Source: Candidatus Omnitrophota bacterium
GTDB lineage: Bacteria > Omnitrophota > Gorgyraeia > Gygaellales > Profunditerraquicolaceae
Assembly (NCBI GenBank): GCA_030693145.1
Contig: JAUYBI010000015.1
Coordinates: forward strand, 8,619 to 72,618
Direction: 5' to 3'
Length of the DNA: 64,000 nt
In this document: one piece after another, positions 1-64,000 of the stretch
How positions within the stretch are numbered: the stretch's first letter is position 1
How the letters are laid out: every line of letters begins with the position of its first letter
Translations under genes and position numbers: made by a program
Notes under the pieces: model-generated
Told to the model about the DNA's origin: nothing
Databases searched by the model: none
The model's input: only the letters and a program-made list of their open reading frames with translations

Positions 1-35
1 GCGGTTTTAGCGTTATTGATTATTTATAATTTATT

Positions 36-160
36 CGCGAAATAAAGAGAAGAATCAAGGGGACGCTTCTATTTTTTCTTCGCGAAGTAAAGAGAAGAAT
101 CAAGGGGACGGTTCTCTTAAGTAAGAGAACCGTCCCCGGGATTTTCGTCCCCGGGATTCC
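36..160. repeat. HpB-family elements upstream of the atp operon: a 35-bp direct repeat (CGCGAA[A/G]TAAAGAGAAGAATCAAGGGGACG[C/G]TTCT, x2), the hairpin GGGGACGGTTCTCTTA-AG-TAAGAGAACCGTCCCC, and a duplicated CGTCCCCGGGATT tail
   Basis: Read directly. The ATG of the b/delta-like gene lies 21 nt downstream. Confidence 0.75.
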
Positions 161-180
161 TTGATTAAAGAAGGGAGCGC

Positions 181-900
181 ATGCTTTTAAATTTATTAAT
201 TATTCAGGGGATTACCTTTATCGGAATATTTATCCTTTTACGTTTTCTTTTTTCCCGCCATTTAAATACTGCCTTAAGCAGGTTAAATACCCTGCATGAA
301 GAGAATTTAGCTAAAGAGCAGCAACTCACAGAAGAACTTAAACGCGCCCAAGAAGAAGGGGCTACCGAGATTAAACGCGCCCAAGAAGAAGCCGGCTTAA
401 TTATTGAAGAGGCGCGTAATGATAGCCTCAAGTTACGCCGGAACCTGGAGGATCAGGCTAAAATCCAGGTAACGAAAATTATTGCCGATGGCAATATTGA
501 AGCGGAGAGATTTAAAGAAAAAAGCATAAAAGAGACAGAGGCCCACAGTTTGGATTTAGCCATGAAACTGGTCGAGCAGCTTTTAAGTGAAAAAGAAAAA
601 GAAAATATGCAGCAAGAGTTTATCTCTGAGATAATCTCTGAGATTGCTAAACTCTCTAAAGATCAATTCAGCATGGTTTCGGATCGGGCCAGGGTGAGCT
701 CCAGCCAGAGCTTGAGGAAAGACCAGAAAGAAATCCTGCAGCAGGTTTTAAGAGAAAAAACCGGCAGGGAGATGATTTTTGAGGAGATTTTAAGAGAGGA
801 TCTCATCGGTGGATTAATTGTTGAAATCGGCGGTTTAGTAATTGACGGGACATTAAAAAATAAACTGCTCAGGATTCTCCCCTATTTTAGAAAAAAATAA
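181..900 (+). CDS. F-type ATP synthase stator subunit: b-like N-terminal TM helix and coiled coil with a delta(OSCP)-like C-terminus (short b/delta-like fusion)
   Basis: 239-aa ORF. One N-terminal hydrophobic helix, then a long charged coiled coil. C-terminal GGLIVEIGGLVIDGTLKNKL resembles the delta-subunit C-terminal signature. It is directly followed by atpA with a 1-nt gap. Confidence 0.55.
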   Translation: MLLNLLIIQGITFIGIFILLRFLFSRHLNTALSRLNTLHEENLAKEQQLTEELKRAQEEGATEIKRAQEEAGLIIEEARNDSLKLRRNLEDQAKIQVTKIIADGNIEAERFKEKSIKETEAHSLDLAMKLVEQLLSEKEKENMQQEFISEIISEIAKLSKDQFSMVSDRARVSSSQSLRKDQKEILQQVLREKTGREMIFEEILREDLIGGLIVEIGGLVIDGTLKNKLLRILPYFRKK

Positions 901-901
901 T

Positions 902-2377
902 ATGCAAATTCAAGCTTTAGATATTAAAGAAGTCGGCAGGGTGGAAGAGGTCAGGCAGGGGATTATCAAGATCAGCGGCCTGCCGAGCTGTTCTTATGGG
1001 GAGGTCATTGAGCTAGCTAATGGCTATAAAGGAATGATTATTGAATTTAATCCTACCGGAGCCTACGGAATTGTTTTTGGTGATGAGCAGGGGGTTAGAG
1101 TCGGGGATCTGGTTTCCAGTAAAGGGGAATTATTAAACGTTCCGGTGGGAGAAAATTTTATCGGCCGGGTGGTGGATGCCTTAGGCAAGCCTTTGGACGG
1201 CCGGGAGGAGATTGAACCGGCAGGTTTTAACCCGGCATTCCGGGAAGCGGCCGGGGTTATGGAACGTGAACCGATTAACCAGGCGCTGCATACGGGAATT
1301 AAAATTATTGACCTTTTAATTCCTTTAGGCAAAGGGCAGCGTGAGTTAATCGTCGGTGACCGGCAGATCGGCAAGACCAGCGTGGGCCTGGATACGATTA
1401 TTAATCAAGTTGGGAAAAATATTATTTGTATCTATTGCTGGATTGGAGGCAATAACGCCGCTTTTAATAAAATTATCCAACAGTTAAAACAAAAAGGTTT
1501 GATGGATTATATCCTGGCGGTTTCCGCTCCTGCCGGAAGTTCTGCCGCCGAGCAGTACCTTTGCCCTTATACCGCCGCTTCTTTAGGTGAATATTTTATG
1601 TATAAAGGTAAAGATGTTTTAGTGGTTTTCGATGATCTGACCAAACACAGCTGGGTTTATCGGCAGATGTCCCTTTTATTAGAGCACGCGCCCGGGCGCG
1701 AAGCGTATCCCGGAGATATTTTCTTTTTGCATTCCCAGCTGATGGAGCGGGCCGGCCGCCTAAAAACTAAATTTGGCGGCGGGTCAATGACCTTTCTGCC
1801 TCTAGCGGAAACCTTACAAGGGGATATTACCGGTTATATTTGCTCCAATATTGTTTCGATGACCGATGGACAGATTTATTTAAATACCAGTCTTTTTCAG
1901 GAAGGGTTTAAGCCGGGAATTGATTTAGAGTTATCGGTTTCACGTATTGGCAGTAAGGTGCAATGTCCGGCGATTAAAGAATTAAGCAAGGGGCTGCGTT
2001 ATGAGTATGTGCAGTTCCGTTCTTTATTGCGCTTAACGCGCTTAAGAACCAAGCTTTCTCCGGAGGCTGCCGCTCAACTACAGCGCGGACGGACTCTTTA
2101 TGAAATTTTAACGCAGGAAAATAATGCTCCGGTTACTCAGGCCGAAGAGATTGCCCTCTTCTATGCTTTTCAGAAAAGGATTTTAGAAGCCTTGGATATC
2201 GCTCAAGTAAAAATATTTAAGCATGAATTTTTTAATCATTTAAAAAAACATAATCAAAGCTTAATTGAGGATTTAGATAGCCGGGGGGAGTTAACCGAAG
2301 AAATTAAGCTGCAGTTAGATAAAGTGATTAAAGAGTTCTTCAGGACCCTTATGCCGGGTGCTAATGAGCCAAAGTAG
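902..2377 (+). CDS. atpA: F-type ATP synthase alpha subunit
   Basis: 491 aa. Walker A is GDRQIGKTS (canonical GDRQTGKT). The sequence is alpha-like throughout, and the gene sits between the b/delta-like and gamma genes. Confidence 0.9.
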   Translation: MQIQALDIKEVGRVEEVRQGIIKISGLPSCSYGEVIELANGYKGMIIEFNPTGAYGIVFGDEQGVRVGDLVSSKGELLNVPVGENFIGRVVDALGKPLDGREEIEPAGFNPAFREAAGVMEREPINQALHTGIKIIDLLIPLGKGQRELIVGDRQIGKTSVGLDTIINQVGKNIICIYCWIGGNNAAFNKIIQQLKQKGLMDYILAVSAPAGSSAAEQYLCPYTAASLGEYFMYKGKDVLVVFDDLTKHSWVYRQMSLLLEHAPGREAYPGDIFFLHSQLMERAGRLKTKFGGGSMTFLPLAETLQGDITGYICSNIVSMTDGQIYLNTSLFQEGFKPGIDLELSVSRIGSKVQCPAIKELSKGLRYEYVQFRSLLRLTRLRTKLSPEAAAQLQRGRTLYEILTQENNAPVTQAEEIALFYAFQKRILEALDIAQVKIFKHEFFNHLKKHNQSLIEDLDSRGELTEEIKLQLDKVIKEFFRTLMPGANEPK

Positions 2378-2474
2378 GGGAGGTTTAAACCTCCCCTACA
2401 GATGTGGATAACTAATGAGCCAAAGTAGGGGGAGAAGTGTCAATTACAGTAGGGTGGGTTTAAACCCACCCTAC
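2374..2474. repeat. Two PalA copies (G-variant GTAGGGGAGGTTTAAACCTCCCCTAC and T-variant GTAGGGTGGGTTTAAACCCACCCTAC) around a 20-bp duplication of the atpA 3' end (CTAATGAGCCAAAGTAGGGG)
   Basis: 26-bp perfect palindromes. The direct repeat at 2361-2380 and 2412-2431 is read directly from the sequence. Confidence 0.85.
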
Positions 2475-2490
2475 TATTGGAAGGACAGTA

Positions 2491-3330
2491 ATGATTCCGA
2501 TTGGGAAGTTAAAGCAGAACCTGCTCTTTAATAAGAATCTCGGGGATTTAATTGAGGTTATGAAGATGGCGGCTACCTTGCAGTTTAATCAGTTCCGCGC
2601 GCATCAGGAGCCCGCGGAAAACTTTTATACTTTACTGAATTCCGCCTATAGCGCATTGCCGCTGGATGAGTCGACGCATAGTTTTTTTAATCCGCCGCCA
2701 AATCTGCCGGGTTTGACTGTTTTGATTAGTTCCGACGGAGGATTTTTAGGGGAACTCAATATTCTTTTAGTCAACCGACTCCTGGATACCAAGCGCCCGC
2801 AGGATGAAATTGTCGTTTTAGGCCAGCAGGGGATCAGTTATCTTAATGAAGCCAAAATTAGTTTTATTAGTTTTGAATCTCCGGGGGATAAGTTAGATAC
2901 CCAGAAAATTGGCCTGCTGAGGGATTATCTGGCGAAACGTTATTTTAAACAACAGATCAGCGGGGTAACTGTAATTTATTCTAAGTTTATTAATATTACT
3001 ACTCAGCAGGTAGAAGTGGAGAACCTTTTGCCTTTAGAGCACAAAGAAAATGTTGTGCGTAAAGGCAAGGAGGTTCTGGTTGAGCCGGATATTAAATCCG
3101 TCCTGGAGGGATGGATTAAATTATGGCTGGATTTTCGTTTTTATCATATTTTCTGGTCAAGTAAACTGGCAGAGCATGCTGCCCGGATTATGCATCTGGA
3201 AGGAAGCTCGCAGGAGTTGACTAAGATTAATCAGCATTTGCATATGGAGTATTTTAAATATTTGCACGGGCTTTCGGATAAGTCGATTCGTGAGCTTTCC
3301 GCGGCGCGCCTGATGAGAAGGAATAATTAG
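2491..3330 (+). CDS. atpG: F-type ATP synthase gamma subunit
   Basis: 279 aa. N-terminal LIEVMKMAATLQF matches the gamma ITKAMKMVAAAKL motif. It lies between atpA and atpD. Confidence 0.8.
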   Translation: MIPIGKLKQNLLFNKNLGDLIEVMKMAATLQFNQFRAHQEPAENFYTLLNSAYSALPLDESTHSFFNPPPNLPGLTVLISSDGGFLGELNILLVNRLLDTKRPQDEIVVLGQQGISYLNEAKISFISFESPGDKLDTQKIGLLRDYLAKRYFKQQISGVTVIYSKFINITTQQVEVENLLPLEHKENVVRKGKEVLVEPDIKSVLEGWIKLWLDFRFYHIFWSSKLAEHAARIMHLEGSSQELTKINQHLHMEYFKYLHGLSDKSIRELSAARLMRRNN

Positions 3331-3342
3331 GGATGTAAATAA

Positions 3343-4853
<1,511 letters not shown>

Positions 4854-6469
4854 GTTAAAAAGAATATGGTTACACAGCAACAGGTTAATGAGGCATTGAA
4901 AGAATCCGGGGATAATGGGGATATGTTGGGCAAGATTTTAGTCAACCGGGGGTTAATTAAAGAAATCGACCTTTTAAAAGTGCTTGCTGAACAGTTTAAC
5001 TTACCTTTCCATTTGCATTTAAAAGAAGTGCATATATCTACTGATGCAATTAAAGCCGTGCCGGCGAAATTCGTCCAGCATTACGGTTTTATGCCGATTA
5101 GCCTGGAGGGGTCGGTTTTAACGGTGGCGGTATATAATCCCATGGATATCTGGCTGGCGGAAAATATCAAATTGAACTTAGGGTTTGCCGTAAAAAAAGT
5201 TTTAGCCACGCGGCGCGAGGTGGAGATAGCCATACATAAATATTATGGCGCAGTGGCCGGGACAGTGGATAAGATTATGGAAGGCAAGGTGAGCGCGGGG
5301 ACGAAATTGATTAAGGATGAGAGCGTGGAAGATATTGAAAAAAACGCCGATGAAGCATCGGTAATTAAGCTCGTTAATCAGATCATCACCGAGGCGATTA
5401 AGATGCAGGCCACGGATATCCACATTGAGATTTATGTGGATAAAGTAGTTTTGCGTTACCGGATTGACGGAGTTTTGCGGGAAATGAAGATGCCCCAGGA
5501 TGCTTATTATATTGAGCCGGCGATTGTTTCGCGGATTAAAATTATGTGCCATTTAGATGTGGTGGAGCACCGCGTTCCGCAGGACGGCCGGGCTAAGGTC
5601 CGGCTCCTGGACGGCCAAGAAGTGGATTTAAGGGTTTCTATTCTGCAGGGTTATTTTGGAGAGAATGTCGTTATCCGGATTTTACCTTCCCATGTACTTT
5701 TAGATTTAGATAAAATCGGATTCCTGCCGCAAGATTTAGATACAATTAATAAGCTTATCCAAAAACCGAACGGGATTATTTTAATTACCGGCCCCACCGG
5801 AAGCGGCAAGACGACTACGCTTTATACCTGTTTGACCCGCCTGAACCGTAAAGAGGTAAAGATCATCAGTATTGAGGACCCGGTAGAATACGCGATCGAA
5901 GGCATCACCCAGATTCATGTCAATCCTAAAGTGGGGCTGACCTTTGCCAGCGCCTTAAGAAGCGTCTTAAGGCATGACCCGGATATTATGATGATTGGCG
6001 AGATTCGCGATTCGGAGACAGCCGACCTGGCCATCCGCTCATCGCTTACCGGGCATTTGGTTTTTTCTACTTTGCACACTAATGATTCTGCTACCGGTAT
6101 CGCCCGGCTGATGGACATGGGGATCCAGCCTTATTTATTAGCTTCTTCGGTAGAGGCAATTATCGCTCAGCGTTTAGTGCGTTTACTTTGCCTGCAATGC
6201 AGAGGCAAAGGATGTGAAGCTTGCAGTGAAACAGGATTTAAGGGCCGCCGGGCAATTTATGAGATTATGACAATTGATGATGATATACGGAATTTAATTA
6301 TTGAACATAAGAGCGCGCAGGAGATTAAAGCTAAGGCCCGCGAAAAAGGTATGCGCACGCTGATGGAAAACGGAATGCTTTTGGTGGAACAGGGATTAAC
6401 GAGCAAGGAAGAAATTTTACGCGTAGTGGAATTGGAGTGATATTCGTCATTGCGGGGAGCAAAGTAGAG

Positions 6470-6509
6470 TAGAGGAGGTTTAAACCTCCCCTACAGATGT
6501 GGATAACTC
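6470..6509. repeat. PalA copy (GTAGAGGAGG..CCTCCCCTAC) with the CAGATGTGGATAACT tail
   Basis: Palindrome with one arm mismatch. The tail contains TGTGGATAA. Confidence 0.8.
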
Positions 6510-6522
6510 GGGGAAAATAAAA

Positions 6523-7746
6523 ATGCAATTTAAATATAAAGCCAAAAAGAACTTAAATGAGATGGTCGAGGGCAATATCGAAGGAATCAGCGTCAAAGGA
6601 GTGCTCGAGGATCTTCAGGAGCAAGGCCTGGTGCCGATTTGTGTTGAGCCATTGGCGATACCCGCGGCTTCGGAAACGCTGAACTTAAAAAGCAAAGCGA
6701 AATTAAAAACCGGAAAATATGGCTTAAAACAGTTAGTTTTATTCACGCAAAAACTCTATAATTTAATTAATTCCCGGGTAGAGTTATTAAGCGCCTTAAG
6801 GCTGCTGGAAAAGAATTCTGATAATCAGACGGAGAAAACATTGCTCGCAGAGATTATCCGGAATATCAAAGACGGCGTCCCGTTTTCCGCGTGTTTGGCC
6901 CGTTATCCGCAATACTTTCCCCGGCTTTATATTAATATCGTGCACACCGGGGAGTCAACCGGAAAGCTTAAAGATGCCTTAATGCAGCTTTTAGAGCATT
7001 TACGCCGGCTCCAGGATTTAAAGTTAAAAGTTAAGCAAGCCCTGGCTTATCCGATATTTATGAGCCTGGTCGGCGTAGGCACAATTTTTGTGATGCTTAC
7101 TTTTGTCCTTCCGCGCCTAGCCGGAATGTTTGATGATTTCCAGGCCAAGCTTCCTTTACCGACACTAATCCTGCTGAAGATCTCTAATTTTTTACAAAGT
7201 TATTGGTGGGGGATAATTATTTTAATGGCGTTGGTTGTTTTTGCCTTAAAGCTAAAGCCCGCGGGCAAAGAAAGCATTTTTAACCGGTTAAAATATTATA
7301 TTCCGGTGGTTAAAGAGATTGTTTATAAACAGTCAGTGGCTAATTTTTCGCAGAGTTTATCTTTACTTTTAAAAAGCGGAGTAAATCTACTTTCCGCGTT
7401 AGCCGATGCCGGCCCGATAATCGGAAATCCGGTTTATATCTTACAATTAGAACAGGTACGCAAAGATATTGGGGAAGGGGTTCCTTTTTCCGCTGCCCTG
7501 GAAAAATTTAAAATCTTCTCGGATTTTTTTGTGCAGATGATTCGTGTCGGTGAAGAAGGGGGAAGGCTGGATAGCGTGCTTGCGGATATCGCCGAGTCTT
7601 ATGAGAAAGAGATAGAGGCAGATTTAAAAATCGTCAGTTCTCTTATCGAGCCGGCAATAATTTTAGTTCTGGGTTTAGTGATTGGGGCAATGGTGATTGC
7701 CATGCTTTTGCCGATATTTAATATGAATAGTATTGTTGGTGGTTGA
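6523..7746 (+). CDS. gspF: Type II secretion / T4P inner-membrane platform protein (GspF/PilC family)
   Basis: Two GspF repeat domains with TM segments. The upstream in-frame start of the ORF track (6499, GTG) lies inside the palindromic repeat. The ATG at 6523 gives MQFKYKAKK.., a typical GspF N-terminus. Confidence 0.8.
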   Translation: MQFKYKAKKNLNEMVEGNIEGISVKGVLEDLQEQGLVPICVEPLAIPAASETLNLKSKAKLKTGKYGLKQLVLFTQKLYNLINSRVELLSALRLLEKNSDNQTEKTLLAEIIRNIKDGVPFSACLARYPQYFPRLYINIVHTGESTGKLKDALMQLLEHLRRLQDLKLKVKQALAYPIFMSLVGVGTIFVMLTFVLPRLAGMFDDFQAKLPLPTLILLKISNFLQSYWWGIIILMALVVFALKLKPAGKESIFNRLKYYIPVVKEIVYKQSVANFSQSLSLLLKSGVNLLSALADAGPIIGNPVYILQLEQVRKDIGEGVPFSAALEKFKIFSDFFVQMIRVGEEGGRLDSVLADIAESYEKEIEADLKIVSSLIEPAIILVLGLVIGAMVIAMLLPIFNMNSIVGG

Positions 7747-7750
7747 TTAT

Positions 7751-7807
7751 TCTTTTCGTCATTCCCGCGTAAGCGGGAATCTGATCCCCGCTTTCGCGGG
7801 GATGACA
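7751..7807. repeat. Nested double-hairpin element (GTCATTCCCGCGTAAGCGGGAATC..ATCCCCGCTTTCGCGGGGATGAC)
   Basis: Read directly. Its minus-strand translation gives the spurious RKRGSDSRLRGNDE peptide. Confidence 0.7.
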
Positions 7808-7833
7808 ATTTTGCTGTCTCTATTTAACTAATT

Positions 7834-9207
7834 ATGAGAACGAAAGTAATCGTTGAGCTCGTAGAATCATGCCTGAAAGTCTGCATTGGCCGCAAGATCG
7901 CGGTTGAATTTCTATCTAATACTGAACCTGCCTTTATTTCCGCGGCCTTAAGCAAGATATTAAAACAAAACAGATGCGGCAAGGATTTTGATGTTTTTGT
8001 AGTGTTTAACCGCAATAAAATAACCGTGCGCCGCGTAGAACTGCCTTCGCAAGACCCCAAGGAAATCGAACAGATGCTGGGCTTGTATCTTATGCGCCAG
8101 ATACCTTATCAGAAAGAGGAGGTTTGCTGGTCATACCAGAATTTAGGGTTTGATGGCATAAGTAACAGCCATCTGATCTTAGCCGTGGTTTTAAAAAATG
8201 TTTTCAAGAACATTGTCAGTTCTTTTGTTCCGGTAAATATTCTTCCCGAAGCTATTTTAATGAGCTCTCAGGGGTTGATCTATTATGTAGTTGATGCCTG
8301 CAGAAATAAAATTGATTTGCCAAATTCGTATATGATTTTAGATATTGATACAAATTACAGCGATTTGGTTTTGGTGTATAATCAAAAATTGGGCTCTAGC
8401 GTCGTAATCCCCCAAGGCGCTGAGCAGCTGCAGGACCCTTTGGAAAAAGAAAAATTTGCCGCGGAATTTAAGCAGGCCCTGGGGGCTTTAAATAATGAGA
8501 TACCGGATGCCCGTTGTGAGAAAATATTTTTAACCGGCTCAGCGAGTTCTTTAGTATTGTTTGTGGAAAATATTTCAGCCCAGGATTTTAATTTGAAGGC
8601 CCAGTATCTTTCTTTTAAGGAATATGATAATTTCCTGGCCCATAGCTTAAAAGACATTTCTTTATCCGCGATATTGGGTTTTAGCACCCAGGTGGCCAAG
8701 GATGACCTTAAATTTATTCTTCCGGAAATCCAGATCAAGAAGGAGATGAAGCTTAAGTTAAAGCAATTAATGATCTTGGGAGTGAGCCTGATCTATATTT
8801 TAATTATGTTGGGCGGGATTGCCCTAGTCCGGCTGGCTCAGCGGCAAGCATATGCTTTGAATTTAAAAAATAGGGTTGCATCTTTAGGCAAGGATGTCAA
8901 AGAGCTGGAGGATATTACCAGTAAGTTAAAGATTGCCCGGCAATACGCGGATGCTAAATCCTCGGCGTTAACTTATCTTAACGGTTTGAACCGCTTGTGC
9001 CCGGATAATATTATTATTACCAATTATAATTGGGAATTAGGCAAGCCGTTTACCATTAGAGGTTATGCCCAGGCAATTCCGGATATTTTAGATTTTACCA
9101 ATACCCTGGGAAATACGGAAACCTTTAAAGGCGCGCAGAACCGTTATACGCGTAGAAGGAAATTAAAAGACAAAGATGTGATCGATTTTGAGATTTTTGT
9201 AAAATGA
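7834..9207 (+). CDS. GspL-like / PilM-PilN fusion-like assembly protein
   Basis: 457 aa. A cytoplasmic region of about 300 aa with an actin-like (PilM-like) flavour, one TM helix (LMILGVSLIYILIMLGGIALV), then a periplasmic coiled-coil domain. Sits in the gspE-F-.-G operon. Confidence 0.5.
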   Translation: MRTKVIVELVESCLKVCIGRKIAVEFLSNTEPAFISAALSKILKQNRCGKDFDVFVVFNRNKITVRRVELPSQDPKEIEQMLGLYLMRQIPYQKEEVCWSYQNLGFDGISNSHLILAVVLKNVFKNIVSSFVPVNILPEAILMSSQGLIYYVVDACRNKIDLPNSYMILDIDTNYSDLVLVYNQKLGSSVVIPQGAEQLQDPLEKEKFAAEFKQALGALNNEIPDARCEKIFLTGSASSLVLFVENISAQDFNLKAQYLSFKEYDNFLAHSLKDISLSAILGFSTQVAKDDLKFILPEIQIKKEMKLKLKQLMILGVSLIYILIMLGGIALVRLAQRQAYALNLKNRVASLGKDVKELEDITSKLKIARQYADAKSSALTYLNGLNRLCPDNIIITNYNWELGKPFTIRGYAQAIPDILDFTNTLGNTETFKGAQNRYTRRRKLKDKDVIDFEIFVK

Positions 9208-9734
9208 GAAAATTAAATAACAAGGAAAAAATATTAGCAGCTGCGATCGGGGCCCTGTTGATTTTGCTGGCGCTTAAGGTTTTTGTTTTGGGCCCGATTT
9301 ATGATAAGACGGGTATTTATTCCAGCGAGATTGAACAGGCCAAAGTAACGATCCGCAAATATACGGCCTTAGAGCATAACCGCATGGAGATCCTCAAGGC
9401 CCAAAAACAGATTGAAGGGTATTCCAGCCTCAAGGGCTCGGATGAAGATAAGTCCGCGATGGTGATGAGCAAACTGGAAGCCGAGGCCAGAAGGTCTAAG
9501 CTGCAGATATTGGATATGAACTCCACCGGGGTGACTAAGGTTAAAGGCGGGGTAACTCTTTACCGGGTTAATTTAAGTGCTGAGGGCCAGTTAAAAGATT
9601 TTCTGGATTTTATTTCCGGGATTGAGGGGGCAAATATCCTGTTGCAGGTGGAGAAGATTACTTTAGCGGTTAAGGGTGAAAATACCGGATTATTAAAAAT
9701 TGATGTGGTGATTTTAGGAGTCGCTTTTGCTTAA
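9204..9734 (+). CDS. GspM/PilO-like bitopic inner-membrane protein
   Basis: 176 aa. N-terminal TM helix followed by a periplasmic domain. Its start overlaps the upstream stop (ATGA). Operon position after the GspL-like gene. Confidence 0.4.
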   Translation: MRKLNNKEKILAAAIGALLILLALKVFVLGPIYDKTGIYSSEIEQAKVTIRKYTALEHNRMEILKAQKQIEGYSSLKGSDEDKSAMVMSKLEAEARRSKLQILDMNSTGVTKVKGGVTLYRVNLSAEGQLKDFLDFISGIEGANILLQVEKITLAVKGENTGLLKIDVVILGVAFA

Positions 9735-9859
9735 TAAGCAGGGGAGGTTGAAACCTCCCCTACAGCTGTTAATAATCAACTATGGAGGATACTTTTGCTT
9801 AATGAGTAGGGGAGGTTTAAACCTCCCCTACAGCTGTTGATAATCAACTAGGGAGGATA
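9724..9859. repeat. 68-bp tandem duplication, each unit holding a PalA copy (GCAGGGGAGGTTGAAACC.. and GTAGGGGAGGTTTAAACC..) plus a CAGCTGTT(A/G)ATAATCAACTA tail
   Basis: The two units, 9724-9791 and 9792-9859, differ at about 5 positions. The first unit includes the gspM-like stop codon. Confidence 0.8.
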
Positions 9860-9861
9860 CA

Positions 9862-10260
9862 ATGAAGCGAGGTTTTACTTTAATTGAGCTGATGCTCGTG
9901 GTTATTATTATCGGCGTTTTATCGGCGATGGTTGTGCCGCGGCTTGCCGGAAGGAGCGAGCAGGCGCGTATACAAGCGGCAAAAACGGATATTAATTCCA
10001 GTATCCCGCTGGCGCTTGACCTCTATGAAATGGATACGGGCCATTATCCGGAGCTGCTGGATTACCTCAGGATTAATTCGGGGTTAGGCGCGGAAAGCTG
10101 GCGCGGGCCATATTTGAAGAAAAAACCCATGGATCCCTGGAATAAGCCGTATAGCTATAAATCCCCGGGTGAACATAATCAGGATGGTTATGATCTTTTT
10201 TCTTCCGGCAGTGATGGGCAGCCGGGGACAACGGATGATATTGTAAACTGGGGTGAGTAA
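9862..10260 (+). CDS. gspG: Major pseudopilin, type II secretion GspG
   Basis: MKRGFTLIELMLVVIIIGVLSAMVVP prepilin cleavage/methylation N-terminus and the typical GspG C-terminus (GYDLFSSGSDGQPGT.DDIVNW). RBS gggaggat. Confidence 0.85.
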   Translation: MKRGFTLIELMLVVIIIGVLSAMVVPRLAGRSEQARIQAAKTDINSSIPLALDLYEMDTGHYPELLDYLRINSGLGAESWRGPYLKKKPMDPWNKPYSYKSPGEHNQDGYDLFSSGSDGQPGTTDDIVNWGE

Positions 10261-10645
10261 GTTGAAGGGGTTTACATTAGTGGAGATAATGATCAGCGTG
10301 CTTATACTGGGAGTGGGTTTGACCCTGGTGGCCAATTCTTATCTTGTCGCTTTAAAAGGGGTAAATGCCGTTGCCAGTAATCTTGAAGCCTTGAATTTGG
10401 CTAAAGAGAAACTGGAGGCGCTGGAGGTTTTAAGTTTAAAAGACGGTTTGCTTGCTTCTAATACCAGTGAGGCCATAAAAACTCCTGCCAAGAATTATAA
10501 TTTTACGCAGGCAGTCGTGGAGATAACCCAGCCAAAAGTTTTGGCTGAGCACCTCGTGCAGGCCTGCTTAACGCTCAACTGGCAGGAACAAAATTCCGTA
10601 AAAAATGTTACCATTTCTACGTATCTATCCAAGCAAAAAAAATAA
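10253..10645 (+). CDS. Minor pseudopilin (GspH/GspI-like)
   Basis: GTG start. N-terminus KGFTLVEIMISVLILGVG is a prepilin-type motif. 130 aa. Confidence 0.6.
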   Translation: MSKLKGFTLVEIMISVLILGVGLTLVANSYLVALKGVNAVASNLEALNLAKEKLEALEVLSLKDGLLASNTSEAIKTPAKNYNFTQAVVEITQPKVLAEHLVQACLTLNWQEQNSVKNVTISTYLSKQKK

Positions 10646-11207
10646 ATTAAACTCAGGCGCTTTTACTTTGGTTGAGCTGCTGATCGCTGTTTCTATCTTC
10701 TCTGTCGTCAGTATTGCCATTTATTCGACTTTTAGTTCAGGGGCCGCTATTTTGCGCCGGGTAAAAAATATTGACCTTGCCCAACAAAGGATTTTACTCA
10801 AAACTGAAAGATTTTCCCGCGAGTTAAGGGAACAGGCCGTTTATAAAAAAAAGTTATTTTCAGGAACCAAAACAAAAATTATTTTTCCGGGAAATTCTGA
10901 TTATCTTCCCTGCCGGATAACTTATTATTATGACCCCTCCTCTTTTTGCCTGATGCGCGTCGTGGACAAACTAAGCGCAATCATCACCCCGGAGGGGAAA
11001 GTGGATGCGGAATTAAAATCAAAGCCGCAGGTTTTTTTATCCTCAATTAAAGAAGCAAATTTTTCCTATCTCTTTCTGGATTTAAAGAAGAATGTATATA
11101 GCTGGACAGAGGAATGGCGGCAAGATTATCTTCCTCTGGCGGTTAAGCTCACTATTATTAGCGAAAATTATGAACATGCCTCGACAATATTTTTACCCAC
11201 AGCATAA
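10605..11207 (+). CDS. Minor pseudopilin (GspJ-like), prepilin-type N-terminal domain
   Basis: SGAFTLVELLIAVSIFSVV prepilin-like motif. The leader before Gly is unusually long and the start codon is uncertain. About 180-200 aa. Confidence 0.45.
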   Translation: MLPFLRIYPSKKNKLNSGAFTLVELLIAVSIFSVVSIAIYSTFSSGAAILRRVKNIDLAQQRILLKTERFSRELREQAVYKKKLFSGTKTKIIFPGNSDYLPCRITYYYDPSSFCLMRVVDKLSAIITPEGKVDAELKSKPQVFLSSIKEANFSYLFLDLKKNVYSWTEEWRQDYLPLAVKLTIISENYEHASTIFLPTA

Positions 11208-12081
11208 TCAAGCAAGTATCCTGGTGGTTTGTCTTTGGGTGATCATGATCCTTTCCATGCTGGGCATGGGCCTGACCGGCCTGGTTTTTCAGGAGATAAA
11301 GTTTGCTAAGGTTTATCAGCGGATAAGTTTTTCCCTGCCCGCCGCCAAAGCCGCGCTGAAAACAGTTTTTTACCTGAGGCAGAGCGATCCTACGCCCGGT
11401 TTTGATACTTTTGAGGAGCTGGTAGAAGAAAATACTTGGGTTTTGTGCGCGGATAATTCCTATAAATATTATTTCGCGGATAAAAATAATTCCGCGGACG
11501 GGATTGAGGTTATTGACGAAGGCGCGTTGATTAATTTGAATACTGCCTCCCTGGATGTGCTGAAAAGGCTGCCGGGGATGGATGAGGATCTGGGGGAAAG
11601 TATCGTTAATTCCGGGGTGCGGCCGCTTAGTTCAATTCATGAAGTATTTTTGATTGAAGGTATGAGTAAGGATAAATTTATACTTTTTAAAGACTTAGTT
11701 ACTATATATGGAACAGGCAAGATCAATATTAATACCGCCAGCAAAGCGGTGTTATTAGCTTTGGGTTTGGATAATGAATTAGCAGGGGCGATTTTGCGTT
11801 TTCGGCAGGAATATAAGATCAAGAATCCTGATCCGGAATCTACCGAGGACTTAGGGTATGGTTTTTCCAGTGTGAATAAAATAATTGATGACTTAAGGAG
11901 TTTTACTTTTTTGGGTTTAAGGCAGGAGCAGGATCTCCTGGTGCTGCTTTCTGTATTCGACGTAAAGAGCGAGTACCTGCGCTTTAATATTATCCCTTAC
12001 TCCGGCGGCAGGGAGGGGCTGCACTACAGCATTGTTATTCATCCCGCAACTAAAAAGCTTCTTTCCTGGAACGAGTATTGA
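11170..12081 (+). CDS. gspK: Type II secretion minor pseudopilin GspK
   Basis: Two helix-hairpin-helix NINTAS repeats (INLNTASLDVLKRLPGM, ININTASKAVLLALGL) typical of GspK. N-terminal TM helix. The ATG at 11170 (MNMPRQ..) is preferred over the track start at 11092, which overlaps the previous gene by 115 nt. Confidence 0.7.
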   Translation: MNMPRQYFYPQHNQASILVVCLWVIMILSMLGMGLTGLVFQEIKFAKVYQRISFSLPAAKAALKTVFYLRQSDPTPGFDTFEELVEENTWVLCADNSYKYYFADKNNSADGIEVIDEGALINLNTASLDVLKRLPGMDEDLGESIVNSGVRPLSSIHEVFLIEGMSKDKFILFKDLVTIYGTGKININTASKAVLLALGLDNELAGAILRFRQEYKIKNPDPESTEDLGYGFSSVNKIIDDLRSFTFLGLRQEQDLLVLLSVFDVKSEYLRFNIIPYSGGREGLHYSIVIHPATKKLLSWNEY

Positions 12082-12100
12082 TACTATTTTAAACTCTGCT

Positions 12101-12185
12101 GATTAACAATAGTAGGGTGGGTTTAAACCTTGGTTAACAATAGTAGGGTGGGTTTAAACCCACCCTACTATTGTTAACCAAGGTT
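12101..12185. repeat. One-and-a-half PalA T-variant copies. 12130-12181 is a 52-bp perfect palindrome (TTGGTTAACAATAGTAGGGTGGGTTTAAACCCACCCTACTATTGTTAACCAA)
   Basis: Read directly. Preceded by an extra left half, TTAACAATAGTAGGGTGGGTTTAAACC. Confidence 0.85.
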
Positions 12186-12240
12186 TGTTATACAGTCGGA
12201 GATTAATTGACTTGACAAAGGAGCCTATCTTTACTAAAAT

Positions 12241-12302
12241 TATATAGTAAAATTTTACTATATGCAAAAGTAGCGCAGGTTTAAACCCGCACTACTTTTG
12301 GG
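12241..12302. repeat. AT-rich 24-bp perfect palindrome (TATATAGTAAAATTTTACTATATA) followed by a degenerate PalA variant (GTAGCGCAGGTTTAAACCCGCACTAC)
   Basis: Read directly. Lies in the intergenic gap before the PCP_red gene and could be an operator or promoter region. Confidence 0.6.
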
Positions 12303-12348
12303 TTATTCAGTTGGTAAAATAACTCTTTTATATCACTAAGGCTAAATC

Positions 12349-12618
12349 ATGGTTTGGGAAGCAGCGACTGAAAGCAAGTTTAAGGTCTTAATTTCTAAGA
12401 TCCCGATATTCCATCGGCGGATTACCGAATCCGTAGTTAGGCGTCAAGCTGAAGAGATTGCCGCCAGGCGTAATGCATCTGGAGTCCAAGAGCAGGATGT
12501 GGTGGCGGCTTTTTTTTCGGATGTTCCCTCGCCATTTTACAGTATGATGGTCCGCCTGCTCGGGCAAAATGGGTTTGATTATAAAAAGTACGGTTTTCCT
12601 AAAAACATTAAAAAATAA
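12349..12618 (+). CDS. Small PCP_red-domain protein (protochlorophyllide-reductase 57 kDa C-terminal-domain-like), function unknown
   Basis: 89 aa. W..A...K....KIPIF.RR......R..AEE.A motif resembling the Pfam PCP_red domain. Directly precedes the oxidoreductase gene. Confidence 0.45.
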   Translation: MVWEAATESKFKVLISKIPIFHRRITESVVRRQAEEIAARRNASGVQEQDVVAAFFSDVPSPFYSMMVRLLGQNGFDYKKYGFPKNIKK

Positions 12619-13622
12619 TGCGGATTGCGGTTATTGGTGCCGGAGCCATAGGTTGTTTAGTCGCGGGTTACCTTAAAGAAAAAGGCGAAGAGGTAACTTT
12701 AGTCGGGCATGGCCATACAGTTAAGGCGATTCATGAGCATGGTGTCGCTATCTCCGGGGCCAGGGGAAGTTTTAAGGTGCCGGTGAGCATTGCCGACACC
12801 TTAAACTATATTCCGGATTTAGTAATTTTAACCACTAAAACGCAAAATATTGATTCGGCTTTAGCGGATAGCGCGCATTTAATACAAAACTCTTTGTTGC
12901 TCACCACGCAAAATGGCGTGCAGGCGGATAAGTTGGCGGCAAAATACCTGCCTGCCGAAAAGATTATTTCCAGCATCGTGATGTTCGGCGCGACCAGCTT
13001 AGAAAGCGGCAAGGTGGTGCATAATTTTGAAGGCAGCTGGATAATCGGCAGCCTTTTTAATTCCCACCCTACGGAATCCCTGATTTCTTTAAGCTTGGTT
13101 TTAGACAAGGCCTTTCCTGTGATTATCAGCCAGGATATGCAGGGAATGAAATATTTGAAAATTTTTGTCAATGCTAATAATTGCCTGCCGGCGATTATCG
13201 GCAAGAGCATGCAGGAAGTTTTTAGCGATTTAACGATGAGCCGGATCAGTATCGCTATCTGGAAAGAGGCTTTTGAGGTTTTTGATAAAATCGGGATAGA
13301 TTTAGTTTCTCTTCCCGGGTTTCCGGTGGAGAACCTCACCAAATTTACTACCATGCCCAGCGCGCATGCCGCGGAGATCTTTTCGGCCATGATGAGGAAT
13401 CTAAGCAAAGACCCGTTGTACGGCTCAATATTGCAGAGCATCATGCGCGGTAAACTTTCGGAGATTGATTATATTAACGGTGAATTCGTGCGCCTGGCTG
13501 AGGAAAACAATCTGCAGGCGCCATTGAATAAAATTTTGGTGGACATGGTGCATCAGGTAGAAGCAAACCGAAGATTTTTTAGTAAAGAAGATTTAATCCA
13601 GAAGACTAAGGAGCTGGTTTAG
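12618..13622 (+). CDS. 2-dehydropantoate 2-reductase family oxidoreductase (ApbA/PanE-like)
   Basis: N-terminal MRIAVIGAGAIGCLVAGYL Rossmann motif, DLVILTTK, and a C-terminal ApbA_C-like region (SEIDYINGEFV). 334 aa. Confidence 0.75.
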   Translation: MRIAVIGAGAIGCLVAGYLKEKGEEVTLVGHGHTVKAIHEHGVAISGARGSFKVPVSIADTLNYIPDLVILTTKTQNIDSALADSAHLIQNSLLLTTQNGVQADKLAAKYLPAEKIISSIVMFGATSLESGKVVHNFEGSWIIGSLFNSHPTESLISLSLVLDKAFPVIISQDMQGMKYLKIFVNANNCLPAIIGKSMQEVFSDLTMSRISIAIWKEAFEVFDKIGIDLVSLPGFPVENLTKFTTMPSAHAAEIFSAMMRNLSKDPLYGSILQSIMRGKLSEIDYINGEFVRLAEENNLQAPLNKILVDMVHQVEANRRFFSKEDLIQKTKELV

Positions 13623-13625
13623 ATA

Positions 13626-14213
13626 ATGAATGAAGTAAATACCCCCTTTCCGCGGCTAAGGCTTACCGTAACCCAAGTTATGGGTGTCTGTTACCATGGT
13701 TACAAAATTGGCGATGAGATTATTTTAGAAGATTTTACGCATGGGCCTAAACATTTCTGTTTAGGATTGGCGCACGCTCTTTTTCCGGTAATCTACGCTT
13801 TAAGCTTTGGCGCAAAATTTGGTTTTCGTGATAATCAGCGCTCGCTGTTGGTGACCTGTCCGGATGGAGGCAAGCTGGAGTTTAAAGCCGAGATTTTGGA
13901 TAAACAGGGTAAGCTTGAGGAAATTCCGCGCGACCCGGAACATAAGGGGCCGCAGCCTAAGAAAATGATTCTGGAAGTAGTGCAATCCAAGGGCAAGTGC
14001 ACTTTTGGATATAAAGTAGGTGATAAATGGGAAACGCAGGGTTTAAAATGTATTCCGGATTTTTGCGGAGCGGCATTTCACACTGCTTTTCCGGCTTTGT
14101 TTGCTTTAAATTTTGGAGCCCAGTTTTTCTTTATGCCCAATCCGGATACAATTGATACGGTTACTTGCCCGGATGGCGGGAATATTATTTTTAAAGTGAA
14201 AAGGATAGATTAA
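13626..14213 (+). CDS. Tandem-duplicated TIGR04076-like domain protein, function unknown
   Basis: Two internal repeats. Each carries C.HG.KIGDE ... FC.G.AHA.FP...AL.FGA.F ... CPDGG..F, the pattern I recall for the TIGR04076 small-protein family. Confidence 0.45.
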   Translation: MNEVNTPFPRLRLTVTQVMGVCYHGYKIGDEIILEDFTHGPKHFCLGLAHALFPVIYALSFGAKFGFRDNQRSLLVTCPDGGKLEFKAEILDKQGKLEEIPRDPEHKGPQPKKMILEVVQSKGKCTFGYKVGDKWETQGLKCIPDFCGAAFHTAFPALFALNFGAQFFFMPNPDTIDTVTCPDGGNIIFKVKRID

Positions 14214-14219
14214 AGTAGA

Positions 14220-14259
14220 GTAGGGGAGGTTTAAACCTCCCCTACAGTTGTGGATAACT
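14220..14259. repeat. PalA G-variant with the CAGTTGTGGATAACT tail
   Basis: Perfect 26-bp palindrome at 14220-14245. The tail carries TGTGGATAA. Confidence 0.85.
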
Positions 14260-14283
14260 CACAGTGTGAAAGGAAAAAGAGAA

Positions 14284-15543
14284 GTGATTAAACGCAGGGT
14301 AGTGATTACCGGCATTGGGGTAATTTCGCCTAATGGCATCGGTAAAAAGAATGCCTGGGAAGGTTTTGCCGGCGGAAAATCCGGGGTACGTTTAGTTGAT
14401 GGTTTTGATGTCTCAGTATTTAATACTAAAATTGCCGCGGAGGTGCGCGATTTTGATCCTTTTAAATTAGGCTTAAGCCATGAAGAAGCCATGCGCATGG
14501 ATCGCTATGTGCAATTTGGCGTAGCTGCCGGTAAAATGGCAGTGGAAGACAGTAAGTTGGACTTTTCTCAAGAAGATGTTCAGCGCATCGGCGTTTGTTT
14601 AGCTAATGCTATCTGCGGGACCAAATATATGGAAGAAGAGTTTGCTTTGGTTACTGACGACGGGAAAAAACCCATAGATCCGAGTTTAGTGCGGCCGGAT
14701 TTATATGATGCGGCAATGTTTAATACTCCGTCAATTGAAATCAGCGCGCGTTTCGGCTTAAAAGGAAGTTGTAATACTATTTCCACCGGATGCACCGCAG
14801 GCACGGATTCCTTAGGTTTTGGCCTGGAAAGTATTCAGGATGGGTCGTTGGATGTGATGATTTGCGGAGCAGCCGAAGCGCCGCTTACTCCGATTACCTT
14901 TGGCGCTTTTGACGTGGTAAATGTCTTATCAGTGCATAATGATGAGCCGCAAAAAGCATCGCGCCCCTTTGATAATAAAAGGGATGGGTTTGTTTTAGGA
15001 GAGGGGGCCGGGATACTGGTGCTGGAGGAATTAAATCACGCCTTAAAGCGGAATGCCCCGATTTATTGCGAGATTTTGGGTTTCGGCACCAGTTGTAATG
15101 CTTTTCATATGACGGATCTTCCTTCTGATGGACGGGCAATGGAGACCTGTATTGCCCTGGCCTTAAAAGATGCGCAGGTTAAACCCTCTGAAATTGATTA
15201 TATCAACGCGCATGGCTCAAGTACGCGGATGAATGATATTTTTGAAAGTAATGCTTATAAAGCGATTTTTGACGAAGCTGCCTATCAGCTGCCTATCAGT
15301 TCATTTAAATCTATGATCGGCCACCCTCTGGCTGCGGCTAATGCTATTGAGATGACGATTGCCGCGATGATTTTTGAGAAAAATATTCTTCCTCCGACGA
15401 TAAACCAAGAGGAAAAAGACCCGCAGTGTGACCTGTATTATATTCCCAATGAAGCGATACAGAAAAAAGTAAATATTATTTTAAAAACCAGCAGTGGTTT
15501 TTCAGGGATACACTCTTCGCTGGTTTTGAAACGATTTAAATAA
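14284..15543 (+). CDS. Beta-ketoacyl synthase (FabF/KS-alpha-like), catalytic Cys-His-His present
   Basis: VVITGIGVISPNG. Active-site ISTGCTAGTD. Conserved His residues at HGSSTRMND and SMIGHPLAAA. The track start (14248, TTG) lies inside the palindromic repeat. The GTG at 14284 gives MIKRRVVITG. Confidence 0.85.
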   Translation: MIKRRVVITGIGVISPNGIGKKNAWEGFAGGKSGVRLVDGFDVSVFNTKIAAEVRDFDPFKLGLSHEEAMRMDRYVQFGVAAGKMAVEDSKLDFSQEDVQRIGVCLANAICGTKYMEEEFALVTDDGKKPIDPSLVRPDLYDAAMFNTPSIEISARFGLKGSCNTISTGCTAGTDSLGFGLESIQDGSLDVMICGAAEAPLTPITFGAFDVVNVLSVHNDEPQKASRPFDNKRDGFVLGEGAGILVLEELNHALKRNAPIYCEILGFGTSCNAFHMTDLPSDGRAMETCIALALKDAQVKPSEIDYINAHGSSTRMNDIFESNAYKAIFDEAAYQLPISSFKSMIGHPLAAANAIEMTIAAMIFEKNILPPTINQEEKDPQCDLYYIPNEAIQKKVNIILKTSSGFSGIHSSLVLKRFK

Positions 15544-15611
15544 AGGGGACGGTTCTATTTTTTATAGAGCCTGTTTGATAAAAAAATAGAACCGTCCCCG
15601 GGATTTTAACT
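15543..15611. repeat. HpB hairpin with GGGATTTTAACT tail between the KS and CLF-like genes
   Basis: AAAGGGGACGGTTCTATTTTTT..AAAAAATAGAACCGTCCCC-GGGATTTT, ending at the ATG. Confidence 0.8.
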
Positions 15612-16841
15612 ATGAATAAAATTGCTATCACGGGTATCGGCGTAGTCAGCCCCTCAGGGATCGGCAAGCGGCAATTCTGGGCGAATATTAAAAGCGGACG
15701 CTCGTTCATTAAAAAGATTACGCGTTTTGATGCCAGCCTTTATCCTGCGCATATTGCCGGGCAAATTGATGACCTGGAAAAGTATAGCCATATCTCCGAG
15801 AGGCTGCTGAAGAAAATTGATGCTTTTTCACATATGGCGCTGGTGGCCGCAGAGCTGGCTTTGCAGGATGCCGGGATTGATATTAAGAATGAAGATCCGA
15901 ACCTGGTGGGTATCTTTTTAGGTAATGCTATTGGCGGCTGGCTTTACGCGGAGACAGAGTTAAGGGACCTGTATTTAGAGGGGCGCCAGGGTGTCTCACC
16001 TTACATGGCTAGCGCCTGGTTTCCGGCGGCACCTCAAGGCCAGGTTTCAATTTATTATGGGATTAAAGGTTTTAGCAAGACCGTAGTCAGCGACCGGGCC
16101 AGCTCCCTGATGGCGCTGGGCTATGCCCGGAAAGTTTTGGCTAAAAATAAACTAAACATGATTTTAGCCGGAGGGATGGAGGCGCCGGTTACTCCGTATG
16201 CTTTATTATGTTGTAATACCTATGGGGCGCTCTCTAAAAACAATGATCATCCGGCGGCAGCTTATCGTCCATTTGACCAGGAGCGCAGCGGTTTTGTGAT
16301 TGGCGAAGGCGCGGGGATTGTGGTCATGGAAAGTATTCAACGCGCCAGGGGCCGGGGCGCGAATATTTTAGGCTTAATTAGCGGCTATGGCACTTCTTGT
16401 GACGGGGTAAATAGAATTAATTGCGCTAGCGACGGGAAGGAACTGGCGCGGGCGATAAATATGGCGCTGGCGGATGCCCAAGTGGCTGCTGAAGAAATTG
16501 GTTATATCAGTTTAGACGGCTTGGCAGTGGAGCTTTGGGATAACTCCGAAATTAAAGCGCTAGAATTAGTTTTTGGGGAGAACTTAAAGAAAATTCCTGT
16601 AAGCTGCCCAAAATCTATGTTCGGGAATTTGCTGGGGGCTTCCGGTGTTTTAGATATGATTATCGCGCTTTTAACTATGGAGCATAGTTTAGTCCCTCCG
16701 ATATTGAATTTAGAGAAGCCGGCTTTAAACAGTTTAAATTATGTGGCTAAAGAGTCCAGGGAATATAAGGTAAGTAAATCTTTGATTATTTCACGCGGAA
16801 GAGGCGGGATTAATTCGGTTTTGGTTGTTGAGAAATTATAA
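15612..16841 (+). CDS. Ketosynthase-like partner lacking the catalytic triad (chain-length-factor / KS-beta-like)
   Basis: KS fold (IAITGIGVVSPSG). At the active-site position the sequence is VVSDRASSLMALG, with Arg in place of Cys. Neither conserved His is present (LDGLAVELWD, SMFGNLLGAS). Confidence 0.75.
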   Translation: MNKIAITGIGVVSPSGIGKRQFWANIKSGRSFIKKITRFDASLYPAHIAGQIDDLEKYSHISERLLKKIDAFSHMALVAAELALQDAGIDIKNEDPNLVGIFLGNAIGGWLYAETELRDLYLEGRQGVSPYMASAWFPAAPQGQVSIYYGIKGFSKTVVSDRASSLMALGYARKVLAKNKLNMILAGGMEAPVTPYALLCCNTYGALSKNNDHPAAAYRPFDQERSGFVIGEGAGIVVMESIQRARGRGANILGLISGYGTSCDGVNRINCASDGKELARAINMALADAQVAAEEIGYISLDGLAVELWDNSEIKALELVFGENLKKIPVSCPKSMFGNLLGASGVLDMIIALLTMEHSLVPPILNLEKPALNSLNYVAKESREYKVSKSLIISRGRGGINSVLVVEKL

Positions 16842-16842
16842 G

Positions 16843-16882
16843 GCAGGGGAGGTTTAAACCTCCCCATGTTTTAAAACGGAGG
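16843..16882. repeat. Truncated PalA (GCAGGGGAGGTTTAAACCTCCCC) fused to the ATGTTTTAAAACGGAGG RBS module
   Basis: A chimera of the two repeat families directly upstream of the radical SAM gene start. Confidence 0.7.
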
Positions 16883-16886
16883 AAAT

Positions 16887-18347
16887 ATGAAAATACTATT
16901 TGTTATGCCGAAAGTCGGTGCTTGGGCAACGCATGGAACACATCGTTCTCCGAATCAGTTATACGCGCATTGGGCGGCTTATGCGCGCGAAAGAGGCTAT
17001 GAGGATGTTTCTGTCTTAGACGGTAAAGCAGATCAAATTCCGATGGACGCTCTGATTGAACAAGTAAAACTTAAAAATCCGGATATCGTGGTGATGGGGG
17101 AGCAGCTGCACGGTTATGGCGGATATGGAGTTCTGCGGCATTTTAAAGATGCGGCCCTGGGGATTAAAAAAGCGCTGCCGAGAACAAAAATAATTCTCGG
17201 TGGGTTATGGTATTCCGCAATGCCGGTGCCGACATTAGAGGAGAATCCCGCGGTTGATTTTGTGGTGATGGGGGAAGAAGAATCTTTCGGAGATTTGATT
17301 GAGGCCATCGATAAAAATAAGCCTTTTGGCGACGTGGGCGGAGTCACTTCCCGCGTTGCCGGGGAAATTGTCATGGGCCCCCATAAGCCGCTGATGGAAG
17401 ATTTAGACAAGCTTCCTCTGCCGGCCTATGATTTATTTCCGATGGATAAATATGTAGGCCACACCTATTGGAAACCATTTGTGGATATCGTTACTTCGCG
17501 GGGATGCCCTTCAGCGTGCACCTTTTGTTATGAATGGGATCAGTTTGACCCGCGTTCACCTTCAGATTTCTTGAAATGGCGGGCGAAGTCTCCGGAAAGA
17601 GTTATGGAGGAGCTGAATCTTTTGCATCGAAAGTACGGAGTTAAAGTCGTGGTTATCCAGGACGACAATTTTAATGTCGACCCTAAAAGAGTACAGAAGT
17701 TCTGTGAACTTAAAAAAGCATCGAACAATCCGATTAAGTGGGTATCTTTAGGCCGGGCTATTGATTGGGTTAATTGTGAATCCATCCTGCCCCTGATGAA
17801 GGAAAATGGTTTATTCATGGGTGTTTTCGGTATTGAGGTTACCACGCAATCAGAGCTCAAGCGCATCGCTAAAGGTATTACCATTGACCAGATTAAGAAA
17901 ACCATAGAGATCCTGCGCAAAAATGATATCGCGATTGTCGCCGATATCATGATGGGTTTTGATTATGACACCGAAGCGATTATCAAGCAGCGTTTTGAGT
18001 TTACGGATCAGGTGGATCCGGATATTCTTTGGGTGGGCTATGTTACTCCTGCCCCGAATTCGCCGATGTGGAGGATTGCTTTAAAGAAAAACTGGATTGA
18101 TCCTAAAAAAGTAGATTTTAGCCGGTGGGATTTCTTGCATCCGGTAATTCCTACGGACCATCTGTCTACGGAAGATCTCGGACGCCTGGGTTCCTGGTGT
18201 ATGCGTGAATTTTTTTCCAAGCCCGGGCGCATTAATAGAATTATGGAAAGTGATTTTGATCCATTAGCTAAGCTTTGCTTTCAGGACGTGATGGCCGGAG
18301 TTGGTAAATGGGAAGCAGCCGCAACCAAGGGCGAAGTGCAGATATAG
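16887..18347 (+). CDS. B12-binding-domain radical SAM enzyme (class B radical SAM)
   Basis: N-terminal cobalamin-binding-like domain. Radical SAM core with a CPSACTFC (CxxxCxxC) cluster motif. 486 aa. Confidence 0.8.
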   Translation: MKILFVMPKVGAWATHGTHRSPNQLYAHWAAYARERGYEDVSVLDGKADQIPMDALIEQVKLKNPDIVVMGEQLHGYGGYGVLRHFKDAALGIKKALPRTKIILGGLWYSAMPVPTLEENPAVDFVVMGEEESFGDLIEAIDKNKPFGDVGGVTSRVAGEIVMGPHKPLMEDLDKLPLPAYDLFPMDKYVGHTYWKPFVDIVTSRGCPSACTFCYEWDQFDPRSPSDFLKWRAKSPERVMEELNLLHRKYGVKVVVIQDDNFNVDPKRVQKFCELKKASNNPIKWVSLGRAIDWVNCESILPLMKENGLFMGVFGIEVTTQSELKRIAKGITIDQIKKTIEILRKNDIAIVADIMMGFDYDTEAIIKQRFEFTDQVDPDILWVGYVTPAPNSPMWRIALKKNWIDPKKVDFSRWDFLHPVIPTDHLSTEDLGRLGSWCMREFFSKPGRINRIMESDFDPLAKLCFQDVMAGVGKWEAAATKGEVQI

Positions 18348-18352
18348 AATTA

Positions 18353-18430
18353 AATCAAGGGGACGGTTCTATTTTTCCGTCGCCCAACTGGTTTGAAAAA
18401 CAGAACCGTCCCCATGTTTTAAAACGGAGG
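18353..18430. repeat. HpB hairpin plus the conserved ATGTTTTAAAACGGAGG RBS module upstream of the ACP gene
   Basis: AATCAAGGGGACGGTTCTATTTTTCCGTCGC...CAGAACCGTCCCC-ATGTTTTAAAACGGAGGATAAATG. Confidence 0.8.
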
Positions 18431-18434
18431 ATAA

Positions 18435-18671
18435 ATGGATACAAAAATAAAAATAAAAGAAGTATTGAGCAGTTTATTAAAAGTAAAAATTGAGGAATTA
18501 AAAGACGGCTCTACTTTAATTGACAGCATCGGCGTGGATTCTACGGAGATGGTGGAATCGGTGATTGCCCTGGAAAAATCATTCGGGGTGAAGCTTAGCC
18601 CCAAAGAGATTACCAAGAACTCAACGATTAACGATATCGTAAATAATATCCAGTCAAAGTTAAATAAATAA
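18435..18671 (+). CDS. Acyl carrier protein
   Basis: 78 aa. Phosphopantetheine attachment motif LIDSIGVDSTEMVE (DSxGxDS). Confidence 0.8.
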   Translation: MDTKIKIKEVLSSLLKVKIEELKDGSTLIDSIGVDSTEMVESVIALEKSFGVKLSPKEITKNSTINDIVNNIQSKLNK

Positions 18672-18673
18672 AG

Positions 18674-18711
18674 TTATCCACAACCGTAGGGTGGGTTTAA
18701 ACCCACCCTAC
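18674..18711. repeat. PalA T-variant in inverted tail orientation (TTATCCACAACC-GTAGGGTGGGTTTAAACCCACCCTAC)
   Basis: Perfect palindrome. TTATCCACA precedes it. Confidence 0.85.
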
Positions 18712-18740
18712 AGGGGTAAATAAAAAGAGGAGCCAGCCGG

Positions 18741-19541
18741 GTGAAGATAGTTGATTTAAGCCTGCCCATCGATGAGTCGGCTTTTGAGGTGCACAAGGTG
18801 GATATTGAACGGATAACGCATCGAGCCGGTGTAGATAAATTTAATCGCGTGATTATGGGCAAGGCCCTGTGGGGTAAAATAAAATACGCCTTAGGACAGC
18901 GCATCGTGAAAAAAGAACAGCTGCCCGACGAAGAATTTCTCTCCTTAGAGATCGTGCACGCTCCGGTGCATATCGGAACACACCTGGATTATTCTTTCCA
19001 TTACGGCTCAAAATCAGAGAACCGCGCCTCCAAGACCGCGGATGAGATCCCGTTAGAATATTGTTATCAGGATGGGGTTAAACTTGATTTTAGGCATAAA
19101 AAACCCAATGAGGTAATCAAGGCAGCGGATATAGAAAGCGCTCTAAAGAAGACAAATTATCAACTTAAGCCTTTAGATATTGTATTATTACAGACGGCAG
19201 CGGATAAGCTTTATGGCGGGCCAAAATATTTTTCCGATTATCCTGGCGTAGATCCCTCAGCTATAGAATATCTTTTAGATAAAGGAATTAAGATCTTTGG
19301 CGTAGACACGATGGGGATTGACCGGCCGTATAGATTTATGCTCAGTGAATTTATTAAGACCAAAGATCCAAAGACATTTTATCCAGCGCATTTTTATGGC
19401 CGTAAAAGAGAATTTATCCATATCGAGCGGCTGGCGAACCTGGAAAAAATACCGGATTCCGGTTTTAAGATTCTTTGTTTTCCGATACGCATAAAGAATA
19501 CTGGCGCAGCTTGGGCCAGAGTAGTTGCTCTTTTAGATTAA
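18741..19541 (+). CDS. Cyclase-family protein (Pfam Cyclase / kynurenine-formamidase-like fold)
   Basis: GTG start after RBS aagaggag. HAPVHIGTHLDYSFHYG matches the HxGTHxDxPxH metal-binding motif of the putative cyclase family. Confidence 0.65.
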   Translation: MKIVDLSLPIDESAFEVHKVDIERITHRAGVDKFNRVIMGKALWGKIKYALGQRIVKKEQLPDEEFLSLEIVHAPVHIGTHLDYSFHYGSKSENRASKTADEIPLEYCYQDGVKLDFRHKKPNEVIKAADIESALKKTNYQLKPLDIVLLQTAADKLYGGPKYFSDYPGVDPSAIEYLLDKGIKIFGVDTMGIDRPYRFMLSEFIKTKDPKTFYPAHFYGRKREFIHIERLANLEKIPDSGFKILCFPIRIKNTGAAWARVVALLD

Positions 19542-19548
19542 AATTAAA

Positions 19549-19626
19549 AATCAAGGGGACGGTTCTGTTTTTCCGTCGCTTAATCTAATTGAAAAATAGA
19601 ACCGTCCCCATGTTTTAAAACGGAGG
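19549..19626. repeat. HpB hairpin plus the ATGTTTTAAAACGGAGG module upstream of the SRPBCC gene
   Basis: About 85% identical to the 18353 copy, including the loop TTTTTCCGTCGC. Confidence 0.8.
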
Positions 19627-19631
19627 GACAA

Positions 19632-20072
19632 ATGGGCCACACGTGTAACTCGATTATTATTAATGCGCCTTATGGTTTAGTTTTTGATATTTCTAATGAT
19701 ATTACGCGTTGGACGGAGTTATTCGGTACGGAATATAAAAAAGCAGAGGTAGTGAAGAAAGAATCCAATAAGATTACTTTTCGCCTGACGGATGAAGATG
19801 ATAAATCCTGGCAATCCTGGCGGCTGCTTTTTAAGGATAAGTATTTTGCCTATGCGGAAAGGGAGGAGCCCAAATTTCCTTTTAAATATATGAAGATCAT
19901 CTGGCTTTATACGCCTAAACCAGAAGGAATAGAAATGGCCTGGATCCAACATTTTGAGATGGAGCAAAAGGCTAAGTTTAATGATGCGCAGATTGAAGGG
20001 TTTATTAATGAAGGCTCGCAGGATAATTTGAAGATTTTTAAAGAGATTATTGAAAAAGAAGCGCTGAAGTGA
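19632..20072 (+). CDS. SRPBCC-fold protein (polyketide cyclase/dehydrase-like, Polyketide_cyc2-like)
   Basis: 146 aa. N-terminal IINAPYGLVFDISNDITRWTELF resembles the I.AP.E.VW..L.D.E.WP.W start of Polyketide_cyc2/SRPBCC proteins. Confidence 0.45.
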   Translation: MGHTCNSIIINAPYGLVFDISNDITRWTELFGTEYKKAEVVKKESNKITFRLTDEDDKSWQSWRLLFKDKYFAYAEREEPKFPFKYMKIIWLYTPKPEGIEMAWIQHFEMEQKAKFNDAQIEGFINEGSQDNLKIFKEIIEKEALK

Positions 20073-21199
20073 AAAAGGCTACATTTAGTATACTTTGCCT
20101 GGAAGGAGCGGTTTTATCATTTAATGTGGCCGCTGCCGCAGCCCTGATCCCGTCAATTGCCGCGGATTTTGCTCTTTCTCAGTTTTTTGTGGGTAAGATA
20201 ATTTGGCTATATATGCTCCCCTATGGACTGGCGGCATTTCTTTATGGGCCGCTGGTGCGCGCTTTTGATGCGCGGAAAGTAGAGCTGGCCTGTATCTTCT
20301 TATTCTCCCTGGCTAATCTTCTGGCAGGTTTAGCTCCGGATATTCATACGCTTTTTGCAGCCAGGTTTCTCATGGGGATTTTTGGCGCCTCGGTAATTCC
20401 GCTGGGTTTAATTCTGATTGCTAAACATATCCGGCAGAATAAGCGCGGAGGCTATGTGGGAATATTTTTTGGCTGGACCTTTGTTGCTTCTTTACTGGGG
20501 TTATTTTTAAGCGGGTTAATTCCCTGGCGCTGGATATTTATAATTCCGGCAGTTTTAGGGCTGGTTCTGTGGGTTTTTATGTATTTTTATTTGCCTAGTT
20601 TTAAAGAAGGCCTGGGGGTTTTTCGTTTCGGGTATCTGGAAGCATTTAAAGATAAGAAAGTAGCGAGGATCTTTCTTTACATCTTTCTGATTAGTTTAAT
20701 TTATCATGGGGTGCAGCAGTGGCTGGGGGTTTATTTTTCTACGCAGCTTTTCTTAAACCAGTTTACGATTAGCATGATGATTACCTTAACCAGCTTGAGC
20801 GGAATATTCGGGGAATTTTGGGGAGGACATCTTGCGGATCAGCTAGGCAGGCCCAGAGTAGTAAGCCTGGGTATTATTGCCATGGTTCTGGGCATCCTTT
20901 TGCTTTTATTAAAATTGCCTTTAACCTTACTCGGCCTGGCGATGATCATTTGGGGCTTGGGTTGGACCTTTAATCATGTAGGCTTGGCGACGATGTTAAC
21001 GGACCTGCCGCCAGAATTCTTAAATGAAGCGGCTAGCTTAAATAGCGGAGTGCGTTTTATTGCCGGCGGGCTGGGGGTAAGTTTAGGCGGCCTGTTGATG
21101 CTTAAAAGTTTTAATTTTGGTTTTGTTATTTTTGGCAGCGCGCTGGTTTTGCTTTTATTTTCAGGCAGAGTGTTTAAATTTAAACAACCGGCAAATTGA
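20069..21199 (+). CDS. MFS transporter
   Basis: 376 aa. About 12 predicted TM helices with MFS-like loops (DQLGRPRV). The GTG start overlaps the upstream stop (GTGA). Confidence 0.75.
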   Translation: MKKATFSILCLEGAVLSFNVAAAAALIPSIAADFALSQFFVGKIIWLYMLPYGLAAFLYGPLVRAFDARKVELACIFLFSLANLLAGLAPDIHTLFAARFLMGIFGASVIPLGLILIAKHIRQNKRGGYVGIFFGWTFVASLLGLFLSGLIPWRWIFIIPAVLGLVLWVFMYFYLPSFKEGLGVFRFGYLEAFKDKKVARIFLYIFLISLIYHGVQQWLGVYFSTQLFLNQFTISMMITLTSLSGIFGEFWGGHLADQLGRPRVVSLGIIAMVLGILLLLLKLPLTLLGLAMIIWGLGWTFNHVGLATMLTDLPPEFLNEAASLNSGVRFIAGGLGVSLGGLLMLKSFNFGFVIFGSALVLLLFSGRVFKFKQPAN

Positions 21200-21239
21200 C
21201 CGGGGCCGTTGTAGAGAGAATTTCAAAGGAGGATTTATC

Positions 21240-22016
21240 ATGGGTACGGATTTAAAAGGACGTGTTGCTATCATTACCGGAGCCAGCCGCGGTATTGGCA
21301 AGGCCCTGGCTTGCACTGCGGCAAGCCTGGGAATAAATTTGGTGATCGGCGCCCGCGGCCAGGAAGCTTTAAATGAGGCCGCCGCAGAGATTGCCGGAAA
21401 ATTTAAAGTACAGGTTTTGCCGGTGGCTTGCGATGTGACCAAGCTGGAGGATTTGGAGAAGCTGGTTAAAAGCGCCAAGGAAAAGTTTGGCCAGATCGAT
21501 ATTCTGATCAATAATGCCGGAGTTTCCAGCCAGTATCCTTTTCAGGATCAGCCAATCGAAGATTTCGAAAGGTTGGCCCACACCAATTACCTGGGTTATG
21601 TCAGGCTTATCCGCCTGGTGATTAATGATATGATCAAGAATAAAAGCGGAGCGATTATTAATATGGTTTCCGGCTCGACTTTATGCGACCCGCTGCCTAG
21701 GAATTTTATCGTTTACAGTTCACTTAAGGTTGGCTTAAGGGCATTTTCTAAAGGATTATTTTGGGAACTGCGCGATCATGGGATCAAAGTGACTTCGATA
21801 TTGCCCGGAGTAACCGATACGGATTTAACCGGTAAATTACAGGAGATTACCGCGGATACCTCGCGTTTAATGACTACCGAAGCGATTGAGAATGCCGTGC
21901 GTTTTGCTTTGACTGTGCCGGCGAATGTCTGCCCTTTAGAGATCGCGGTGATTAACCAACAGACACCCTGGACTGCTCCGGTGATACCGTTTCAACAGCG
22001 GCATCCGGGAAAGTAA
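21240..22016 (+). CDS. Short-chain dehydrogenase/reductase (SDR, ketoreductase-like)
   Basis: GRVAIITGASRGIGKALA NAD(P)-binding motif and INNAG. The ATG at 21240 follows RBS aaggagg. The track start at 21117 overlaps the MFS gene. Confidence 0.8.
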   Translation: MGTDLKGRVAIITGASRGIGKALACTAASLGINLVIGARGQEALNEAAAEIAGKFKVQVLPVACDVTKLEDLEKLVKSAKEKFGQIDILINNAGVSSQYPFQDQPIEDFERLAHTNYLGYVRLIRLVINDMIKNKSGAIINMVSGSTLCDPLPRNFIVYSSLKVGLRAFSKGLFWELRDHGIKVTSILPGVTDTDLTGKLQEITADTSRLMTTEAIENAVRFALTVPANVCPLEIAVINQQTPWTAPVIPFQQRHPGK

Positions 22017-22025
22017 AAAGGAAAT

Positions 22026-22445
22026 ATGAATAATCAGGATATTAAGAATTTAAAGAAGCGTTATTTTATCTGGCTCTATAAAGCCGCCAAAGAAACCTTT
22101 GATAAATACGAGCGTAAGTTTACGCAAGTGGATATTGATAAGGATATCCTGGAAGAGATGGAGAAAGAGCTTTTAGGCTCCTATCTTCCTCATGAAAAAG
22201 ACGCCCTGCAAATGCAGATCAACGATTTTCAAAAATATATCGAGAATAAAGAAAAGTCTTGTTCAGAATTCAGGGATCAGCATAAAAAGATCAATCCGGA
22301 TTTTATTTTCTCAGAGATAAAACTGAATGCTATTGAGAAAGTAATTGTTAAGGGGTTAGGCAAAAGAGGCTTAGAGGAAATAAAATCCCTTTATGAAAAA
22401 GAAATGACTGAACGCATCTTAAAGAATACGGAGCTTTCCCGGTAA
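22026..22445 (+). CDS. Hypothetical helical protein
   Basis: 139-aa ORF inside the operon. Lys/Glu-rich with no recognisable motif. Confidence 0.4.
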   Translation: MNNQDIKNLKKRYFIWLYKAAKETFDKYERKFTQVDIDKDILEEMEKELLGSYLPHEKDALQMQINDFQKYIENKEKSCSEFRDQHKKINPDFIFSEIKLNAIEKVIVKGLGKRGLEEIKSLYEKEMTERILKNTELSR

Positions 22446-23356
22446 TGTTAATTGACGCGCATAGCCATTGGCTGCCGGAAGAAATAATTACTAATGCCCA
22501 TTTTTTTCATAAAGGATGGGGTGAGATTGAGGTGCAGCTTAAGGTTATGGATGAGGCAGGAATTGACCGGGCAGTCTTAAGTTATCCCACAACAGACGCG
22601 CATTTAAAGTTAGGCAGTATCAGCCAAGTAGCGCATATTTATAATGATAATGTTGCCAAGATTTTAAAAGCTTATCCGGAAAGATTTATCGGTGCGGCGG
22701 TTTTACCGGTAGATAATTCTTATGATATGCTGGAAGAGCTAAAGCGGGCAATCAATGAGTTAGGTTTTAAGGCAATTTCCCTTGCCTCAAGTTATAACGG
22801 TATATATTTGGATGACAAGATGTTTTTACCTATATATAAAGAAGCACAAGAAAAGGATATCCCGATCTTTGTGCATGCGCAAATTGTGAACCCGATAGGT
22901 TTTGAGCGGGTTAAGGATCCTCTGCTTACCCCGGTAGTGGAATATGTTTTTGATACTACGATTTCAATCGGCAAGCTTTTAATGTCGGATATTCTACGGC
23001 AGTATCCTAAGGTAAAATTTATTTTCGCCCATTTTGGCGGGGCAATCTGCTATCTAAAGCAGCGCTTTGACGCCACTTATCAGATGCTGCGGGAGATGAA
23101 CTTTGTTAAAGACTTACAGGGGCTTCCTTCAGATTATTTTAAGAATATCTACGTCGATACCAGCGGCGATACGACTAAGGCGAATTTCCTGCTTGCTCTT
23201 GAACTCATGGGCCCAGAACATATTTTGTGGGGCTCTGACTGGCCAGCTAAAAAAGATATGGCCAGTGGTATTAAAGCTGTCAATGATTTGGATATATCTG
23301 GAGAGGATAAACAAAATATCTTGGGTAGTAATTTAGAGAAGATATTCGCTCTTTAG
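22445..23356 (+). CDS. Amidohydrolase-2 family protein (ACMSD/decarboxylase/hydratase-like TIM-barrel metalloenzyme)
   Basis: MLIDAHSHWLPEE N-terminal metal-binding motif typical of Amidohydro_2. The start overlaps the upstream stop (TAATG). Confidence 0.65.
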   Translation: MLIDAHSHWLPEEIITNAHFFHKGWGEIEVQLKVMDEAGIDRAVLSYPTTDAHLKLGSISQVAHIYNDNVAKILKAYPERFIGAAVLPVDNSYDMLEELKRAINELGFKAISLASSYNGIYLDDKMFLPIYKEAQEKDIPIFVHAQIVNPIGFERVKDPLLTPVVEYVFDTTISIGKLLMSDILRQYPKVKFIFAHFGGAICYLKQRFDATYQMLREMNFVKDLQGLPSDYFKNIYVDTSGDTTKANFLLALELMGPEHILWGSDWPAKKDMASGIKAVNDLDISGEDKQNILGSNLEKIFAL

Positions 23357-23462
23357 CAATTTTTGCGGGTCCCCGCCACTAAATCGTTGGCGGGCAGGCT
23401 GTCTTGGGTATTTTCTAGCGCTGACGCGCGTCGAAAACACCCAAGCCACCCGCAAAATAGAC
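23357..23462. repeat. GC-rich palindromic element, family D (TTTTTGCGGGT..CTTGGGTATTTTC..GAAAACACCCAAG..ACCCGCAAAA) with an internal 26-bp hairpin insert. Left boundary of the AT-rich islet
   Basis: Near-reverse-complement of the 28745 element. About 65% GC in a ~42% GC background. Confidence 0.7.
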
Positions 23463-23528
23463 AAATTAATAGACTCTCAGAGTTAGTGAAAATAGAAACG
23501 GTCCCATTATTTTCTCAAGGAGGGGGCG

Positions 23529-24191
23529 ATGGAAAAAGAAACATTAGCGCTGATTCAGGTAATATCAGAGAATTCATCGTTCAAAGAATCTATTCTAAAA
23601 ACATTATTAGTAGCAATTTTAAGTGGTACAGCAGTATATTATGTTCCTAGATTGTTCAAGTTGATTAAACACCGCAGTAAACCGATTCTAACTTATCATT
23701 TTAATGGAGATACTTATTTAGAGTTAGATAAAATAAGACATTCTTTTGGGAAGAAAACGGTGGATAAGGGTGCGTCTAATGGTAAAGCGTGGGAACATAC
23801 AACGGATCAGATAGATGGAGGAGCAACTACCTGTTATGGGCCATACACCAAAGAGATACCTTTTCGAGGGAAATATAAAGCAAGATTTCGAATAAAACTC
23901 TGCGGAATAAAAGACAATAATTCCCATATTATAACTTTAGATGTTGCTTATGGGAAGTTAAGTGCAGATGAAACTAAGATGCAATTAGGGTTGCTTAAAA
24001 CCGAGAGACACTTGAGAACTGCAGATTTTATTGATGGTAAATATAAAGATTTTGATGTCGAATTCGAATACGACGGAGAATCATTGGTAGAATTTAGATG
24101 TTCAGTGCTTAGTCCTTTTAATTTTACAAATAGAGTTAGCCGAATATTTTTTGATAATGTAAAAGTATTTTTGGTATCAGAATTAATTTAG
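23529..24191 (+). CDS. Hypothetical single-TM protein, AT-rich, function unknown
   Basis: 220 aa. N-terminal TM helix (LLVAILSGTAVYYV) and a soluble domain with no recognisable motif. Flanked by degenerate inverted half-copies of the GGACGGTTCT hairpin family. RBS aaggaggg. Confidence 0.5.
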   Translation: MEKETLALIQVISENSSFKESILKTLLVAILSGTAVYYVPRLFKLIKHRSKPILTYHFNGDTYLELDKIRHSFGKKTVDKGASNGKAWEHTTDQIDGGATTCYGPYTKEIPFRGKYKARFRIKLCGIKDNNSHIITLDVAYGKLSADETKMQLGLLKTERHLRTADFIDGKYKDFDVEFEYDGESLVEFRCSVLSPFNFTNRVSRIFFDNVKVFLVSELI

Positions 24192-24205
24192 TTTCTGTAA
24201 TAAAA

Positions 24206-24856
24206 GTGACCGTTTCTATTTTTTTCAAGGAGATTTTAAAAGAAATGACCAAATATGAAAAATGCGATCTTATAATTGCTGCTGTAGCTGCTTTTTTTAC
24301 AACTACGGCTATAATCTGGGTTTTATTTAAAGAAACAATACTGGCTCGCTGGAGAGCGCCAAAATTACAAAGTCTTATTAATATGGATATGCCTTATGTA
24401 ACAAAACAAGGGAGAACTTATTATTATCATTTAGGGATTAAGAATATTGGTAGGGCGACTGCTCAAAATTGTCGTGGTTATGTCGACAGAATTTATGAAT
24501 ATAATAATGGACAATATGAAAGAATAAAGAATTTTATGCCTATGCCGTTATATTGGGCTAGAGAAGAGAAGTCAGCCACATTCATTGGGCCAGACCAGGA
24601 GAAATTCCTGGATTTGGGTACTATTGACACAGATTGTTCATATGCTGTAGGTAAGCGCCCATTTGTATTATGGTTTAGAGAATATAGTGATACCAGCCGG
24701 CTTTTCCTGGGTAGATATAAGATTAGGATTATTTTATATTCCGAAAATACAGAAAGTTTACCTGTAGAATTATATATTAGTTGGAGTGGTCAGGCTAAAG
24801 AAGAATATATGGATATGCTGAAAGAATTAATAATAAGTAAAGAATTAATAAAATAA
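24206..24856 (+). CDS. Hypothetical single-TM protein, AT-rich, function unknown
   Basis: 216 aa. N-terminal TM helix (LIIAAVAAFFTTTAIIWVLF) and a soluble domain rich in Tyr/Arg. No recognisable motif. Confidence 0.5.
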   Translation: MTVSIFFKEILKEMTKYEKCDLIIAAVAAFFTTTAIIWVLFKETILARWRAPKLQSLINMDMPYVTKQGRTYYYHLGIKNIGRATAQNCRGYVDRIYEYNNGQYERIKNFMPMPLYWAREEKSATFIGPDQEKFLDLGTIDTDCSYAVGKRPFVLWFREYSDTSRLFLGRYKIRIILYSENTESLPVELYISWSGQAKEEYMDMLKELIISKELIK

Positions 24857-24865
24857 GGTAGGGAT

Positions 24866-24955
24866 ATATTTTAGCGGGTGACACGGAGGCGGGTCCCCTG
24901 CCGCGCGCAACGCAAGTGAGCACGGTAGGGTGCCGCAGTGGCAGGACGCGCGTAA
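24866..24955. repeat. GC-rich structured element (TTTTAGCGGGTG...CGCGCG) directly upstream of crcB
   Basis: About 70% GC with multiple complementary GC-rich blocks. It does not fit the fluoride riboswitch consensus by eye. Confidence 0.55.
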
Positions 24956-24960
24956 GTATT

Positions 24961-25335
24961 ATGATGAAATTATTGAACTTGATTATTGGGGGAGCGGTAG
25001 GGACAGTTGCCAGGTATTTTTTAGCCGGCGTTGTTTACAGGTTTATGGGTGCTGGGTTCCCTTATGGTACATTAATTGTAAATATCAGCGGCTGTTTTAT
25101 CCTGGGTTTTTTAGCTGCTTTATCGGATAAGAAATTTATTCTTGGGCCGGATGCGCGCCTATTGTTGATGATTGGTTTTTGCGGGGCTTTTACCACATTC
25201 TCAACCTTGATCTTTGAGTCTGATAGCTTAGTTAGAAATGGCCAGGCAATCCGTGCTTTTACTAATATCTTTGCCAGCGTAATTTTAGGCTTTATATTAT
25301 TTAGAGTAGGCAGTTTATTAGGAGAGATAATATGA
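24961..25335 (+). CDS. crcB: Fluoride ion channel CrcB/FluC
   Basis: 124 aa from the ATG at 24961 (MMKLLNLIIGGAVGTVARY..., GFCGAFTTFSTL). Four TM helices typical of the Fluc family. The upstream part of the track ORF translates a GC-rich structured element. Confidence 0.8.
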   Translation: MMKLLNLIIGGAVGTVARYFLAGVVYRFMGAGFPYGTLIVNISGCFILGFLAALSDKKFILGPDARLLLMIGFCGAFTTFSTLIFESDSLVRNGQAIRAFTNIFASVILGFILFRVGSLLGEII

Positions 25336-25661
25336 AAATTCCCGCGGATGGAAAACTTTTGCGTATTTTTATTGGTGAAGCAGACAAATGGAATGGCAAG
25401 CCACTTTATGAAGAGATTGTGTTTTTAGCCAAGAAAAACGGTTTAGCTGGAGCAACGGCAATTAAAGGGTTTATGGGGTTTGGCTGTAAAAGCCATATGC
25501 ATACGGCTAATTTACTGCGGCTTTCCGAGGACCTGCCGGTGGTTATTGAAATCGTGGATAGCGAAGAAAAAATCAATCAATTTATTCCCCAACTGGATAG
25601 CATGGTTAAGGAAGGATTGGTTACTCTTGAAAAGGCAAACGTGATTATGTACCGGGCTTAA
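25332..25661 (+). CDS. DUF190-family small protein (commonly paired with crcB)
   Basis: 109 aa. LLRIFIGEADKWNGKPLYE ... GATAIKGFMGFG resembles DUF190. Start overlaps the crcB stop (ATGA). Confidence 0.6.
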   Translation: MKIPADGKLLRIFIGEADKWNGKPLYEEIVFLAKKNGLAGATAIKGFMGFGCKSHMHTANLLRLSEDLPVVIEIVDSEEKINQFIPQLDSMVKEGLVTLEKANVIMYRA

Positions 25662-25744
25662 TTTAAGAAAAAACGAGCGGGAAGATATGAGCTTGACAAT
25701 GTTCTCAGATATGATACAATTGTTCTCAAAGGGAGAACAGTAAG

Positions 25745-26323
25745 ATGCTCAGTGCGTTAATATCGTCTGGCTCGCGAAGAAAAATCCTGACTCAATTTTT
25801 GTCTCATCCGGATGAGAAATACTATGTCCGGCAGTTAGCGGTTATTCTTGGAGTATCAGTGGGAACAATTCATCGTGAGCTTATTCGGCTGCAGGGCAGC
25901 GGTATATTAAATTCGGATAACGTAGGTAATTTAAGGTTTTTCCGCGTAAATAAAGCGTCGCCGGTTTTTAAAGAATTAAAACAGATTATCTTTAAAACCG
26001 AGGGTGTCCAGGGCAGGCTTAAAGCAAAGTTAAAAGACCTAAAAGGGCTTAAAACCAGCTTTATTTATGGATCATTTGCCAAGAGAGAAGAAAACGCGCA
26101 TAGCGATATTGATCTTTTTCTCTTAGGTGATATTTCCGAAGATGAGTTAATTCAAAGAATAAGTGCTTTGGAGGGAGAGTTTGACAGGGAAATAAATTTT
26201 ACAATTTATACGGTTTCTGATTTTAAGAAAGAGATGAAAAGAGGTGGCTCTTTTCTAAGAGATGTAATTAAGAACCCGAAGATTTTTTTGGTTGGTAGTA
26301 TGGATGTGTTGAATGGATTATAA
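25745..26323 (+). CDS. Winged-HTH plus minimal nucleotidyltransferase (MNT) protein
   Basis: N-terminal ArsR-like HTH (YVRQLAVILGVSVGTIHRELIRL). NTase motif GSFAKREENAHSDIDLFLLGD (GS..DxD). Confidence 0.65.
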   Translation: MLSALISSGSRRKILTQFLSHPDEKYYVRQLAVILGVSVGTIHRELIRLQGSGILNSDNVGNLRFFRVNKASPVFKELKQIIFKTEGVQGRLKAKLKDLKGLKTSFIYGSFAKREENAHSDIDLFLLGDISEDELIQRISALEGEFDREINFTIYTVSDFKKEMKRGGSFLRDVIKNPKIFLVGSMDVLNGL

Positions 26324-26780
26324 TAAATTTATTGAAGATTATTTATCCCGTGGTTTAATTAAAAAACAGCCTGTTGGTTTTGATCAGATAAATAGTTTTA
26401 TAACACAATCAAAGCAGGAATTAAAAGATTGTAATAATATATTGGATATAAGCGCGAAAATCGCCTATTCATCGGCGTATACGGCAATGCTTTACGCGGC
26501 GCGGGCGTTGATGTTACTTGCCGGGTATCGGCCGGCGGGAGTTAATCAGCATAAGACAGTAATTGAATTTGTTGGCGTATGCGCGGGGGATGAATATAGA
26601 GATTTGATTAAGAAGTTTGACGTGATGCGTAAGAAAAGAAATTTACTTATGTATGAACCTTGGGAGGTTAATGTGTCTCCTGCCGATTCTAGAAATGCGG
26701 TAAATACTGCCGCGGAGTTTATCGAGTTTATCATAGTTAAGATTAAGAAAGATAATCCGCAGGATGAATTTGAGTTTTAG
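26313..26780 (+). CDS. HEPN-domain protein (partner of the upstream MNT)
   Basis: 155 aa, overlapping the MNT gene by 11 nt. HEPN-like helical region AKIAYSSAYTAMLYAARALMLLAGYRP. Confidence 0.6.
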   Translation: MDYNKFIEDYLSRGLIKKQPVGFDQINSFITQSKQELKDCNNILDISAKIAYSSAYTAMLYAARALMLLAGYRPAGVNQHKTVIEFVGVCAGDEYRDLIKKFDVMRKKRNLLMYEPWEVNVSPADSRNAVNTAAEFIEFIIVKIKKDNPQDEFEF

Positions 26781-26892
26781 CTTTTCGTAAATAAAAGTTT
26801 ATTTAGAAGTAATGGGGTCAGAATTATTTGTTGACGGAAAAATGAGAGTGGGTAGTAGGTACTAGAGATAATTAACAGAAAGGTAAAATAAG

Positions 26893-27058
26893 ATGCAAAT
26901 GCAAAAAACGTTCATTTAACTGGAAAAGATCTGACGGAGATGGTGCAGCTTCGGAGGCAGGATGTGGGCAAGTACGCGATTGTGCCTGGGCCGCGCGACC
27001 GTTTGGATGTATTAATGAAAAAAATTGAGAATCCGGTGCGTAATTTTTCATTTATGAA
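26893..27058 (+). pseudogene. Degenerate 5' fragment (about 56 codons, frameshifted) duplicating the start of the phosphorylase gene at 27992
   Basis: About 90% nucleotide identity to 27992-28157 (agatgcaaatgcaaaa...taatttttcatttatg). A 1-nt deletion near codon 5 breaks the frame. It ends at a half copy of the GGGGACGGTTCT hairpin. Confidence 0.6.
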
Positions 27059-27078
27059 ATAAAGGGGACGGTTCTATT

Positions 27079-27165
27079 TAGCGGGTGGCGAGGCTTGGAC
27101 TCGAGCAGCATCTCAAAAATTCGAGCGGGCACGGTCCCGCCAAGACTCTTGGCGGGGAGCGAGAA
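27079..27165. repeat. GC-rich structured element (TTTAGCGGGTGGCGAGGCTTGG...CCAAGACTCTTGGCGGGGAGCG) upstream of the Phd/Doc module
   Basis: Complementary arms are read directly. It directly follows a half HpB repeat. Confidence 0.55.
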
Positions 27166-27199
27166 TTAGATAAAATATTTCGTTTGACTGAAGATATTT

Positions 27200-27262
27200 T
27201 TATGTTAACCTAATGGTGTATGGTTAACATATGTTAACTAAGATAACATTGGTTAACAAGAG
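27200..27262. promoter_or_regulatory. Four GTTAAC-centred half-sites forming two inverted repeats, a candidate operator for the HTH antitoxin, directly upstream of the Phd/Doc module
   Basis: GTTAAC at 27204, 27223, 27233 and 27252. The central pair forms the perfect 16-bp palindrome GTTAACATATGTTAAC. Confidence 0.5.
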
Positions 27263-27267
27263 GAGAT

Positions 27268-27534
27268 ATGATGCAAAGTAAAGAGAATGAATATGTTACG
27301 ATACCTGAATTGGCAAAGATACTTGGTTTAAGCAGGATCGCTGTTTTTAAAAAGGTAAAGAAAGGCGAGATTAAGGCCATTAAGATAGGAAAAACCTACG
27401 GAATTTCCAGAAAGCACGTAGAAAGCCTATTAGGGAAGGTTTTGGGCGAAGATGAGAAGAAAGAAATTGACCTGGCGGTAAAAAGAACTGTTAGCGAATA
27501 CGGCCAAACATTGAAGCTTTTGGGTAAAGATTAG
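27268..27534 (+). CDS. HTH DNA-binding protein (excisionase/MerR-like HTH), putative antitoxin partner of Doc
   Basis: 88 aa. VTIPELAKILGLSRIAVFKKVKKGEIKAIKIG helix-turn-helix. Its stop overlaps the doc start. Confidence 0.55.
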   Translation: MMQSKENEYVTIPELAKILGLSRIAVFKKVKKGEIKAIKIGKTYGISRKHVESLLGKVLGEDEKKEIDLAVKRTVSEYGQTLKLLGKD

Positions 27535-27956
27535 TGAAGAAACTCACGGTTAAAGAAGTTGAATATATTGCTTTTAAGTTAGCGCAGGAGTTGTTATCTT
27601 TTAAGGAGCCGATACCCGATTTTGCTACGCGTTATCCCAATATTTTGGAGAGTTGTCTGGCGACGCCATTCCAATCTTTTGGCGGGAAGTCAGGTTACCC
27701 CTCATTTATTGATAAGGCGAGCATTCTGTTTTATCTATTGATTAAAAATCACCCTTTTCAAAATGGTAATAAGAGAGTTGCCATGACAACGCTGTTGGTA
27801 TTTTTGCATAAAAATAAAAAATGGCTTAAAGCTGACACACAGGAATTCTATAATTTTACAATGTGGATAGCCCAAAGCTCGGCAAAATATAAAGAAGAAA
27901 CAATAAAAGCAATTCAGAAGTTTTTAAAAGCAAGCATAGTTGAGTTAATAACGTAA
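27534..27956 (+). CDS. doc: Doc (death-on-curing) toxin, Fic fold
   Basis: 140 aa. HPFQNGNKRVAMTTLLVFL carries the Fic/Doc motif HxFx(D/N)GNKR. Confidence 0.8.
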   Translation: MKKLTVKEVEYIAFKLAQELLSFKEPIPDFATRYPNILESCLATPFQSFGGKSGYPSFIDKASILFYLLIKNHPFQNGNKRVAMTTLLVFLHKNKKWLKADTQEFYNFTMWIAQSSAKYKEETIKAIQKFLKASIVELIT

Positions 27957-27991
27957 GCGAATTAATTAACTATTAAAAGGGAGAATAAAAG

Positions 27992-28741
27992 ATGCAGATG
28001 CAGAAGGATGTTCATTTAACCGGAAGAGATTTAACGGAGATGGTGCAGCTTCGGAGGCAGGATGTGGGTAAATACGCGATTGTGCCCGGGCCGCGCGACC
28101 GGCTGGATGTATTAATGAAGAAAATAGAAAATCCTGTACGTAATTTTTCATTTATGGAATATACCATGTATACCGGTACGTATGAAGGGATCAAGGTTAC
28201 CGGAATTAACGGCGGAAGATTTTCCACGGATACTTCGATTACTACGGAGGTAATGTGTAATGCCGGAATACAAAATATTATCCGCATCGGCACAGCCGGC
28301 TCGCTTGATGAAGATATTAAGGTCGGCGATTTATTTGTGGTAGATGAGGTTATCCGCGGAGATGGGGTAACTCCTTATTATGTAGATAAGGATTTTAAAA
28401 CAGTCAGCGATAAAAAAATCTCCGACCTTCTTTTTGAGATTGCCAAAGGTATGGGGTTAAATGTGCATCGCGGCAAGGCCTGGACCACGGATGCGCTTTT
28501 GCGCGAAACCCGCGAAATTGTCGAAGCCAAGCGTAAAGAAGGAGCAAGGGCAGTGGATATGGTATCTTCAACCCTATTAACTATTTGTCAGACATATAAT
28601 ATTAAGGCGGGATCGATATTAGCCGTAAGTGACAACGTGATTACCGGCGAGATGGGTTTTATGAACCCACTTTATTATCTGGCAGAAAGTAACTTAATCA
28701 AAATCGCGTTGGAGTTAGTGAAGAAATTGGAAGGAAAATAG
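27992..28741 (+). CDS. PNP/UDP-family nucleoside phosphorylase (uridine-phosphorylase-like; possible 5'-deoxyadenosine/MTA phosphorylase)
   Basis: 249 aa. DVHLTGRDL...YAIVPGPRDRLD aligns with the uridine phosphorylase N-terminus (DVFHLGLTK..LAIVPGDPDRV). Also RIGTAGSL. Confidence 0.7.
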   Translation: MQMQKDVHLTGRDLTEMVQLRRQDVGKYAIVPGPRDRLDVLMKKIENPVRNFSFMEYTMYTGTYEGIKVTGINGGRFSTDTSITTEVMCNAGIQNIIRIGTAGSLDEDIKVGDLFVVDEVIRGDGVTPYYVDKDFKTVSDKKISDLLFEIAKGMGLNVHRGKAWTTDALLRETREIVEAKRKEGARAVDMVSSTLLTICQTYNIKAGSILAVSDNVITGEMGFMNPLYYLAESNLIKIALELVKKLEGK

Positions 28742-28744
28742 AAT

Positions 28745-28818
28745 TTTTGCGGGTGGCTTGGGTGTTTTCGTAGCGCGTCAGCGCAAGAAAATACCCAAGA
28801 CAGGACCCGCAAAAAAAG
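28745..28818. repeat. GC-rich palindromic element, family D (TTTTTGCGGGTGGCTTGGGTGTTTTCG-TAGCGCGTCAGCGC-AAGAAAATACCCAAGACAGGACCCGCAAAAA), right boundary of the islet
   Basis: Imperfect 27-bp arms read directly. Lies between the phosphorylase and the MtnA-like gene. Confidence 0.7.
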
Positions 28819-28825
28819 GACGGAC

Positions 28826-29740
28826 ATGAAATTCTCTCCATTATTTTGGCCGATACAATTAAAAGGTAACGTTATTTATATTTTGGATGAGACCCAACTT
28901 CCTCAAAAGCTCGTCTACATAAAGGCGAAGAACTATCTTCAGGCCTGCGCGGCAATTAAACAGATGAAAACCCGCGCCGTGGGGCAGGTGCTCTTGGTAA
29001 TGTATACTTTTCTTTTAAGCAAGCGGCAGAACAAAAATTTAGCCAAAGTTGCCGCAGCGATTAATGCCACGCGGCCGACCTTGTCTTTTAAATTTTTAAC
29101 GGAGATGGTTTTAGGCTGGGAAAAAAGCGGGATGCCATTTGAGAAAAGTATTTTGGGTTTCCTGGAGATGCTTAAAGCCAAGCGTATCGAGCAGGCCGGA
29201 GAGATGGCTAAATTGCTTAAAGACGGCGAAGTGGTCCTTACGCACTGTAATATCAGCGGCCTGATGCCTTTAATTGCCCAGTTTGCTTTAGAGCAGGGCA
29301 AAAAAATAAGTTTCTATGTTACGGAGACGCGGCCATATTTGCAAGGGTCGCGCCTTACTGCCTGGGAAATTATGCGCGCGGGTTTTGAGGTAACCATCAT
29401 TACCGATAATATGGTGGCGTATTTATTATCTTTAGGTAAAGTAACTAAAGTTATCGTCGGAGCAGACCACTTAACCTTAAACGGGGACATCGCCAATAAA
29501 ATCGGCACTTATCAGATGGCGATAGTTGCCAGGTATTTTAAGATCCCTTTTTATGTAATTTGTCCGCCGGCATCGAAATTAAAAAGCGGAAAAGAAATTA
29601 AAATTGAAATCCGTCCGGGCAATGAATTAAAGATTTATCAAGGGCTGCATTTAGCGCCCAAAGAGGTTAAAGCGTATTATCCGGCTTTTGATGTTACGCC
29701 GAATAAGCTTATTACTAAACACATTTATTTAGGGGTGTAA
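28826..29740 (+). CDS. eIF-2B-family sugar-phosphate isomerase (MtnA-like methylthioribose-1-P / 5-deoxyribose-1-P isomerase)
   Basis: 304 aa. N-terminal ILDETQLPQK. C-terminal VGADHLTLNGDIANKIGTYQMAIVARYFKIPFYVICP matches the MtnA/eIF2B C-terminal signature. Confidence 0.7.
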   Translation: MKFSPLFWPIQLKGNVIYILDETQLPQKLVYIKAKNYLQACAAIKQMKTRAVGQVLLVMYTFLLSKRQNKNLAKVAAAINATRPTLSFKFLTEMVLGWEKSGMPFEKSILGFLEMLKAKRIEQAGEMAKLLKDGEVVLTHCNISGLMPLIAQFALEQGKKISFYVTETRPYLQGSRLTAWEIMRAGFEVTIITDNMVAYLLSLGKVTKVIVGADHLTLNGDIANKIGTYQMAIVARYFKIPFYVICPPASKLKSGKEIKIEIRPGNELKIYQGLHLAPKEVKAYYPAFDVTPNKLITKHIYLGV

Positions 29741-29755
29741 AATAGAGGTGTAGAT

Positions 29756-30751
29756 ATGTCTGAACATGAATTAAGGCTGGAGATAATTAAGGTTGGTAAG
29801 CGGCTTTATACTGCCGGCCTGGCCGTAGCTAAATCCGGAAATTTAAGCGCGCGCCTGGATAACGAGAATATTCTCATTACTGCCACCGGGGCAGCTTTAG
29901 GCCAGTTAAAAGAAAGCGACATCGTTAAGGTTAATTTAGCCAGCGGTAAATCCGAGGCAGGGCCAAACCCCAGCTCTGAGCTGCCTTTGCACAGTTTAGT
30001 CTATAAAAATTTTACGGCTCAGGCGGTAATTCATTGCCACCCTCCTTTAATTAACGGATATTTCGCGGTTACCAAGACACTCAAAGCGATGAGTTTTGAA
30101 ACTAAATTTTATCTCGGGGATATTCCGGTAATTCCCCAGGAAACGCCGACGGTGACGGCTCCGGCGCCGGTGATTGCCGCTTTAAAAACAAATAATCTGG
30201 TTATTCTCAAGAATCACGGGACAGTGGCGATTGCCGATAAGTTCCAAGAAGCGCTTAATATTACTGAAGCATTAGAGGAGGCAGTTAAAAGTGCTGCCAT
30301 TGCCCGCCTGTTTGATAAAAACATCCTGGATGATTTAGACCTGGCTTTAAAAGAGGATTTAAAGCGTAATGATCCGGCCTATACCATGTTTAGCCGTCAG
30401 CATATTCAGGCAATCGTGGATTTAGTTAATCAGGATGAATTTATCGCTCAAAAAGGGAAAGAGTTAGATTTAACTGTAAAATTAGCGATTAAACTTGACG
30501 ATAGCGGAGAGGTTTTTAAATTTAATTTTGAAAAAGGGAAAATCATAAAATTAGATACGGATAGCGATGCCCCTTTTGTCATTTCTGCGCCGGCGTCAGT
30601 CTGGGAGCAGGTATTTTTAGGTAAGTTGGATTCGTTTGTAGCGGTTACCCAGGGCAAGATGAAATTAAGCGGCCAATTAGGCCAGCTTTCTAAATGGTAT
30701 GTTCCATTTAACCGGCTTTTCGCTTTATTTAAAGAGGTGAAGGTCAAATGA
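29756..30751 (+). CDS. Class II aldolase/adducin-family protein with a C-terminal SCP2-like extension
   Basis: N-terminal 200 aa: SGNLSAR, AVIHCHPP (His ligands) and NHGTVAIA. C-terminal 120 aa: MKLSGQLGQL, resembling the SCP2 sterol-carrier fold. Confidence 0.7.
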   Translation: MSEHELRLEIIKVGKRLYTAGLAVAKSGNLSARLDNENILITATGAALGQLKESDIVKVNLASGKSEAGPNPSSELPLHSLVYKNFTAQAVIHCHPPLINGYFAVTKTLKAMSFETKFYLGDIPVIPQETPTVTAPAPVIAALKTNNLVILKNHGTVAIADKFQEALNITEALEEAVKSAAIARLFDKNILDDLDLALKEDLKRNDPAYTMFSRQHIQAIVDLVNQDEFIAQKGKELDLTVKLAIKLDDSGEVFKFNFEKGKIIKLDTDSDAPFVISAPASVWEQVFLGKLDSFVAVTQGKMKLSGQLGQLSKWYVPFNRLFALFKEVKVK

Positions 30752-32235
30752 ATTTAAAATGCCCGCTTTATATAAACGGCCAATTTATCGAAACCCCGGA
30801 AAAACAGAATATTGTTAATCCTTCCACCGGCAAAGTAATTGCCGAGGCTTCACTGGCTTCGATAAAAGAGGCAGAGTTGGCTTTATCCGCTGCCCGGGAG
30901 GCTTTTGACTATGGGCCGTGGACGCAATTTTCTTTGTTTGAACGCAAGGAATTTATCTCTAAGCTTGCCCAGGGTATTTTGGATAATGCCGGGATGCTCG
31001 CGGCGCTAGAAACGCAGAATACCGGTAAGCCTATTAAAGAGACTACTTTTATGGATATTCCTTCCAGCGCCAAAACATTTGAATTTATGGCGAATAATTT
31101 TATTGATTATTTGGATAATGAGAAGATTAACGTATCCGCGGACACAAAAGCAGAGTTAATCCGCGAGCCGATGGGGGTGGTAGTTTTAATTATTCCCTGG
31201 AATTATCCGCTTTTAATTGCCTGTTGGAAATTGGCTTCCGCCCTGGCTGCAGGCAATACGGTTATTCTGAAACCTTCCAGCCTTACTCCGCTTACTGCTT
31301 TGGAGCTGGCAAAAATTATCCAGCAGGCCGGTTTTCCTGCTGGAGTGGTGAATATAATTAATGGCAGCGGCGCAAAAATAGGCGAGACACTTTGCGCGGA
31401 TAAGCGCGTAGACATGATTTCTTTTACCGGAAGTAATGAAACAGGCAAACAGATTCTGCAATATTCTTCGAAAAATGTGAAGAAGACGATTATGGAGTTG
31501 GGTGGTAAATCTGCCAGCCTGATATTTAATGATGTGGATTTAGAGGTTGCGGTAAATAGCTCTTTGGCCTCTATTTTTCTAAATCAGGGCCAGATGTGCA
31601 CAGCGATGTCCAGGATTTTCGTACAAGAGGAGATTTACGATAATTTTCTGGCCAGTTTTGCCGAAAAGGCTAAACGCATAAAATTAGGTTTAGCCGATAA
31701 TCCTGAAACCCAGATGGGCCCCTTGATTAGCGACGCGCAGCGTAAAAGAGTAATTGCCTATATTGATAAGGCTAGAGCTGAAGGAGGGCGGGTAGTCTGC
31801 GGCGGGAAAATACCGGAAAACGCGGAATTGATCAATGGCTATTTCTTTGAGCCCACAGTATTAGTGGATGTGAGCACGCATTCGCACATATTTAAAGAAG
31901 AGGTTTTTGGCCCGGTAGTTTTGATGCATAAGTTTTCCGGATCGGATGAGGCGGCAAGTTTAGCCAACAGCGTGGATTTTGGTTTGGCCTGTTGCATCTG
32001 GAGTAAGGATCTACTTCTAGCGCAGGAGTTAGCCGGTAAGATAAATGCCGGCACGGTTTGGATTAATACTTATGGCATGTTTTACAATGAGCTTGCTTAT
32101 GGCGGATTCAAGCAGAGCGGTTTTGGCAAGGAGTTAGGGCGTGAAGGGTTTCTGGAGTATGTCCGTTTTAAGAATGTAATTGTAGATCAGTCGCCCGAAG
32201 GCAAACCGCTGGTTAATTACTGGTATGGATTTTAA
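30748..32235 (+). CDS. NAD(P)-dependent aldehyde dehydrogenase
   Basis: 495 aa. ELGGKSASLIF and the catalytic-Cys motif GQMCTAMSRIFVQE. Start overlaps the upstream stop (ATGA). Confidence 0.85.
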   Translation: MNLKCPLYINGQFIETPEKQNIVNPSTGKVIAEASLASIKEAELALSAAREAFDYGPWTQFSLFERKEFISKLAQGILDNAGMLAALETQNTGKPIKETTFMDIPSSAKTFEFMANNFIDYLDNEKINVSADTKAELIREPMGVVVLIIPWNYPLLIACWKLASALAAGNTVILKPSSLTPLTALELAKIIQQAGFPAGVVNIINGSGAKIGETLCADKRVDMISFTGSNETGKQILQYSSKNVKKTIMELGGKSASLIFNDVDLEVAVNSSLASIFLNQGQMCTAMSRIFVQEEIYDNFLASFAEKAKRIKLGLADNPETQMGPLISDAQRKRVIAYIDKARAEGGRVVCGGKIPENAELINGYFFEPTVLVDVSTHSHIFKEEVFGPVVLMHKFSGSDEAASLANSVDFGLACCIWSKDLLLAQELAGKINAGTVWINTYGMFYNELAYGGFKQSGFGKELGREGFLEYVRFKNVIVDQSPEGKPLVNYWYGF

Positions 32236-33758
32236 TGAATGTCGTTAATGTTTTAGAAGAGTGCGCTAAAATCTACGCGCATAAATCGGCGATTATCTTT
32301 CGCCAGGAGCAGCTTTCCTTTGTCCAGTTAAGAGATAAAGTCTTTGCTCTTGGCCAGGCCCTGCTTAAGCTGGGGGTAAAGCCCGGAGACAGGGTTGCAA
32401 TTTATCTTCCCAACTGGCCGGAATATGTTTTAAGTTATTTGGCTATTTGGTCCATCGGCGCATGCAGTGTGCCTTTGGATTTTATGCTTACGGAAGATGA
32501 AATACTTTCCTGCCTGGACCACTCCGAGGCCAAAATCCTGATCACTAAACACAAGGCTAATATTTCATTTGCGCAGCTTAAGGCAAAATTACCTTCATTG
32601 AAGAATATTATATCCTGCCAATCAGAAGATCAGGAAAGTTTAAGTTTTGAAAAACTTCTGGCAGAGGGGAGGAGTTGTTCTCCCGAGGTAAAGATTGATG
32701 AAAGGGATTGCGCCATAATTTTTTATACCTCCGGTACTACCGGTAAGCCCAAGGGCGTTTTAATCAGCTATGTTCAGCTGGATGCGCCGCCAAAATCCAT
32801 GGCTTTTTTTGTGAATTCGGATTTAAGTGCAAAAGATACCGCGCTCTGTGCTTTGCCATTTTCGCATTTAGGGGGATTGATTTATATCCAGAATACGATT
32901 ACCTTCGGGCTGACCCTGGTGTTGATGGAGCGTTTTATGCCGCTGGATTTTTTAAGGAACATCCAGAATTATAAAGTTAATTTTTTCTGGATTGTCCCTT
33001 CGATGTATTACGCGCTTTTGCAATTGAAAGAGTTTGAAACCTTTGATTTATCCAGTTTGCGCTGGATTGTGACTTTTGGCGCGTCGAATTCACCGGAGGC
33101 TTTGCGCCGGTTCCAGCAATTCTGCCCGCAGGCCTGCTTGTTAAATGGCTGGGGCTTAACTGAGACCAATGCTCCGACGGTAGTTTTACCGATGGGTTCA
33201 AAGAATATCGAAAGCGTGGGCCGTCCGGCGCCCTGGATTGTGGTTAAGATATTTTCAGATAGCGGCCAAGAGCTGCCTGTTGGCCAGATAGGTGAGGTAG
33301 TAGTAAAAAGCTGGGTAGTAACCCAGGGATATTTTAAGGATACAAAGTTAACACAGGAAACTATTCGCAATGGTTGGTTTCACACCGGAGACCTGGGTAG
33401 GTTTGACGCAGAAGGCTTTCTTTATATCGTGGGCAGAAAAAAAGAGATGATTAAAGTTAGCGGAGAGATTGTTTTTGAGCCGGAGGTAGAGGCGAGTTTG
33501 CAAAAACATCCGGATGTTGCTGAGGCAGCCGTAATCGGGATAGCGGATAAATTAAGAGGAGAGGTACCCAAAGCCTTTGTGGTAGTCAAAGAAGGAAAAA
33601 GTATTTCCACGGAAGAGTTGCGTTATTTCCTGCGCCAGCATCTGGCGCATTTTAAGATTCCGCATTATTTTGAATTTTGCGACTCACTTCCTAAGAACCG
33701 TGTTGGTAAAATTGATAAGGAGCAGTTGAGTAAGTTAGATTATAATAAATCCTGCTGA
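32235..33758 (+). CDS. AMP-dependent synthetase/ligase (acyl-CoA synthetase family)
   Basis: 507 aa. IFYTSGTTGKPKGV AMP-binding motif and a C-terminal GEIVFEPEVE...PKNRVGKIDK. Confidence 0.8.
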   Translation: MNVVNVLEECAKIYAHKSAIIFRQEQLSFVQLRDKVFALGQALLKLGVKPGDRVAIYLPNWPEYVLSYLAIWSIGACSVPLDFMLTEDEILSCLDHSEAKILITKHKANISFAQLKAKLPSLKNIISCQSEDQESLSFEKLLAEGRSCSPEVKIDERDCAIIFYTSGTTGKPKGVLISYVQLDAPPKSMAFFVNSDLSAKDTALCALPFSHLGGLIYIQNTITFGLTLVLMERFMPLDFLRNIQNYKVNFFWIVPSMYYALLQLKEFETFDLSSLRWIVTFGASNSPEALRRFQQFCPQACLLNGWGLTETNAPTVVLPMGSKNIESVGRPAPWIVVKIFSDSGQELPVGQIGEVVVKSWVVTQGYFKDTKLTQETIRNGWFHTGDLGRFDAEGFLYIVGRKKEMIKVSGEIVFEPEVEASLQKHPDVAEAAVIGIADKLRGEVPKAFVVVKEGKSISTEELRYFLRQHLAHFKIPHYFEFCDSLPKNRVGKIDKEQLSKLDYNKSC

Positions 33759-33777
33759 CTTTTGTTAATTATTAATT

Positions 33778-33809
33778 ACAGTAGGGGAGGTTTAAACCTC
33801 CCCTACTGT
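33778..33809. repeat. PalA G-variant, extended palindrome ACAGTAGGGGAGGTTTAAACCTCCCCTACTGT
   Basis: Read directly. Lies between the CoA-ligase gene and rlmN. Confidence 0.85.
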
Positions 33810-33822
33810 TGAAAGGCAGGTT

Positions 33823-34875
33823 TTGAGTAAAGAACCGTCCCTGATTATTATGCAAGACATTAAGGAGTTAAGCTTAAAAGAGCTGGAAGATAAATTACTC
33901 TCCTGGGGGAGCCCTAAATATTATGCTCGGGGGATATACGATTGGATTTATCAGAAAGGCGCTTATGAGTTTAGCCAAATGAGCAATTTGCCCGCTCCTT
34001 TAAGGAAGGCCTTAACTGATGAATTCAATATTTTAAACTTAAGGTTGGCGGATTTACGGGAGTCTGGCGACGGAACAACTAAATTTCTTTTGGAGTTAAC
34101 GGATAAGAACCTGGTGGAAGCAGTAAATATTCCCGCGCTCAAGCGTGCCACCGGATGTATTTCATCGCAGGTGGGTTGTAAATTTGGCTGCAATTTTTGC
34201 GCCAGCGCTTTAGGAGGGTTTAAGCGCAATTTAACAACCAGTGAAATTTTAGAGGAGGTACTTTATTTAAAGAATAACCTAAAAGCAGGCCAGCTGACGC
34301 ATATCGTATTTATGGGCACCGGTGAGCCGTTGGATAATTATGAAAACGTGCTGGGCGCAATCCGCCGGATTAATTCGCCGCTGGCTTTTAATATCGGAGC
34401 CAGGCGGATTACTGTTTCTACCTGCGGGATTATTCCGGGAATAGAAAGGCTTGCTCTTGAGGATTTGCAGATAGAGTTTTCCATATCTTTGCATGCCGCT
34501 GATGATAAAACCCGCAGCCAGCTTATGCCGGTAAATAATAAGTATCCCTTGGCCGCACTGATTAAGTGTTGTCAGGAATATATTGCCAAAACTAACCGCC
34601 AGATTACTTTTGAGTATATTTTAATTAAGGGGGTTAATGCGGATTTAACGGCAGCGCAAAATTTAGTCAGGCTGCTTGAGGATTTAAGATTAGCTAAAGT
34701 TAATTTAATTCCGGCAAATTCCATACCGGAATCAAGGATCAATCCCGCGGATAGCGCGCAGGTGATTTCTTTTAAAGAATATTTACTTAAAGCCGGGCTG
34801 AATGTGACCTTAAGGCGCCCGCGCGGGCAAGATATCGATGCGGCCTGCGGACAACTGAGGTTAAGGCATGAATAG
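33823..34875 (+). CDS. rlmN: 23S rRNA/tRNA adenine C2 methyltransferase RlmN (radical SAM)
   Basis: 350 aa. GCKFGCNFCAS radical SAM cluster motif in an RlmN/Cfr-family context, and the conserved C-terminal Cys (IDAACGQL). Confidence 0.75.
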   Translation: MSKEPSLIIMQDIKELSLKELEDKLLSWGSPKYYARGIYDWIYQKGAYEFSQMSNLPAPLRKALTDEFNILNLRLADLRESGDGTTKFLLELTDKNLVEAVNIPALKRATGCISSQVGCKFGCNFCASALGGFKRNLTTSEILEEVLYLKNNLKAGQLTHIVFMGTGEPLDNYENVLGAIRRINSPLAFNIGARRITVSTCGIIPGIERLALEDLQIEFSISLHAADDKTRSQLMPVNNKYPLAALIKCCQEYIAKTNRQITFEYILIKGVNADLTAAQNLVRLLEDLRLAKVNLIPANSIPESRINPADSAQVISFKEYLLKAGLNVTLRRPRGQDIDAACGQLRLRHE

Positions 34876-34911
34876 GATTAATTCAGTTATTACTGAAAAA
34901 CCCATTTTTCC

Positions 34912-34993
34912 ATCTGCTGTCATTCTGAGGAACCCCGCCTTTGGCGGGGCGACGAAGAATCTCTTGAGATCCTTCGTCGCTTTGCTCCTCAGG
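34912..34993. repeat. Nested hairpin (GTCATTCTGAGGAA-CCCCGCCTTTGGCGGGG-CGACGAAGAATCTCTTGAGATCCTTCGTCG-..CTCCTCAGGATGAC) directly upstream of the GDSL lipoprotein start
   Basis: Inverted-repeat arms read directly. Shares GTCATTC/GGATGAC ends with the 7751 element. Confidence 0.65.
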
Positions 34994-35602
34994 ATGACGA
35001 AAAGGGGTTTTTTAGTAATTATTTTGAGTATTTTTTTATCTGGCTGCGTGAAACATGAGATTAGAAATCTTGATGCTCAAGGCGCAAGTATTATTTGTTT
35101 CGGGGACAGCATTACTTTTGGCTACGGAGCAAACCCGGGAGAAGATTATCCCACAGCTTTGAGGAAATTGGTTAATTTACCGGTTATTAATGCCGGCGTT
35201 GACGGAGATACCACCTTTGCCGCTTTAGAGCGCTTAGAAAATGATGTTTTAGCTAAAAAGCCGCGTCTGGTTATCGTGGAGTTTTGCGGGAATGATTTTC
35301 TTAAAAAAATTCCTAAGGAAAATACGGTTAAAAATTTAGCTCAAATTATTGAGCGCATTCAGGAAAAGGGCGCGATGGTGGCTTTGGTGGATATTAGCGC
35401 GGGGATGTTCTTTTGGGAGTATGGAGTAGCTTTTAAAAAGTTAGCTGCCGAGAAAAGGGCAATATTTATTCCTGTAATTTTAAATAGGATTATTACTAAC
35501 CCGGCGATGAAAAGCGATTTTTTCCATCCGAATGCCCGCGGTTATCAAATTATTGCCAAGCGCATCTACCGGGTAATCGCCGCTTATATCCAGGATAAAT
35601 AA
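34994..35602 (+). CDS. SGNH/GDSL hydrolase lipoprotein (arylesterase/lysophospholipase-like)
   Basis: The ATG at 34994 gives MTKRGFLVIILSIFLSGC with a lipobox. GDSL motif ICFGDSITFGYG. The upstream part of the track ORF (from 34868) translates a nested hairpin repeat. Confidence 0.7.
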   Translation: MTKRGFLVIILSIFLSGCVKHEIRNLDAQGASIICFGDSITFGYGANPGEDYPTALRKLVNLPVINAGVDGDTTFAALERLENDVLAKKPRLVIVEFCGNDFLKKIPKENTVKNLAQIIERIQEKGAMVALVDISAGMFFWEYGVAFKKLAAEKRAIFIPVILNRIITNPAMKSDFFHPNARGYQIIAKRIYRVIAAYIQDK

Positions 35603-35623
35603 TAGAGCCAGTTAAAAATTTAA

Positions 35624-35706
35624 TGCTGGAGGAGGGAGTTGAACCCTCACGGAGTTGCCCCCATCGGTTTTTGAGACCGACGTGTATGCCATTCCACCAC
35701 TCCAGC
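35624..35706 (-). tRNA. tRNA-Leu (anticodon CAA), type II with long variable arm
   Basis: Minus-strand read GCTGGAG-TG-GTG..CAC-G-TCGGT-CTCAAAA-ACCGA-(15-nt variable arm)-GAGGG-TTCAACT-CCCTC-CTCCAGC-A. The cloverleaf was folded by hand. Confidence 0.8.
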
Positions 35707-35756
35707 AAAGATTTTTAAGTTGACGCTAAGCATTTTATATTCTAAAATAGCAAAGG

Positions 35757-36527
35757 TCAATAGATAAATTTTTGGGGCTGTAGCTCAGCTGGGACGAGCA
35801 TTTGCCTGGCAGGCAAAGGGTCGAGGGTTCGATCCCCTCCAGCTCCACTTTTTATAATTATTTCGCCAATCGACTGTAGCTTAAACTGAAGGTTAGTGCT
35901 TAGGTAATGTACGGCGCATATCCCTTTGTAGTCTTTCTTTAAAGTAGGTTTTCCTTTTGTACGGCTATCCGGTTTGCTCTTGTAAAAATTATGTAAAGGT
36001 ATCCCCGTTATATTCGACCAATATTTATTGAGTTTTTTTAAGTTTTGGTCGTATCTACACATTATCCTACAACGTAATTTTCCTTCATCAATATTAAAAG
36101 AGTTTCTTAATAAATTAATAAAGCAACGTATTATCCAGGGATCAGAATTACCAAAAACCAAACATCTGGTAGAAGGATATTTTGATCCTTCGCAAAGATA
36201 AAGAATACCACAGATAAGTTTTCCGAGTTTCGGATTTTCAAGGGAGATATTTTCAAAATGTTTTACAGAATTTTGGATATTTTCTTTCCATTGCTGAATT
36301 TTTCGGCGGTTCGCGGCAACAGCTAAGGGCCTTCCGGTTGCCGCGGAATTGATTATTTTTGTTTTTATCCGCTCTTCTTGTTGTTTAGTCATCTTGATAT
36401 CATTAACCCAACTGGAAATAGTATTCTTTGGGATTCTCATTTTTAGGTTAATTTCACCTACGGACCAACCTTTAAGCCTTAAATTTCGCGCTCTTTGTTT
36501 AGTTATTTTCGAATATACCTTTGACAT
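35757..36527 (-). CDS. AT-rich HTH-domain protein with a possible LAGLIDADG-like motif (homing-endonuclease-like?), C-terminal 30 codons overlap tRNA-Ala on the opposite strand
   Basis: 256-aa ORF. N-terminal HTH (LRLKGWSVGEINLKMRIPKNTISSWV). KLICGILYLCEGSKY resembles a LAGLIDADG-type motif. The last ~30 codons (GAGGDRTLDPLPARQMLVPAELQP) are the reverse translation of tRNA-Ala. Confidence 0.4.
   Translation of the reverse strand: MSKVYSKITKQRARNLRLKGWSVGEINLKMRIPKNTISSWVNDIKMTKQQEERIKTKIINSAATGRPLAVAANRRKIQQWKENIQNSVKHFENISLENPKLGKLICGILYLCEGSKYPSTRCLVFGNSDPWIIRCFINLLRNSFNIDEGKLRCRIMCRYDQNLKKLNKYWSNITGIPLHNFYKSKPDSRTKGKPTLKKDYKGICAVHYLSTNLQFKLQSIGEIIIKSGAGGDRTLDPLPARQMLVPAELQPQKFIY
35774..35847 (+). 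tRNA. tRNA-Ala (anticodon GGC) with G3:U70 identity pair
   Basis: GGGGCTG-TA-GCTC..GAGC-A-TTTGC-CTGGCAG-GCAAA-GGGTC-GAGGG-TTCGATC-CCCTC-CAGCTCC-A. Followed by a T-run. CCA is not encoded. Confidence 0.85.
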
Positions 36528-36633
36528 TTGCCCTCCTTTGTAAATGAGTTCCTATTAACAATAGACGTAATTAATAGTAGTTTCTAACTATAACCTTGAC
36601 GCTCATTTTAGGAGGGGGTATAATCTAAGCATT

Positions 36634-37482
36634 ATGATTCTAGGCGTGCATGTTTCTGGAGCAGGGAAGATTTACCAGGCGTTGGATATCGCCCATGATT
36701 TAGGGTGCGCTACGATGCAGATCTTCAGCCGCTCCCCGCAGTCCTGGCGTAACGGCGCTCAGATTGCTCCCGAAGATATTAAGGAATTTATTGCCCGGCG
36801 CAAGAAATATAAAATCAACCCGGTTTTTCTCCATATATCTTACCTGATTAATTTAGCTTCCCCTGATGCGCGCCTCTACCACGGCTCTATTCAGGCTTAT
36901 ATCGAGGATATCCAGGAGGCGGATAAGTTAGGAGCGGATTATATTGTTACGCATATGGGCAGCCATAAGGAAACTTCCGAAGATGCCGGGATTAAGCGGT
37001 TGATTGAGGCGCTAAATAAAATAATCGAAAAGACTAAAAGTTCTAAAGTCGGAATATTATTGGAAAATACTTCCGGAAGCGGATCCTGGCTGGGCTATAG
37101 ATTCTATCATCAGCATAAAATTATCAAGGGCATCAAAGAAAAATCCCGCGTAGGTTTGTGCCTGGACACCGCCCATGCTTATTTGGCCGGTTACAATCTG
37201 TCGACCAAAGCCGGGCTTGATAAAATGATTGATGAAATTGATGAGATGGCCGGGACAAAATTAATTAAGCTCATCCACCTTAATGATGCCGCCGGAGAGC
37301 TGGGCTGCCACCATGACCGGCACGACCATATCGGCCAGGGACACATTGGCCTGGCGGGGATGAAAAGAATTATCAATCATCCTAAATTAAAGAATATCCC
37401 GATGATTTTAGAGACACCTAAAAGCACTCCAGACAGCGATAAAGAAAATTTAGCATTAGTGAGAAAATTAAACCGAAATTAA
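36634..37482 (+). CDS. nfo: Endonuclease IV (AP endonuclease family 2)
   Basis: 282 aa. HVSGAG, HISYLINLAS, SRVGLCLDTAHAY and IHLNDAAGELGCHHDRHDHIGQG (metal-binding His/Asp) match Nfo. Confidence 0.85.
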   Translation: MILGVHVSGAGKIYQALDIAHDLGCATMQIFSRSPQSWRNGAQIAPEDIKEFIARRKKYKINPVFLHISYLINLASPDARLYHGSIQAYIEDIQEADKLGADYIVTHMGSHKETSEDAGIKRLIEALNKIIEKTKSSKVGILLENTSGSGSWLGYRFYHQHKIIKGIKEKSRVGLCLDTAHAYLAGYNLSTKAGLDKMIDEIDEMAGTKLIKLIHLNDAAGELGCHHDRHDHIGQGHIGLAGMKRIINHPKLKNIPMILETPKSTPDSDKENLALVRKLNRN

Positions 37483-37490
37483 ATTATTAT

Positions 37491-37523
37491 CAGTAGTAGG
37501 GGAGGTTTAAACCTCCCCTACTG
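37491..37523. repeat. PalA G-variant between nfo and leuS
   Basis: CAGTAGTAGGGGAGGTTTAAACCTCCCCTACTG. Confidence 0.85.
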
Positions 37524-37555
37524 AGAGATGTATAATTTAATAGCAATAAAATAAA

Positions 37556-39955
37556 ATGCATTACGATTTTAAAAAGATCGAAGAAAAATGGCAGAAAAAA
37601 TGGCAAAAAACGCGGGCCTTCCGCGCGCAAGCCGACCCTAAGCGCAAAAAATACTATTTACTGGAAATGTTCCCCTATCCCAGCGGTAAAATCCATATGG
37701 GCCATGTGCGTAATTACACTATCGGCGATGTCGCCAGCCGTTTTAAAACCTTAGAAGGTTATAACGTAATGCACCCGATGGGCTTTGATGCCTTTGGCCA
37801 GCCGGCAGAGAATGCGGCAATAAAAAATAAAACTAAGCCCGCTGACTGGACGCGTAAATGTATCAAGGAGATGGAAACAGAATTAAAGAAGATGGGTTTT
37901 TCCTATGACTGGGAGAGGGAGGTTTCTACCTGCTCAAGCGATTATTATAAATGGAACCAGTGGATCTTCTTAAAAATGTTTCAACGCGGCCTGGCCTACA
38001 GAAAGGCTTCGCAAGTTAACTGGTGCCCAAGCTGCGCAACAACTTTAGCTAATGAAGAAGTAATCGAAGGTGAATGCTGGCGTTGCCATGCAAAAGTAGA
38101 GCAGAAGGAGTTGGAGCAATGGTATTTAAAGATTACCGAATATAAAGAAAGATTACTGGAGGATTTAAATCAGCTTAAAGATTGGCCGGGGCGGGTTGTG
38201 GCGATGCAGAATAACTGGATCGGCAAAAGCAGCGGCGTAGATATTTATTTTCGTTTGGAAAATAGTGATAAATTGATCTCTGTTTTTACTACCCGGGTAG
38301 ATACTATTTTTGGAGCAACTTACATTGTTCTGGCCCCGGAGCACCCTTTAGTTTTAGGTTTGATTAAAGGCAAGCCACAGGAAAATGAGGCTTTAGGGTT
38401 CATTAAAAAGGTTGCCAGTGAAAGTAAGGTAGTGCGCGCCGCATCCGATGTTAAAAAAGAAGGGGTTTTTACCGGAAGCTTTGCAATTAATCCGGTAAAT
38501 AATGAAAAGGTTCCGGTTTGGATTGCCGATTATGTTCTGATGGAGTATGGGACAGGTGCAATTATGGCTGTGCCCACCCATGACCAAAGGGATTTCCTGT
38601 TTGCTAAAGAACATAGTTTGCCAATGCGGACTGTAATCCGGAGGACGGAGGACGGAGGACAGAAGGCAGAGGATTTAACAGGGGCTTACGAAGGCGATGG
38701 TGTTCAGGTAAATTCCGGAGAATTTGATGGGTTAAGTAATCAGGAGGCAAAGACAAAGATTGCCCAATGGATGGAGGATAAAGGTATTGGTAAAATCCAG
38801 ACACATTTTCGCTTGCGTGATTGGCTGATTTCCCGGCAGCGTTATTGGGGCACTCCCATACCGATGATTTATTGTCCGGCTTGCGGCATCGTCCCGGTTC
38901 CGGATAAAGATTTGCCCGTAGAACTGCCTCCTGATGCGCCTTTTACCGGAGAAGGCGGAAGCCCTTTAAGTAAGGTTAAGAAATTTGTAGAAGTAAATTG
39001 TCCTAAGTGTAAAGTAAGGGCCAGGCGTGAAACTGATACAATGGCCACCTTCTTTGACTCCTCCTGGTATTTCTTAAGGTTCTGCTCGCCTAAATTTAAT
39101 GCTGCGCCATTTGATGTGCATGAAGCTAAATACTGGATGACTGTTGATCAGTATATCGGCGGTATTGAACACGCGATCCTGCATTTATTATATTCCCGCT
39201 TTTTTACTAAATTTTTCCAGGATTTAAAGATGATTGATTTTAGTGAGCCATTCGCTAAACTGCTTACTCAGGGGATGGTTTTAAAGGACGGCGAAGTTAT
39301 GTCCAAGTCCAGGGGTAATATTGTTGACCCGGATTCCATGATCAAAAATTATGGCGCGGATGCCCTGCGCTTGTTTATTTTGTTCGCCGCTCCGCCGGAG
39401 ACAGAGTTGGAGTGGGAGGAACGCGGGTTAGAAGGCGCATACAAATTTTTAAACCGGGTCTGGCGGATTCAGGAAAATTTAAAGGATAATGCAGATCCGC
39501 AGGTATTAAAAGCTTTACACAAGACAATAAAAAAAGTAGGTACGGATTTTAGTGAATTTAAGTTTAATACTGCCATTGCCAGCCTGATGGAGTTAACCAA
39601 TGTTATTTATCAGTCAGGCGCGGATAAACAGGTATTTTCCAGCCTGGTGATTATGCTCAGCCCGATTGTCCCGCATTTTGCCGAAGAGCTTTGGGGGATT
39701 TTAGGGAACAAAGAGAGCATTTTTAAAGCTGCCTGGCCCAAATATGACCTTAAATTACTGGTTGAAGAAAATGTGGAGTTAGTGATTCAGATTAATGGTA
39801 AAGTGCGCAGTAAAATCGAAGTGCCCCGCGGTATATCCGAAGATAAGCTTAAGGAATTAGTGCAGAAAGACGAGAAATTGATTCCTTGGCTGGAAGGCAA
39901 AACCCCGAAGAAATTCATCATTGTCCCGCAGAAGCTTGTTAATATTGTAATTTAA
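37556..39955 (+). CDS. leuS: Leucyl-tRNA synthetase
   Basis: 799 aa. FPYPSGKIHMGHVRNY (HIGH) and VMSKSRGN (KMSKS). LeuRS-specific architecture with a CP1 editing region. Confidence 0.95.
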   Translation: MHYDFKKIEEKWQKKWQKTRAFRAQADPKRKKYYLLEMFPYPSGKIHMGHVRNYTIGDVASRFKTLEGYNVMHPMGFDAFGQPAENAAIKNKTKPADWTRKCIKEMETELKKMGFSYDWEREVSTCSSDYYKWNQWIFLKMFQRGLAYRKASQVNWCPSCATTLANEEVIEGECWRCHAKVEQKELEQWYLKITEYKERLLEDLNQLKDWPGRVVAMQNNWIGKSSGVDIYFRLENSDKLISVFTTRVDTIFGATYIVLAPEHPLVLGLIKGKPQENEALGFIKKVASESKVVRAASDVKKEGVFTGSFAINPVNNEKVPVWIADYVLMEYGTGAIMAVPTHDQRDFLFAKEHSLPMRTVIRRTEDGGQKAEDLTGAYEGDGVQVNSGEFDGLSNQEAKTKIAQWMEDKGIGKIQTHFRLRDWLISRQRYWGTPIPMIYCPACGIVPVPDKDLPVELPPDAPFTGEGGSPLSKVKKFVEVNCPKCKVRARRETDTMATFFDSSWYFLRFCSPKFNAAPFDVHEAKYWMTVDQYIGGIEHAILHLLYSRFFTKFFQDLKMIDFSEPFAKLLTQGMVLKDGEVMSKSRGNIVDPDSMIKNYGADALRLFILFAAPPETELEWEERGLEGAYKFLNRVWRIQENLKDNADPQVLKALHKTIKKVGTDFSEFKFNTAIASLMELTNVIYQSGADKQVFSSLVIMLSPIVPHFAEELWGILGNKESIFKAAWPKYDLKLLVEENVELVIQINGKVRSKIEVPRGISEDKLKELVQKDEKLIPWLEGKTPKKFIIVPQKLVNIVI

Positions 39956-39960
39956 AACCC

Positions 39961-40030
39961 TAGAATAAAGGGACCGTTTCTATTTTTTAAAAGAAAAAAT
40001 AGAAACGGTCCCTTTATTCTGAAACGGTCC
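39961..40030. terminator. Bidirectional intrinsic-terminator-like perfect hairpin between convergent leuS and the response-regulator gene
   Basis: ataaagggaccgtttctatttttt-aaaag-aaaaaatagaaacggtccctttat forms a 24-bp perfect stem flanked by T/A runs. It is a variant of the GGGACNGTTCT hairpin family. Confidence 0.5.
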
Positions 40031-40032
40031 CT

Positions 40033-40407
40033 TTATTCTATATTCCCCAGAACGTCTTTAATGTCAAAAAGTAATCTTTGGTAATCAATGGGTTTTTCGA
40101 GATAGACGGTGATTCCGCTTTTAGCGGCAATATGTTTATCAATTTCTTCGTGTTTTAGGGAGGTGGCGATAATCGGGGTATCCGCAAATTCAGGCAGGGC
40201 CTTGATATCCTGGGCAACTTTAAACCCGCTTTCATCCGGCAGGACCAGATCCAGGAGCACGCAATCCGGTTTTTCCGCTTTTAGTTTTTCTATACCCTCT
40301 TTAGCGCTGTAGGCAATAACTACGGTATAACCTGCCCTAAGCAATTCTTCCTTACTCTTTTTGGCGATATTATAATCATCGTCAATCACCAGGATTTTCT
40401 TGGGCAT
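40033..40407 (-). CDS. Single-domain response regulator (CheY-like receiver)
   Basis: 124 aa. ILVIDDD at the N-terminus, the phospho-acceptor Asp in VLLDLVLPD, and a conserved Lys in YLEKP. Confidence 0.8.
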   Translation of the reverse strand: MPKKILVIDDDYNIAKKSKEELLRAGYTVVIAYSAKEGIEKLKAEKPDCVLLDLVLPDESGFKVAQDIKALPEFADTPIIATSLKHEEIDKHIAAKSGITVYLEKPIDYQRLLFDIKDVLGNIE

Positions 40408-40472
40408 AAATTAAGTATACACTAAAACATCAGCGATTACAATTTGTTAGTGTCAAGAACCCTGCCGACTTT

Positions 40473-40555
40473 CAGTAGGGTGGGTTTAAACCCACCCTAC
40501 TGTTGTTAATAAACTCTACTTTCAACAGTAGGGGAGGTTTAAACCTCCCCTACTG
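40473..40555. repeat. Two PalA copies (T-variant 40475-40500, G-variant 40528-40553), each with CAGT/ACTG extensions
   Basis: Read directly. Lies in the divergent intergenic region between the response-regulator gene and comEA. Confidence 0.85.
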
Positions 40556-40665
40556 TAATTGATAAAAGTCCGCAGGGCCTTTTTTGTCAGTTAGATTTAT
40601 TTTCTTTCTTCGTCTATTGAGGTGAGGGCATATTGAAAGCCAAAGTTAGTAAGGAGGGTTTAGCC

Positions 40666-40995
40666 ATGCTTAATTTTACACCTGAAGAAAGAAAAGTTAC
40701 TTTGTTTCTTTTGGGTTTAGCGCTTTGCGGCTTGATTTTAAATAACTTAATTAAGGTTAACTGCCGGATTGCCGGGGTGGTTTATCCACAAATGCAATTA
40801 GCCAGGTTAAATCTTAATAAAGTAAGCCTGACAGAGCTAATCGAGGCTAAGTGTGTTCCGGTGAAATTAGCCCAACGGATCATCGAATATCGGAATTTGC
40901 GCAAAGAGTTTGGCAGCTTAGAAGAGTTAAAAGAAGTCAAAGGTGTCGGTGACCAACGCTATGGGAAATTAAAAGAGTTATTCTTTGTGGAATGA
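40666..40995 (+). CDS. comEA: ComEA-like competence protein (helix-hairpin-helix DNA-binding)
   Basis: N-terminal TM helix. LNKVSLTELIE and LEELKEVKGVGDQRYGKLKE helix-hairpin-helix motifs. The ATG at 40666 follows RBS taaggaggg. The track start at 40633 has no RBS. Confidence 0.75.
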   Translation: MLNFTPEERKVTLFLLGLALCGLILNNLIKVNCRIAGVVYPQMQLARLNLNKVSLTELIEAKCVPVKLAQRIIEYRNLRKEFGSLEELKEVKGVGDQRYGKLKELFFVE

Positions 40996-42404
40996 AAAGG
41001 CCGCTGGTAATCTTAGCCGTATTTTATGTCCTGGGAATTATTTTGGCGGGCTTAATCCGCCTGGATTTTTGGCTGGTTATGGGGGTGGCCATTGTAGTTT
41101 TTGCCTGCGTCAGCTTAGGGGTAAGAGAAAAACATTTATTTCTGGTTTCAGTATTATTTTTAGCGCTGCTTGCCGGAGGCCTGAACCTGAAAAATTCCCA
41201 TAGATTGCCCGGATGCCATATTCGTAATTTTGTTGCCCATAAAGATAACGCAGTTTATTGCCTGAATGGATTTATCGCTAGCCAGCCGGAATTCAAAAAT
41301 GATCATCTTTGGTTTATTTTACGGGCTCGCCAAATCCAAGCAGATAAACTAAGATATAAATGTTGCGGAGAGGTACTGGTTAAAATGGATTTTAAGCAAG
41401 CATTAAATTACGGGGAGAATTTAACGCTTATCGGTGGTTTAGGCCGGCCGCAAGTTTTCAGCCGCAGCCAGGGTTATCGGGATTTTCTGGCGCGTCAAGG
41501 TATTTATCTGATCATGCCGATTCAAAATCACCGTCAAATTATCCGGCAGGATAAATTCAGCGGCGGGCAATTAATCCGGGGTTGCCTTTGGCTGCGTTTT
41601 TATTTGGAACAAATTATTAGCCGGCACCTTCCGGCTTTGCCGGCGAGTATACTTTCGGCTATGGTTTTAGGCCAAAAGCAGGGTATTCCCTGGCTCGTCA
41701 GTAACTCTATGATTAAAGCCGGCACCGTGCATATTTTGGTAGTCAGCGGTTTTAACGTAGGTATCGTGGCTTTTGTAATTAACTTATTGCTTAAAATCCT
41801 GCGCCTTCCGCGTAAGGGGCGCATCATCCTGACAGCAATTTGCCTGCTTATTTATTGCTTAATTACCGGAGCAACTAACCCGGTTATTCGCGCTACGGTT
41901 ATGGGTTTAGTTTTTTTAGCGGCGTATCTTTTAAAAAGGGAAGCGGATATCTATAATTCTCTGGTGAGCGCGGCATTATTTATCCTGGTGATTAATCCCC
42001 GGCAGCTTTTCGATGTTGGTTTCCAGCTCTCTTTTATCAGTGTGCTGGCCATCGTATATTTCTATCCTAAGTTAAAAGCCCGGGTTCATTTGGAGTCCTG
42101 CAAAATAAAAATATTGAAATTTATCATTGAAGGCTGTTTAGTCTCGTTTTCTGCCTGGCTGGGTACGCTGGTAATTATTGCTTTGAATTTTCGCATTATT
42201 GCCCCGGTAACTGTTTTGGCTAATATTTTGATTGTTCCGTTGGCTACGCTTATTACTTTATGCGGGTTTATCCTGGTTTTATCCGGCCTGATTTATCCGG
42301 ATTTAGCCAATCTTTTTAGCCTGCCTACCATGGCGTTGATTACCCTGCTTTTAAATATAAATGCCTCCTTGATCAAGCTGCCTGGTGCTTATATTTATTT
42401 CTAA
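40992..42404 (+). CDS. comEC: ComEC/Rec2 DNA internalisation channel (short form without the metallo-beta-lactamase domain)
   Basis: 470 aa. DUF4131-like N-terminal region and the Competence domain (LSAMVLGQKQGIPWLVSNSMIKAGTVHILVVSGFNVGIV), with multiple TM helices. Start overlaps the comEA stop (ATGA). Confidence 0.75.
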   Translation: MKRPLVILAVFYVLGIILAGLIRLDFWLVMGVAIVVFACVSLGVREKHLFLVSVLFLALLAGGLNLKNSHRLPGCHIRNFVAHKDNAVYCLNGFIASQPEFKNDHLWFILRARQIQADKLRYKCCGEVLVKMDFKQALNYGENLTLIGGLGRPQVFSRSQGYRDFLARQGIYLIMPIQNHRQIIRQDKFSGGQLIRGCLWLRFYLEQIISRHLPALPASILSAMVLGQKQGIPWLVSNSMIKAGTVHILVVSGFNVGIVAFVINLLLKILRLPRKGRIILTAICLLIYCLITGATNPVIRATVMGLVFLAAYLLKREADIYNSLVSAALFILVINPRQLFDVGFQLSFISVLAIVYFYPKLKARVHLESCKIKILKFIIEGCLVSFSAWLGTLVIIALNFRIIAPVTVLANILIVPLATLITLCGFILVLSGLIYPDLANLFSLPTMALITLLLNINASLIKLPGAYIYF

Positions 42405-42417
42405 GAGCTCTAATATA

Positions 42418-42520
42418 GTAGGGGAGGTTTAAACCTCCCCTACTATTAAAGGCTCGCTTTAAACCTCCCCTACTATTAAAGGCTCGCTTTAAACCTCCCC
42501 TACTATTAAAGGCTCGCTTT
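42418..42520. repeat. PalA G-variant followed by a 3x tandem array of a 30-bp unit (TTTAAACCTCCCCTACTATTAAAGGCTCGC) made from the PalA right half plus flank
   Basis: The three units, 42428-42457, 42458-42487 and 42488-42517, are identical. Confidence 0.85.
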
Positions 42521-42524
42521 AGAA

Positions 42525-42573
42525 TATAGGGGACGGTTCTGTTTTTTAAATAAAAAAATAGAACCGTCCCCTA
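42525..42573. repeat. HpB hairpin (ATAGGGGACGGTTCTGTTTTTT-AAATA-AAAAAATAGAACCGTCCCCTAT), perfect palindrome
   Basis: Read directly. Terminator-like, lying after comEC. Confidence 0.8.
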
Positions 42574-42630
42574 TATTTGCTTGATTTTACCTTTGACAAA
42601 GCCGTCCGGCTATGGTAAATTCATAATATT

Positions 42631-43575
42631 ATGAAACGCATAATCTTAAGTTTGTTAATAATTTCTTTTTTCGCTATCCAACCGGCGCACGCTTACTGGA
42701 TTTGGACCCCTAAGAGCGGGAAATGGGTTAATCCCAAGAACCTGCCTAAGGATAATCCCAAGGAGCAGTTTGCATACGCCAAGTCTTATTTTGATAATAA
42801 TAAATACGAAGAGGCAAAGCGTGAATTCCGTAAACTGCTTAAGGCTTATCCTAAGTCAGCCGAGGCAGCGGAAAGCCAATATTATCTGGGCTTAGCCGAG
42901 GAACAGCAGAGTAAATTATATGAAGCATTTCAGGCTTATCAACTAGTTATCGATAAATACCCTTTTAGTGAGCGCATTCAGGAGATTATCGAGAAGGAAT
43001 ATAAAATTGCCGAGAAATTTATGGCCGGGGAAAAACGTAAAGCATTGGGTATAGATCTACCGGTGGAGAATCCGGCGATTGAGATATTCGGCAAGGTGGT
43101 TGAAAATTCTACCTACGGGCCCCTGGCCCCTAAAGCGCAGTATAAATTAGGCCTGGTTTTAAAAGGATTAATGCGTTATTACGAAGCAGAGGAGGAGTTT
43201 GGCAAGGTGGTTTCCCGTTACCCGGATAGTGAATGGTCAGCGGCAGCCAAATTCCAGATTGCTTCCTGCCGGGCAAGTCTATCCAAGGGTTTTGCTTATG
43301 ACCAGGGTTCAGCCCAGGAGGCTAAAGAGAAGTTCCAGGAGTTTGTCAAGGAGCATCCGGATGCCGTGCTTTCTTTGGATGCGGAAAAAAATATCGGCCA
43401 AATCCGGGAGAAAGAGGCAGAGGCAAGCTACAATACCGCACTTTTTTACGAAAAACAAAAAGCTTTTGATTCAGCCAAAATTTATTATAATAGTATAGTC
43501 AATGATTACGCGCAGAGCCCTTGGGCAGGGCAGGCCGCGGCCAGATTACAGCTAATGGAGGAGAAAAAGAAATGA
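42631..43575 (+). CDS. Secreted TPR-repeat protein (BamD/YfiO-like or YbgF-like)
   Basis: 314 aa. Signal peptide with no lipobox Cys, then several TPR-like repeats (AEAAESQYYLGLAEEQQ, AQYKLGLVLKG). Confidence 0.4.
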   Translation: MKRIILSLLIISFFAIQPAHAYWIWTPKSGKWVNPKNLPKDNPKEQFAYAKSYFDNNKYEEAKREFRKLLKAYPKSAEAAESQYYLGLAEEQQSKLYEAFQAYQLVIDKYPFSERIQEIIEKEYKIAEKFMAGEKRKALGIDLPVENPAIEIFGKVVENSTYGPLAPKAQYKLGLVLKGLMRYYEAEEEFGKVVSRYPDSEWSAAAKFQIASCRASLSKGFAYDQGSAQEAKEKFQEFVKEHPDAVLSLDAEKNIGQIREKEAEASYNTALFYEKQKAFDSAKIYYNSIVNDYAQSPWAGQAAARLQLMEEKKK

Positions 43576-44204
43576 TAGAAGTCAGAAGTCAGAAGTCAGA
43601 AGCCAGAAAACAGAAAACAGAAAATCTTCTTTTCCGTCTTCCGTCTTCCGTCTTCCGTCTTCTGTCTTTTATCCTCTGTCTTCTGTTTTTAACAACCGGC
43701 TGTGGTTATACTACCCGCTCCATGATTTCCGGGAAATACAAAACAATTTACATCGCTCCTTTCCTGAATAAAGTGGACATAACCCAGGAAACCTATTCGG
43801 CTAATAAATACCGTATTTACCGGCCGATGCTGGAAACGGATATTACCAAAAAGGTAATTAACCGGTATCTTTTTGACGGTAATCTCAAGCCCGTAAAAGA
43901 GGCGGCTGCGGATTTAGTGTTGAAGGGGGAGCTGCTGGAGTACCGTAAGGATCCTTTAAGTTATGATAAAAATAATGAAAATGTTACTGAATACCGTATT
44001 AATATTTATGTAAATTTAAGCCTTTGGGATACCCAGGAGAATAAGTTGGTTTGGCAGGAGAATAACTTTAACGGCAATTATTCTTATTTTACCGATGATA
44101 ATGTTAACAGCGCTAGTGTCAAAGTGCCTGAGGCTACTGCGGTGAATAATGCTGTCGAGGATTTGGCCCGCCGCATCGTTGAACGTACAGTTGAGCAATG
44201 GTAA
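43572..44204 (+). CDS. lptE: LptE-like LPS-assembly lipoprotein
   Basis: Lipobox LTTGCGYTTRS. Sits in the conserved leuS-lptE-holA arrangement. The start overlaps the upstream stop (ATGA). The 5' coding region contains tandem heptamer repeats. Confidence 0.55.
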   Translation: MIEVRSQKSEARKQKTENLLFRLPSSVFRLLSFILCLLFLTTGCGYTTRSMISGKYKTIYIAPFLNKVDITQETYSANKYRIYRPMLETDITKKVINRYLFDGNLKPVKEAAADLVLKGELLEYRKDPLSYDKNNENVTEYRINIYVNLSLWDTQENKLVWQENNFNGNYSYFTDDNVNSASVKVPEATAVNNAVEDLARRIVERTVEQW

Positions 44205-44205
44205 T

Positions 44206-44844
44206 ATGGTTTATCTACTTATCGGCCAGGATATCGCGGCCAAAGAAACTCAGCTTAAGAAAATAAAGCAGGAATCCCTTTCCCCAGAGCTGCAAGATTT
44301 TAATCTGGATACCTTATACGCCAAAGAAATAACCTTAAAAGATATCCAAGAGCGCCTTCTGGCCATTCCGCTAAAAAGCGCTAAAAGAGTGATGGTAATT
44401 AAAGACGCGGATTCTCTTAATGAAGAATCCCGCAATTTCCTCTTGAGCTATGCCAAAAAACCGCATAAACAATTAGTCCTGGTTTTAGATTTCGCACAAT
44501 ACGATTATAAGGATGAGTTTATCAAGGGTATCTGCGCGCATGCCAGCATCCTGCGTTTTAAGGAAATAGTTAACCCGGATACTTTTGCCCTGAATCGGCA
44601 GATTGAATTAAGAAAAACAGATTCTGCTTTGCGCCTATTGCAGCAACTGCTTAAAAACGGAGAGGCTCCGGAACGTATTCTGGGGGGCTTACGTTACGGC
44701 TGGGAGAAGCAGGATATTCAGAGCCCCGGTGCCCGAAGGAAGTTAAAACTTCTTTTGGGGGCTGACCTGGAAATGAAGACAGGCAGGCTAAAGCCTGCCT
44801 GTGCCTTGGAAAAATTAGTAGTAAGTTTATGCGGTTTTGCTTAA
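44206..44844 (+). CDS. holA: DNA polymerase III delta subunit (short)
   Basis: N-terminus MVYLLIGQDIAAKETQLKKI is HolA-like. Position immediately after lptE as in E. coli. The 212-aa length is short for HolA. Confidence 0.6.
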   Translation: MVYLLIGQDIAAKETQLKKIKQESLSPELQDFNLDTLYAKEITLKDIQERLLAIPLKSAKRVMVIKDADSLNEESRNFLLSYAKKPHKQLVLVLDFAQYDYKDEFIKGICAHASILRFKEIVNPDTFALNRQIELRKTDSALRLLQQLLKNGEAPERILGGLRYGWEKQDIQSPGARRKLKLLLGADLEMKTGRLKPACALEKLVVSLCGFA

Positions 44845-45090
44845 GCGGCGCATCAGGCGCGATTTTCTGCGGTTAGCGGTAGCCGGGTGAATAATATTTT
44901 TTTTGGCGGCTTTATCCAGCTGGGAAAAAACCTTAGAAATGAAGGCCTTAGCTTCAACAGTGTTTTCTTTAGTAAGTAATTCCTGAAACTTCTTAATTGT
45001 TTTCTTAAGTTGTCCCTTTACCTTAAGATTGCGGGTATGTTTTCTCTTGTTTACGCGGTTACTTTTTAATGATGTTCTGCGTCTGGGCAT
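44827..45090 (-). CDS. rpsT: 30S ribosomal protein S20
   Basis: 87 aa. Basic N-terminus MPRRRTSLKSNRVNKRKH and an all-helical sequence of S20 length and composition. Convergent with holA, overlapping it by 18 nt. Confidence 0.85.
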   Translation of the reverse strand: MPRRRTSLKSNRVNKRKHTRNLKVKGQLKKTIKKFQELLTKENTVEAKAFISKVFSQLDKAAKKNIIHPATANRRKSRLMRRLSKTA

Positions 45091-45150
45091 ATGTTCTCCT
45101 TAGTTAATTTTACAGTAACAATTTAGTTGTTGGGAACATTCGAGGAGTCC

Positions 45151-45176
45151 GTAGGGCAGGTTTAAACCTGCCCTAC
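45151..45176. repeat. PalA C-variant (GTAGGGCAGGTTTAAACCTGCCCTAC)
   Basis: Perfect palindrome. The same compensatory change (G to C) is present on both arms. Confidence 0.8.
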
Positions 45177-45219
45177 TACTACATTTTATGAAGTATATTA
45201 TTAGCATAATTAATTACCC

Positions 45220-46776
45220 ATGTCAATAAACAAATATATCCCGGATAGTCAAAATCAGGCGGTTGCCCGCTCGGCAACGATGATCAGCCTGGCTACCCTT
45301 GCTTCGCGCGTTCTCGGTTTTATCCGGGATGTAATTATTGCCCGCCTGTTCGGAGTTTATCTTTATGCCCAGGCTTTTGTTATTGCTTTTCGTATCCCTA
45401 ATCTTTTCCGCGATCTGGTAGGGGAAGGTGCTGCTAACGCGGCAATTATCCCGGTTTTAAGCGAATATAATCTTAAGCATTCTCGTCAAGAGTTTTGGGA
45501 GCTGGCCAATATTTTACTTAATCTTTTGGCGGTAATCTTAAGCGCGATAACTATATTGGGAATAATTTTTTCTCCTTTGATTGTGCGCCTGATCGCCCCG
45601 GGTTTTATCGGATCCGCGGATAAGCTGCAAGCGACGATTAATTTAAACCGGATTATCTTTCCCTATATCCTGCTGATCGGCCTGGCGGCTTATGCCACGG
45701 CGGTGCTTAATTCGCTGAAGAGTTTTGCTCTCTCCGCATTTGCGCCCTGTTTTTTAAATATTGCGATAATTGTTTGCGCCCTGCTTTTTGGAGAAGGCAC
45801 CATGGGGTTGGCCGCCGGGGTCTTGTTGGGAGGTATTTTACAGCTGGCAGTGCAGGTTCCCCTTTTATATAAAAAGGGATTGCGCCCGAAATTTATTTTG
45901 TGTTTCCGGCATCCTGGCATAGTACAAATCCAAAAATTAATGTTGCCGCGGCTGGCTAGCTCCAGTATTTACCAGTTAAATAATTTTGTGGATTCAATTT
46001 TTGGTTCATTAGCCGCCATTGTGGGAGAGGGGGGAGTCGCGGTGCTGTATTTTTCCTATCGGCTTATACAATTTCCCATCGGTATTTTTAGTAATGCTAT
46101 TGCGCAGGCAATTTTACCTACTTTCTCTACCCAGGTATTAGAGGAAAATCAGGAAAATCTTAAAAATACGCTTTCCTGGGGGTTACGCCTAGTTTTTTTT
46201 GTGATGTTGCCAACAACCGCGCTGTTTATGGTTTTAGCTGACCCGTTAGTTTTTGGCCTTTTTGGCGGAGGCAAATTTGATTTTAACTCCGCGCGCTTAA
46301 CGAGCAATGCCCTATTTTTCTATAGCATTGGCTTAACTGCTTACGGAGGCACCAAGATATTACAATCCTGTTTTTTCGCCCTTAAAGATACGGTTACCCC
46401 TACCAAAATAGCCGGTTTAGCCTTGTTGATGAATATTATTCTAAATGCGCTATTAATGTTTCCGCTTAAAATGGGAGGCTTGGCTTTGGCTACCTCAATT
46501 TCAGGGGTAATTTCTTTTTTATTTTTATTTTTTATCCTCCGCCGCCGCCTGGGTGGTTTTGGAGAACATAAAATATTAAAGTCATTCTCGCGTATTCTGG
46601 CTGCCGCTTTGTGCATGGCCGCGGTATGTTTTTTGGTGAATCGAGCGTTAAATTTTGGCTGGGCATTATTTTGTGCCGCATTAGCCTATATCTTTTTTTG
46701 TGTTCTTTTTAAGGTAGCAGAACTAAAAGAGCTCATGAATTGGTTTTTCCATAAAAATTTAAGGCAATCTTTATGA
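45220..46776 (+). CDS. murJ: Lipid II flippase MurJ (MviN)
   Basis: 518 aa. ISLATLASRVLGFIRDVIIARLFG and AFRIPNLFRDLVGEG are MurJ signatures. About 14 TM helices. Confidence 0.85.
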   Translation: MSINKYIPDSQNQAVARSATMISLATLASRVLGFIRDVIIARLFGVYLYAQAFVIAFRIPNLFRDLVGEGAANAAIIPVLSEYNLKHSRQEFWELANILLNLLAVILSAITILGIIFSPLIVRLIAPGFIGSADKLQATINLNRIIFPYILLIGLAAYATAVLNSLKSFALSAFAPCFLNIAIIVCALLFGEGTMGLAAGVLLGGILQLAVQVPLLYKKGLRPKFILCFRHPGIVQIQKLMLPRLASSSIYQLNNFVDSIFGSLAAIVGEGGVAVLYFSYRLIQFPIGIFSNAIAQAILPTFSTQVLEENQENLKNTLSWGLRLVFFVMLPTTALFMVLADPLVFGLFGGGKFDFNSARLTSNALFFYSIGLTAYGGTKILQSCFFALKDTVTPTKIAGLALLMNIILNALLMFPLKMGGLALATSISGVISFLFLFFILRRRLGGFGEHKILKSFSRILAAALCMAAVCFLVNRALNFGWALFCAALAYIFFCVLFKVAELKELMNWFFHKNLRQSL

Positions 46777-46786
46777 GTTATTAACA

Positions 46787-46818
46787 ACAGTAGGGGAGGT
46801 TTAAACCTCCCCTACTGT
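46787..46818. repeat. PalA G-variant between murJ and uvrC
   Basis: ACAGTAGGGGAGGTTTAAACCTCCCCTACTGT. Confidence 0.85.
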
Positions 46819-46824
46819 AAGATT

Positions 46825-48066
46825 ATGGATTACTTGCAAACGATAAGGGAAAAAATTTTATCCGCCCCGGATTCTTGCGGTGTTTATTTAATGCGGGATT
46901 GTTTGGGCCGGGTACTTTATGTCGGTAAGGCCAAGGCGTTAAAGAAACGCTTGCTTAATTACCTGGGCCGGGATCTAGGCGGTAAAACTCAGAGCCTAAT
47001 GGCTAAAGTGGCAGATGTTGAGTTCAGGTTGGCTCCTAATGAGGCGATGGCTTTGTTGCTGGAGTTTAAGCTTATCCACGAGTTTAATCCCAAATACAAC
47101 ACCTCTCTTAAAGATGATAAAAGTTTTCCTTTTGTCAGGATCTCACCGGAGGAATTTCCTTCAATTCAAGTTACCCGTAAGAAAAATGATGCGTCCGGGC
47201 GATATCTAGGGCCCTACACTAACGCTAAACTTCTAAAAAACGCTCTTAAAATAATCCGTTTTGAGTTTGCCTACCGCACCTGCCGGCATTTTCCCAAGCA
47301 AAGTTGTATTTACCATAAGATTAACCTTTGTCCGGCGCCCTGCATTGGCAAGATCAGCCCTAAAGCCTACAAGCAGCGCATGGATAATATTATTCTAATT
47401 TTGGAGGGTAGGGGAGATTTATTGATACGCAAGCTGACTAAATCTATGCAGGATAAATCGAATGCCCAAGATTTTGAAGCGGCAGCCAGGATGCGTGATC
47501 AGATTATTATTTTGTCCGGAATGTCCGGCCAGCCAAATGATTCCAGCCGCAAAAATGAGTTGGAGCTCCTGGCGAGAAGCTTAAACTTAAAAAATTTGCC
47601 AACCAGGATTGAAGGATTTGATATTTCTAATCTTTCCGGTTCGCAGGCTGTGGGAGCAATGGTAAGTTTTTACAATGGCCAGCCGGAAAAAAATAACTAC
47701 CGTCGTTTTCGGATAAAAAGTTTTTCCCGGATTGATGATTATAAGATGCTTGCGGAAGTATTGCGCCGGCGTTATACCCGGCTGTTAAAAGAAAAGAAAG
47801 CCTTGCCGGATTTATTGCTGATTGACGGAGGCAAGGGGCATCTTTTAACCGCCCAGGCTGAGCTTAAAGCGTTAAATTTACATATTCCGCTGGTGAGTAT
47901 TGCCAAAGAAAAAGAGAATATTTATAGCAGCCAGCCCGGTAAACTGACGGTGGCTTTAGCCAAGGATGGGCCGGCTTTGAATTTAATCCGCCGCATCCGC
48001 GATGAGGCGCATAGGTTTGCCGTAGGCTACCACCGGCTCCTGCGCCAGGAGGATTTATTTAGATGA
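46825..48066 (+). CDS. uvrC: Excinuclease UvrC-like protein (GIY-YIG, Cys-rich, UVR and RNase H-like endonuclease domains; no C-terminal HhH)
   Basis: GVYLMRDCLGRVLYVGKAKALKKRL (GIY-YIG), UVR motif FEAAARMRDQI, IDGGKGHL endonuclease domain. At 413 aa it is about 200 aa shorter than canonical UvrC. Confidence 0.7.
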   Translation: MDYLQTIREKILSAPDSCGVYLMRDCLGRVLYVGKAKALKKRLLNYLGRDLGGKTQSLMAKVADVEFRLAPNEAMALLLEFKLIHEFNPKYNTSLKDDKSFPFVRISPEEFPSIQVTRKKNDASGRYLGPYTNAKLLKNALKIIRFEFAYRTCRHFPKQSCIYHKINLCPAPCIGKISPKAYKQRMDNIILILEGRGDLLIRKLTKSMQDKSNAQDFEAAARMRDQIIILSGMSGQPNDSSRKNELELLARSLNLKNLPTRIEGFDISNLSGSQAVGAMVSFYNGQPEKNNYRRFRIKSFSRIDDYKMLAEVLRRRYTRLLKEKKALPDLLLIDGGKGHLLTAQAELKALNLHIPLVSIAKEKENIYSSQPGKLTVALAKDGPALNLIRRIRDEAHRFAVGYHRLLRQEDLFR

Positions 48067-49031
48067 TTACTTTTCAAAGGATAAGAGGAGTTTTATTTTA
48101 TATAAGTTTATTTTCATTTTTTATCGGCCTGCCTTTTATTCTTTCTTTTGCTTTAGGATATAAATTTAATACCCATACTTTAAAATTCGTAAAGACCGGG
48201 TTAATTTTTGTCAAGACTCAGCCCGCAGGAGCTAAAGTTTATCTTAACGGTGAACTTATTGCTGAAAGGAGCCCCACTAGTATGCAGGAGCTGCTTCCCG
48301 GCTCTTATAAAGTTACCTTGGAATTAGCGCAACATTATCCCTGGAAGGGCCAGGTGGAAGTCGAGGCAGGCAAGGTTAGCCGGGTAGATAAAGTTATTCT
48401 TTTCCCGGCGCGGCCTAATCTGCGGCAGTTGAACCAGGAAAAATTCTCTTCTTTTCGCATTGATACTGAAAAAAAAGTGGTTTATTATCTGGATCAAGAG
48501 AAGAAAGTACTGTATCGCTCGAATTTAGACGCGAACAACTTTGAAGATATCGCCAGCCTCCCGGATAAGTTTACCCAGGTTAACGGCTGGGAGGTTTCTT
48601 CGGATAAAAGAAAGCTATTTATTTTTAATCAACATCAAATTAGCGTGATTTTTTTTGATACCCAGGTTGATTATGAATACGCGGCCTCTACGGTGTTTTT
48701 GGATTATCCGCAGGAGAAAATCATGGATGTTTTCTGGCATTCGGATAGCTACCATTTAGTGGTATTGACGGATAAAAATGTTCAGGTAATTGAATCCCGC
48801 CCGGGCGCAGCAGCGATTAATCTGGTAGCCTTAAATAAAGCAGGATCGGCTGCATTTTACGATACCAAAGAAGATGCGCTTTATTTTAGCGATAGTCAAA
48901 GAAGCCTTGATGGCAGTGCTTATAATAATCTGTATAAGTTGGAATTAAGCGCTAATCTTTATTTATTAGAAAAGTTGATCAGTCAGCCTTTTGGGAAAGT
49001 TAATCCTGAACAAAAGGAAAGGCAGGAATGA
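48063..49031 (+). CDS. PEGA-domain membrane-anchored protein
   Basis: N-terminal TM helix. PAGAKVYLNGELIAERSPTSMQELLPGSYKVTLEL is a PEGA-like motif. The C-terminal domain is unknown. Confidence 0.5.
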   Translation: MITFQRIRGVLFYISLFSFFIGLPFILSFALGYKFNTHTLKFVKTGLIFVKTQPAGAKVYLNGELIAERSPTSMQELLPGSYKVTLELAQHYPWKGQVEVEAGKVSRVDKVILFPARPNLRQLNQEKFSSFRIDTEKKVVYYLDQEKKVLYRSNLDANNFEDIASLPDKFTQVNGWEVSSDKRKLFIFNQHQISVIFFDTQVDYEYAASTVFLDYPQEKIMDVFWHSDSYHLVVLTDKNVQVIESRPGAAAINLVALNKAGSAAFYDTKEDALYFSDSQRSLDGSAYNNLYKLELSANLYLLEKLISQPFGKVNPEQKERQE

Positions 49032-50521
49032 ATAAGGCGCTATTTTTAAAGCGTATTCTTGAAATTATACCCGGAGGATTATCCTGGAGTATAATTATCC
49101 TATTGATCGCATTGTCTTTTTTGCATCCGGTATCCAGCGCGATTATTATCATCTCTTTTGATTTTTATTGGATTATCCGTACGCTGTATTTAACCACGCT
49201 TCTAGTGATGGCGCATTCGCGGCTTTTCCGCCAGAGGAATGAGGATTGGTTGGCGCGCTGCCGGAGTTTGCCCACGGATTTGGGTTTTTCAGAACTGTAT
49301 CAGGTAGTGATCTTTCCGGTTTGCAACGAGGGGCTGGAAGTTTTGCGCCCATCGTTGGCGGCTTTGAGCGGGAGCCGTTATCCTTGCGAGAAGATCATCG
49401 TGGTGATGGCTTTTGAAGCAAGGAATACCTGCGCGCATGACAACGCTTTAATTTTAGAGAAAGAATTTAGCGGGAGGTTTGGCGCGTATCTATCCACATT
49501 CCATCCTGATGATTTGCCCGGGGAGAGCCGGACTAAAGGCGCTAATGCTACCTGGTCGGCAAAAGCGGCCAGGGAATTCCTGGATACCCGCAGGATTGCT
49601 TATGAGCAGGTAGTAGTTTCCTGTTTCGACGCGGATACTTGTGTGGATAAGGAATATTTCGGTTGTTTAAGTTATCATTTTCTGACTTCTGATAAGAGGC
49701 ATCAGGCAAGTTATCAGCCGATGCCGGTTTATAATAATAATATCTGGCAGGCACCGTCTTTTGCCAGGCTGGTTGAGATTAGCAGTTCATTTTGTCAGAT
49801 GATTGAAAGCATGCGTTTGGAGAAGTTTGTTACCTTCTCCAGCCATAGTATGAGTTTTAAGACCTTGGTCCAAATAGATTACTGGCCAACCAATATGATC
49901 TCGGATGATTCGGTGATTTATTGGAAAGGTTATTTGTATTATAACGGAGATTATCGCGTGATTCCGTTATATGTTACGGTTTCTCTGGATGTGGCTTATT
50001 CCAGCAATATCTGGCGGACCATGGTTGTGCAGTATAAACAGAAAAGAAGGTGGGCCTGGGGGGTAGAGAATTTTCCTTTTGTGGTAAATGGTTTTATTAA
50101 CAATAAGAATATTTCCCTGTTTAATAAATTAAGAAGATCTTTCCATCTCTTGGAGAGCCATGTTACCTGGGCGGTCTGGGCGGTAATCCTGGTAGTGATT
50201 GGGCCGCTGCCCATACTCTTTGGGGGAACATTTTTTAGCCAGATGGCCATTGCTTATAACCTGCCAAAAATTACCGGCTTATTGTTCAAATTCACTCTCT
50301 TTACTAGTTTGACTTGGATTTTTTTAAGTTGGACAATTTTACCTCCCCGGCCTAAGGGGATAAGCTGGCTTAAACACGTGCTTTTAATTCTGGAATGGAT
50401 TTTTGTGCCATTGATCATATTGATTATCGGTTCGGCTCCGGCACTTGATGCCCAAACTCGGCTGATGTTTGCTAAATACATGGAATTTAACCCTACATTA
50501 AAAGGGGATAAGGTGTTATAA
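49028..50521 (+). CDS. Family 2 glycosyltransferase, processive (cellulose-synthase-like, QxxRW)
   Basis: Several TM helices. DAD (DxD) motif and QYKQKRRWAWG (QxxRW). Confidence 0.7.
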   Translation: MNKALFLKRILEIIPGGLSWSIIILLIALSFLHPVSSAIIIISFDFYWIIRTLYLTTLLVMAHSRLFRQRNEDWLARCRSLPTDLGFSELYQVVIFPVCNEGLEVLRPSLAALSGSRYPCEKIIVVMAFEARNTCAHDNALILEKEFSGRFGAYLSTFHPDDLPGESRTKGANATWSAKAAREFLDTRRIAYEQVVVSCFDADTCVDKEYFGCLSYHFLTSDKRHQASYQPMPVYNNNIWQAPSFARLVEISSSFCQMIESMRLEKFVTFSSHSMSFKTLVQIDYWPTNMISDDSVIYWKGYLYYNGDYRVIPLYVTVSLDVAYSSNIWRTMVVQYKQKRRWAWGVENFPFVVNGFINNKNISLFNKLRRSFHLLESHVTWAVWAVILVVIGPLPILFGGTFFSQMAIAYNLPKITGLLFKFTLFTSLTWIFLSWTILPPRPKGISWLKHVLLILEWIFVPLIILIIGSAPALDAQTRLMFAKYMEFNPTLKGDKVL

Positions 50522-50542
50522 TATTTATACGGAGGAAAAAAT

Positions 50543-51616
50543 ATGGATATTAAAAAATTAATGCAAGAGATGGTGGATAAGAATGCTTCAGATCTTTTTC
50601 TTCGAGCCGGAGGGGTGCCGCGTCTACGCATTGATGGCAAGGTTCTCCCTATGGATACCAGGAATTTAAACATAGAGGATCTAATGTTCGCCATGGAACA
50701 GCTGGCGATTACTAAACAGTGTGAGGCTTTTAGGAATAAGCTGGATGTTGATTTTGCCGTATTCCTGCCGGAATTTAACCGGCGTTTCCGGGTGAGTATA
50801 TTTACGCAGAGAAATTGGCCGGCGATTGTTATCCGCAACGTCCGCAATAGCATCTCTTCTTTTGAGGAGTTAAATCTTCCCGCGGAAATATTAAAAAAAC
50901 TATCGCTGGAAACCCGGGGCCTGGTACTTTTAACCGGAAGTATGGGCAGCGGAAAATCCACGACCATTGCCAGTATGGTAGAATACATAAATAATAATGC
51001 CAAGAAACATATCTTGACTGTTGAGGAACCGATTGAATTTACCTTTGAGGATAAACAGTCAATTATTAATCAACGGGAGCTGGGGATTGATGTGTCTAGT
51101 TATCCGGTGGCGCTGCGCGCCTTTACCTTACAAAGCCCGGACGTCATATTTATCGGTAATATCCGTGATTATGATACAGTCTCAGCCGCCATGTCTGCCG
51201 CGGAGACGGGAGTTTTAGTTTTAAGTACTTTGCATACGATCAATGCTTCGCAGACCGTGGAAAGGTTAATTAATCTTTTCCCTCCGCATCAACATCAAGA
51301 GGTAAGGAATCAGCTCGCCACACTGTTAAAAGGAGTAATTTCTTTACGCCTGGTGCCGGCGAAGAGTGGTGCGGGCCGGGTTCCGGCTTATGAAGTAATG
51401 CTGCTGACTCCGACGATCGGCCGTTTAATCCGTGAAGGAAAAATTTGGGAAATCCCGCAATTTATTGATGATGGAACGGTATTTGGGATGCAATCATTTA
51501 ATCAGTCTTTGGTTAGGTTAGTGCATGAGGGTAAGGTGGCTTTGGAGGATGCGGCGTTAGCTGCAGACAGCCGCGAGGAATTTATGTTGGCTTATAGAGG
51601 AATTAAGAAAAGTTAA
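50543..51616 (+). CDS. pilT: Twitching-motility ATPase PilT
   Basis: 357 aa. Walker A LLTGSMGSGKSTT. PilT-like AIRNxxxxF region (VIRNVRNSISSF). Confidence 0.85.
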   Translation: MDIKKLMQEMVDKNASDLFLRAGGVPRLRIDGKVLPMDTRNLNIEDLMFAMEQLAITKQCEAFRNKLDVDFAVFLPEFNRRFRVSIFTQRNWPAIVIRNVRNSISSFEELNLPAEILKKLSLETRGLVLLTGSMGSGKSTTIASMVEYINNNAKKHILTVEEPIEFTFEDKQSIINQRELGIDVSSYPVALRAFTLQSPDVIFIGNIRDYDTVSAAMSAAETGVLVLSTLHTINASQTVERLINLFPPHQHQEVRNQLATLLKGVISLRLVPAKSGAGRVPAYEVMLLTPTIGRLIREGKIWEIPQFIDDGTVFGMQSFNQSLVRLVHEGKVALEDAALAADSREEFMLAYRGIKKS

Positions 51617-51648
51617 TTTACTAACCCAGAGGAGGAAATAAGATAACC

Positions 51649-52747
51649 ATGATTGAAGAGATTAAAGCTAAGCTGGTGGAGATTGGCGTAAGGATGGAGA
51701 ACTTAAGAGGTTATCTTTGACGTTGCCCATAAAAGGCAAAAGATTGATGCTTTAAACGAGCAGATGTCGAGCGAAGGTTTTTGGAATAATACAGAACGTT
51801 CAACCAGCGTAGTTAAGGAATTAAAAAACCTTAAAACAACGGTTGAGCCTTGGGAGTTAGCTTATAAAAAATATCAGGAACTGGCTGAGCTTATTCCTTT
51901 ACTTCAAGAGAATGATCAGGATTTGGTTTCAGAGTTAACGCGTAATGCCTCAAGCCTTATCGGGATAATTGATAAGTTAGAATTTCAGGTGCTTTTAGGG
52001 GGGGCGTTTGATAAACATAGCGCAATCTTAAGCATTAATGCCGGAGCCGGCGGCACGGAATCCTGTGATTGGGCAGGAATGCTTTTAAGGATGTATAGCC
52101 GTTTTGCCGAAAGCCACGACTATAGCGTAAAAACAATTGATATCCTTTCCGGGGAAGAAGCGGGAATTAAAAATGTTACTTTGCTCATCGAGGGCCCGTA
52201 TGCCTTTGGCTATTTAAAGGCAGAACGGGGGGTGCATCGATTAGTGCGTATTTCGCCTTTTGACGCGAATAAGCGCAGGCATACTTCTTTTGCTTCAGTG
52301 GACGTGATTCCGGAGATAGAGGAAGAATTAGAGCTAAAAATCCAGGAGAGTGATCTGCGCGTAGATGTTTTTCGGGCCAAGGGCGCCGGCGGCCAAAGCG
52401 TGAACACCACGGATTCAGCGGTAAGAATTACCCATTTGCCCAGTGGAATTGTCGCGCAATGCCAGAATGAGCGTTCGCAATTTCAAAATAAACAAACGGC
52501 TTTAAAGATACTTAAGGCGCGTATTTATGAAGCAGAGCAGGCTAAAAAAGCAGAAGAGGTAAAACAGCAGGACTCAGATAAAAAGAGGATTGAGTGGGGC
52601 AGCCAGATTCGTTCCTATGTTTTACATCCCTATAATTTAGTGAAGGATCACCGCACGGATTTTGAAACCGGAGATAGCCAAAAGATTTTAGACGGCGGCC
52701 TGGATGATTTTATCGAGGCGTATTTAAAGTTTAGCGCGAATAAATAA
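51649..52747 (+). CDS. prfB: Peptide chain release factor 2, made by a programmed +1 ribosomal frameshift at CTT TGA C
   Basis: ORF0 runs 51649-51720 (MIEEIKAKLVEIGVRMENLRGYL*) and ends in AGAGGT TAT CTT TGA C. The +1 frame continues with DVAHKRQKIDALNEQ... into the 51764 ORF, which carries SPF and GGQ. Confidence 0.85.
51715..51721 (+). promoter_or_regulatory. prfB programmed +1 frameshift site CTT TGA C, with an upstream SD-like AGAGGT
   Basis: Matches the canonical RF2 autoregulatory frameshift cassette. Both reading frames were reconstructed by hand. Confidence 0.85.
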
Positions 52748-52762
52748 GGGGATTTAAAAAAA

Positions 52763-52815
52763 CAAGGGGACGGTTCTCTTATTTAAGAGAACCGTCCCCG
52801 GGATTTTAAAAATTC
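52763..52815. repeat. HpB hairpin with GGGATTTTAAAAATTCAGGAG tail upstream of secA
   Basis: CAAGGGGACGGTTCTCTTATTTAAGAGAACCGTCCCC-GGGATTTT. Confidence 0.8.
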
Positions 52816-52824
52816 AGGAGTAAA

Positions 52825-55767
52825 ATGCTAGGTTTAATTAAAAAAGTTATTCTTAAGAATAAGCAGGGCGAAATCAGGAAGAGATTTCCCAAATTAAATA
52901 TCACCTTGCATGTTGAGATGCCCAGCCCCTCCATGAATAAAATGGTGGAGGTAGCGCGGCTGGTTAATTTGGTAAATTCTTTTGAAAGCCGGATCAGCGC
53001 CTTAAGCGATAGCCAGCTTGCCGCCAAGACAGATGAGTTTAGGGAGCATTTAAAAAATAAATCTGAAAAGTTTAACCAGGAGCTAGAAGAACTGCAGCAG
53101 GCGATGCTGAAGGTGGCGATGCCTGAAGAAAAAGAGAAATTAAAAGAAAAGTTAAAAATTAGCCGCAACAGAATTTTTGCGGAAATATTACCCGAGGCTT
53201 TCGCGGTAGTCAGGGAGGCATCAGGCCGGACAATAGGTTTAAGGCATTTTGATGTGCAGATTATCGGGGGTATTATTTTACATGAGGGCCGGATCGCGGA
53301 GATGTCTACCGGGGAAGGAAAGACCCTGGTGGCTACACTGGCGGCATATCTGAATGCTTTATTGGGCAAGGGCGTGCATATTATTACGGTCAATGATTAC
53401 CTGGCCCGGCGCGACCGGGAGTGGATGGGGCCGATCTATGAATTTTTGGGTTTATCCGTAGGCACTATCCAGCATGATATGTCGGATGAGCAAAGAAAAG
53501 TTGCTTATGCTTCTGATATAACTTATGGCACCAATAATGAGTTTGGTTTTGATTATCTGCGCGACAATATGAAGTATTCTACAGAAGATCTGGTACAGAG
53601 GCCTTTTTATTACGCGATTGTGGATGAAGTAGATTCTATATTAATTGATGAAGCGCGTACTCCTTTGATCATCTCCGGACCGGCGGAAGAGTCCACAGAA
53701 AAATATTATAACGCTAAGAAAATAGTTGAACAATTAGATGGGCGCCGGGTTACGGAGCGTGATGAGATTGACGCAAAATATAAAGGGATAGATTTAGGCA
53801 AAGGTTTTGATTACGTAGCGGATGAGAAGGCGCAAACCGTAGCTTTGACCGAAGCCGGGGAGATTAAGGCTTCTAAGCTTTGGGGCGTGGATACCCTGCA
53901 TTCCTTAGAGACAATCGAATACCGGCACCATACTATTCAGGCTTTACGGGCAAAAGAGTTTTTCCAGAGGGATGTGGATTATGTAATTAAGGATGGGGAG
54001 GTAATTATCGTCGATGAATTTACGGGCCGGTTGATGCCGGGCCGGCGTTGGTCAGACGGCCTGCATCAGGCTGTCGAGTCTAAAGAGGGCTTGAAGATTG
54101 AGCGGGAAAATCAGACTTTAGCCACGATTACCTTTCAGAATTATTTCCGGATGTATGAAAAATTAGCGGGAATGACCGGTACGGCTTTTACGGAAGCGAA
54201 TGAATTTAAAAGTATCTATCAGTTAGATGTCGTGGTTTTACCGACCAATCAGCCTTTAGTGCGTAAGAATTATCCGGATCGTATTTATAAAACGGAAGAA
54301 GAAAAATTTGCGGCTGTAGTTGAAGAGATTGCCCAGTTAAGTGACTTAGGTAAACCCGTATTGGTAGGCACCATTACCATTGATAAATCTGAAAGGCTCT
54401 CTGAGATGCTTAAACGCCGGGGGATTAAGCATCAGGTGTTAAATGCTAAATATCATGAAATGGAGGCCCAAATTATCTCCCAGGCGGGCAGCTATAAAGG
54501 CGTAACCATTGCTACGAATATGGCCGGCCGCGGCACAGATATACTTTTGGGAGGGAATCCCGAGTTTGTAGCCAAAAATGTGGCCAAACAGAAATTAAAC
54601 CCTCAAGACCCGGATTATCTTGTTGAATATAAAAAGATTCTCCAGCATTATAAATCTATAGCTGCCGTTGAGCATAATCAGGTAGTAGGATTAGGGGGCC
54701 TGCATGTTTTAGGCACGGAGCGCCATGAAGCCAGGCGGATTGATAATCAGCTGCGCGGCCGCAGCGGCCGTCAGGGGGACCCCGGAAGTTCACGTTTTTA
54801 TGTATCCTTAAAGGATGACCTGATGCGTTTGTTTGGTTCTGACCGGATTATCGGATTAATGGAAAAACTGGGCTTGGAAGAAGGCCAGGTTATTGAACAT
54901 CCATGGGTTAGCGGCTCGATTGAGATCGCTCAGCGCCGGGTAGAGCAGCATAACTTTGAGATTAGAAAGCAACTCTTAGATTATGATAATGTAATGAATA
55001 AACAGAGAGAGATCATCTATGGCCAGCGCCGCCAGATTCTGGAAGGATTCTCTTTGCGAGAAAATATCATCGAGATTATTTCTAAACTGGCCCGGGATTA
55101 TTTAGTAATTTATAAACAGCCGGAGACTTCTGAAATTGATAGCGCAGGCTTAACTAGTTTTATAGACTTAAATTTTGGCCTGCAATTAGATGCGCAAACA
55201 TTTAATCATCAAAGCGCTGAAGAGGCCGGGGAGAAACTAACGCAGGAGCTGCTGGCGGCTTATGAAAATAAAGAGAAATTAATCGGCCGGGAGTTATTGC
55301 GAAATTTAGAGCGGATGGTTTTCCTGCAGATCATCGATAGCAAATGGAAAGATCATCTTTATGCCATGGATAGTTTGCGTGAAGGTATCGGCCTGCGGGC
55401 CTATGGACAAAGGGATCCTTTAATTGAGTATAAGCGCGAAGCTTTTGAGATGTTTACTCAAATGATTAGCGCTATCGAAGAAGATGCCGCGCAGACTATT
55501 TATAAATTAGAGTCGGTTAAACCAGAGAGGTTCCAGGGGGTTTTCAGTTCTTTACCTAAAGAGCTAAGCCACCCGGAATTAGCGATTTTTCCGGCCGATA
55601 CTGCGCAAGCAATCCCTGCGTCATTAGCGGTTACCCCTCAGAAACAATCCGCTAAGCCTGTGCCGGCAAATCAGCCGAAAGTGGGCCGAAATGACCCCTG
55701 TCCCTGCGGGAAAACAGATTCCATAACCGGAAGATTGTTGAAATATAAAAAATGTTGCGGAAAATGA
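52825..55767 (+). CDS. secA: Preprotein translocase ATPase SecA
   Basis: 980 aa. MLGLIKKV N-terminus, [10 protein letters not shown] and [10 protein letters not shown] (DEAD-like motor). C-terminal Zn finger CPCGK...CCGK. Confidence 0.95.
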
Positions 55768-57233
55768 GTGTTGTGATCCTGCCCATTCTCACGTCAATTT
55801 TGTTGTCGCTTTCATTCTCCAGTTTTAATCTTTGGCTGTTTGCCTGGTGCGGGTTTATTCCTTTATTTATTGCGCTAGAGAATAAATCCTTGCGCCAATC
55901 ATTTATCATCACCTGCCTGTGCGGAGTTGTTTTTTGGTCACTAACTCTATATTGGCTTATCCATGTTACCCTGCTTGGCCAAATAATCCTGGTTTTATAC
56001 CTGGCTATTTACTTTGGCCTCTTTGGCTGCGTAATTTATTTATCGCGATTTCTTTCGGTTAATCGCCGCCTGCTTTTCCTGCCCGCAAGTTGGGCCTTAT
56101 TGGAATATTTGCGTAGTTATTTATTTACCGGATTTCCCTGGGCCTTAATCGGGCTTTCACAATATAAAAATTTGCCGATTATTCAGATCGCGGATATTAC
56201 CGGCGCCTGGGGAGTTTGTTTTCTGATAGTTTTAGTGAATACCGCGCTGTATTTATTTTTACGCAGGCATTCAGGGGTAAAAATTTTATTCATCCCTATA
56301 CTCATACTGTTTTTATCTCTCGGCTACGGCGCCACGAGGTTAAGTTATAAACCGGACCGGTGCAGCGATAAAGAGCAGCTTAAAATTTCTGTAGTTCAGG
56401 GTAATATCCCCCAGGATCTAAAATGGGATAAGCGGGCGGCTGCTTTTATTCAAAGCAGGTATAAGGAATTAACGGTTGAGGCAGCTGCGCAGAAGCCTGC
56501 TCTGATTATCTGGCCGGAGGCAAGCGTGCCGGGGCTCTGGGGCCGGGATGATGCTGAATTTGCCCAAGTTTTTTCTTTAGCCGGCCAACTTGATACTAAT
56601 CTTTTGGTAGGCGCGGTCTCGTATTTTAACCAAAATTATTTTAACAGCGCTTTGTTTATTAATCATTTAGGGAGTCCGGCAGCAACTTACAACAAGCTGC
56701 ATCTGGTTCCCTTCGGGGAATATATACCGCTGAAGAATATTTTTCCATTTTTAGAGACGATTGCTCCGATCGGGGATATCCAGCCGGGCAGGGAGTATAC
56801 GTTATTCAGGCAGCCTGCTAATTTTGGCGTGCTTATTTGTTTTGAGGATCTTTTTCCGGAGCTGTCACGTGAGTTTATAAAACGGGGGGCAAGATTCCTG
56901 GTTAATATTACCAATGATGCCTGGTATAAAGAAGGCAGCGCTCCGTATCAGCATTTTGCCGCTTCGGTTTTCAGGTCGGTTGAGAATCGTGTATATTTAG
57001 CCCGCGCCGCCAATACCGGAATTTCCGGGTTTATTGATCCGGCCGGCAGGATCTTAGGGGTAGTCCGAAATGATCAAGGTAAAGAGATTTTTGTCGAAGG
57101 TTATTACAGCCAGAGTATTTGTTTAGCCGCAGGCAGGCGTACAATTTATAACCGTTACGGGGATTTTTTTGTTGTTTTTTGCCTGCTGCTTGACGCGGGT
57201 GTTATCATCTCTATTTTAATTAATAAAAAATGA
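55752..57233 (+). CDS. lnt: Apolipoprotein N-acyltransferase
   Basis: Six N-terminal TM helices. C-terminal CN-hydrolase domain ([11 protein letters not shown], catalytic Cys). An alternative start, ATG 55764, overlaps the secA stop. Confidence 0.8.
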
Positions 57234-57331
57234 TAAAAAAAATCTTATTAATTATTTTAGCCTTGATTTGCGCCAGTGTGTTTTTGGGCCTGGCCCGGAT
57301 GGATAAACGTTATCTGCCCGCTTGAATATAT

Positions 57332-58210
57332 CTAGCGGCCTTGGGGTTCCATGTGCACTACGACATCGGTTATCCCGGGAATGGCGGATTTAATCGCTTC
57401 TTCAATACGGCAGCTTATCTGGTGGGCGTCATCCATATGCATGCTGGGATTAACCTGCACATGTAAATCGATATAGACATCATCAATTCTTCCGCGGCTG
57501 CGAATTTTATGGCAGGTGAGCACTCCTTTTGTTTTTAGTACGATATCCCTGACCTTTTGATCATCCAGGAAAACAGCAGTATCGCAAAGGACATCCGAGC
57601 TTTGTTTAACGATCGCAAAAGCAGCATAACCGATAAATAACGCTATGAGTATGGTAACGATAGGGTCAATTGCAGGGAATCCCAGCTTGGTTACAACCAG
57701 AGAAATAATTACTGAAAATGAGGTGAAGATGTCTGCCCGGGTATGCAGGGAATCCGAAATCAGGATGTCGCTTTTTAGGGCCCGGCCTTTTCTATGCTCA
57801 TAGCGCATTACATAGATATTTACCGCTAAGGTAATCAGCATTACCGCGAAACTACCCCAGTCAGGCTTAAACAAGACAGGCTGCTGCAGGTGCTGCCAGC
57901 CGGTTTTTAAGAGGTTAAAAGAAACAAGAAATAACATGCCGGCAATACCCAGGGAAAACAGCGTCTCATATTTTTTATGTCCGTAGGGGTGGTCTTTATC
58001 CACCGGTTGACAGGCAAAATGAATCCCGATGAGGCCAATAACGTTGGAAGTCCCGTCGCTTAAAGAATGGAACCCATCTGCGGTCATGCTAAAACAGCGG
58101 CTGCTTAAGCCGTAAATGATTTTGGCTAAAGCTACTGCCCAGTTTAAGGCAAGCACAATAATCAGGATTTTTCTGATTTTTTGATAATGCTTAGCTAGAT
58201 TAACGTGCAT
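57332..58210 (-). CDS. Cation diffusion facilitator (CDF) family metal efflux transporter
   Basis: 292 aa. HSLSDG and DHPYGHKKYE motifs, six TM helices and a C-terminal cytoplasmic domain. Confidence 0.8.
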   Translation of the reverse strand: MHVNLAKHYQKIRKILIIVLALNWAVALAKIIYGLSSRCFSMTADGFHSLSDGTSNVIGLIGIHFACQPVDKDHPYGHKKYETLFSLGIAGMLFLVSFNLLKTGWQHLQQPVLFKPDWGSFAVMLITLAVNIYVMRYEHRKGRALKSDILISDSLHTRADIFTSFSVIISLVVTKLGFPAIDPIVTILIALFIGYAAFAIVKQSSDVLCDTAVFLDDQKVRDIVLKTKGVLTCHKIRSRGRIDDVYIDLHVQVNPSMHMDDAHQISCRIEEAIKSAIPGITDVVVHMEPQGR

Positions 58211-58269
58211 AAAGATATTCTATAATAATTTCCGGGCCTTGTAAATGACATTGTAATAAACATGACATT

Positions 58270-58372
58270 GTAATAAACTCCGCTGATTTTTATCAATTGC
58301 CAAGTACAGTAGGGTGGGTTTAAACCCACCCTACTGTACTTGGCAAAAGTCCACAGGGTTTATTATAATGTT
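58270..58372. repeat. Extended PalA T-variant (50-bp perfect palindrome TTGCCAAGTACAGTAGGG..CCCTACTGTACTTGGCAA) with ATAAACTC(C/T)GC(T/G)GATTTTTAT and AAAAGTCCACAGGGTTTATTATAAT flanks
   Basis: The flanks are shared with the copies at 60331 and 61553. The right flank contains TTGGCA-N17-TTATAAT. Confidence 0.8.
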
Positions 58373-58402
58373 CTCGATTAAAAATTAGTTAAATGCTAGA
58401 AT

Positions 58403-59815
58403 GTGAGCATGTCTAAATTAAGATTATTAATGGTGGCGTTGGTTTTGTTATGCGTTGGCTGTGCGCGTATACCCAAGCCCGATGCCGGCGCTGGAGATCG
58501 TTACGCGGAATTAGAGCCGTTTAAAAAGAATGAACGAATTTTAATTTTAGCTCCGCACCCTGATGATGAGGCGATTGCCTGCGCGGGGGTTATTCAAAAG
58601 GCGCTTAAGGCAGGCGCTCAGGTTAAGGTGGTTTATTTAACCAACGGCGACCATAATGAGCTTGCTTTTATCGTTTATGAAAAGAGGATAGTCATGCGCC
58701 AGGGCGCGTTCATTTATCTGGGTAAAATGCGCCAGCAAGAGTCAATTAAGGCCATGAAGTTTTTAGGATTATCCGAAAAAGACCTGGTATTTTTAGGATA
58801 CCCGGATTACGGAACTTTTGAGATTTTTTGCAAATATTGGCAGGTTGGAAAACCTTTCCGTGACCGGTTAACCCGGATATCCAGCGTGCCCTATGCGCAG
58901 AGCCCTTCTTATGGAGCCAAATATTACGGGGAAAATATCTTAAGTGACCTGACTAAACAGATCCTGGATTATCAGCCGGATAAAATATTTGTTTCGCATC
59001 CGGCGGACGTTAATGTCGATCATAAAGCACTGTACTTGTTTCTCCAGGTGGCCTTGAGTGACCTGGAGGCGCGTATGGCTAAACCTGAAATCTATCCTTA
59101 TCTGGTGCATCGTGTGGGTTGGCCTAAACCGCGGCATTATCATCCGGAGTTAGCGCTATATCCTCCGGAGGAATTTAACGGCTCTAAGATCAACTGGCAG
59201 CGTTTGGATTTAAGCGCTGCGGAGTTAGGCAAAAAATACCGGGCAATCCTTTTCTATAAAAGCCAGACACAATCCAGCGCTTTTTATCTATTTTCTTTTG
59301 CCAGGAAGAATGAACTCTTTAGTGATTATCCGGAGCTGGAGTTGAAACCCCAAGCAGTATCAGCAGGCGAGGATCTTTTTTATTCCGATACTTCGGAGAT
59401 GTTCAAGGAAAAAGAATATCCCTTAGATTCAAAACAGATTGAAGCGCTTGAGGATAAGGGAGGCGTAAGCTATGCCGCAGAAGACGGATATTTTGTTGCG
59501 CGCCTGGATAAACCCAAGAAGTTGAGCAGCAGGTTCGGGGTAATACTCTATATTTTTGGGTATAGCCAGAGTACTCCTTTTGCCCAAATGCCCAAGATCC
59601 GCATTATCACTAAGGGGAAAAACTGCAAAGTATTTAGTTCCAAAAACCGGATAAAGGACCCGGGGGCAAGAATAGATTTCGGCAGAAACTCTTTAATTAT
59701 AAAAATCCCGCTTAAGCTTTTAGGCCAGCCGGATTATACGCTTACGGCGCTGAAGGCTTATCATGGTAATTTGCCTATTGATGGAGCGGCTTTTCGCAAA
59801 GTCAAGATTAAATAA
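58403..59815 (+). CDS. PIG-L/LmbE-family deacetylase lipoprotein with a C-terminal extension of about 200 aa
   Basis: Signal peptide with Cys (LLCVGCA). ILILAPHPDDEAIACAGVI and HxxH (GDHNE) motifs of the LmbE/PIG-L family. C-terminal domain unknown. Confidence 0.6.
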   Translation: MSMSKLRLLMVALVLLCVGCARIPKPDAGAGDRYAELEPFKKNERILILAPHPDDEAIACAGVIQKALKAGAQVKVVYLTNGDHNELAFIVYEKRIVMRQGAFIYLGKMRQQESIKAMKFLGLSEKDLVFLGYPDYGTFEIFCKYWQVGKPFRDRLTRISSVPYAQSPSYGAKYYGENILSDLTKQILDYQPDKIFVSHPADVNVDHKALYLFLQVALSDLEARMAKPEIYPYLVHRVGWPKPRHYHPELALYPPEEFNGSKINWQRLDLSAAELGKKYRAILFYKSQTQSSAFYLFSFARKNELFSDYPELELKPQAVSAGEDLFYSDTSEMFKEKEYPLDSKQIEALEDKGGVSYAAEDGYFVARLDKPKKLSSRFGVILYIFGYSQSTPFAQMPKIRIITKGKNCKVFSSKNRIKDPGARIDFGRNSLIIKIPLKLLGQPDYTLTALKAYHGNLPIDGAAFRKVKIK

Positions 59816-59830
59816 AGAGAGGAGTGTTGG

Positions 59831-60316
59831 ATGTTAGAACTCAAAATAGTGAAGATTGATAAACCTGCGGATTTGAATTTTATTTTAGGGCAAAGCCATT
59901 TCATTAAAACCGTAGAGGACCTTTATGAAGCTTTAGTAAATAATGTTCCCGGGATAAAGTTTGGTTTGGCTTTTGCTGAAGCATCCGGGGCATGCAAAAT
60001 CAGAAGCGAAGGCAATGATCCGGCTCTGGTAGATCTGGCCTGTAAGAATATGCTGGAACTTGGCTGCGGGCATAGCTTTATTGTCTTTCTTAAAGAGGCG
60101 TATCCGATCAATGTTTTGAATGCCATTAAAAACATCCCTGAGGTATGCAATATATATTGTGCTACGGCCAATCCTGCAGAAGTAATTGTGGCCCAGAGCC
60201 AGGCCGGCCGCGGGATATTAGGAGTGATTGATGGGGCAATTCCTCAAGGGTTGGAAGAGGCAACAGATATCGCCTGGCGTAAGAATCTCTTACGTAAAAT
60301 TGGCTATAAGCTTTAG
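59831..60316 (+). CDS. Conserved hypothetical protein (possibly adenosine-specific-kinase-like, PF04008-like)
   Basis: 161-aa ORF with RBS gagagga. The family assignment is from memory only, with no sequence alignment made. Confidence 0.3.
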   Translation: MLELKIVKIDKPADLNFILGQSHFIKTVEDLYEALVNNVPGIKFGLAFAEASGACKIRSEGNDPALVDLACKNMLELGCGHSFIVFLKEAYPINVLNAIKNIPEVCNIYCATANPAEVIVAQSQAGRGILGVIDGAIPQGLEEATDIAWRKNLLRKIGYKL

Positions 60317-60324
60317 GCATTATA

Positions 60325-60450
60325 ATAAACTCTGCGGATTTTTATTAATTGTCAAGTAGAGTAGGGTGGGTTTAAACCTCCCCTACAGCTTATTAACAAC
60401 TGTAGGGTGGGTTTAAACCCACCCTACAGTTGAAAGTCAGGTGTGAATTG
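60325..60450. repeat. Two PalA copies. The first is a chimera of a T-variant left arm with a G-variant right arm (GTAGGGTGGGTTTAAACCTCCCCTAC). The second is a T-variant
   Basis: The chimeric copy at 60361-60386 is not self-complementary. The second copy is at 60403-60428. Confidence 0.85.
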
Positions 60451-60513
60451 TCAGGGTTGATTTTTCTTGCAATTTAAGGGCAGTTTGCTATAATTTGTTT
60501 AACTTAAATCAAA

Positions 60514-61425
60514 ATGGACTCTAAAAAAATTCGTAAGGGCTTTAGCCGTTTTGCGGCTTGGCTGGGAATAAATATATGCTCTTTGATAGTTAAGGTTATT
60601 CCGGCAACTTATCTTTACGCCTTTGCTAAAAATATTGCCGCTTTAGCGTATTTTTTTGCCAAAAAACAGAGAAAAATTGCTTTAGATAGTTTAAGTATTG
60701 CTTTTGGTAAAGAAAAGTCTTATCAAGAAATTGAAAGAATCGCTAAAGATTGCTTTATTTATATGGCTAAAAGCGCGGTGGAATTGATGTTCTTTTTTGA
60801 TAAACCGCAGGCTTTAAGAAATCGGGTTCAGATTCAGGGCCGGGAAAATCTCGATAAAGCATTAGCTTGCGGCCGGGGTGTTATTCTGGTGAGCGCGCAT
60901 TTTGGTAATTTTCCGCTGCTCTTAGGAAGACTGGCAGTGGAGGGTTATAAAACCGGCGGAATTATGAAGCCGATGCACGATGCCAGGATGGAAAAAATCT
61001 TCCTTAAAAAAAGGGAGAGGTTTGGGGTGAGGACTATTTACAGCCAGCCGCGTAATGAGTGCGTGAATAAGTCGATTAATGCCCTGCGTAATAATGAATT
61101 GCTTTTTATTCCTATTGATCAGAATTTTGGAACCGGGGGAGTATTCGTAGATTTCTTCGGACAAAAAGCAGCCACGGCTACCGGCCCGGTGATCTTGGCG
61201 CAGAGGACGAAAGCCGCGCTGATTCCATGTTTTATTATCAGGCAGCCCGATGATCAACACAAGATAATTTTTGAAACAGAGTTAAAATTAGAAGAAGGTA
61301 AGGGCTCTGAGGATGTTATTCTGGTAAATATTCAGAAGCTTACGCGTATAATTGAGTCTTATATACGTGCATATCCTGCGGAGTGGGGTTGGATCCATCG
61401 CAGATGGAAAAGTAAACCCCGTTAA
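60514..61425 (+). CDS. Lipid A biosynthesis (Kdo)2-lipid IVA acyltransferase family (LpxL/HtrB-like)
   Basis: 303 aa. N-terminal TM helix, a lysophospholipid-acyltransferase region (LVSAHFGNF) and C-terminal WGWIHRRWK, typical of the HtrB family. Confidence 0.7.
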   Translation: MDSKKIRKGFSRFAAWLGINICSLIVKVIPATYLYAFAKNIAALAYFFAKKQRKIALDSLSIAFGKEKSYQEIERIAKDCFIYMAKSAVELMFFFDKPQALRNRVQIQGRENLDKALACGRGVILVSAHFGNFPLLLGRLAVEGYKTGGIMKPMHDARMEKIFLKKRERFGVRTIYSQPRNECVNKSINALRNNELLFIPIDQNFGTGGVFVDFFGQKAATATGPVILAQRTKAALIPCFIIRQPDDQHKIIFETELKLEEGKGSEDVILVNIQKLTRIIESYIRAYPAEWGWIHRRWKSKPR

Positions 61426-61463
61426 ATAGAGACAGTGTAACAAACCTTGTTGATTTTCAATAG

Positions 61464-61591
61464 TAGGGGAGGTTCCTGCCTACCGGCAAGTAGGTAAACT
61501 TCCCCCACTGCTTATTAACAATAGTAGGGTGGGTTTAAACCCACCCTACTGTACTTGACAATTGATAAAAGTCAGCAGAGTTTAATATAAT
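61464..61591. repeat. PalA G-variant interrupted in its centre by a 21-bp insert (CCTGCCTACCGGCAAGTAGGT), followed by an intact T-variant with the TTGACAATTGATAAAAGTCAGCAGAGTTTAATATAAT flank
   Basis: GTAGGGGAGGTT-[insert]-AAACTTCCCCCAC is read directly. Confidence 0.8.
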
Positions 61592-61609
61592 GTCTAAATA
61601 GACATTCGG

Positions 61610-61692
61610 CGCTAAGTGGAATTGCGCCGGTGTTGTGTTACTACGCGAGACACCCGGCGCTTATTGGAATTGCGCCGGTGTTATGTATCTAC
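61610..61692. promoter_or_regulatory. Two tandem 33-bp direct repeats (GGCGCT[A/T]A[G/T]TGGAATTGCGCCGGTGTT[G/A]TGT), each with an internal GGCGC/GCGCC hairpin, upstream of the Cys-rich small protein gene
   Basis: Read directly. The spacer CTACGCGAGACACCC is partly complementary to the repeats. Confidence 0.45.
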
Positions 61693-61707
61693 ATAAGGAG
61701 GTGTTTA

Positions 61708-61932
61708 ATGGCAGCAGAAGAGAAAAAATGTTGTGGCACAGAAAAGAAGTGTTGCGATCCTAAAAAGGCCTTAGCTACACTTTTTAAGGTTGTTTTAGGC
61801 CTGGCGTTTCTGGTTTTAGGAGGCTGGGCAATTTTGAAGTTTTGGGGAGAGCTTCTGGTGATGATCAAAGGTTGCATTGGTTTATTCTTGATTTTAGCCG
61901 GTGTAATTACTTTAGCCATCGCTAAGGAATAA
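61708..61932 (+). CDS. Small Cys-rich membrane protein (CC-x4-CC N-terminus, two TM helices), function unknown
   Basis: The ATG at 61708 follows RBS ataaggagg. MAAEEKKCCGTEKKCCDPKK followed by two hydrophobic helices. The track ORF (61630) extends upstream into a repeat region. Confidence 0.45.
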   Translation: MAAEEKKCCGTEKKCCDPKKALATLFKVVLGLAFLVLGGWAILKFWGELLVMIKGCIGLFLILAGVITLAIAKE

Positions 61933-61938
61933 AAAAAT

Positions 61939-62005
61939 AAGGGGGACGGTTCTATTTTTCCGCCTGGCTTCTGGGTAAAAATAGAACCGTCTCCATGTTT
62001 TAAAT
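61939..62005. repeat. HpB hairpin plus an ATGTTTTAAATTC tail downstream of the small Cys-rich gene
   Basis: AAGGGGGACGGTTCTATTTTTCCGCCTGGC..AAAAATAGAACCGTCTCC-ATGTTTTAAA. Confidence 0.75.
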
Positions 62006-62016
62006 TCTAAAAATAG

Positions 62017-63025
62017 TTGAAAAACCTTTCCTCAAAGCTGCTTTCTTTATTTCTATTGGCCTTTTCCCTGGGGGCGGGTGCTAGTTTTTCCGGAATGAAC
62101 GCGCATCAGTCTCTGTCTATAGGTATATTCTCCGCTTCAATTTTAGGGACTCTTTTCTTTTGGGATTTCCGCCTCAGTTTTGCTTTTATCGGCACCTCAA
62201 TATTATTAATGACTAAGACCATTGACTTGGAGCATGTCATTGAATTTTCATCGCTGGAGGTAATTCTTTTCCTGGTAGGGATGATGGTGATTATCGGGTT
62301 ATTAAAAGATTCCGGAGTTTTTGCCTGGATTGTCAGCCTGATGTTACGGATTCCAAAATTAACCGGTAAAAAATTTGTTTTGCTTATTGGTTTCTTATCT
62401 GCCTTGCTTGCCTGTACGATTGACGAAGTAACCTCGATTATTTTTATGGTGGTAGCGGTCTTAGAAATTTGCGATTATTTTGAGGTTAATCCGGTGCCTT
62501 TTGTGATTATTTCTGTTTTGGCGACCAATATTGGATCTGCGGCTACGGTTCTGGGAAATCCCATCGGCATACTTATTGCTTCCAAATCCGGCTTGACCTT
62601 TGAAGACTTTATCACCAAAGCTTTCCCTTTGGCTTTGCTTTGTTTAGCCGTTACTATTTTTATTCTTTTGTTTTGGTATAGAAAATCCATAAAATTTCTG
62701 GATGCGCAGATGGGTAAGCGCGATAGGTTCAAGTGTTTTGGATAATGTCGTTCTGGTGGCGGCTTTTATTCCTGTAGTCCAGGGTTTTGGAAATTTAAAT
62801 ATTAATTTACAGCCGTTGTGGTGGGCCTTGCTTTTTGGCGGCTGTCTGGGCGGCAATATTACGCTGATCGGCTCTACCGCTAATATTGTGGCTATCGGGA
62901 TTTTAGAGAAGGAAAAACGCCTGAAGATAAGTTTCCTGGATTGGTTTTGGGTGGGCTTGAGTGTGGGCTTAGTTACTACCCTGGTGGTTATGGCAGCGCT
63001 TGTTTTTCTGCCGTTTTATAGATAA
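62017..63025 (+). pseudogene. Disrupted ArsB/NhaD-superfamily permease (two adjacent ORFs, 62017-62745 and 62702-63025, in different frames)
   Basis: The N-terminal ORF has permease TM helices. The C-terminal ORF carries the family motif GGCLGGNITLIGSTANIVAIG. The combined length of about 350 aa is short, and a frame change falls near 62700-62760. Confidence 0.4.
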
Positions 63026-63081
63026 CTTGACAAGTAAGAAAACTTGTGATAATTTGAAGACAACCTTAGAGGAGGTATAAG

Positions 63082-63741
63082 ATGAATTTGAAGAAAGCTG
63101 TTGTTTTATCCGGGCTTGCTATTGGAATGATGGTTACTGCGCAAATTGTCCTTGCCGAAGAGGCGGCGGTTGCACCCACAGATTCCGTGGTGATTACTTC
63201 TAATCAACAGGCTGCTTCACAAAAAGAGAACGATACGCAGTGGGCCTGGGGAGAGGTAACGAATTTAGACAATCAGGCTAAAACCATTACTTTAAAACAT
63301 CTTGATTATGAAACGGATCAAGAGAAGGAACTGGTTTTGGTTGTTGATGAAAAAACAGTCTTAGAAAATATTAAAGATTTTAATGAGTTGAAATTAAAAG
63401 ATACTTTAAGTGTTGACTATATGTTAGGAGCGGATAATAAAAATATTGTTAAGAATATTAGTTTTGAGAAACCGGATGCTGCATCTTCTGCGCCTGCGCC
63501 GGCGGTAGAAAATACCCAGCCGTTTACTCCGTCAATTAGCAAAGAGCAACCCGCGGTTGAGGCAGCGCAGCCGCCTGTACCTGCGCAGACAGTTGTTCCT
63601 AATTTAGCGCAGCCGGCAATTCAATCAGAAACACCCGTGGATTCATCTATCGCGGCAAATGCGGCGCCAGGGTCGATAGAGCCAGCCCCAGCACCGGTAG
63701 AATCAGGGCCAGTACCGGCTGTTCAGGAGCAAACCCAGTAA
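63082..63741 (+). CDS. Secreted protein with a Pro/Ala-rich C-terminal tail, function unknown
   Basis: Signal peptide MNLKKAVVLSGLAIGMMVTAQIVLA. The C-terminal 90 aa are low-complexity P/A/Q/V. Confidence 0.4.
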   Translation: MNLKKAVVLSGLAIGMMVTAQIVLAEEAAVAPTDSVVITSNQQAASQKENDTQWAWGEVTNLDNQAKTITLKHLDYETDQEKELVLVVDEKTVLENIKDFNELKLKDTLSVDYMLGADNKNIVKNISFEKPDAASSAPAPAVENTQPFTPSISKEQPAVEAAQPPVPAQTVVPNLAQPAIQSETPVDSSIAANAAPGSIEPAPAPVESGPVPAVQEQTQ

Positions 63742-63822
63742 TTATTCTTGATTATTTCACTCGCAAGGACTGCGTTAGATAAAAGCTGCAAGGTATTAAA
63801 ATTCGCGCATTAACTCATTCAT

Positions 63823-63848
63823 TTAATAGGCAGGGCCTTAAAACCCTG
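63823..63848. repeat. Degenerate PalA-like hairpin (TAGGCAGGGCCTTAAAACCCTGCCTA)
   Basis: Imperfect palindrome upstream of the HAD gene. Confidence 0.5.
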
Positions 63849-63860
63849 CCTAAACTTTAT

Positions 63861-64000
63861 TATGGAAAATATAAAATTAATTATTTTCGATTTGGACGGT
63901 ACCTTAATAGATGCCTATGCGGCGATAAGCAACAGCTTCAATTATGTAATGCACAGATTAGGCCTAAAAACGCAAAGCGCAGGTTTAATCCGGAGTTTGG
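63861..64000 (+). CDS. HAD-superfamily hydrolase (partial, runs off the window end)
   Basis: IKLIIFDLDGTLIDAY is the HAD motif I (DxDGT). Confidence 0.5.

Follow-up and report, generated by a model that had tools for sequence, protein, structure and literature searches.

Paired ketosynthase (KS) and chain-length-factor (CLF) genes were catalogued in Ca. Omnitrophica in 2023, without any characterisation (PMC10132072), and MAGs of Omnitrophota and Desulfobacterota are reported to contain clusters that antiSMASH labels ‘ladderane’ (10.1101/2022.12.20.521206). The 5-deoxyribose/DHAP-shunt pathway, which bears on the genes downstream of the locus discussed here, is established (PMC6079011; PMC10986504). 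The locus comprises 13 open reading frames, all on the + strand and tightly spaced or overlapping, at positions 12349-23356 of the window, by which we mean the whole 64,000-nucleotide stretch of DNA analysed. Its gene order is identical in about 80 Omnitrophota species-representative genomes, at 60-98% protein identity and with variable flanks, and one lineage named Thermodesulfobacteriota has the cluster in the same order; no cultured organism carrying it was found. Because the 13 genes recur in order in so many genomes while the flanks differ, the arrangement is far beyond chance, and comparison across relatives identifies these genes as the only block kept in every related locus. The catalytic residues of the enzymes and the gate residues of the CLF are likewise invariant across loci. 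The relatives' record titles read Candidatus Omnitrophota, and the window contains genes for LptE, a BamD-like protein and a lipid A acyltransferase; the source of the window, Candidatus Omnitrophota, is therefore a diderm candidate phylum, an origin that the initial annotation had left conditional.

The first of the two ketosynthase-fold proteins, KS1 (14248..15543, +), is catalytically competent, as had been proposed, and of the KS-alpha type, and keeps a Cys/His/His/Lys active site that is invariant in 78-79 loci; its annotated start is a TTG, but translation may really begin some 10 codons further on. [quoted passage not shown] All of its closest PLSDB relatives lie within KS-CLF-ACP clusters that have SRPBCC, cyclase, KR or TcmI genes. 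Its partner KS2 (15612..16841, +) has lost the catalytic triad (Cys to Arg162, His to Asp302, His to Asn339), in keeping with the CLF-like role first suggested for it, and groups in the CLF clade (100% bootstrap). These residues and the gate residues W/A/L/S are invariant in 84 sequences, and a D-R-A-S motif is common among the nearest database representatives of KS2. In the phylogeny both proteins branch apart from the six FabF, the FabB and NodE, and both miss the fabF equivalog cutoff; KS1 exceeds the cutoff of the FabF-like subfamily NF005589 (447 > 387), and in a plain phmmer comparison of KS2 with the PDB, FabF structures outscore the act CLF. Whereas classical CLFs have a Gln for decarboxylative priming, KS2 has Arg at that position, and priming may therefore differ from that of canonical systems. 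The discrete ACP (18435..18671, +) reproduces its PP-binding family match, and its phosphopantetheine-attachment serine (Ser36, in a DS(T) motif) is invariant in 62 loci.

Three further proteins belong to cyclase or amidohydrolase families. The SRPBCC protein (19632..20072, +) is a mono-domain aromatase/cyclase (ARO/CYC) of the TcmN/WhiE type, which passes Polyketide_cyc (28 bits; gathering score 23.4) and matches the TcmN and WhiE structures (2rez, E 8.7e-25; 3tl1, E 2.8e-23); its pocket residues W28, E34, Y35, W65, S67, R69, Q110 and N136 are conserved and invariant in 61-63 loci. The metal-dependent enzyme of the PF04199 ‘cyclase’ family (18741..19541, +; Pfam Cyclase, 103 bits) has an HxGTHxDxxxH motif that is invariant across loci and shows weak matches to isatin hydrolase and kynurenine formamidase; it shares 45% identity with the cyclase encoded in a type II PKS cluster on a Bacillus bombysepticus plasmid, and such an enzyme is a feature common to this cluster and other non-actinobacterial type II PKS clusters. 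Thus both calls, whose failure at HMM thresholds would have counted against the initial annotation, clear them. The amidohydrolase-2 (22445..23356, +; Amidohydro_2, 113 bits), for which a decarboxylase-type fold had been predicted, is nearest to non-oxidative aromatic-acid decarboxylases, with matches to LigW 5-carboxyvanillate decarboxylase (1.8e-27), ACMSD and the gamma-resorcylate and 2,3-DHBA decarboxylases, and its HxH is invariant across loci.

The remaining genes encode reductases, a transporter and small proteins, and their family calls were all reproduced except that of one mini-protein. The classical, FabG-like SDR (adh_short; +) keeps its ketoreductase-like assignment, with a start that is most likely at 21240 (21240..22016) and not at 21117, from which the frame is open; it is 31% identical to E. 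coli FabG and equally to Streptomyces type II PKS KRs. A ketopantoate-reductase (ApbA/PanE) family NAD(P)H oxidoreductase, g02 (12618..13622, +), passes TIGR00745 (185 bits; cutoff 141) and fails every equivalog model, with 50-86% identity across loci. The MFS transporter (20069..21199, +; MFS_1), a presumed exporter, is the sole gene of the cluster that is dispensable across relatives, being missing in about 20 related loci, and in 13 loci an RND pump lies upstream instead. The 89-residue g01 (12349..12618, +), initially annotated as a PCP_red-domain protein, is conserved in 65 loci and is better described as a remote DUF2621/PCP_red-like relative: it scores 17.7 bits against a Pfam threshold of 32.5, its orthologs match DUF2621 in 17 of 17 cases (best 7e-7) and PCP_red weakly in 10 of 17, all under the gathering score, and no relative of it was found in the PDB. 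The PCP_red call thus falls below threshold, though it is consistent with these matches. As annotated, g03 (13626..14213, +) is a tandem TIGR04076 protein (96 bits over two stretches) with two Cys/His-rich repeats, and may, tentatively, be a cofactor or metal chaperone. Profile searches returned no family for g12 (22026..22445, +), a Lys/Glu-rich protein of 139 residues conserved in 51 loci at 46-91% identity.

The class B radical SAM enzyme (16887..18347, +) has the B12-binding and Radical_SAM domains expected from its annotation, an invariant CxxxCxxC motif and 78-96% identity across loci. It is distantly BchE/HpnJ-like and misses the equivalog cutoffs of BchE (204 < 481), HpnJ (151 < 578) and TIGR04072 (66 < 360), and no characterised or equivalog family fits it. 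Its fold matches AprD4, TsrM, MgmA, TokK, CysS and OxsB, the best structural match being AprD4, a dehydratase and not a methylase. Downstream lies a linked module (27992-33758, all +) of five genes: the nucleoside phosphorylase d1 (PNP_UDP_1; 27992..28741), the MtnA-like (IF-2B family) sugar-1-phosphate isomerase d2 (28826..29740; TIGR00524, 199 bits > 186), d3, a class II aldolase fused to a C-terminal SCP2 (hydrophobic-ligand) domain (29756..30751), the NAD(P)-dependent aldehyde dehydrogenase d4 (30748..32235) and the long-chain/aryl-type acyl-CoA ligase d5 (32235..33758; PRK06187, 440 bits). Uridine/purine phosphorylase models fit d1 better than MTA phosphorylase does, and it has a weak HpnG match (47 bits). 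In nearly every locus whose flank is long enough, that of Thermodesulfobacteriota included, d1 is found on the downstream side of the cluster, and in L051 and L071 on the upstream side; d1-d3 accompany the cluster across phyla in these two arrangements, and the d3 fusion is full-length in L082 (53% identity). Within the flanks at hand, tblastn detected d4 in six loci, in all of them following d3; d5 adjoins the module in L051, L071 and L064, and d4-d5 are not present in the Thermodesulfobacteriota locus. An acetyl-CoA synthetase was considered for d5 and rejected (the acetate-CoA ligase model gives 253 of 729). The phosphorylase, isomerase and aldolase have the exact composition of the 5'-deoxyadenosine/MTA DHAP shunt (PMC6079011; PMC10986504), and the module most likely salvages 5'-deoxyadenosine, an inhibitory by-product of radical SAM chemistry, by a DHAP-shunt-like route; for d4-d5 the salvage reading is weak because d5 is not acetate-specific. 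The functional unit probably extends past 12349-23356.

Upstream, a 20-bp REP-like hairpin (12132-12179) ends a T2SS operon and precedes a putative sigma-70-like promoter (TTGACA-17-TAAAAT; 12212..12240, +), which is a consensus match only (11/12). Unlike most relatives, in which a PadR regulator of the phenolic-acid type lies directly upstream (36/54), the window lacks one. In 29 of the 54, accA (malonyl-CoA supply) is found further upstream.

Judging from sequence comparisons, we consider it likely that the operon encodes an iterative, dissociated type II PKS, which would build a single specific aromatic polyketide in the absence of oxygen. The KS phylogeny, the CLF, the ACP, the TcmN/WhiE-type ARO/CYC, the cyclase and the decarboxylase homologue all support the type II PKS first proposed, and the phenolic-acid-type PadR gene of most relatives also speaks for the reading. 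KS1 and KS2 would use malonyl units to lengthen a poly-beta-keto chain carried on the ACP, and other parts of the genome would provide the malonyl transferase and PPTase (neither a malonyl-CoA:ACP transacylase nor a PPTase was found in the cluster or window). The ARO/CYC would fold the chain and aromatise the first ring (C9-C14 type), the PF04199 cyclase would close another, the amidohydrolase would strip a terminal aromatic carboxylate, and the SDR and PanE-like reductases would adjust keto groups. For oxygen-independent C-H functionalisation the pathway would use its BchE-like B12-radical SAM enzyme, where aerobes would use oxygenases or SAM methyltransferases; the reaction is most likely C-methylation, with oxidation or cyclisation possible. 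The product would leave by the MFS pump, or by the RND pump in some relatives, and the linked module would remove and recycle 5'-deoxyadenosine. Several observations weigh against this reading: the Arg-type CLF, the lack of an in-window malonyl-CoA:ACP transacylase or PPTase, the phmmer preference of KS2 for FabF, the unusual pairing of a KR with a mono-domain ARO/CYC of the TcmN type, an SDR that resembles PKS KRs no more than FabG, a radical SAM enzyme that fits no characterised family and has a dehydratase as its best structural match, and, for the salvage step, the uridine/purine phosphorylase character of d1 and the lack of acetate specificity in d5.

A different division of labour would have the radical SAM enzyme attach a 5'-deoxyadenosyl group to some intermediate of the pathway, like HpnH in hopanoid and MqnE in futalosine biosynthesis, making all 18 genes one pathway. 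Here d1 would take off adenine, like HpnG or MqnB, while the SCP2 domain holds the hydrophobic part; the isomerase and aldolase would cut the ribose into DHAP and an aldehyde longer by two carbons, and the dehydrogenase and ligase would yield an acyl-CoA, either the primer of the polyketide or a compound derived from it. Such a route would suit the co-travel of d1-d3 with the cluster across phyla, the conserved SCP2 domain, the long-chain/aryl character of d5 and the HpnG match of d1, and an Arg-type CLF may fail to prime from malonyl-ACP, leaving room for a non-acetate starter. We nevertheless hold it to be unlikely: HpnH and MqnE, the radical SAM enzymes established as adenosylating, are not known to have a cobalamin-binding domain, unlike that of the cluster, and d4-d5 are missing from the Thermodesulfobacteriota locus. 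Nor is a KSIII or acyltransferase for starter loading present, and the trio matches the DHAP shunt exactly (PMC6079011; PMC10986504).

It is slightly less likely still that the genes make a specialised lipid or a fatty-acid-type product (ladderane-like, aryl-polyene-like or another unusual acyl chain). The KS pair would then elongate a chain that is largely reduced, the alkyl chain would be modified by the radical SAM enzyme, and the ‘cyclases’ would serve other functions. None of the 13 conserved genes encodes a dehydratase, enoyl reductase, ammonia-lyase or acyltransferase, which bears out what the initial annotation had said against aryl polyenes; the radical SAM enzyme scores below the cutoff of TIGR04072, the ladderane/lipid family, the KS pair sits in the KS-alpha and CLF clades below the fabF equivalog cutoff, the ARO/CYC has an intact, invariant pocket and the amidohydrolase is a homologue of aromatic-acid decarboxylases. 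In favour of the lipid reading are the ‘ladderane’ clusters reported in Omnitrophota and Desulfobacterota (10.1101/2022.12.20.521206), the NF005589 score of KS1, the FabG-like SDR and, beside the Thermodesulfobacteriota cluster, genes for an MMPL lipid-type transporter and LolA-like DUF1329/DUF1302 proteins. That the KS genes are housekeeping FabF/FabB-type fatty acid synthases with accidental neighbours, a reading to which the FabF matches of KS2 and the accA genes of 29 relatives would lend themselves, is scarcely credible and was rejected: KS2 is without Cys/His/His in all 84 sequences, both KS miss the fabF cutoff, the phylogeny sets them apart from the housekeeping clades, no FabH or FabD-type gene is nearby, and the 13 genes stay together as a block across changing genomic contexts and across phyla. 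The tests that the initial annotation had named as able to refute it were run, and none did so.

On the reading of the cluster as an anaerobic aromatic type II PKS, its conservation throughout the lineage, at a level typical of housekeeping genes, makes a constitutive physiological function of the product more probable than that of an antibiotic specific to certain strains. The product could be a pigment, a compound with redox activity or a place in the membrane, or a weapon in a host-dependent lifestyle. That the cluster has been kept almost unchanged in more than 80 related species probably means that an aromatic compound made by it is important to the whole lineage.

The cluster at 12349-23356 consists of 13 open reading frames (ORFs) on the + strand, separated by spacers of 0-90 bases or overlapping, and scans of their products against Pfam and NCBIfam reproduce the co-directional, closely packed polyketide synthase (PKS)-like gene set described in the initial annotation. 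The first gene, g01 (12349-12618), encodes 89 residues with sub-threshold similarity to DUF2621 and PCP_red. Next come an ApbA/PanE-family reductase, which scores 185 bits for TIGR00745 (cutoff 141), and a protein with tandem TIGR04076 matches (two stretches, 96 bits). Two beta-ketoacyl synthases (KS1, 14248-15543; KS2, 15612-16841) and a radical SAM protein with a B12-binding domain (16887-18347) precede the ACP. Downstream of the ACP lie a PF04199 cyclase (103 bits), an SRPBCC protein of the Polyketide_cyc family (ARO/CYC, 19632-20072), whose 28 bits exceed the gathering score of 23.4, an MFS transporter, an SDR whose start is probably at 21240, a protein of 139 residues (g12, 22026-22445) and an Amidohydro_2 enzyme (113 bits). 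The ACP is discrete and carries the phosphopantetheine-attachment serine; neither a malonyl transferase nor a PPTase was found within the window. The cyclase and SRPBCC calls both pass their HMM thresholds, as had been asked of them. The description of g01 as a PCP_red mini-protein holds in part: its orthologs match DUF2621 in 17 of 17 cases and PCP_red in 10 of 17, but every score lies below threshold, and its profile found no relative in the PDB. The g12 product has no Pfam, NCBIfam or PHROG family, and the predicted structure of the TIGR04076 protein, of moderate confidence, gave a weak XdhC-like match.

Alignment with E. coli FabF bears out the proposed pairing of a competent ketosynthase with a KS-fold partner that lacks Cys/His/His: KS1 retains Cys/His/His/Lys, and the three catalytic positions of KS2 are Arg, Asp and Asn. 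In a neighbour-joining tree (300 bootstraps) built from 20 sequences, KS1 belongs to the KS-alpha clade with those of Streptomyces, Azospirillum and Bacillus (99% bootstrap) and KS2 to the chain-length factor (CLF) clade with Streptomyces CLFs (100%), while the six FabF sequences, FabB and NodE lie outside both; this tree therefore does not place the pair with FabF/FabB. The best solved structures for KS1 are AntD of the Photorhabdus anthraquinone PKS AntA-I (PDB 6smo, 378 bits), the actinorhodin KS (372) and then FabF (350). Its best matches among 72,556 plasmids, from Azospirillum, Bacillus and Streptomyces, all lie inside KS-CLF-ACP clusters that also carry SRPBCC, cyclase, KR or TcmI genes.

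KS2 has in common with the Streptomyces CLFs the replacement of His by Asp and an Asp preceding the former Cys, and differs from them in the motif at that Cys, VSDRASS instead of VSDQAGG. In canonical actinobacterial type II PKSs the CLF Gln serves decarboxylative chain initiation; KS2 has Arg162 in its place in all 84 orthologs. The motif D-R-A-S-S also occurs in Bacillus and Azospirillum CLFs, and D-R-A-S in many of the nearest 50%-identity representatives of KS2 in a library of 1.8 billion proteins, the closest of which are 59% and the next 41-47% identical; the Arg-type CLF is thus a broad environmental variant. On this sequence evidence we take Arg162 to be the mark of a variant CLF type that does not exclude KS2 from the CLF clade. 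Several of the proteins nearest to the Arg-type CLF are KS-CLF fusions of 780-870 residues with two KS-fold halves (P0362, P0371, P0380 and P0388), and in P0371 the D-R-A-S motif is located in the second half. The gate residues of KS2, invariant across orthologs, are W/A/L/S, whereas those of the act CLF are F/T/F/F (F109/T112/F116/F133); W/A/L/S fits no known rule for reading chain length from the gate.

The ARO/CYC matches the TcmN and WhiE ARO/CYC structures with E values of 9e-25 to 6e-23 and keeps the TcmN residues W28, F32, E34, Y35, W65, S67, R69, F88, M91, W95, Q110 and N136, so that the pocket of a dedicated SRPBCC aromatase/cyclase, including Y35 and R69, is present. The PF04199 cyclase, with a metal motif of the form HxGTHxDxxxH, shares 45% identity with the cyclase of a Bacillus type II PKS cluster, and the best structural relatives of the amidohydrolase are the 5-carboxyvanillate, gamma-resorcylate, 2,3-dihydroxybenzoate and ACMS decarboxylases. 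The catalytic residues of the KS, CLF, ARO/CYC, cyclase and amidohydrolase are all invariant across 53-84 orthologous loci, which together with the invariant CLF gate argues for one conserved product. From the enzyme set, the clade memberships and this invariance we infer each step of a proposed pathway. The KS/CLF pair would assemble an ACP-bound poly-beta-keto chain, whose priming may be non-canonical given the missing CLF Gln, the TcmN-type ARO/CYC would close and aromatise the first ring, and the PF04199 cyclase would close another. The putative decarboxylase would then remove a terminal carboxylate, keto groups would be the targets of the SDR and PanE-like reductases, the B12-radical SAM enzyme would carry out tailoring without oxygen, most likely C-methylation, and the transporter would export the product.

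The radical SAM enzyme has an N-terminal B12-binding domain and a radical SAM core with CxxxCxxC, the features of class B. Its predicted structure (pLDDT 78, pTM 0.84) has the class B fold and matches AprD4 (best), TsrM, MgmA, TokK, CysS and OxsB about equally, so the structure search points to the fold and does not resolve the reaction. We accordingly regard the enzyme as a predicted member of the cobalamin-dependent class, AprD4 having the same fold. The family is very uniform: identity is 72% or more across the best 120 database clusters, nearly all of which are exactly 486 residues long.

Several other assignments were considered for these proteins and rejected. A housekeeping FAS II role for the ketosynthases is contradicted by scores of 459.6 (KS1) and 367.4 (KS2) against a cutoff of 493.75 for the fabF equivalog TIGR03150, by the lack of any FabH or FabD match in the window and by KS clades distinct from FabF/FabB. 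Cispentacin AmcF-type enzymes are rejected at 169 (KS1) and 145 bits (KS2) against a cutoff of 325. For an aryl polyene pathway, the dehydratase pair, ammonia-lyase, acyl- and glycosyltransferases and LolA-like protein are all missing from the 13 genes, in agreement with the initial annotation, which had noted no dehydratase pair, ammonia-lyase or acyltransferase typical of aryl polyenes. BchE and HpnJ are the best and second-best NCBIfam models for the radical SAM enzyme, and both have the same N-terminal B12-binding domain and CxxxCxxC core; the scores, however, are 204 bits against a cutoff of 481 (TIGR02026) and 151 bits against an equivalog cutoff of 578, the window contains no bch genes, and the enzyme stands outside any tetrapyrrole or hopanoid gene context in a separate, tightly conserved family. 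The ladderane or "lipid biosynthesis B12-binding radical SAM" type reaches 65.8 bits against a cutoff of 360 (TIGR04072). "Ladderane" biosynthetic gene cluster (BGC) calls have been reported in Omnitrophota (10.1101/2022.12.20.521206) and may be related to this cluster. With the KS pair outside the FabF/FabB clade, no FabH or FabD in the window and the SRPBCC and cyclase calls above threshold, the reading of the cluster as a bona fide type II PKS is supported at the level of sequence.

Its nearest known systems are the tcm/whiE-type PKSs of Streptomyces and the non-actinobacterial type II PKSs (ant, Bacillus, Azospirillum). With the tetracenomycin/WhiE type it has in common the KS-alpha/CLF/ACP core, by clade membership, and an ARO/CYC that consists of a single SRPBCC domain and has the TcmN pocket residues; like whiE, it is kept lineage-wide and is not strain-specific. 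It differs from them in the Arg, not Gln, at the former Cys of the CLF, in the lack of a TcmI/TcmJ-type cyclase, an oxygenase and an O-methyltransferase, in the B12-radical SAM enzyme, PanE-like reductase and TIGR04076 protein that it has instead, and in its host, an anaerobic diderm candidate phylum. KS1 shares 46-48% identity with its counterparts in the uncharacterised plasmid clusters of Bacillus bombysepticus and Azospirillum brasilense, which have the D-R-A-S-S motif in their CLFs; the PF04199 cyclase is common to the B. bombysepticus cluster. Oxygen-dependent tailoring genes are present there (FAD oxidoreductases, ABM monooxygenases, cupins and SAM O-methyltransferases), as is a dedicated PPTase; the Omnitrophota cluster lacks all of them and encodes the class B radical SAM enzyme. 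The distinctive set is therefore an Arg-type CLF, no oxygen-dependent tailoring genes, the radical SAM, PanE-like and TIGR04076 genes, linkage to a salvage-like module and lineage-wide conservation.

This module lies at 27992-33758 and comprises five genes (d1-d5): a PNP_UDP_1 phosphorylase, an MtnA-like isomerase, a class II aldolase-SCP2 fusion, an aldehyde dehydrogenase and a long-chain-type acyl-CoA ligase. Between it and the cluster, the stretch at 23363-27956 has a GC content of 0.37-0.39 against about 0.43 elsewhere and is an insertion that separates the cluster from its usually adjacent module. Besides a nucleotidyltransferase/HEPN pair (25745-26780) and a Fic/DOC protein (27534-27956), it holds two orphan proteins (23529-24191 and 24206-24856) with no Pfam, NCBIfam or PHROG family, together with CrcB and DUF190, which we take to be a fluoride-export pair; a search for a fluoride riboswitch gave nothing at or above the Rfam gathering score. 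In most relatives the genes tested (those for the two orphan proteins, CrcB and DUF190) are not found between the cluster and d1. Wherever the flank is long enough, the d1-d3 genes almost always lie downstream of the cluster, the Thermodesulfobacteriota locus included; the whole d1-d5 module lies upstream of it in two loci, and the aldolase-SCP2 fusion is full-length across phyla.

A radical SAM enzyme must yield 5'-deoxyadenosine. The 5-deoxyribose/DHAP shunt, composed of MtnP or a kinase, an MtnA/DrdI isomerase and an Ald2/DrdA class II aldolase, is an established route for its salvage (PMC6079011, PMC10986504), and d1-d3 represent the same three families in the same order beside a radical SAM enzyme. 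By analogy with this composition, the role of d1-d3 is most likely the salvage of the radical SAM by-product 5'-deoxyadenosine. The d2 isomerase passes TIGR00524; d1 and d3 pass no equivalog model. In contrast to the shunt, the aldolase carries a fused SCP2 domain, the d1 phosphorylase is nearer to uridine/purine phosphorylases than to MtnP, and in Omnitrophota the aldehyde dehydrogenase and acyl-CoA ligase follow the trio. The SCP2 domain, the non-acetate ligase and a weak HpnG-like signal leave room for a broader reading, in which d1-d5 would act on an adenosylated intermediate, by analogy with the futalosine and hopanoid side-chain routes and beyond mere 5'-deoxyadenosine salvage. The cluster and module would then form one 18-gene pathway to an essential, lineage-wide, oxygen-free aromatic metabolite, not an accessory antibiotic, with the radical SAM enzyme replacing oxygenase chemistry; candidate products would be a quinone-like electron carrier derived from a polyketide, a pigment or a membrane compound. 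We consider this combination improbable; if true, the pathway would be of a kind so far undescribed.

Whatever the role of the module, by-product salvage being the preferred one, the cluster is strongly conserved. Scanning species-representative genomes with KS2 gave 124 relatives, the best 80 of which are 76-98% identical and mostly titled Candidatus Omnitrophota, with a minority Planctomycetales or unclassified. Searches of these loci with all window proteins (tblastn) found the 13 genes in unchanged order wherever the contig was long enough; the KS pair is typically 76-98% identical and the radical SAM enzyme 78-96%. Cluster identity equals that of the adjoining T2SS ATPase (about 90%) and exceeds that of other flanking proteins. 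One window protein has a 100% identical match in an NCBI Omnitrophota MAG protein, and protein database searches for a cultured or characterised carrier returned MAG and metagenome proteins only. LptE, a BamD-like lipoprotein, a lipid A acyltransferase and Lnt are further products of the window, along with T2SS/type IV pilus components and ATP synthase; these mark the host as diderm and, with the titles of most relatives, confirm the diderm origin on which the initial annotation had made its case depend. A 2023 catalogue names KS-CLF pairs in Ca. Omnitrophica without analysis (PMC10132072); our literature search found no characterisation of this cluster.

Contigs of 1.6 to 3.3 Mb named Thermodesulfobacteriota by NCBI also carry the complete block with its gene order unchanged; their radical SAM enzyme has 78% identity, and genes for MarR and an MMPL transporter precede the block. 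In one such locus (L082, 3208-5574 and 19031-21461) the flanking genes encode MarR, an MMPL/sterol-sensing-domain transporter and DUF1329/DUF1302 proteins, the latter presumably of the LolA-like, outer-membrane lipoprotein-sorting type; these flanks hint at a hydrophobic product exported to the envelope in Thermodesulfobacteriota. Elsewhere, of 54 relatives whose upstream sequence is long enough, 36 have a PadR-family regulator directly upstream of g01 (e.g., L008, 5199-6655; L070, 835-2291) and 29 have accA upstream of PadR. No PadR is encoded in the window, where g01 is preceded instead by a REP-like hairpin and a near-consensus promoter. Here and in eight relatives a T2SS/pilus operon adjoins the cluster upstream and PadR and accA are both missing; the block has thus been relocated within the phylum.

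The REP-like element is a perfect palindrome, GTAGGG[G/T][G/A]GGTTTAAACC..CCCTAC, found genome-wide in intergenic positions, with about 23 sites and 44 strand matches (0 expected) in the window (e.g., 2374-2399, 2449-2474, 4779-4804, 12112-12168, 14220-14245, 16843-16865, 18686-18711, 40475-40553 and 60361-60427). Several copies lie between PKS operon genes, and in some a GGAGG might also serve as a ribosome-binding site, or hide one. Another family of intergenic hairpins, AAGGGGACGGTTCTATTTTT followed by about 17 nt and AAAAATAGAACCGTCCCC, has 17 strand matches (0.1 expected), at 104-137, 15545-15599, 18359-18413, 19555-19609, 27064-27075, 42529-42571, 52766-52799 and 61942-61994. Three operon copies occupy the KS1/KS2, radical SAM/ACP and cyclase/ARO spacers, each followed by ...TTTTAAAACGGAGG and then the next start codon. 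As genome-wide REP-like repeats, the operon hairpins were rejected as cluster-specific regulatory elements. Outside the cluster, the first ORF of the ATP synthase operon (181-900, 239 residues) matches both ATP-synt_B (b) and the delta/OSCP subunit, which suggests a fused b-delta stalk protein. The genes for tRNA-Leu(CAA) (- strand) and tRNA-Ala(GGC) (+ strand) are divergent at 35623-35848, and an ORF of 256 residues on the - strand (35757-36527) is probably no real gene over its full length, since it overlaps the tRNA-Ala gene and has no family.

To our knowledge, type II PKSs are known almost entirely from aerobic actinomycetes, in which tailoring is the work of oxygenases. The Omnitrophota are an uncultured, anaerobic, ultra-small diderm lineage, and we know of almost no experimental work on their physiology. 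The present cluster places a KS-alpha/CLF/ACP/ARO-CYC system in this lineage at housekeeping-level conservation, and also in a lineage named Thermodesulfobacteriota. Besides an Arg-type CLF the cluster includes a cobalamin radical SAM enzyme, and it is linked to a probable by-product salvage module. It thereby offers a compact, tractable target for the study of aromatic polyketide priming without the CLF glutamine and of tailoring without oxygen, together with a new, sharply defined class B radical SAM family that likely acts on an aromatic substrate. Its product is a candidate marker metabolite for Omnitrophota physiology.

Follow-up and report, generated by a model that had tools for sequence, protein, structure and literature searches.

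The window analysed here is a 64,000-nucleotide stretch of contig JAUYBI010000015.1 from a Candidatus Omnitrophota bacterium. Within it, an operon-like block of 11 kb (12349-23356) encodes a type II polyketide-synthase-like system in the order s89-KPR-T4076x2-KS-CLF-B12 rSAM-ACP-cyclase-SRPBCC-(MFS)-SDR-h139-Amidohydro_2, the gene order at the 5' end thus being s89, KPR, T4076x2, KS. The features of the block and its left border are as follows.

12132-12179, + strand: terminator-like palindrome with a 20-bp stem and a REP-like GGTTTAAACC core; ends the upstream pseudopilin operon
12212-12240, + strand: promoter-like site TTGACA-17-TAAAAT, 11/12 consensus matches, the best of the region; candidate cluster promoter by consensus match only
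12349-12618, + strand: s89, 89 aa, apparent distant relative of DUF2621 and PCP_red
12618-13622, + strand: KPR, ketopantoate-reductase-family NAD(P)H oxidoreductase with ApbA and ApbA_C domains
13626-14213, + strand: T4076x2, tandem TIGR04076 protein of 195 aa (NCBIfam TIGR04076 match)
14220-14245, no strand: REP-like 26-nt perfect palindrome GTAGGGGAGGTTTAAACCTCCCCTAC inside the T4076-KS spacer
14284-15543, + strand: KS, ketosynthase; start at GTG 14284 by homology, the ORF opening at TTG 14248
15612-16841, + strand: CLF-like second KS-fold protein, catalytic triad absent
16887-18347, + strand: rSAM, B12-binding radical SAM enzyme, best match BchE
18435-18671, + strand: ACP, acyl carrier protein with a PP-binding domain
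18741-19541, + strand: PF04199 'putative cyclase' family protein with a Cyclase domain (Pfam)
19632-20072, + strand: SRPBCC / Polyketide_cyc protein of the aromatase/cyclase type (Pfam)
20069-21199, + strand: putative MFS-type transporter, labelled from homologous genes in locus L001 and not from a scan of its own
21237-22016, + strand: SDR, short-chain dehydrogenase of the ketoreductase type with an adh_short/KR domain
22026-22445, + strand: h139, conserved 139-aa protein with no Pfam match
22445-23356, + strand: Amidohydro_2 family protein, last gene of the conserved block

A first-pass annotation of this DNA had placed s89 and T4076x2 at the head of the cluster, and the left border agrees with this: the hairpin at 12132-12179 and the promoter-like site at 12212-12240 both precede s89, and synteny with relatives begins exactly at s89. 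The annotation had also put both small genes directly upstream of the reductase gene, an order that is incorrect, as KPR (12618-13622) sits between them. Translational coupling, which it extended to the KS genes, holds only within the first three genes. The stop codon of s89 and the start codon of KPR share one base (TAATG), and KPR is separated from T4076x2 by 3 nt, with AAGGAG upstream, but T4076x2 and KS are uncoupled here, lying 70 nt apart when measured to GTG 14284 and 34 nt apart when measured to the first possible TTG. In most related genomes the T4076-KS spacer is only 3-4 nt, in contrast to the 70 nt and palindrome found here; s89-KPR spacings in relatives are mostly -4 to +7 nt and KPR-T4076 spacings mostly 1-5 nt. 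The MFS gene is found in 34 of 46 related loci. An Rfam search of the cluster region returned merely spurious sub-threshold matches to miRNA hairpins, and the 20 larger ORFs scanned downstream, to about 48 kb, included only housekeeping genes and no quinone-type genes (e.g. prenyltransferases).

Neither s89 nor T4076x2 is a chance ORF, because each has more than 800 database matches at E <= 0.001 (1030 for s89 and 836 for T4076x2, the best 120 in each case being 75-100% identical). The 195-aa product of 13626-14213 had been called a tandem TIGR04076 protein, and comparison with the NCBIfam model, which had been proposed as a check, is significant (96.5 bits against a cut-off of 33, E 1e-27, two matched stretches); an identical protein is named 'TIGR04076 family protein' by NCBI. 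A family HMM built here places the two domains at approximately residues 10-92 and 111-194. Across 55 single-domain members of TIGR04076 three Cys and one Gly are invariant and a Pro-Asp is near-invariant, and T4076x2 retains these in repeat 1 (C22/C45/C78-P-D) and in repeat 2 (C125/C147/C181-P-D), with the invariant Gly present in both. In the AF2 model (pLDDT 91.6, pTM 0.87) a predicted beta-beta-alpha-beta-beta order is seen twice.

Within TIGR04076, T4076x2 belongs to a sub-clade of its own in which the repeats fall into two differentiated types, 'DFTHxPxHFC' and 'GLKxxxGFCGAAxH', encoded in some lineages by separate genes; unlike TIGR04076 at large, this sub-clade is locked to KS-CLF/ACP clusters. 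A word-index profile search with the single-domain members found only 31 proteins, and a PDB sequence search with T4076x2 gave nothing meaningful. The likeness of T4076x2 to the N-terminal domain of the XdhC/CoxI family (PDB 2we7, 3on5) comes with a sequence identity of just 10-15% and no sequence-level match in PDB. In the literature searched, TIGR04076 / IPR023811 is named only as annotation, and no functional study was found.

The label of PCP_red mini-protein, given to s89 in the first-pass annotation, stands only in part. The ORF at 12349-12618 is real, but its match to PCP_red (PF08369), 17.7 bits with E 0.0037, is below the gathering score of 32.5, and DUF2621 (PF11084) is the better, yet likewise sub-threshold, match (21.2 bits, E 3e-4, gathering score 27.7), aligned to positions 56-135 only of the 139-position model. 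These weak matches recur over the family: among 36 s89 family members, DUF2621 is matched at E<0.01 by 36/36 (best 1.4e-6) and PCP_red by 22/36 (best 3.3e-5), just one other Pfam match being found, in a single member, and some homologues are named DUF2621 by NCBI. A remote relationship is therefore consistent across the family and a 'PCP_red domain' is not established; judged by these profile matches, s89 is a distant relative of both families.

The s89 protein lacks Cys, has 42 positions that are invariant across the 36 homologues and is predicted to form a four-helix fold (pLDDT 83). Foldseek comparison of the model with PDB gave no significant match (best E-value 0.34); the fold match to 2l09, which we take to be a PCP_red-family protein, is weak, AAA+ lid domains score higher, and the matches are to generic helical bundles. 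PDB sequence searches with s89 and with its family profile gave nothing meaningful, and no functional study of DUF2621 or PF08369 was found in the literature searched. Both s89, as modelled, and PCP_red, the C-terminal helical domain of protochlorophyllide reductase subunit B, are small and all-helical, and the PCP_red consensus presumably resembles the s89 N-terminal motif, of the type W..(E)...KIP.F.R. In contrast to PCP_red and DUF2621, s89 has an extra conserved C-terminal helix, 'PSPFYSMMxRLLxQxGFDYKKYGFP', and it has no counterpart to the first ~55 positions of the DUF2621 model. The cluster also differs from the PCP_red context (BchN/BchB type) in having no nitrogenase-like partner: no Oxidored_nitro gene was found among the Pfam-scanned cluster proteins (all except the MFS ORF at 20069-21199) or in the Pfam-labelled related loci.

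KPR passes the cut-off of the TIGR00745 apbA_panE subfamily (185 bits against 141) and fails all PanE equivalog models (e.g. 146 against 371). The KS retains an intact Cys-His-His triad, with Arg/Asp/Asn at the aligned positions of its CLF-like partner, and discrete ACP, ketoreductase and aromatase/cyclase genes are all present (PP-binding, adh_short/KR, Polyketide_cyc, Cyclase). The radical SAM enzyme scores 204 bits against the BchE model TIGR02026, below the equivalog cut-off of 481, and is therefore BchE-like and not BchE. The Amidohydro_2 family, to which the last gene belongs, includes aromatic-acid decarboxylases. The compound produced is probably a small, reduced aromatic polyketide whose synthesis does not use O2.

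Conservation of the neighbourhood was followed in 80 Omnitrophota species genomes and in 80 diverged metagenome loci, using a genome scan profile built from tandem T4076 proteins only and counting loci with enough flanking sequence. The block from s89 to Amidohydro_2 is conserved across all 80 Omnitrophota species examined: KS lies downstream of T4076x2 in 78/78 loci, KPR upstream of it in 70/70 and the B12 radical SAM gene is present in 33/33, while s89 is present in all 71 loci with enough upstream sequence. The flanks upstream of the 70 KPR-T4076 loci differ. Conservation of T4076x2 itself is high and comparable with that of KS and rSAM, in loci that were chosen by T4076 similarity. In the diverged loci KS follows T4076, which is tandem or split, in 58 of 61; AOR is found upstream of KPR in many, the rSAM gene has moved or is absent in 4 of the 12 that are well covered, and three contain T4076x2 with neither KS nor KPR nearby.

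Rearranged clusters from other lineages (L004, L008, L174 and L175; GC 34-63%) retain the T4076/KS association. Three of them have T4076 together with KS-CLF and without KPR: L004 reads KS-CLF-T4076-ACP-B12 rSAM x2 ... s89-like-B12 rSAM, L175 reads s89-like-T4076x2-KS-CLF, and L174, which has no rSAM, reads KS-CLF-[T4076-ACP fusion]-cyclase-SRPBCC ... DUF362 ... T4076-KSIII. In L008 AOR is translationally coupled to KPR-T4076, L092 has T4076-ferredoxin-AOR, and L091 is rich in radical SAM genes near T4076. Gene fusions join T4076 to ACP (P0299 and P0306), to KPR (P0245) and to Flavin_Reduct (P0313), and in P0320 T4076 repeats are fused to DUF362 and a 2x[4Fe-4S] domain in a gene directly before a B12 rSAM gene. 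In L097, L099, L100, L103 and L112 a Peptidase_U32 protein ends in an s89-like domain, that of L099 passing the DUF2621 gathering score at 29.6 bits; no rSAM gene was found in L112, the best-covered locus of this clade, and no U32 gene in the 64-kb window. Elsewhere an s89-like gene adjoins the rSAM gene (L124, L168, L004), and many diverged loci with an rSAM gene lack s89. The fusions of T4076 with KPR or ACP and of an s89-like domain with U32 link the small proteins to the pathway independently.

With their conserved position in Omnitrophota and these fusions in other genomes, s89 and T4076x2 are conserved members of the polyketide system. The suggestion of the first-pass annotation that they are pathway components is thus upheld, and the association with KS or radical SAM genes that it proposed to look for does recur among homologues; the roles of redox partner or scaffold that it offered as examples are a matter of interpretation.

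The reading that we tentatively prefer, while rating it at somewhat less than an even chance, is that T4076x2 is a redox or metal module tied to the ACP/KS-CLF machinery and s89 a helical adaptor of an oxygen-independent tailoring enzyme, a mechanism that we infer. T4076x2 would be built as a pseudo-dimer, each half being a beta-beta-alpha-beta-beta unit of ~90 aa in which the three invariant Cys and the near-invariant Asp form a putative metal or Fe-S site. It would most likely pass reducing equivalents or hold a redox cofactor, be physically tied to ACP/KS-CLF and draw its input from the NAD(P)H-binding KPR-like reductase that is encoded next to it and at times fused to it, and it may serve the oxygen-independent tailoring of carrier-bound intermediates, which the B12 radical SAM enzyme would perform here and which AOR may accompany in sister clusters. 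The Cys-free s89 could be a four-helix docking or substrate-capping element of the anaerobic oxidising or tailoring enzyme; in a sister clade this domain is built into a Peptidase_U32 protein. The Peptidase_U32 family contains O2-independent hydroxylases (UbiU/UbiV, RlhA, TrhP). Rossmann enzymes of the KPR type are hydride-transfer enzymes without flavin, which makes a relay from NAD(P)H to one-electron carriers through KPR awkward, and a simple one-electron chain from KPR to T4076 is chemically doubtful. The s89 part has to be set beside the rSAM-bearing diverged loci that have no s89, the generic nature of the helical-bundle matches and the empty profile search of PDB, all of which count against an adaptor.

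Several observations on T4076 fit a role in the polyketide synthase core at least as well as that of an electron donor, since T4076 tracks KS and ACP, the rSAM gene moves or is missing, and L174 has no rSAM at all. T4076x2 could then be a subunit of the minimal PKS with a structural or chaperone-like role instead of a redox one, which docks to ACP, stabilises it or tunes the priming or chain length of KS-CLF, with Cys residues that hold structural Zn or of which one serves as a thiol. Its position directly before KS in Omnitrophota and diverged loci, between CLF and ACP in L004, directly after KS-CLF in L174 and, as a second copy, before KSIII in that same locus is what such a subunit would predict, as are the T4076-ACP fusion in two family clusters and a conservation that is comparable with that of KS and rSAM (again in loci picked by T4076 similarity). 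We consider it somewhat unlikely, however, as a domain with the same Cys occurs in non-PKS contexts, with flavin reductase, with DUF362 and ferredoxin, with B12 rSAM and with AOR-ferredoxin. The three diverged tandem copies that have no KS nearby speak against a structural subunit, and, lacking KPR as well, they also count against the redox reading.

A supply of starter units or precursors by s89-KPR-T4076x2, joined in sister clusters by a tungsten-type AOR, is quite unlikely in our estimate. The trio would generate the unit that primes KS by reducing a 2-oxo acid, an acid or an aldehyde, with T4076 as electron carrier or substrate holder, and it does always lie immediately 5' of KS, its genes packed more closely than any others in the operon; enzymes of the KPR family reduce 2-oxo acids, and the AOR gene that is translationally coupled to KPR-T4076 in L008, those often found upstream of KPR in diverged loci and the T4076-ferredoxin-AOR order of L092 would suit such a module. 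Against it, L004, L174 and L175 dispense with KPR while keeping T4076 and KS-CLF, s89 goes with U32 and rSAM in other lineages and not with KPR, and the Omnitrophota cluster has no AOR, acyl-activating enzyme or priming KSIII. The last account, in which KPR is an ordinary PanE that supplies CoA/phosphopantetheine and the small genes are chance neighbours of a PKS cluster, can point to the TIGR00745 score and to pantetheine as the prosthetic group of ACP. It is very improbable and is rejected, since synteny and fusions largely refute it: every PanE equivalog cut-off is failed, 70/70 loci share one arrangement although their upstream flanks differ, KPR-T4076 and T4076-ACP fusions exist, and KS-CLF is again accompanied by the small genes in rearranged clusters without KPR.

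The locus places TIGR04076 and DUF2621-like proteins, which have no assigned function in the literature searched, in a concrete and testable context. Together with its relatives it suggests a type II polyketide synthase of an anaerobe type, with T4076 fused in some cases to ACP or a reductase and a small helical, s89-like domain in some cases to an enzyme of the U32 family. Should T4076 turn out to be a metal redox module, B12 radical SAM enzymes would have a new small electron-transfer domain among their associates. The apparent exchange of BchE-like rSAM for U32 in sister clusters hints at O2-free tailoring of aromatic polyketides, and no functional study of U32 combined with a type II PKS was found in the literature searched. 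A bolder proposal, which we regard as unlikely, is that TIGR04076 is an unrecognised Cys3-Asp Fe-S/metal redox domain that, with the s89 adaptor, equips an O2-independent type II PKS in which B12 rSAM or U32 enzymes replace oxygenases, its product (e.g. quinone-like) being core to a large Omnitrophota clade and not an occasional antibiotic.

Among known systems, the 'ladderane'-type clusters of antiSMASH, which are modelled on anammox bacteria, share with the Omnitrophota cluster a FabF-like KS, an ACP and a B12-binding radical SAM enzyme, and 'ladderane' clusters of unknown function have been reported from Omnitrophota MAGs (PMC9902471). The Omnitrophota cluster differs from this type in having aromatic-polyketide cyclases and no desaturase-type genes, and its rSAM scores 65.8 bits against TIGR04072 (ladderane-associated lipid-biosynthesis B12 radical SAM), far from the cut-off of 360; a ladderane assignment was rejected because of this score and the aromatic cyclases. 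Some genome-mining pipelines call such clusters 'ladderane', and a correct assignment would improve the annotation of a poorly understood, uncultured phylum.

Another likeness is to non-actinobacterial type II PKS such as the anthraquinone (ant) cluster of Photorhabdus. Both have a KS with the triad and a CLF-like partner without it, and they have in common an ACP, an SDR ketoreductase, an SRPBCC aromatase/cyclase and a PF04199 cyclase. To known non-actinobacterial systems the Omnitrophota cluster adds T4076x2, s89, KPR, the B12 radical SAM enzyme and the Amidohydro_2 protein, and its CLF has Arg at the Cys position in place of the classical Gln. Omnitrophica KS-CLF pairs are already included in a catalogue of type II PKS (PMC10132072). 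The cluster is further set apart by its presence in at least 80 Omnitrophota species with very high conservation of protein sequence across them, which is unusual for secondary metabolism.

The window's cluster has the gene content of a type II polyketide-synthase-like system; its genes and flanks are as follows.

7834-12081, upstream operon of type II secretion/type IV pilus-like pseudopilins with N-terminal 'GFTLIELM'-type motifs, adjoining the cluster in only about 12/80 related species loci
12132-12179, 20-bp terminator-like palindrome upstream of s89
12212-12240, best promoter-like site of the region, upstream of s89
12349-12618, + strand, 89-aa open reading frame (s89)
12618-13622, + strand, 334-aa ketopantoate-reductase-family frame (KPR) with ApbA and ApbA_C domains
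13626-14213, + strand, 195-aa tandem TIGR04076 frame (T4076x2)
downstream of T4076x2, ketosynthase (KS) with intact Cys-His-His triad
15612-16841, chain-length-factor-like KS homologue (CLF) with Arg/Asp/Asn at the triad positions
downstream of CLF, B12-binding radical SAM enzyme (rSAM), best match BchE, below cut-off
further downstream, ACP, PF04199 cyclase, SRPBCC aromatase/cyclase-type protein, putative MFS transporter (label carried from the homologous gene in related locus L001), SDR, 139-aa protein (h139) and Amidohydro_2 protein
25745-26780, nucleotidyltransferase/HEPN gene pair, just downstream of the cluster
27534-27956, Fic/DOC gene, just downstream of the cluster
27992-30751, likely methylthioribose-salvage genes (PNP_UDP_1, IF-2B family protein, class II aldolase)

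The gene pair and the Fic/DOC gene look like toxin-antitoxin-type modules, and the class II aldolase has a C-terminal SCP2 lipid-transfer domain.

When genomes were scanned, one for each species, 224 proved to contain relatives; the top 80 are without exception Omnitrophota, some under a placeholder 'Planctomycetales' name. Wherever the contig reaches, these 80 loci have the same order, s89-KPR-T4076x2-KS-CLF-rSAM-ACP-cyclase-SRPBCC-(MFS)-SDR-h139-Amidohydro_2, with KS downstream in 78/78, KPR upstream in 70/70 and rSAM present in 33/33. The upstream pseudopilin gene is common to only about a dozen of them and the two genes 3' of Amidohydro_2 to none, and a distant member has quite different upstream genes. 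Because the internal order is constant but upstream genes are rarely and downstream genes never shared, the conserved block is 12349-23356, and s89, its first gene, does stand at the head of the cluster, as the first-pass annotation proposed. That annotation also placed both small genes directly upstream of the ketopantoate-reductase-family gene and the KS genes; KPR in fact lies between them, and the true order, slightly different from that description, is s89, KPR, T4076x2, KS. Median identities are 90% for rSAM, 86% for KS, 85% for T4076x2 (biased upward, the loci having been picked by T4076 similarity), 70% for s89 and 62.5% for KPR, which in the window scores above the TIGR00745 subfamily cut-off and below every PanE equivalog cut-off. 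Many cluster genomes at >85% identity (L015, L022, L027, L029 and others) are deposited as 'uncultured Planctomycetales bacterium', which looks like placeholder taxonomy for Omnitrophota MAGs.

The first three frames are tightly packed on the + strand: the s89 stop and KPR start overlap by one base, and 3 nt, with AAGGAG upstream, separate KPR from T4076x2. The T4076x2-KS spacer is 70 nt and contains a 26-nt perfect palindrome, an insertion in this genome since relatives usually have 3-4 nt there. It is a member of a REP-like family that occurs 22 times in the window, where 0.15 copies would be expected; sites include 2382, 4787, 9814, 12151, 14228, 16851, 18694, 33789 and 58317. The perfect palindromes read GTAGGG[GT][AG]GGTTTAAACC[TC][CA]CCCTAC, their stems form two variants differing by compensatory changes, the cluster itself contains three copies, and all copies compared with the frame list are intergenic. 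A possible repeated element of leader or processing type occurs at 18352-18437, 19547-19634 and 16862-16889. A stable hairpin of ~60 nt (z -3.7 and -4.2), matching no Rfam family, is followed by a common tail, CCCCAUGUUUUAAAACGGAGG-N5-AUG, 5' of the ACP and SRPBCC genes, and the rSAM gene is preceded by the tail without the hairpin.

The 89-aa protein had been called a PCP_red-domain mini-protein. Its PCP_red score is 17.7 bits, below the threshold of 32.5, and its DUF2621 score, somewhat better, is also below threshold (21.2 against 27.7 bits). When 36 homologues were scanned singly, DUF2621 was matched in 36/36 and PCP_red in 22/36, and the one match to any other domain was in a single member. 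These recurrent matches and sub-threshold scores make s89 a distant relative of both families, and consistently so, but not an established PCP_red member. It has 1030 database relatives at E <= 0.001, the best 120 of which are 75-100% identical and, where named, from Omnitrophota; 42 of its 89 positions are invariant in the 36 homologues. Its model has four helices (pLDDT 83), with which Foldseek found nothing significant, 2l09 having the highest probability.

The other assignment, a tandem TIGR04076 protein, is confirmed by 96.5 bits (cut-off 33) over two matched stretches, and an identical NCBI entry is named 'TIGR04076 family protein [Candidatus Omnitrophota bacterium]'. There are 836 relatives at E <= 0.001, the best 120 being 75-100% identical and Omnitrophota where named. 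The family is small (228 representative clusters among 1.84 billion proteins) and comprises single, double and 3-5-fold repeat proteins; the single-domain members (n=55) have in common three invariant Cys, one Gly and a near-invariant Pro-Asp. A confident AF2 model of T4076x2 (pLDDT 91.6, pTM 0.87) has two beta-beta-alpha-beta-beta units, in each of which the invariant Cys lie just after strand 1, at the helix N-terminus and at the end of strand 3, a predicted placement compatible with a single common site.

Metagenomes scanned with the repeat-2 type yielded 80 diverged loci, which keep a core of KPR-T4076-KS-CLF-ACP-cyclase-SRPBCC, with KS downstream in 58/61; three have T4076x2 without KS or KPR. 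The tandem is sometimes two separate genes, a tungsten-type aldehyde:ferredoxin oxidoreductase (AOR) is often inserted directly upstream of KPR-T4076 (L008 1-1884, overlapping KPR by 4 nt; many of L094-L173), and rSAM is shifted upstream or downstream, or missing. Several diverged lineages have a conserved ~167-aa protein without Pfam match between the s89-like gene and KPR or AOR (L112 5417-5920; homologues in L097, L099, L100, L103, L104, L124, L147, L153, L159, L162, L163, L167 and L168), absent from the window's cluster. Association of T4076 with cluster genes persists in rearranged clusters of other lineages (GC 34-63%):

L004, KS-CLF-T4076-ACP-B12 rSAM-B12 rSAM ... s89-like-B12 rSAM
L175, PPTase-s89-like-T4076x2-KS-CLF
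L174, KS-CLF-[T4076 fused to ACP, 8001-8510]-cyclase-SRPBCC-PPTase-CMD-DUF362 ...; second T4076 (15161-15460) directly before KSIII

The low-GC (34%) type II PKS cluster of L174 has DUF362, DUF169 and CMD genes and lacks rSAM and KPR.

Pfam scans of unusually long TIGR04076 members revealed fusions to ACP (two clusters of members), KPR and Flavin_Reduct, and one protein combining T4076 repeats, DUF362 and a two-cluster ferredoxin domain, its gene directly before a B12 rSAM gene. Among single-domain members, one belongs to a cluster with many radical SAM genes, one adjoins ferredoxin and AOR, two have DUF72 and a radical SAM gene nearby, and one has uninformative neighbours. In five related loci (L097, L099, L100, L103 and L112, e.g. 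L112 4065-5489) a 474-aa Peptidase_U32 protein carries an s89/DUF2621-like domain at its C-terminus (residues ~400-463); in L099 this domain scores above the DUF2621 gathering score, and no B12 rSAM gene was found in L112, the best covered of the five. The s89-like gene adjoins rSAM in L124, L168 and L004, and s89 went undetected in many diverged loci that do have rSAM.

Synteny, rearranged co-occurrence and fusions together make it well supported that both proteins are cluster components, which bears out their earlier description as pathway components. For T4076x2 the preferred reading is a Cys3(+Asp) metal or Fe-S module that would act between the carrier/KS machinery and redox enzymes, because the domain is fused to proteins of hydride or electron input (KPR, flavin reductase, DUF362-ferredoxin) as well as to ACP, and is repeatedly found next to B12 radical SAM and AOR-ferredoxin genes. 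The chief alternative, a non-redox partner of the core PKS or ACP, is favoured by the way T4076 tracks KS/ACP and not rSAM. For s89, the U32 fusion and rSAM adjacency argue for an adaptor of an oxygen-independent tailoring enzyme, the reading favoured here, and in sister clusters the fusion protein may stand in, as a non-orthologous replacement, for the anaerobic tailoring enzyme. The U32 family includes the O2-independent hydroxylases UbiU/UbiV, RlhA and TrhP, BchE is an anaerobic oxidative cyclase, and the substrate pocket of BchB is capped by a PCP_red domain; these analogies lend plausibility to the apparent swap between rSAM and U32 and to s89 acting as a cap or docking element.

Both proteins are already catalogued under family names. 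To judge from the searchable literature, their consistent place in a widespread anaerobe-type type II PKS cluster is new, as are the fusions linking T4076 with ACP and with reductases and the s89 domain with U32 enzymes. Omnitrophica KS-CLF pairs are in a published catalogue (PMC10132072), and antiSMASH-based 'ladderane' clusters, function unassigned there, have been described in Omnitrophota MAGs (PMC9902471). The window's rSAM differs from the ladderane-associated model, scoring 65.8 bits against a cut-off of 360. Classical actinobacterial chain length factors have Gln at the catalytic-Cys position, whereas the window's CLF has Arg, with Asp and Asn replacing the two triad His.

Follow-up and report, generated by a model that had tools for sequence, protein, structure and literature searches.

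Intergenic hairpins in an Omnitrophota biosynthetic operon as probable non-autonomous copies of the terminal repeats of a RAYT-like Y1 transposase element

TIRtrons are elements whose terminal inverted repeats (TIRs) share the motif GGGGWSAS and whose TIR families are described as occurring in dimers or clusters; the published set is given as 26 genes (Di Nocera et al. 2013, PMC3733652). They have been equated with subclass 2.1 of the TnpA-Y1 transposases, which carry C-terminal HTH_23/HTH_28-like domains, and for which the authors report having found no REP-like sequences (Quentin et al. 2018, PMC6006769). Class 2 proteins are described there as having HuH and Y---NP motifs and a C-terminal domain resembling HTH_23, HTH_28 or Bac_DnaA_C, and RAYT group 1 is the matching class name (Bertels et al. 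2017, PMC5581495). CGTC-tagged REPs are described as having an 8-9-bp stem, a 4-5-nt loop, an unpaired terminal CGTC and no associated transposase (Di Nocera et al. 2013). Escherichia coli REPs are reported to stabilise upstream mRNA and to affect translation (references 27-30 in PMC6006769); the RNA roles of REPs and BIMEs are covered by Khemici & Carpousis 2004, Gilson 1986, Higgins 1988 and Liang, Rudd & Deutscher 2015, as cited in PMC6006769.

The window, that is, the whole 64-kb stretch of DNA that was analysed, contains at least three palindromic repeat families. One of these, HpB, is a hairpin of the form GGGGACGGTTCT...AGAACCGTCCCC, present as seven full hairpins (Table 1) with stems of 12-26 bp and loops of 4-31 nt. 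With up to one mismatch, GGGGACGGTTCT had 17 matches, compared with 0.10 expected from shuffled sequences. Three or four were singletons beside the seven dimers, indicating dispersal in both forms. The two inverted cores of HpB-type pairs are separated by 8 to 38 nt. A second family, HpA, consists of 23 GTAG-headed REPs with the consensus GTAGGG[GT][GA]GGTTTAAACC..CCCTAC, which carries the GTAG foot tetranucleotide, and a third palindrome family is also present. The two families that were counted amount to 31 copies, all located in the 7.5 % of the window that is non-coding. None of these copies lies inside a gene. Proximity to start codons, a measure named in the earlier note, is uninformative because coding sequence takes up 92.5 % of the window, all spacers are tiny and every counted copy is intergenic.

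Table 1. Repeats and leader sequences located in the 64-kb window
Feature	Position	Strand	Remarks
Degenerate solitary 12-mer	59-70		Beside the HpB copy at 104-137
HpB, short-loop copy	104-137	.	Loop CTTAAGTAAG, tail GGGATTTT; ATP synthase b/delta gene 43 nt downstream
HpB, KS>CLF	15545-15599	.	Fills the spacer; extended stem 15535-15609 takes in the KS stop codon
Truncated HpA-type hairpin GCAGGGGAGGTTTAAACCTCCCCATG	16843-16868	.	CLF>rSAM spacer; HpB copy at the same place in L097
Leader ATGTTTTAAAACGGAGG	16866-16882	+	rSAM ATG 4 nt downstream
HpB, rSAM>ACP	18359-18413	.	Extended stem 18350-18422
Leader ATGTTTTAAAACGGAGG	18414-18430	+	ACP ATG 4 nt downstream; Shine-Dalgarno site unpaired in minimum-free-energy fold
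HpA copy, GTAG-headed REP	18686-18711	.	ACP>cyclase spacer; genes overlap or abut in most orthologues
HpB, cyclase>SRPBCC	19555-19609	.	Extended stem 19548-19616; loop nearest to that of the 18359 copy
Leader ATGTTTTAAAACGGAGG	19610-19626	+	SRPBCC ATG 5 nt downstream
Solitary variant core	23494-23505
Solitary 12-mer	27064-27075	+	Inside a gene-free stretch of 487 nt
Solitary 12-mer, 1 mismatch	33831-33842	-	Adjoins HpA copy 33781-33806
Variant hairpin	39962-40020	.	Core GGGACCGTTTCT/AGAAACGGTCCC; both arms altered together
HpB	42529-42571	.	Perfect 26-bp stem, -39.3 kcal/mol; without Shine-Dalgarno tail
HpB, short-loop copy	52766-52799	.	Tail GGGATTTT; between release-factor gene and secA, 25 nt before secA
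HpB	61942-61994	.	1 mismatch in right arm; tail ATGTTTTAAA, without ACGGAGG

The exact 12-mer pair was found at at least 120 loci, in records that include isolates and whose titles bear nine or more phylum-level labels. The 12-mers also recur in tandem, at periods of 21-46 nt. No neighbouring gene was conserved across the 12-mer-pair loci among the matches listed. The outer arms of the pairs are genome-specific; in Omnitrophota the left arm is rich in A and the right arm in T. Outer and inner arms remain complementary, with outer-outer pairing averaging 5.4 of 7 positions, and this points to hairpin formation. A DDE-type MITE, with TIRs and a direct target-site duplication, was ruled out by the flanks of the pairs, which are inverted complements and not direct repeats.

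In genomes other than that of the window, the 12-mers flank a RAYT-like Y1 transposase gene in inverted orientation. At one locus (L015) six forward and four reverse 12-mers surround the gene of a 258-aa Y1_Tnp protein with HVH and YVHQNP motifs, for which the top NCBIfam match was REP_Tyr_transpos, and at another (L065) a homologue lies between two hairpins. Among 35 full-length metagenomic homologues, chosen by protein similarity alone, a 12-mer (up to one mismatch) was located within 260 nt upstream in 18 and an inverted one downstream in 18; a control 12-mer was so placed in 0 of 1994 windows. Within each locus the left variant co-varies with the right one, and the flanking consensus is GGGG[A/T]CGGT[T/C]CT. 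All 24 members scanned matched Y1_Tnp, and the alignment of homologues showed HVH together with YVHQNP or YILQNP. The best match to the predicted structure (pLDDT 83.7) was 4ER8, the E. coli REP-associated tyrosine transposase in complex with a REP hairpin (E 7.7e-7, TM 0.72), followed by the TnpA proteins of IS608 and ISDra2. In the model, residues 192-257 form a helical C-terminal domain, and weak, sub-threshold HTH matches were found among the 24 members (HTH_23 in four, HTH_28 in two and HTH_3 in two). The transposase would be assigned to subclass 2.1, by domain pattern and motifs and not by tree.

On these features, the probable source of HpB is a RAYT-like HUH/Y1 element of the TIRtron/TIRYT kind (RAYT group 1, TnpA-Y1 subclass 2.1), the hairpins being REPIN-like, non-autonomous copies of its terminal inverted repeats. 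The likeness to TIRtrons extends to a RAYT-like Y1 gene whose flanking inverted repeats begin with GGGG and are not GTAG REPs, to moderately abundant dispersed repeats in dimers or clusters, to a C-terminal HTH-like extension and to a wide, patchy distribution. Compared with GGGGWSAS, the core GGGGACGG(TTCT) fits at seven of eight positions, with G for A at position 7, while one metagenomic homologue (L183) has GGGGACAG, a full fit. Omnitrophota hosts, a near-invariant core of ~12 nt shared across phyla and tandem 21-nt arrays are differences from TIRtrons as they are described in the parts of the published account available to us.

Other transposase-linked repeats fit less closely. The REP/REPIN-RAYT systems of Proteobacteria (Nunvar 2010; Bertels & Rainey 2011, PMC3116915) likewise comprise dense short extragenic palindromes, inverted pairs that form a long hairpin, a cognate HUH/Y1 gene flanked by repeats (REPtron) and separate sequence families in each genome. 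HpB shares the extragenic, many-copy palindrome character of classical GTAG-type REPs and REPINs, but AAATCAA or AAATAAA borders its arms, with no GTAG or GTGG at the stem foot, which HpA does have as GTAG, and this assignment was rejected. In HpB it is a 12-mer inside the stem that is conserved, not a 4-nt tag, and the linked transposase has an additional C-terminal domain and falls in a different subclass. CGTC-tagged REPs were also rejected, since in HpB the CGTC lies within the paired 12-mer (AGAACCGTCCCC), stems and loops have the longer ranges given above and a transposase is associated.

The HUH/Y1 catalytic fold of the model, with its matches to IS608 and ISDra2 TnpA, is common to IS200/IS605 elements and their miniature derivatives, PATEs. 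IS200/IS605 transposases recognise single-stranded hairpins at the element ends. Those ends are asymmetric subterminal hairpins, in contrast to the matched inverted 12-mer pair seen here, and the proteins found scored only 16-22 bits with the NCBIfam IS200 model.

An alternative is that HpB is a selected, portable cassette of hairpin and ribosome-binding site, which sets the expression of operon segments as an attenuator, stabiliser or processing site and supplies a standard Shine-Dalgarno site. Pfam confirmed the identities of the KS, CLF, B12-rSAM, ACP, cyclase and SRPBCC genes; SecA was also confirmed, and the gene after the 104-137 copy encodes ATP synthase b/delta. The earlier note placed HpB in the KS-CLF, rSAM-ACP and cyclase-SRPBCC spacers, and the copies at 15545, 18359 and 19555 bear this out. 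In favour of a cassette is the 17-nt leader ATGTTTTAAAACGGAGG, which occurs exactly three times in the window (at 16866, 18414 and 19610; 0.03 expected), 4-5 nt from start codons, and whose Shine-Dalgarno site is predicted to be unpaired beside a very stable hairpin. It was found nowhere outside this biosynthetic operon, and it follows HpB at 18414 and 19610 only; at 16866 the preceding hairpin, GGGGAGGTTTAAACCTCCCC, is of the HpA family. The second tail type differs from the one proposed and reads GGGATTTTAACT-ATG, which at KS>CLF runs to the CLF ATG at 15612 behind a core that begins 1 nt past the KS stop. The leader-to-ATG distance is 4, 4 and 5 nt and not the 5-6 nt claimed. An identical Shine-Dalgarno context is shared by three genes over 17 nt; it does not extend to secA and atpF, which are indeed preceded by hairpins (at 52766 and 104) but have differing sites past the tail common to both copies (AGGAG for secA). 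CCCCGGGATTTT occurred three times, within chance (7 of 100 shuffles reached 3). The HpB copies at 42529 (124 nt past a ComEC-like gene and 59 nt ahead of a TPR gene) and 61942, and those in six other Omnitrophota MAGs, have different tails, with no Shine-Dalgarno site or ATG following. In two relatives (L097 and L203) the 15-nt GTTTTAAAACGGAGG likewise leads into rSAM, with different hairpins ahead of it; it looks like the rSAM gene's own leader and not an HpB component.

The operon was compared across nine loci including the window, the other eight being from related genomes, mostly Omnitrophota. At the same junctions the eight orthologous operons had overlapping genes, spacers of 9-29 nt with an ordinary GGAGG, or hairpins of unrelated families. 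Over the nine loci, spacers longer than 40 nt nearly always held a strong palindrome, whose identity usually changed from genome to genome; the remaining genes overlapped or were at most 29 nt apart. KS and CLF overlapped by 8 or 1 nt or were 2 nt apart in the orthologues. At rSAM>ACP, L097, L204 and L208 lacked HpB; L203, L205, L206 and L207 had other repeat families there; and L209 had two independent HpB copies. The spacer GGGAGGACGGTT of L097 looks like a possible relic. Some hairpin was present at CLF>rSAM in seven of the eight genomes with both genes adjacent and at rSAM>ACP in six of nine operons, from different repeat families; the former could alternatively reflect selection for a hairpin there, and the mRNA stabilisation reported for E. 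coli REPs (PMC6006769) would offer a precedent. However, occupancy of the junctions follows the absence of translational coupling, as a model of tolerated insertion predicts, and L204, L208 and L097 run the same junctions on spacers of 9-19 nt with a plain GGAGG. Elsewhere the neighbours of the 12-mer pair are unrelated genes, in many phyla, and the pair brackets a transposase gene.

On this comparison of sequences, HpB in the operon is dispensable and interchangeable, since orthologous junctions overlap, are short or carry unrelated hairpins. The same eight operons suggest a lineage-specific insertion, although with few genomes a gain here is not fully separable from a loss in relatives. A repeated, portable hairpin therefore stands from the earlier proposal; a ribosome-binding site as part of the family does not, given the tails of the other copies, the orthologous junctions without HpB and GTTTTAAAACGGAGG behind other hairpins. 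Because related genomes run the same operon without HpB, the copies appear to be tolerated insertions of a selfish repeat and not a purpose-built module, and we regard a dedicated regulatory cassette as unlikely.

Less likely still, and in our view improbable, are double-stranded protein-binding sites with a host function, such as operator or iteron arrays or nucleoid structuring, bound through the HTH of a domesticated transposase. Such sites would account for tandem 12-mer arrays with periods of 21-23 nt, about two helical turns, for the fixed distance at which the upstream 12-mer adjoins the transposase gene's TTGACA -35 box and for the helical, HTH-like C-terminal domain of the protein, and RAYTs are regarded as domesticated in the published view (PMC5581495). 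The variable core spacing is, however, unlike that of dimeric operators, the arms have kept their complementarity and the presence of copies differs between close relatives. This explanation also concerns the function of the system and is compatible with the repeat identity preferred here, that of TIR copies.

It is very improbable that the hairpins are ordinary intrinsic terminators or attenuators formed in situ and alike through shared constraints: the stem base is G+C-rich and followed by AUGUUUU or GGGAUUUU, and the related HpA hairpin at 16846 passes a simple terminator scan, but identical 12-bp cores recur seven times here and at the loci elsewhere, which indicates descent or copying and not convergence. 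Rho-independent terminators, with a G+C stem, then ~6-8 U, at the end of a unit, share with HpB the G+C-rich stem followed by some U, and were ruled out. The HpB tails are AUGUUUUAAAA or GGGAUUUU, the U run is just 4 nt, offset by 3 nt and predicted to pair with the A-rich upstream arm, sites such as that between KS and CLF are intra-operonic, and most other phyla lack a T-rich 3' flank. The scan listed no HpB copy, although its loop limit of 3-8 nt would leave out most of them. In Rfam 15, only two tRNAs in the window reached the gathering score and no curated family covered the hairpins; an E-value search of 15400-19700 gave only chance miRNA-precursor matches far under threshold.

As TIR copies, HpB units would each consist of two inverted 12-bp cores GGGGACGGTTCT, a short family-specific spacer and genome-specific outer arms. 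By analogy with RAYT and IS200 systems they were presumably made in trans by the transposase, in a putative mobilisation whose substrate may be single-stranded hairpins or double-stranded 12-mers. A search of the window, its short flanks (L121, L122) and ~190 kb of loci from related genomes (mostly labelled Omnitrophota) yielded no Y1 transposase gene, and HpB in this genome could therefore be a fossil. Copies would persist only at tolerated sites, which in this very compact genome would be the gap from the stop codon of one gene to the Shine-Dalgarno site of the next. The shared leader would then be either a 3' flank carried along with the copy or the 10-nt element tail ATGTTTTAAA abutting a native GGAGG.

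E. coli REPs and BIMEs are likewise stable hairpins within operons just after stop codons, and the HpB core lies 1-13 nt past the stop at the three operon sites, with predicted folds of -33 to -39 kcal/mol (z-scores -3.9 to -11.5). The E. coli repeats stabilise mRNA, terminate transcription weakly and modulate translation, and a functional parallel, with a stabiliser or attenuator effect of HpB, is plausible. Transcribed HpB hairpins would, as by-products, probably act like E. coli REPs, and may hold up 3' exonucleases, cause weak attenuation or act as spacers that uncouple translation.

Matches to the 12-mer core of the HpB palindromes, GGGGACGGTTCT, numbered 17 in the window at a tolerance of one mismatch (0.10 expected) and comprised seven complete hairpins and solitary cores. 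Pfam searches confirmed the KS, CLF, B12-binding radical SAM protein (rSAM), ACP, cyclase, SRPBCC and SecA genes, and the gene 3' of the copy at 104-137 was ATP synthase b/delta. The earlier note had placed HpB in the KS>CLF, rSAM>ACP and cyclase>SRPBCC spacers and also before secA and the atp operon, and these placements were confirmed; its description of the hairpins and of the leader was accurate apart from small details. RNA folds of HpB had energies of -33 to -39 kcal/mol (z-scores -3.9 to -11.5), with the Shine-Dalgarno (SD) sequence of the leader unpaired next to the hairpin. The U-rich 3' side was present, but it consisted of only four residues, offset by 3 nt and paired with the upstream A-rich arm, because of which HpB is probably a poor canonical terminator. 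The loops of the copies at 18359 and 19555 were mutual closest relatives. One solitary core, at 27064, lies in a 487-nt gene-free stretch (26781-27267) 3' of a HEPN-domain gene and is followed by G+C-rich, structured-looking sequence; Rfam gave nothing for this stretch down to a threshold of E <= 1.

Palindromes, core arrays, tRNA genes and operon spacers in the window and in loci from other genomes (L-numbers)
Feature	Window	Other genomes	Context
HpB hairpin	104-137		upstream of ATP synthase b/delta gene
HpB hairpin	15545-15599		KS>CLF
HpB hairpin	18359-18413		rSAM>ACP
HpB hairpin	19555-19609		cyclase>SRPBCC
HpB hairpin	42529-42571		after ComEC-like gene
HpB hairpin	52766-52799		before secA
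HpB hairpin	61942-61994		before CitMHS-type transporter gene
HpA, examples	2374-2399, 4779-4804, 14220-14245, 18686-18711, 33781-33806, 46790-46815, 60361-60427		
Variant hairpin	39962-40020		cores GGGACCGTTTCT/AGAAACGGTCCC
HpC	23365-23457 (+), 28743-28814 (-)	L016 7803-7874; L206	rSAM>ACP spacer in L206
Tandem core arrays		L015 4448-4564 and 5710-5784; L078 4808-4981; L050 1934-2147; L110 1363-1651	
tRNA genes, divergently oriented	35624-35706 (-), 35774-35847 (+)		only Rfam gathering-level matches in the window
KS>CLF spacer	68 nt, HpB	overlap of 8 or 1 nt, or 2-nt gap, in five relatives; different 152-nt palindrome in L208	
CLF>rSAM spacer	45 nt, truncated HpA	palindrome in six relatives with adjacent genes (HpB in L097, other families elsewhere); 29 nt and no palindrome in L206	
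rSAM>ACP spacer	87 nt, HpB	9, 13 and 19 nt with plain GGAGG sites in L204, L097 and L208, respectively; four other palindromes in L203, L205, L206 (HpC) and L207; two independent HpB copies in L209	
ACP>cyclase spacer	69 nt, HpA	overlap or abutment in six relatives	
cyclase>SRPBCC spacer	90 nt, HpB	11 nt in L097, 21 nt in L208	

Two further palindrome families were present. HpA, GTAGGG[GT][GA]GGTTTAAACC[CT][CA]CCCTAC, had 23 copies in the window, a GTAG head as in classical REPs and compensatory stem variants (GGGGAGG/CCTCCCC, GGGTGGG/CCCACCC and GGGCAGG/CCTGCCC), and its copies often formed inverted doublets within longer palindromes; none was seen in any examined locus of other Omnitrophota genomes. 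HpC, of approximately 65 nt (TTTGCGGGTCC..TGTCTTGGGTATTTTCTAGCGCTGACGCGCGTCGAAAACACCCAAGCCACCCGCAAAA), had two copies, was 90-95% identical between different Omnitrophota MAGs and had no Rfam match at the gathering score. All 31 palindromes (23 HpA, seven HpB and one variant hairpin) fell within non-coding DNA, which makes up 7.5% of the window, and one of the three families was present in nearly half of all intergenic gaps of this genome. Spacers are so short that all intergenic sequence is near a start codon; the refuting test proposed in the earlier note, position relative to start codons, therefore does not distinguish a regulatory module from ordinary REP-like behaviour. Rfam searches at gathering and E-value thresholds gave no real match to the repeats.

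The 17-nt leader, ATGTTTTAAAACGGAGG, occurred exactly three times in the window (0.03 expected), 4 nt before the start codons of rSAM and ACP and 5 nt before that of SRPBCC. The proposal of the earlier note that HpB is a portable module of hairpin and ribosome-binding site gained only partial support, since the identical leader does precede three starts but the first copy, that of rSAM, sits behind a different hairpin, GGGGAGGTTTAAACCTCCCC, and HpB in six other Omnitrophota MAGs among the matches listed was followed by neither SD nor ATG. A 15-nt sequence, GTTTTAAAACGGAGG, precedes rSAM in the window, L097 and L203 behind three different upstream sequences, indicating that the leader is tied to the rSAM gene in this subclade. 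The ACP and SRPBCC copies are best read as a flank that was carried along when an HpB unit was copied, or as the 10-nt element tail, ATGTTTTAAA, abutting a native GGAGG; this tail was also found at 61995.

The operon was compared with eight orthologous operons (L097 and L203-L209), whose rSAM homologues were 73-95% identical and many of which were labelled Omnitrophota. HpB presence differed between these related genomes, L205-L208, for instance, being HpB-free. Spacers longer than 40 nt all folded into a hairpin except the 53-nt cyclase>SRPBCC spacer of L206 (about -10 kcal/mol), and these hairpins were strong but for CLF>rSAM in L203 and rSAM>ACP in L207; none of the spacers of 35 nt or less did so. 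Hairpins of any family occupied CLF>rSAM in seven of eight genomes and rSAM>ACP in six of nine. The comparison indicates that the operon hairpins are insertions, with gain in the window and loss in the relatives not fully separable.

The gene order at 12349-23356 (ketopantoate-reductase-like, KS, CLF, B12-rSAM, ACP, cyclase, SRPBCC, MFS, SDR and amidohydrolase) was kept in these genomes. Accessory genes (cupin, 23S_rRNA_IVP, CBM_11 and NTP_transf_5) varied and were inserted at the same junctions as the palindromes. The rSAM>ACP spacer of L097 (2396-2412) reads TGAtGGGAGGACGGTTatg (GGGAGGACGGTT), which looks like the 12-mer core interrupted by an added AG and also serves as the SD. Either chance or the remains of a deleted HpB could account for this resemblance. 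In L203, the closest relative (rSAM 95% identical), repeats were nested (5465-5571 and 6927-7009): a GTGACAGTCAC palindrome lies within the loop of HpB copies and also fills the CLF>rSAM and rSAM>ACP spacers, beside CCCCGGGATTTT, a remnant of an HpB end.

Outside these operons, a scan for GGGGACGGTTCT-N8-38-AGAACCGTCCCC in one representative genome per species returned at least 120 loci. The matches listed were mostly from Bacillota, with others labelled Bacteroidota, Actinomycetota, Omnitrophota (6 MAGs), Elusimicrobiota, Atribacterota, Aminicenantes, Planctomycetales and "delta proteobacterium"; isolates among them included Oribacterium, Butyrivibrio, Rossellomorea, Neobacillus and Micropruina. 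The 12-mer was near-invariant across at least nine phylum-level labels. Among the matches listed, the 12-bp core was constant while the outer arms and inner spacer were genome-specific, yet still complementary, and many loci had several copies or tandem core arrays with periods of 21-46 nt. Arrays of 4-6 cores at fixed periods (21, 23, 34 or 34-46 nt) were iteron-like, sometimes with a mirror-image array after them. All-against-all blastp around the 120 listed hairpin loci detected no conserved neighbour gene beyond generic families, indicating that the hairpin is not the leader of one gene family. In approximately half of the hairpins of L001-L120, the arm outside the core could also pair with the one immediately inward of it, allowing one long or two small hairpins. 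The latter fold (X-L-X') places a 12-mer in each loop, with a mean pairing of 4.3 bp versus 2.3 bp in a cross-locus control; such pairing was not universal, being missing in some families, e.g. Oribacterium. A literature search for the 12-mer returned unrelated primer sequences only, and we know of no convincing complementarity to rRNA, the tRNA T-arm or the tmRNA 5' end. Identity with CGTC-tagged REPs was ruled out by stem/loop geometry and tag position as described in the source paper.

HpB is a repeated intergenic palindrome. In many genomes its core forms the matched terminal repeats of a gene resembling REP-associated tyrosine transposases (RAYTs). In L015 (Clostridiales UBA3678), a 258-aa ORF is bracketed by six forward and four reverse cores, and its homologue in Oribacterium sp. 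NK2B42 (L065) lies between two hairpins. Both proteins matched Y1_Tnp (E about 2e-16), contained HVH and Y---NP motifs and had REP_Tyr_transpos as the best NCBIfam model, under its curated cut-off. A metagenome scan that selected homologues solely on protein similarity yielded 80 loci, and 35 full-length homologues were scored. The core (at most one mismatch) was present within 260 nt upstream in 18 of 35 and inverted downstream in 18 of 35, versus 0 of 1994 windows for a control 12-mer at the same tolerance; shorter, more distant homologues were without it. Core variants on one side of a locus co-varied with those on the other (GGGGTCGGTCCT, GGGGACGTTTCT, GGGGACGGTCCT, GGGGACGGTTCC and GGGGACGCCCCT).

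The upstream core was typically about 65 nt before the transposase start and abutted a TTGACA box, with a TATAAT-like box approximately 17 nt further on in L130, L134, L135, L136, L157 and others. The terminal repeat thus overlaps the likely promoter of the gene, an arrangement that suggests transposase autoregulation and may underlie the frequent TGACA/TGTCA-like arms beside the core in Bacillota. An AlphaFold model of the transposase (pLDDT 83.7) had an extra helical C-terminal domain, and its best fold match was 4ER8, the E. coli RAYT bound to a REP hairpin, followed by IS608 and ISDra2 TnpA; a PDB sequence search with the transposase profile gave no match. Weak HTH_23/HTH_28 matches were found in the homologues. 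No transposase gene was detected by tblastn and hmmsearch in the window, its flanks or approximately 190 kb of related-genome loci (mostly Omnitrophota), and HpB may be active or fossil in this genome.

RAYT group 1, or subclass 2.1, is the largest RAYT class and, to our knowledge, has no function or substrate on record. Di Nocera et al. [quoted passage not shown] According to Quentin et al. 2018, TIRYT corresponds to subclass 2.1 and to Bertels' RAYT group 1, its proteins have C-terminal Bac_DnaA_C/HTH_23/HTH_28-like domains, and no REP-like sequences were found for it (PMC6006769). HpB fits a TIR dimer of this subclass, its core GGGGACGG differing at one position from the motif published by Di Nocera et al. 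On domain pattern and motifs, the transposase homologues would belong to subclass 2.1/RAYT group 1. We class HpB with the REP-like mobile palindromes of the TIRtron/RAYT group 1 type, ordinary in kind; what is newly seen is such a palindrome in Omnitrophota, filling the spacers of a polyketide-like operon.

By analogy with RAYTs and IS200-type processing of single-strand hairpins, the transposase would make the HpB copies, and only those lying after a stop codon and before the following SD would persist. As RNA, HpB would be expected to behave as E. coli REPs do, as an exonuclease barrier or weak attenuator, and to modulate translation of the upstream gene when within approximately 15 nt of its stop. 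The high hairpin occupancy at two junctions may to some extent reflect selection for a hairpin as such. Junction hairpins may act as mRNA punctuation that uncouples or stabilizes segments, each lineage meeting the need with its own mobile palindrome. CLF>rSAM and rSAM>ACP would then be the candidate sites, and HpB in the window lineage would have become a true hairpin and SD cassette that was duplicated whole into two more junctions; the 12-mer would be a deeply conserved protein-DNA recognition code of RAYT group 1. That both apply, with HpB exapted under selection for strong junction hairpins and the near-invariant 12-mer serving as that code, we consider unlikely.

With HpB read as a mobile palindrome, the long operon spacers are parasitic or neutral palindromes rather than designed leaders, which removes a tempting regulatory reading. 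Such repeats are open to confusion with terminators or small RNAs, and they fragment short-read assemblies, Logan contigs with the window genes reaching only 2.6 and 6.7 kb; genes of this genome are present in Logan sample SRR13727537. A by-product is a widely conserved 12-mer for a transposase class that is without a repeat partner in the systematic survey (PMC6006769). GGGGACGGTTCT, which abuts the -35 box, recurs in tandem arrays and co-varies between element ends, provides a concrete candidate substrate for RAYT group 1/subclass 2.1, in a system with culturable hosts such as Oribacterium and, by protein homologues, Butyrivibrio.
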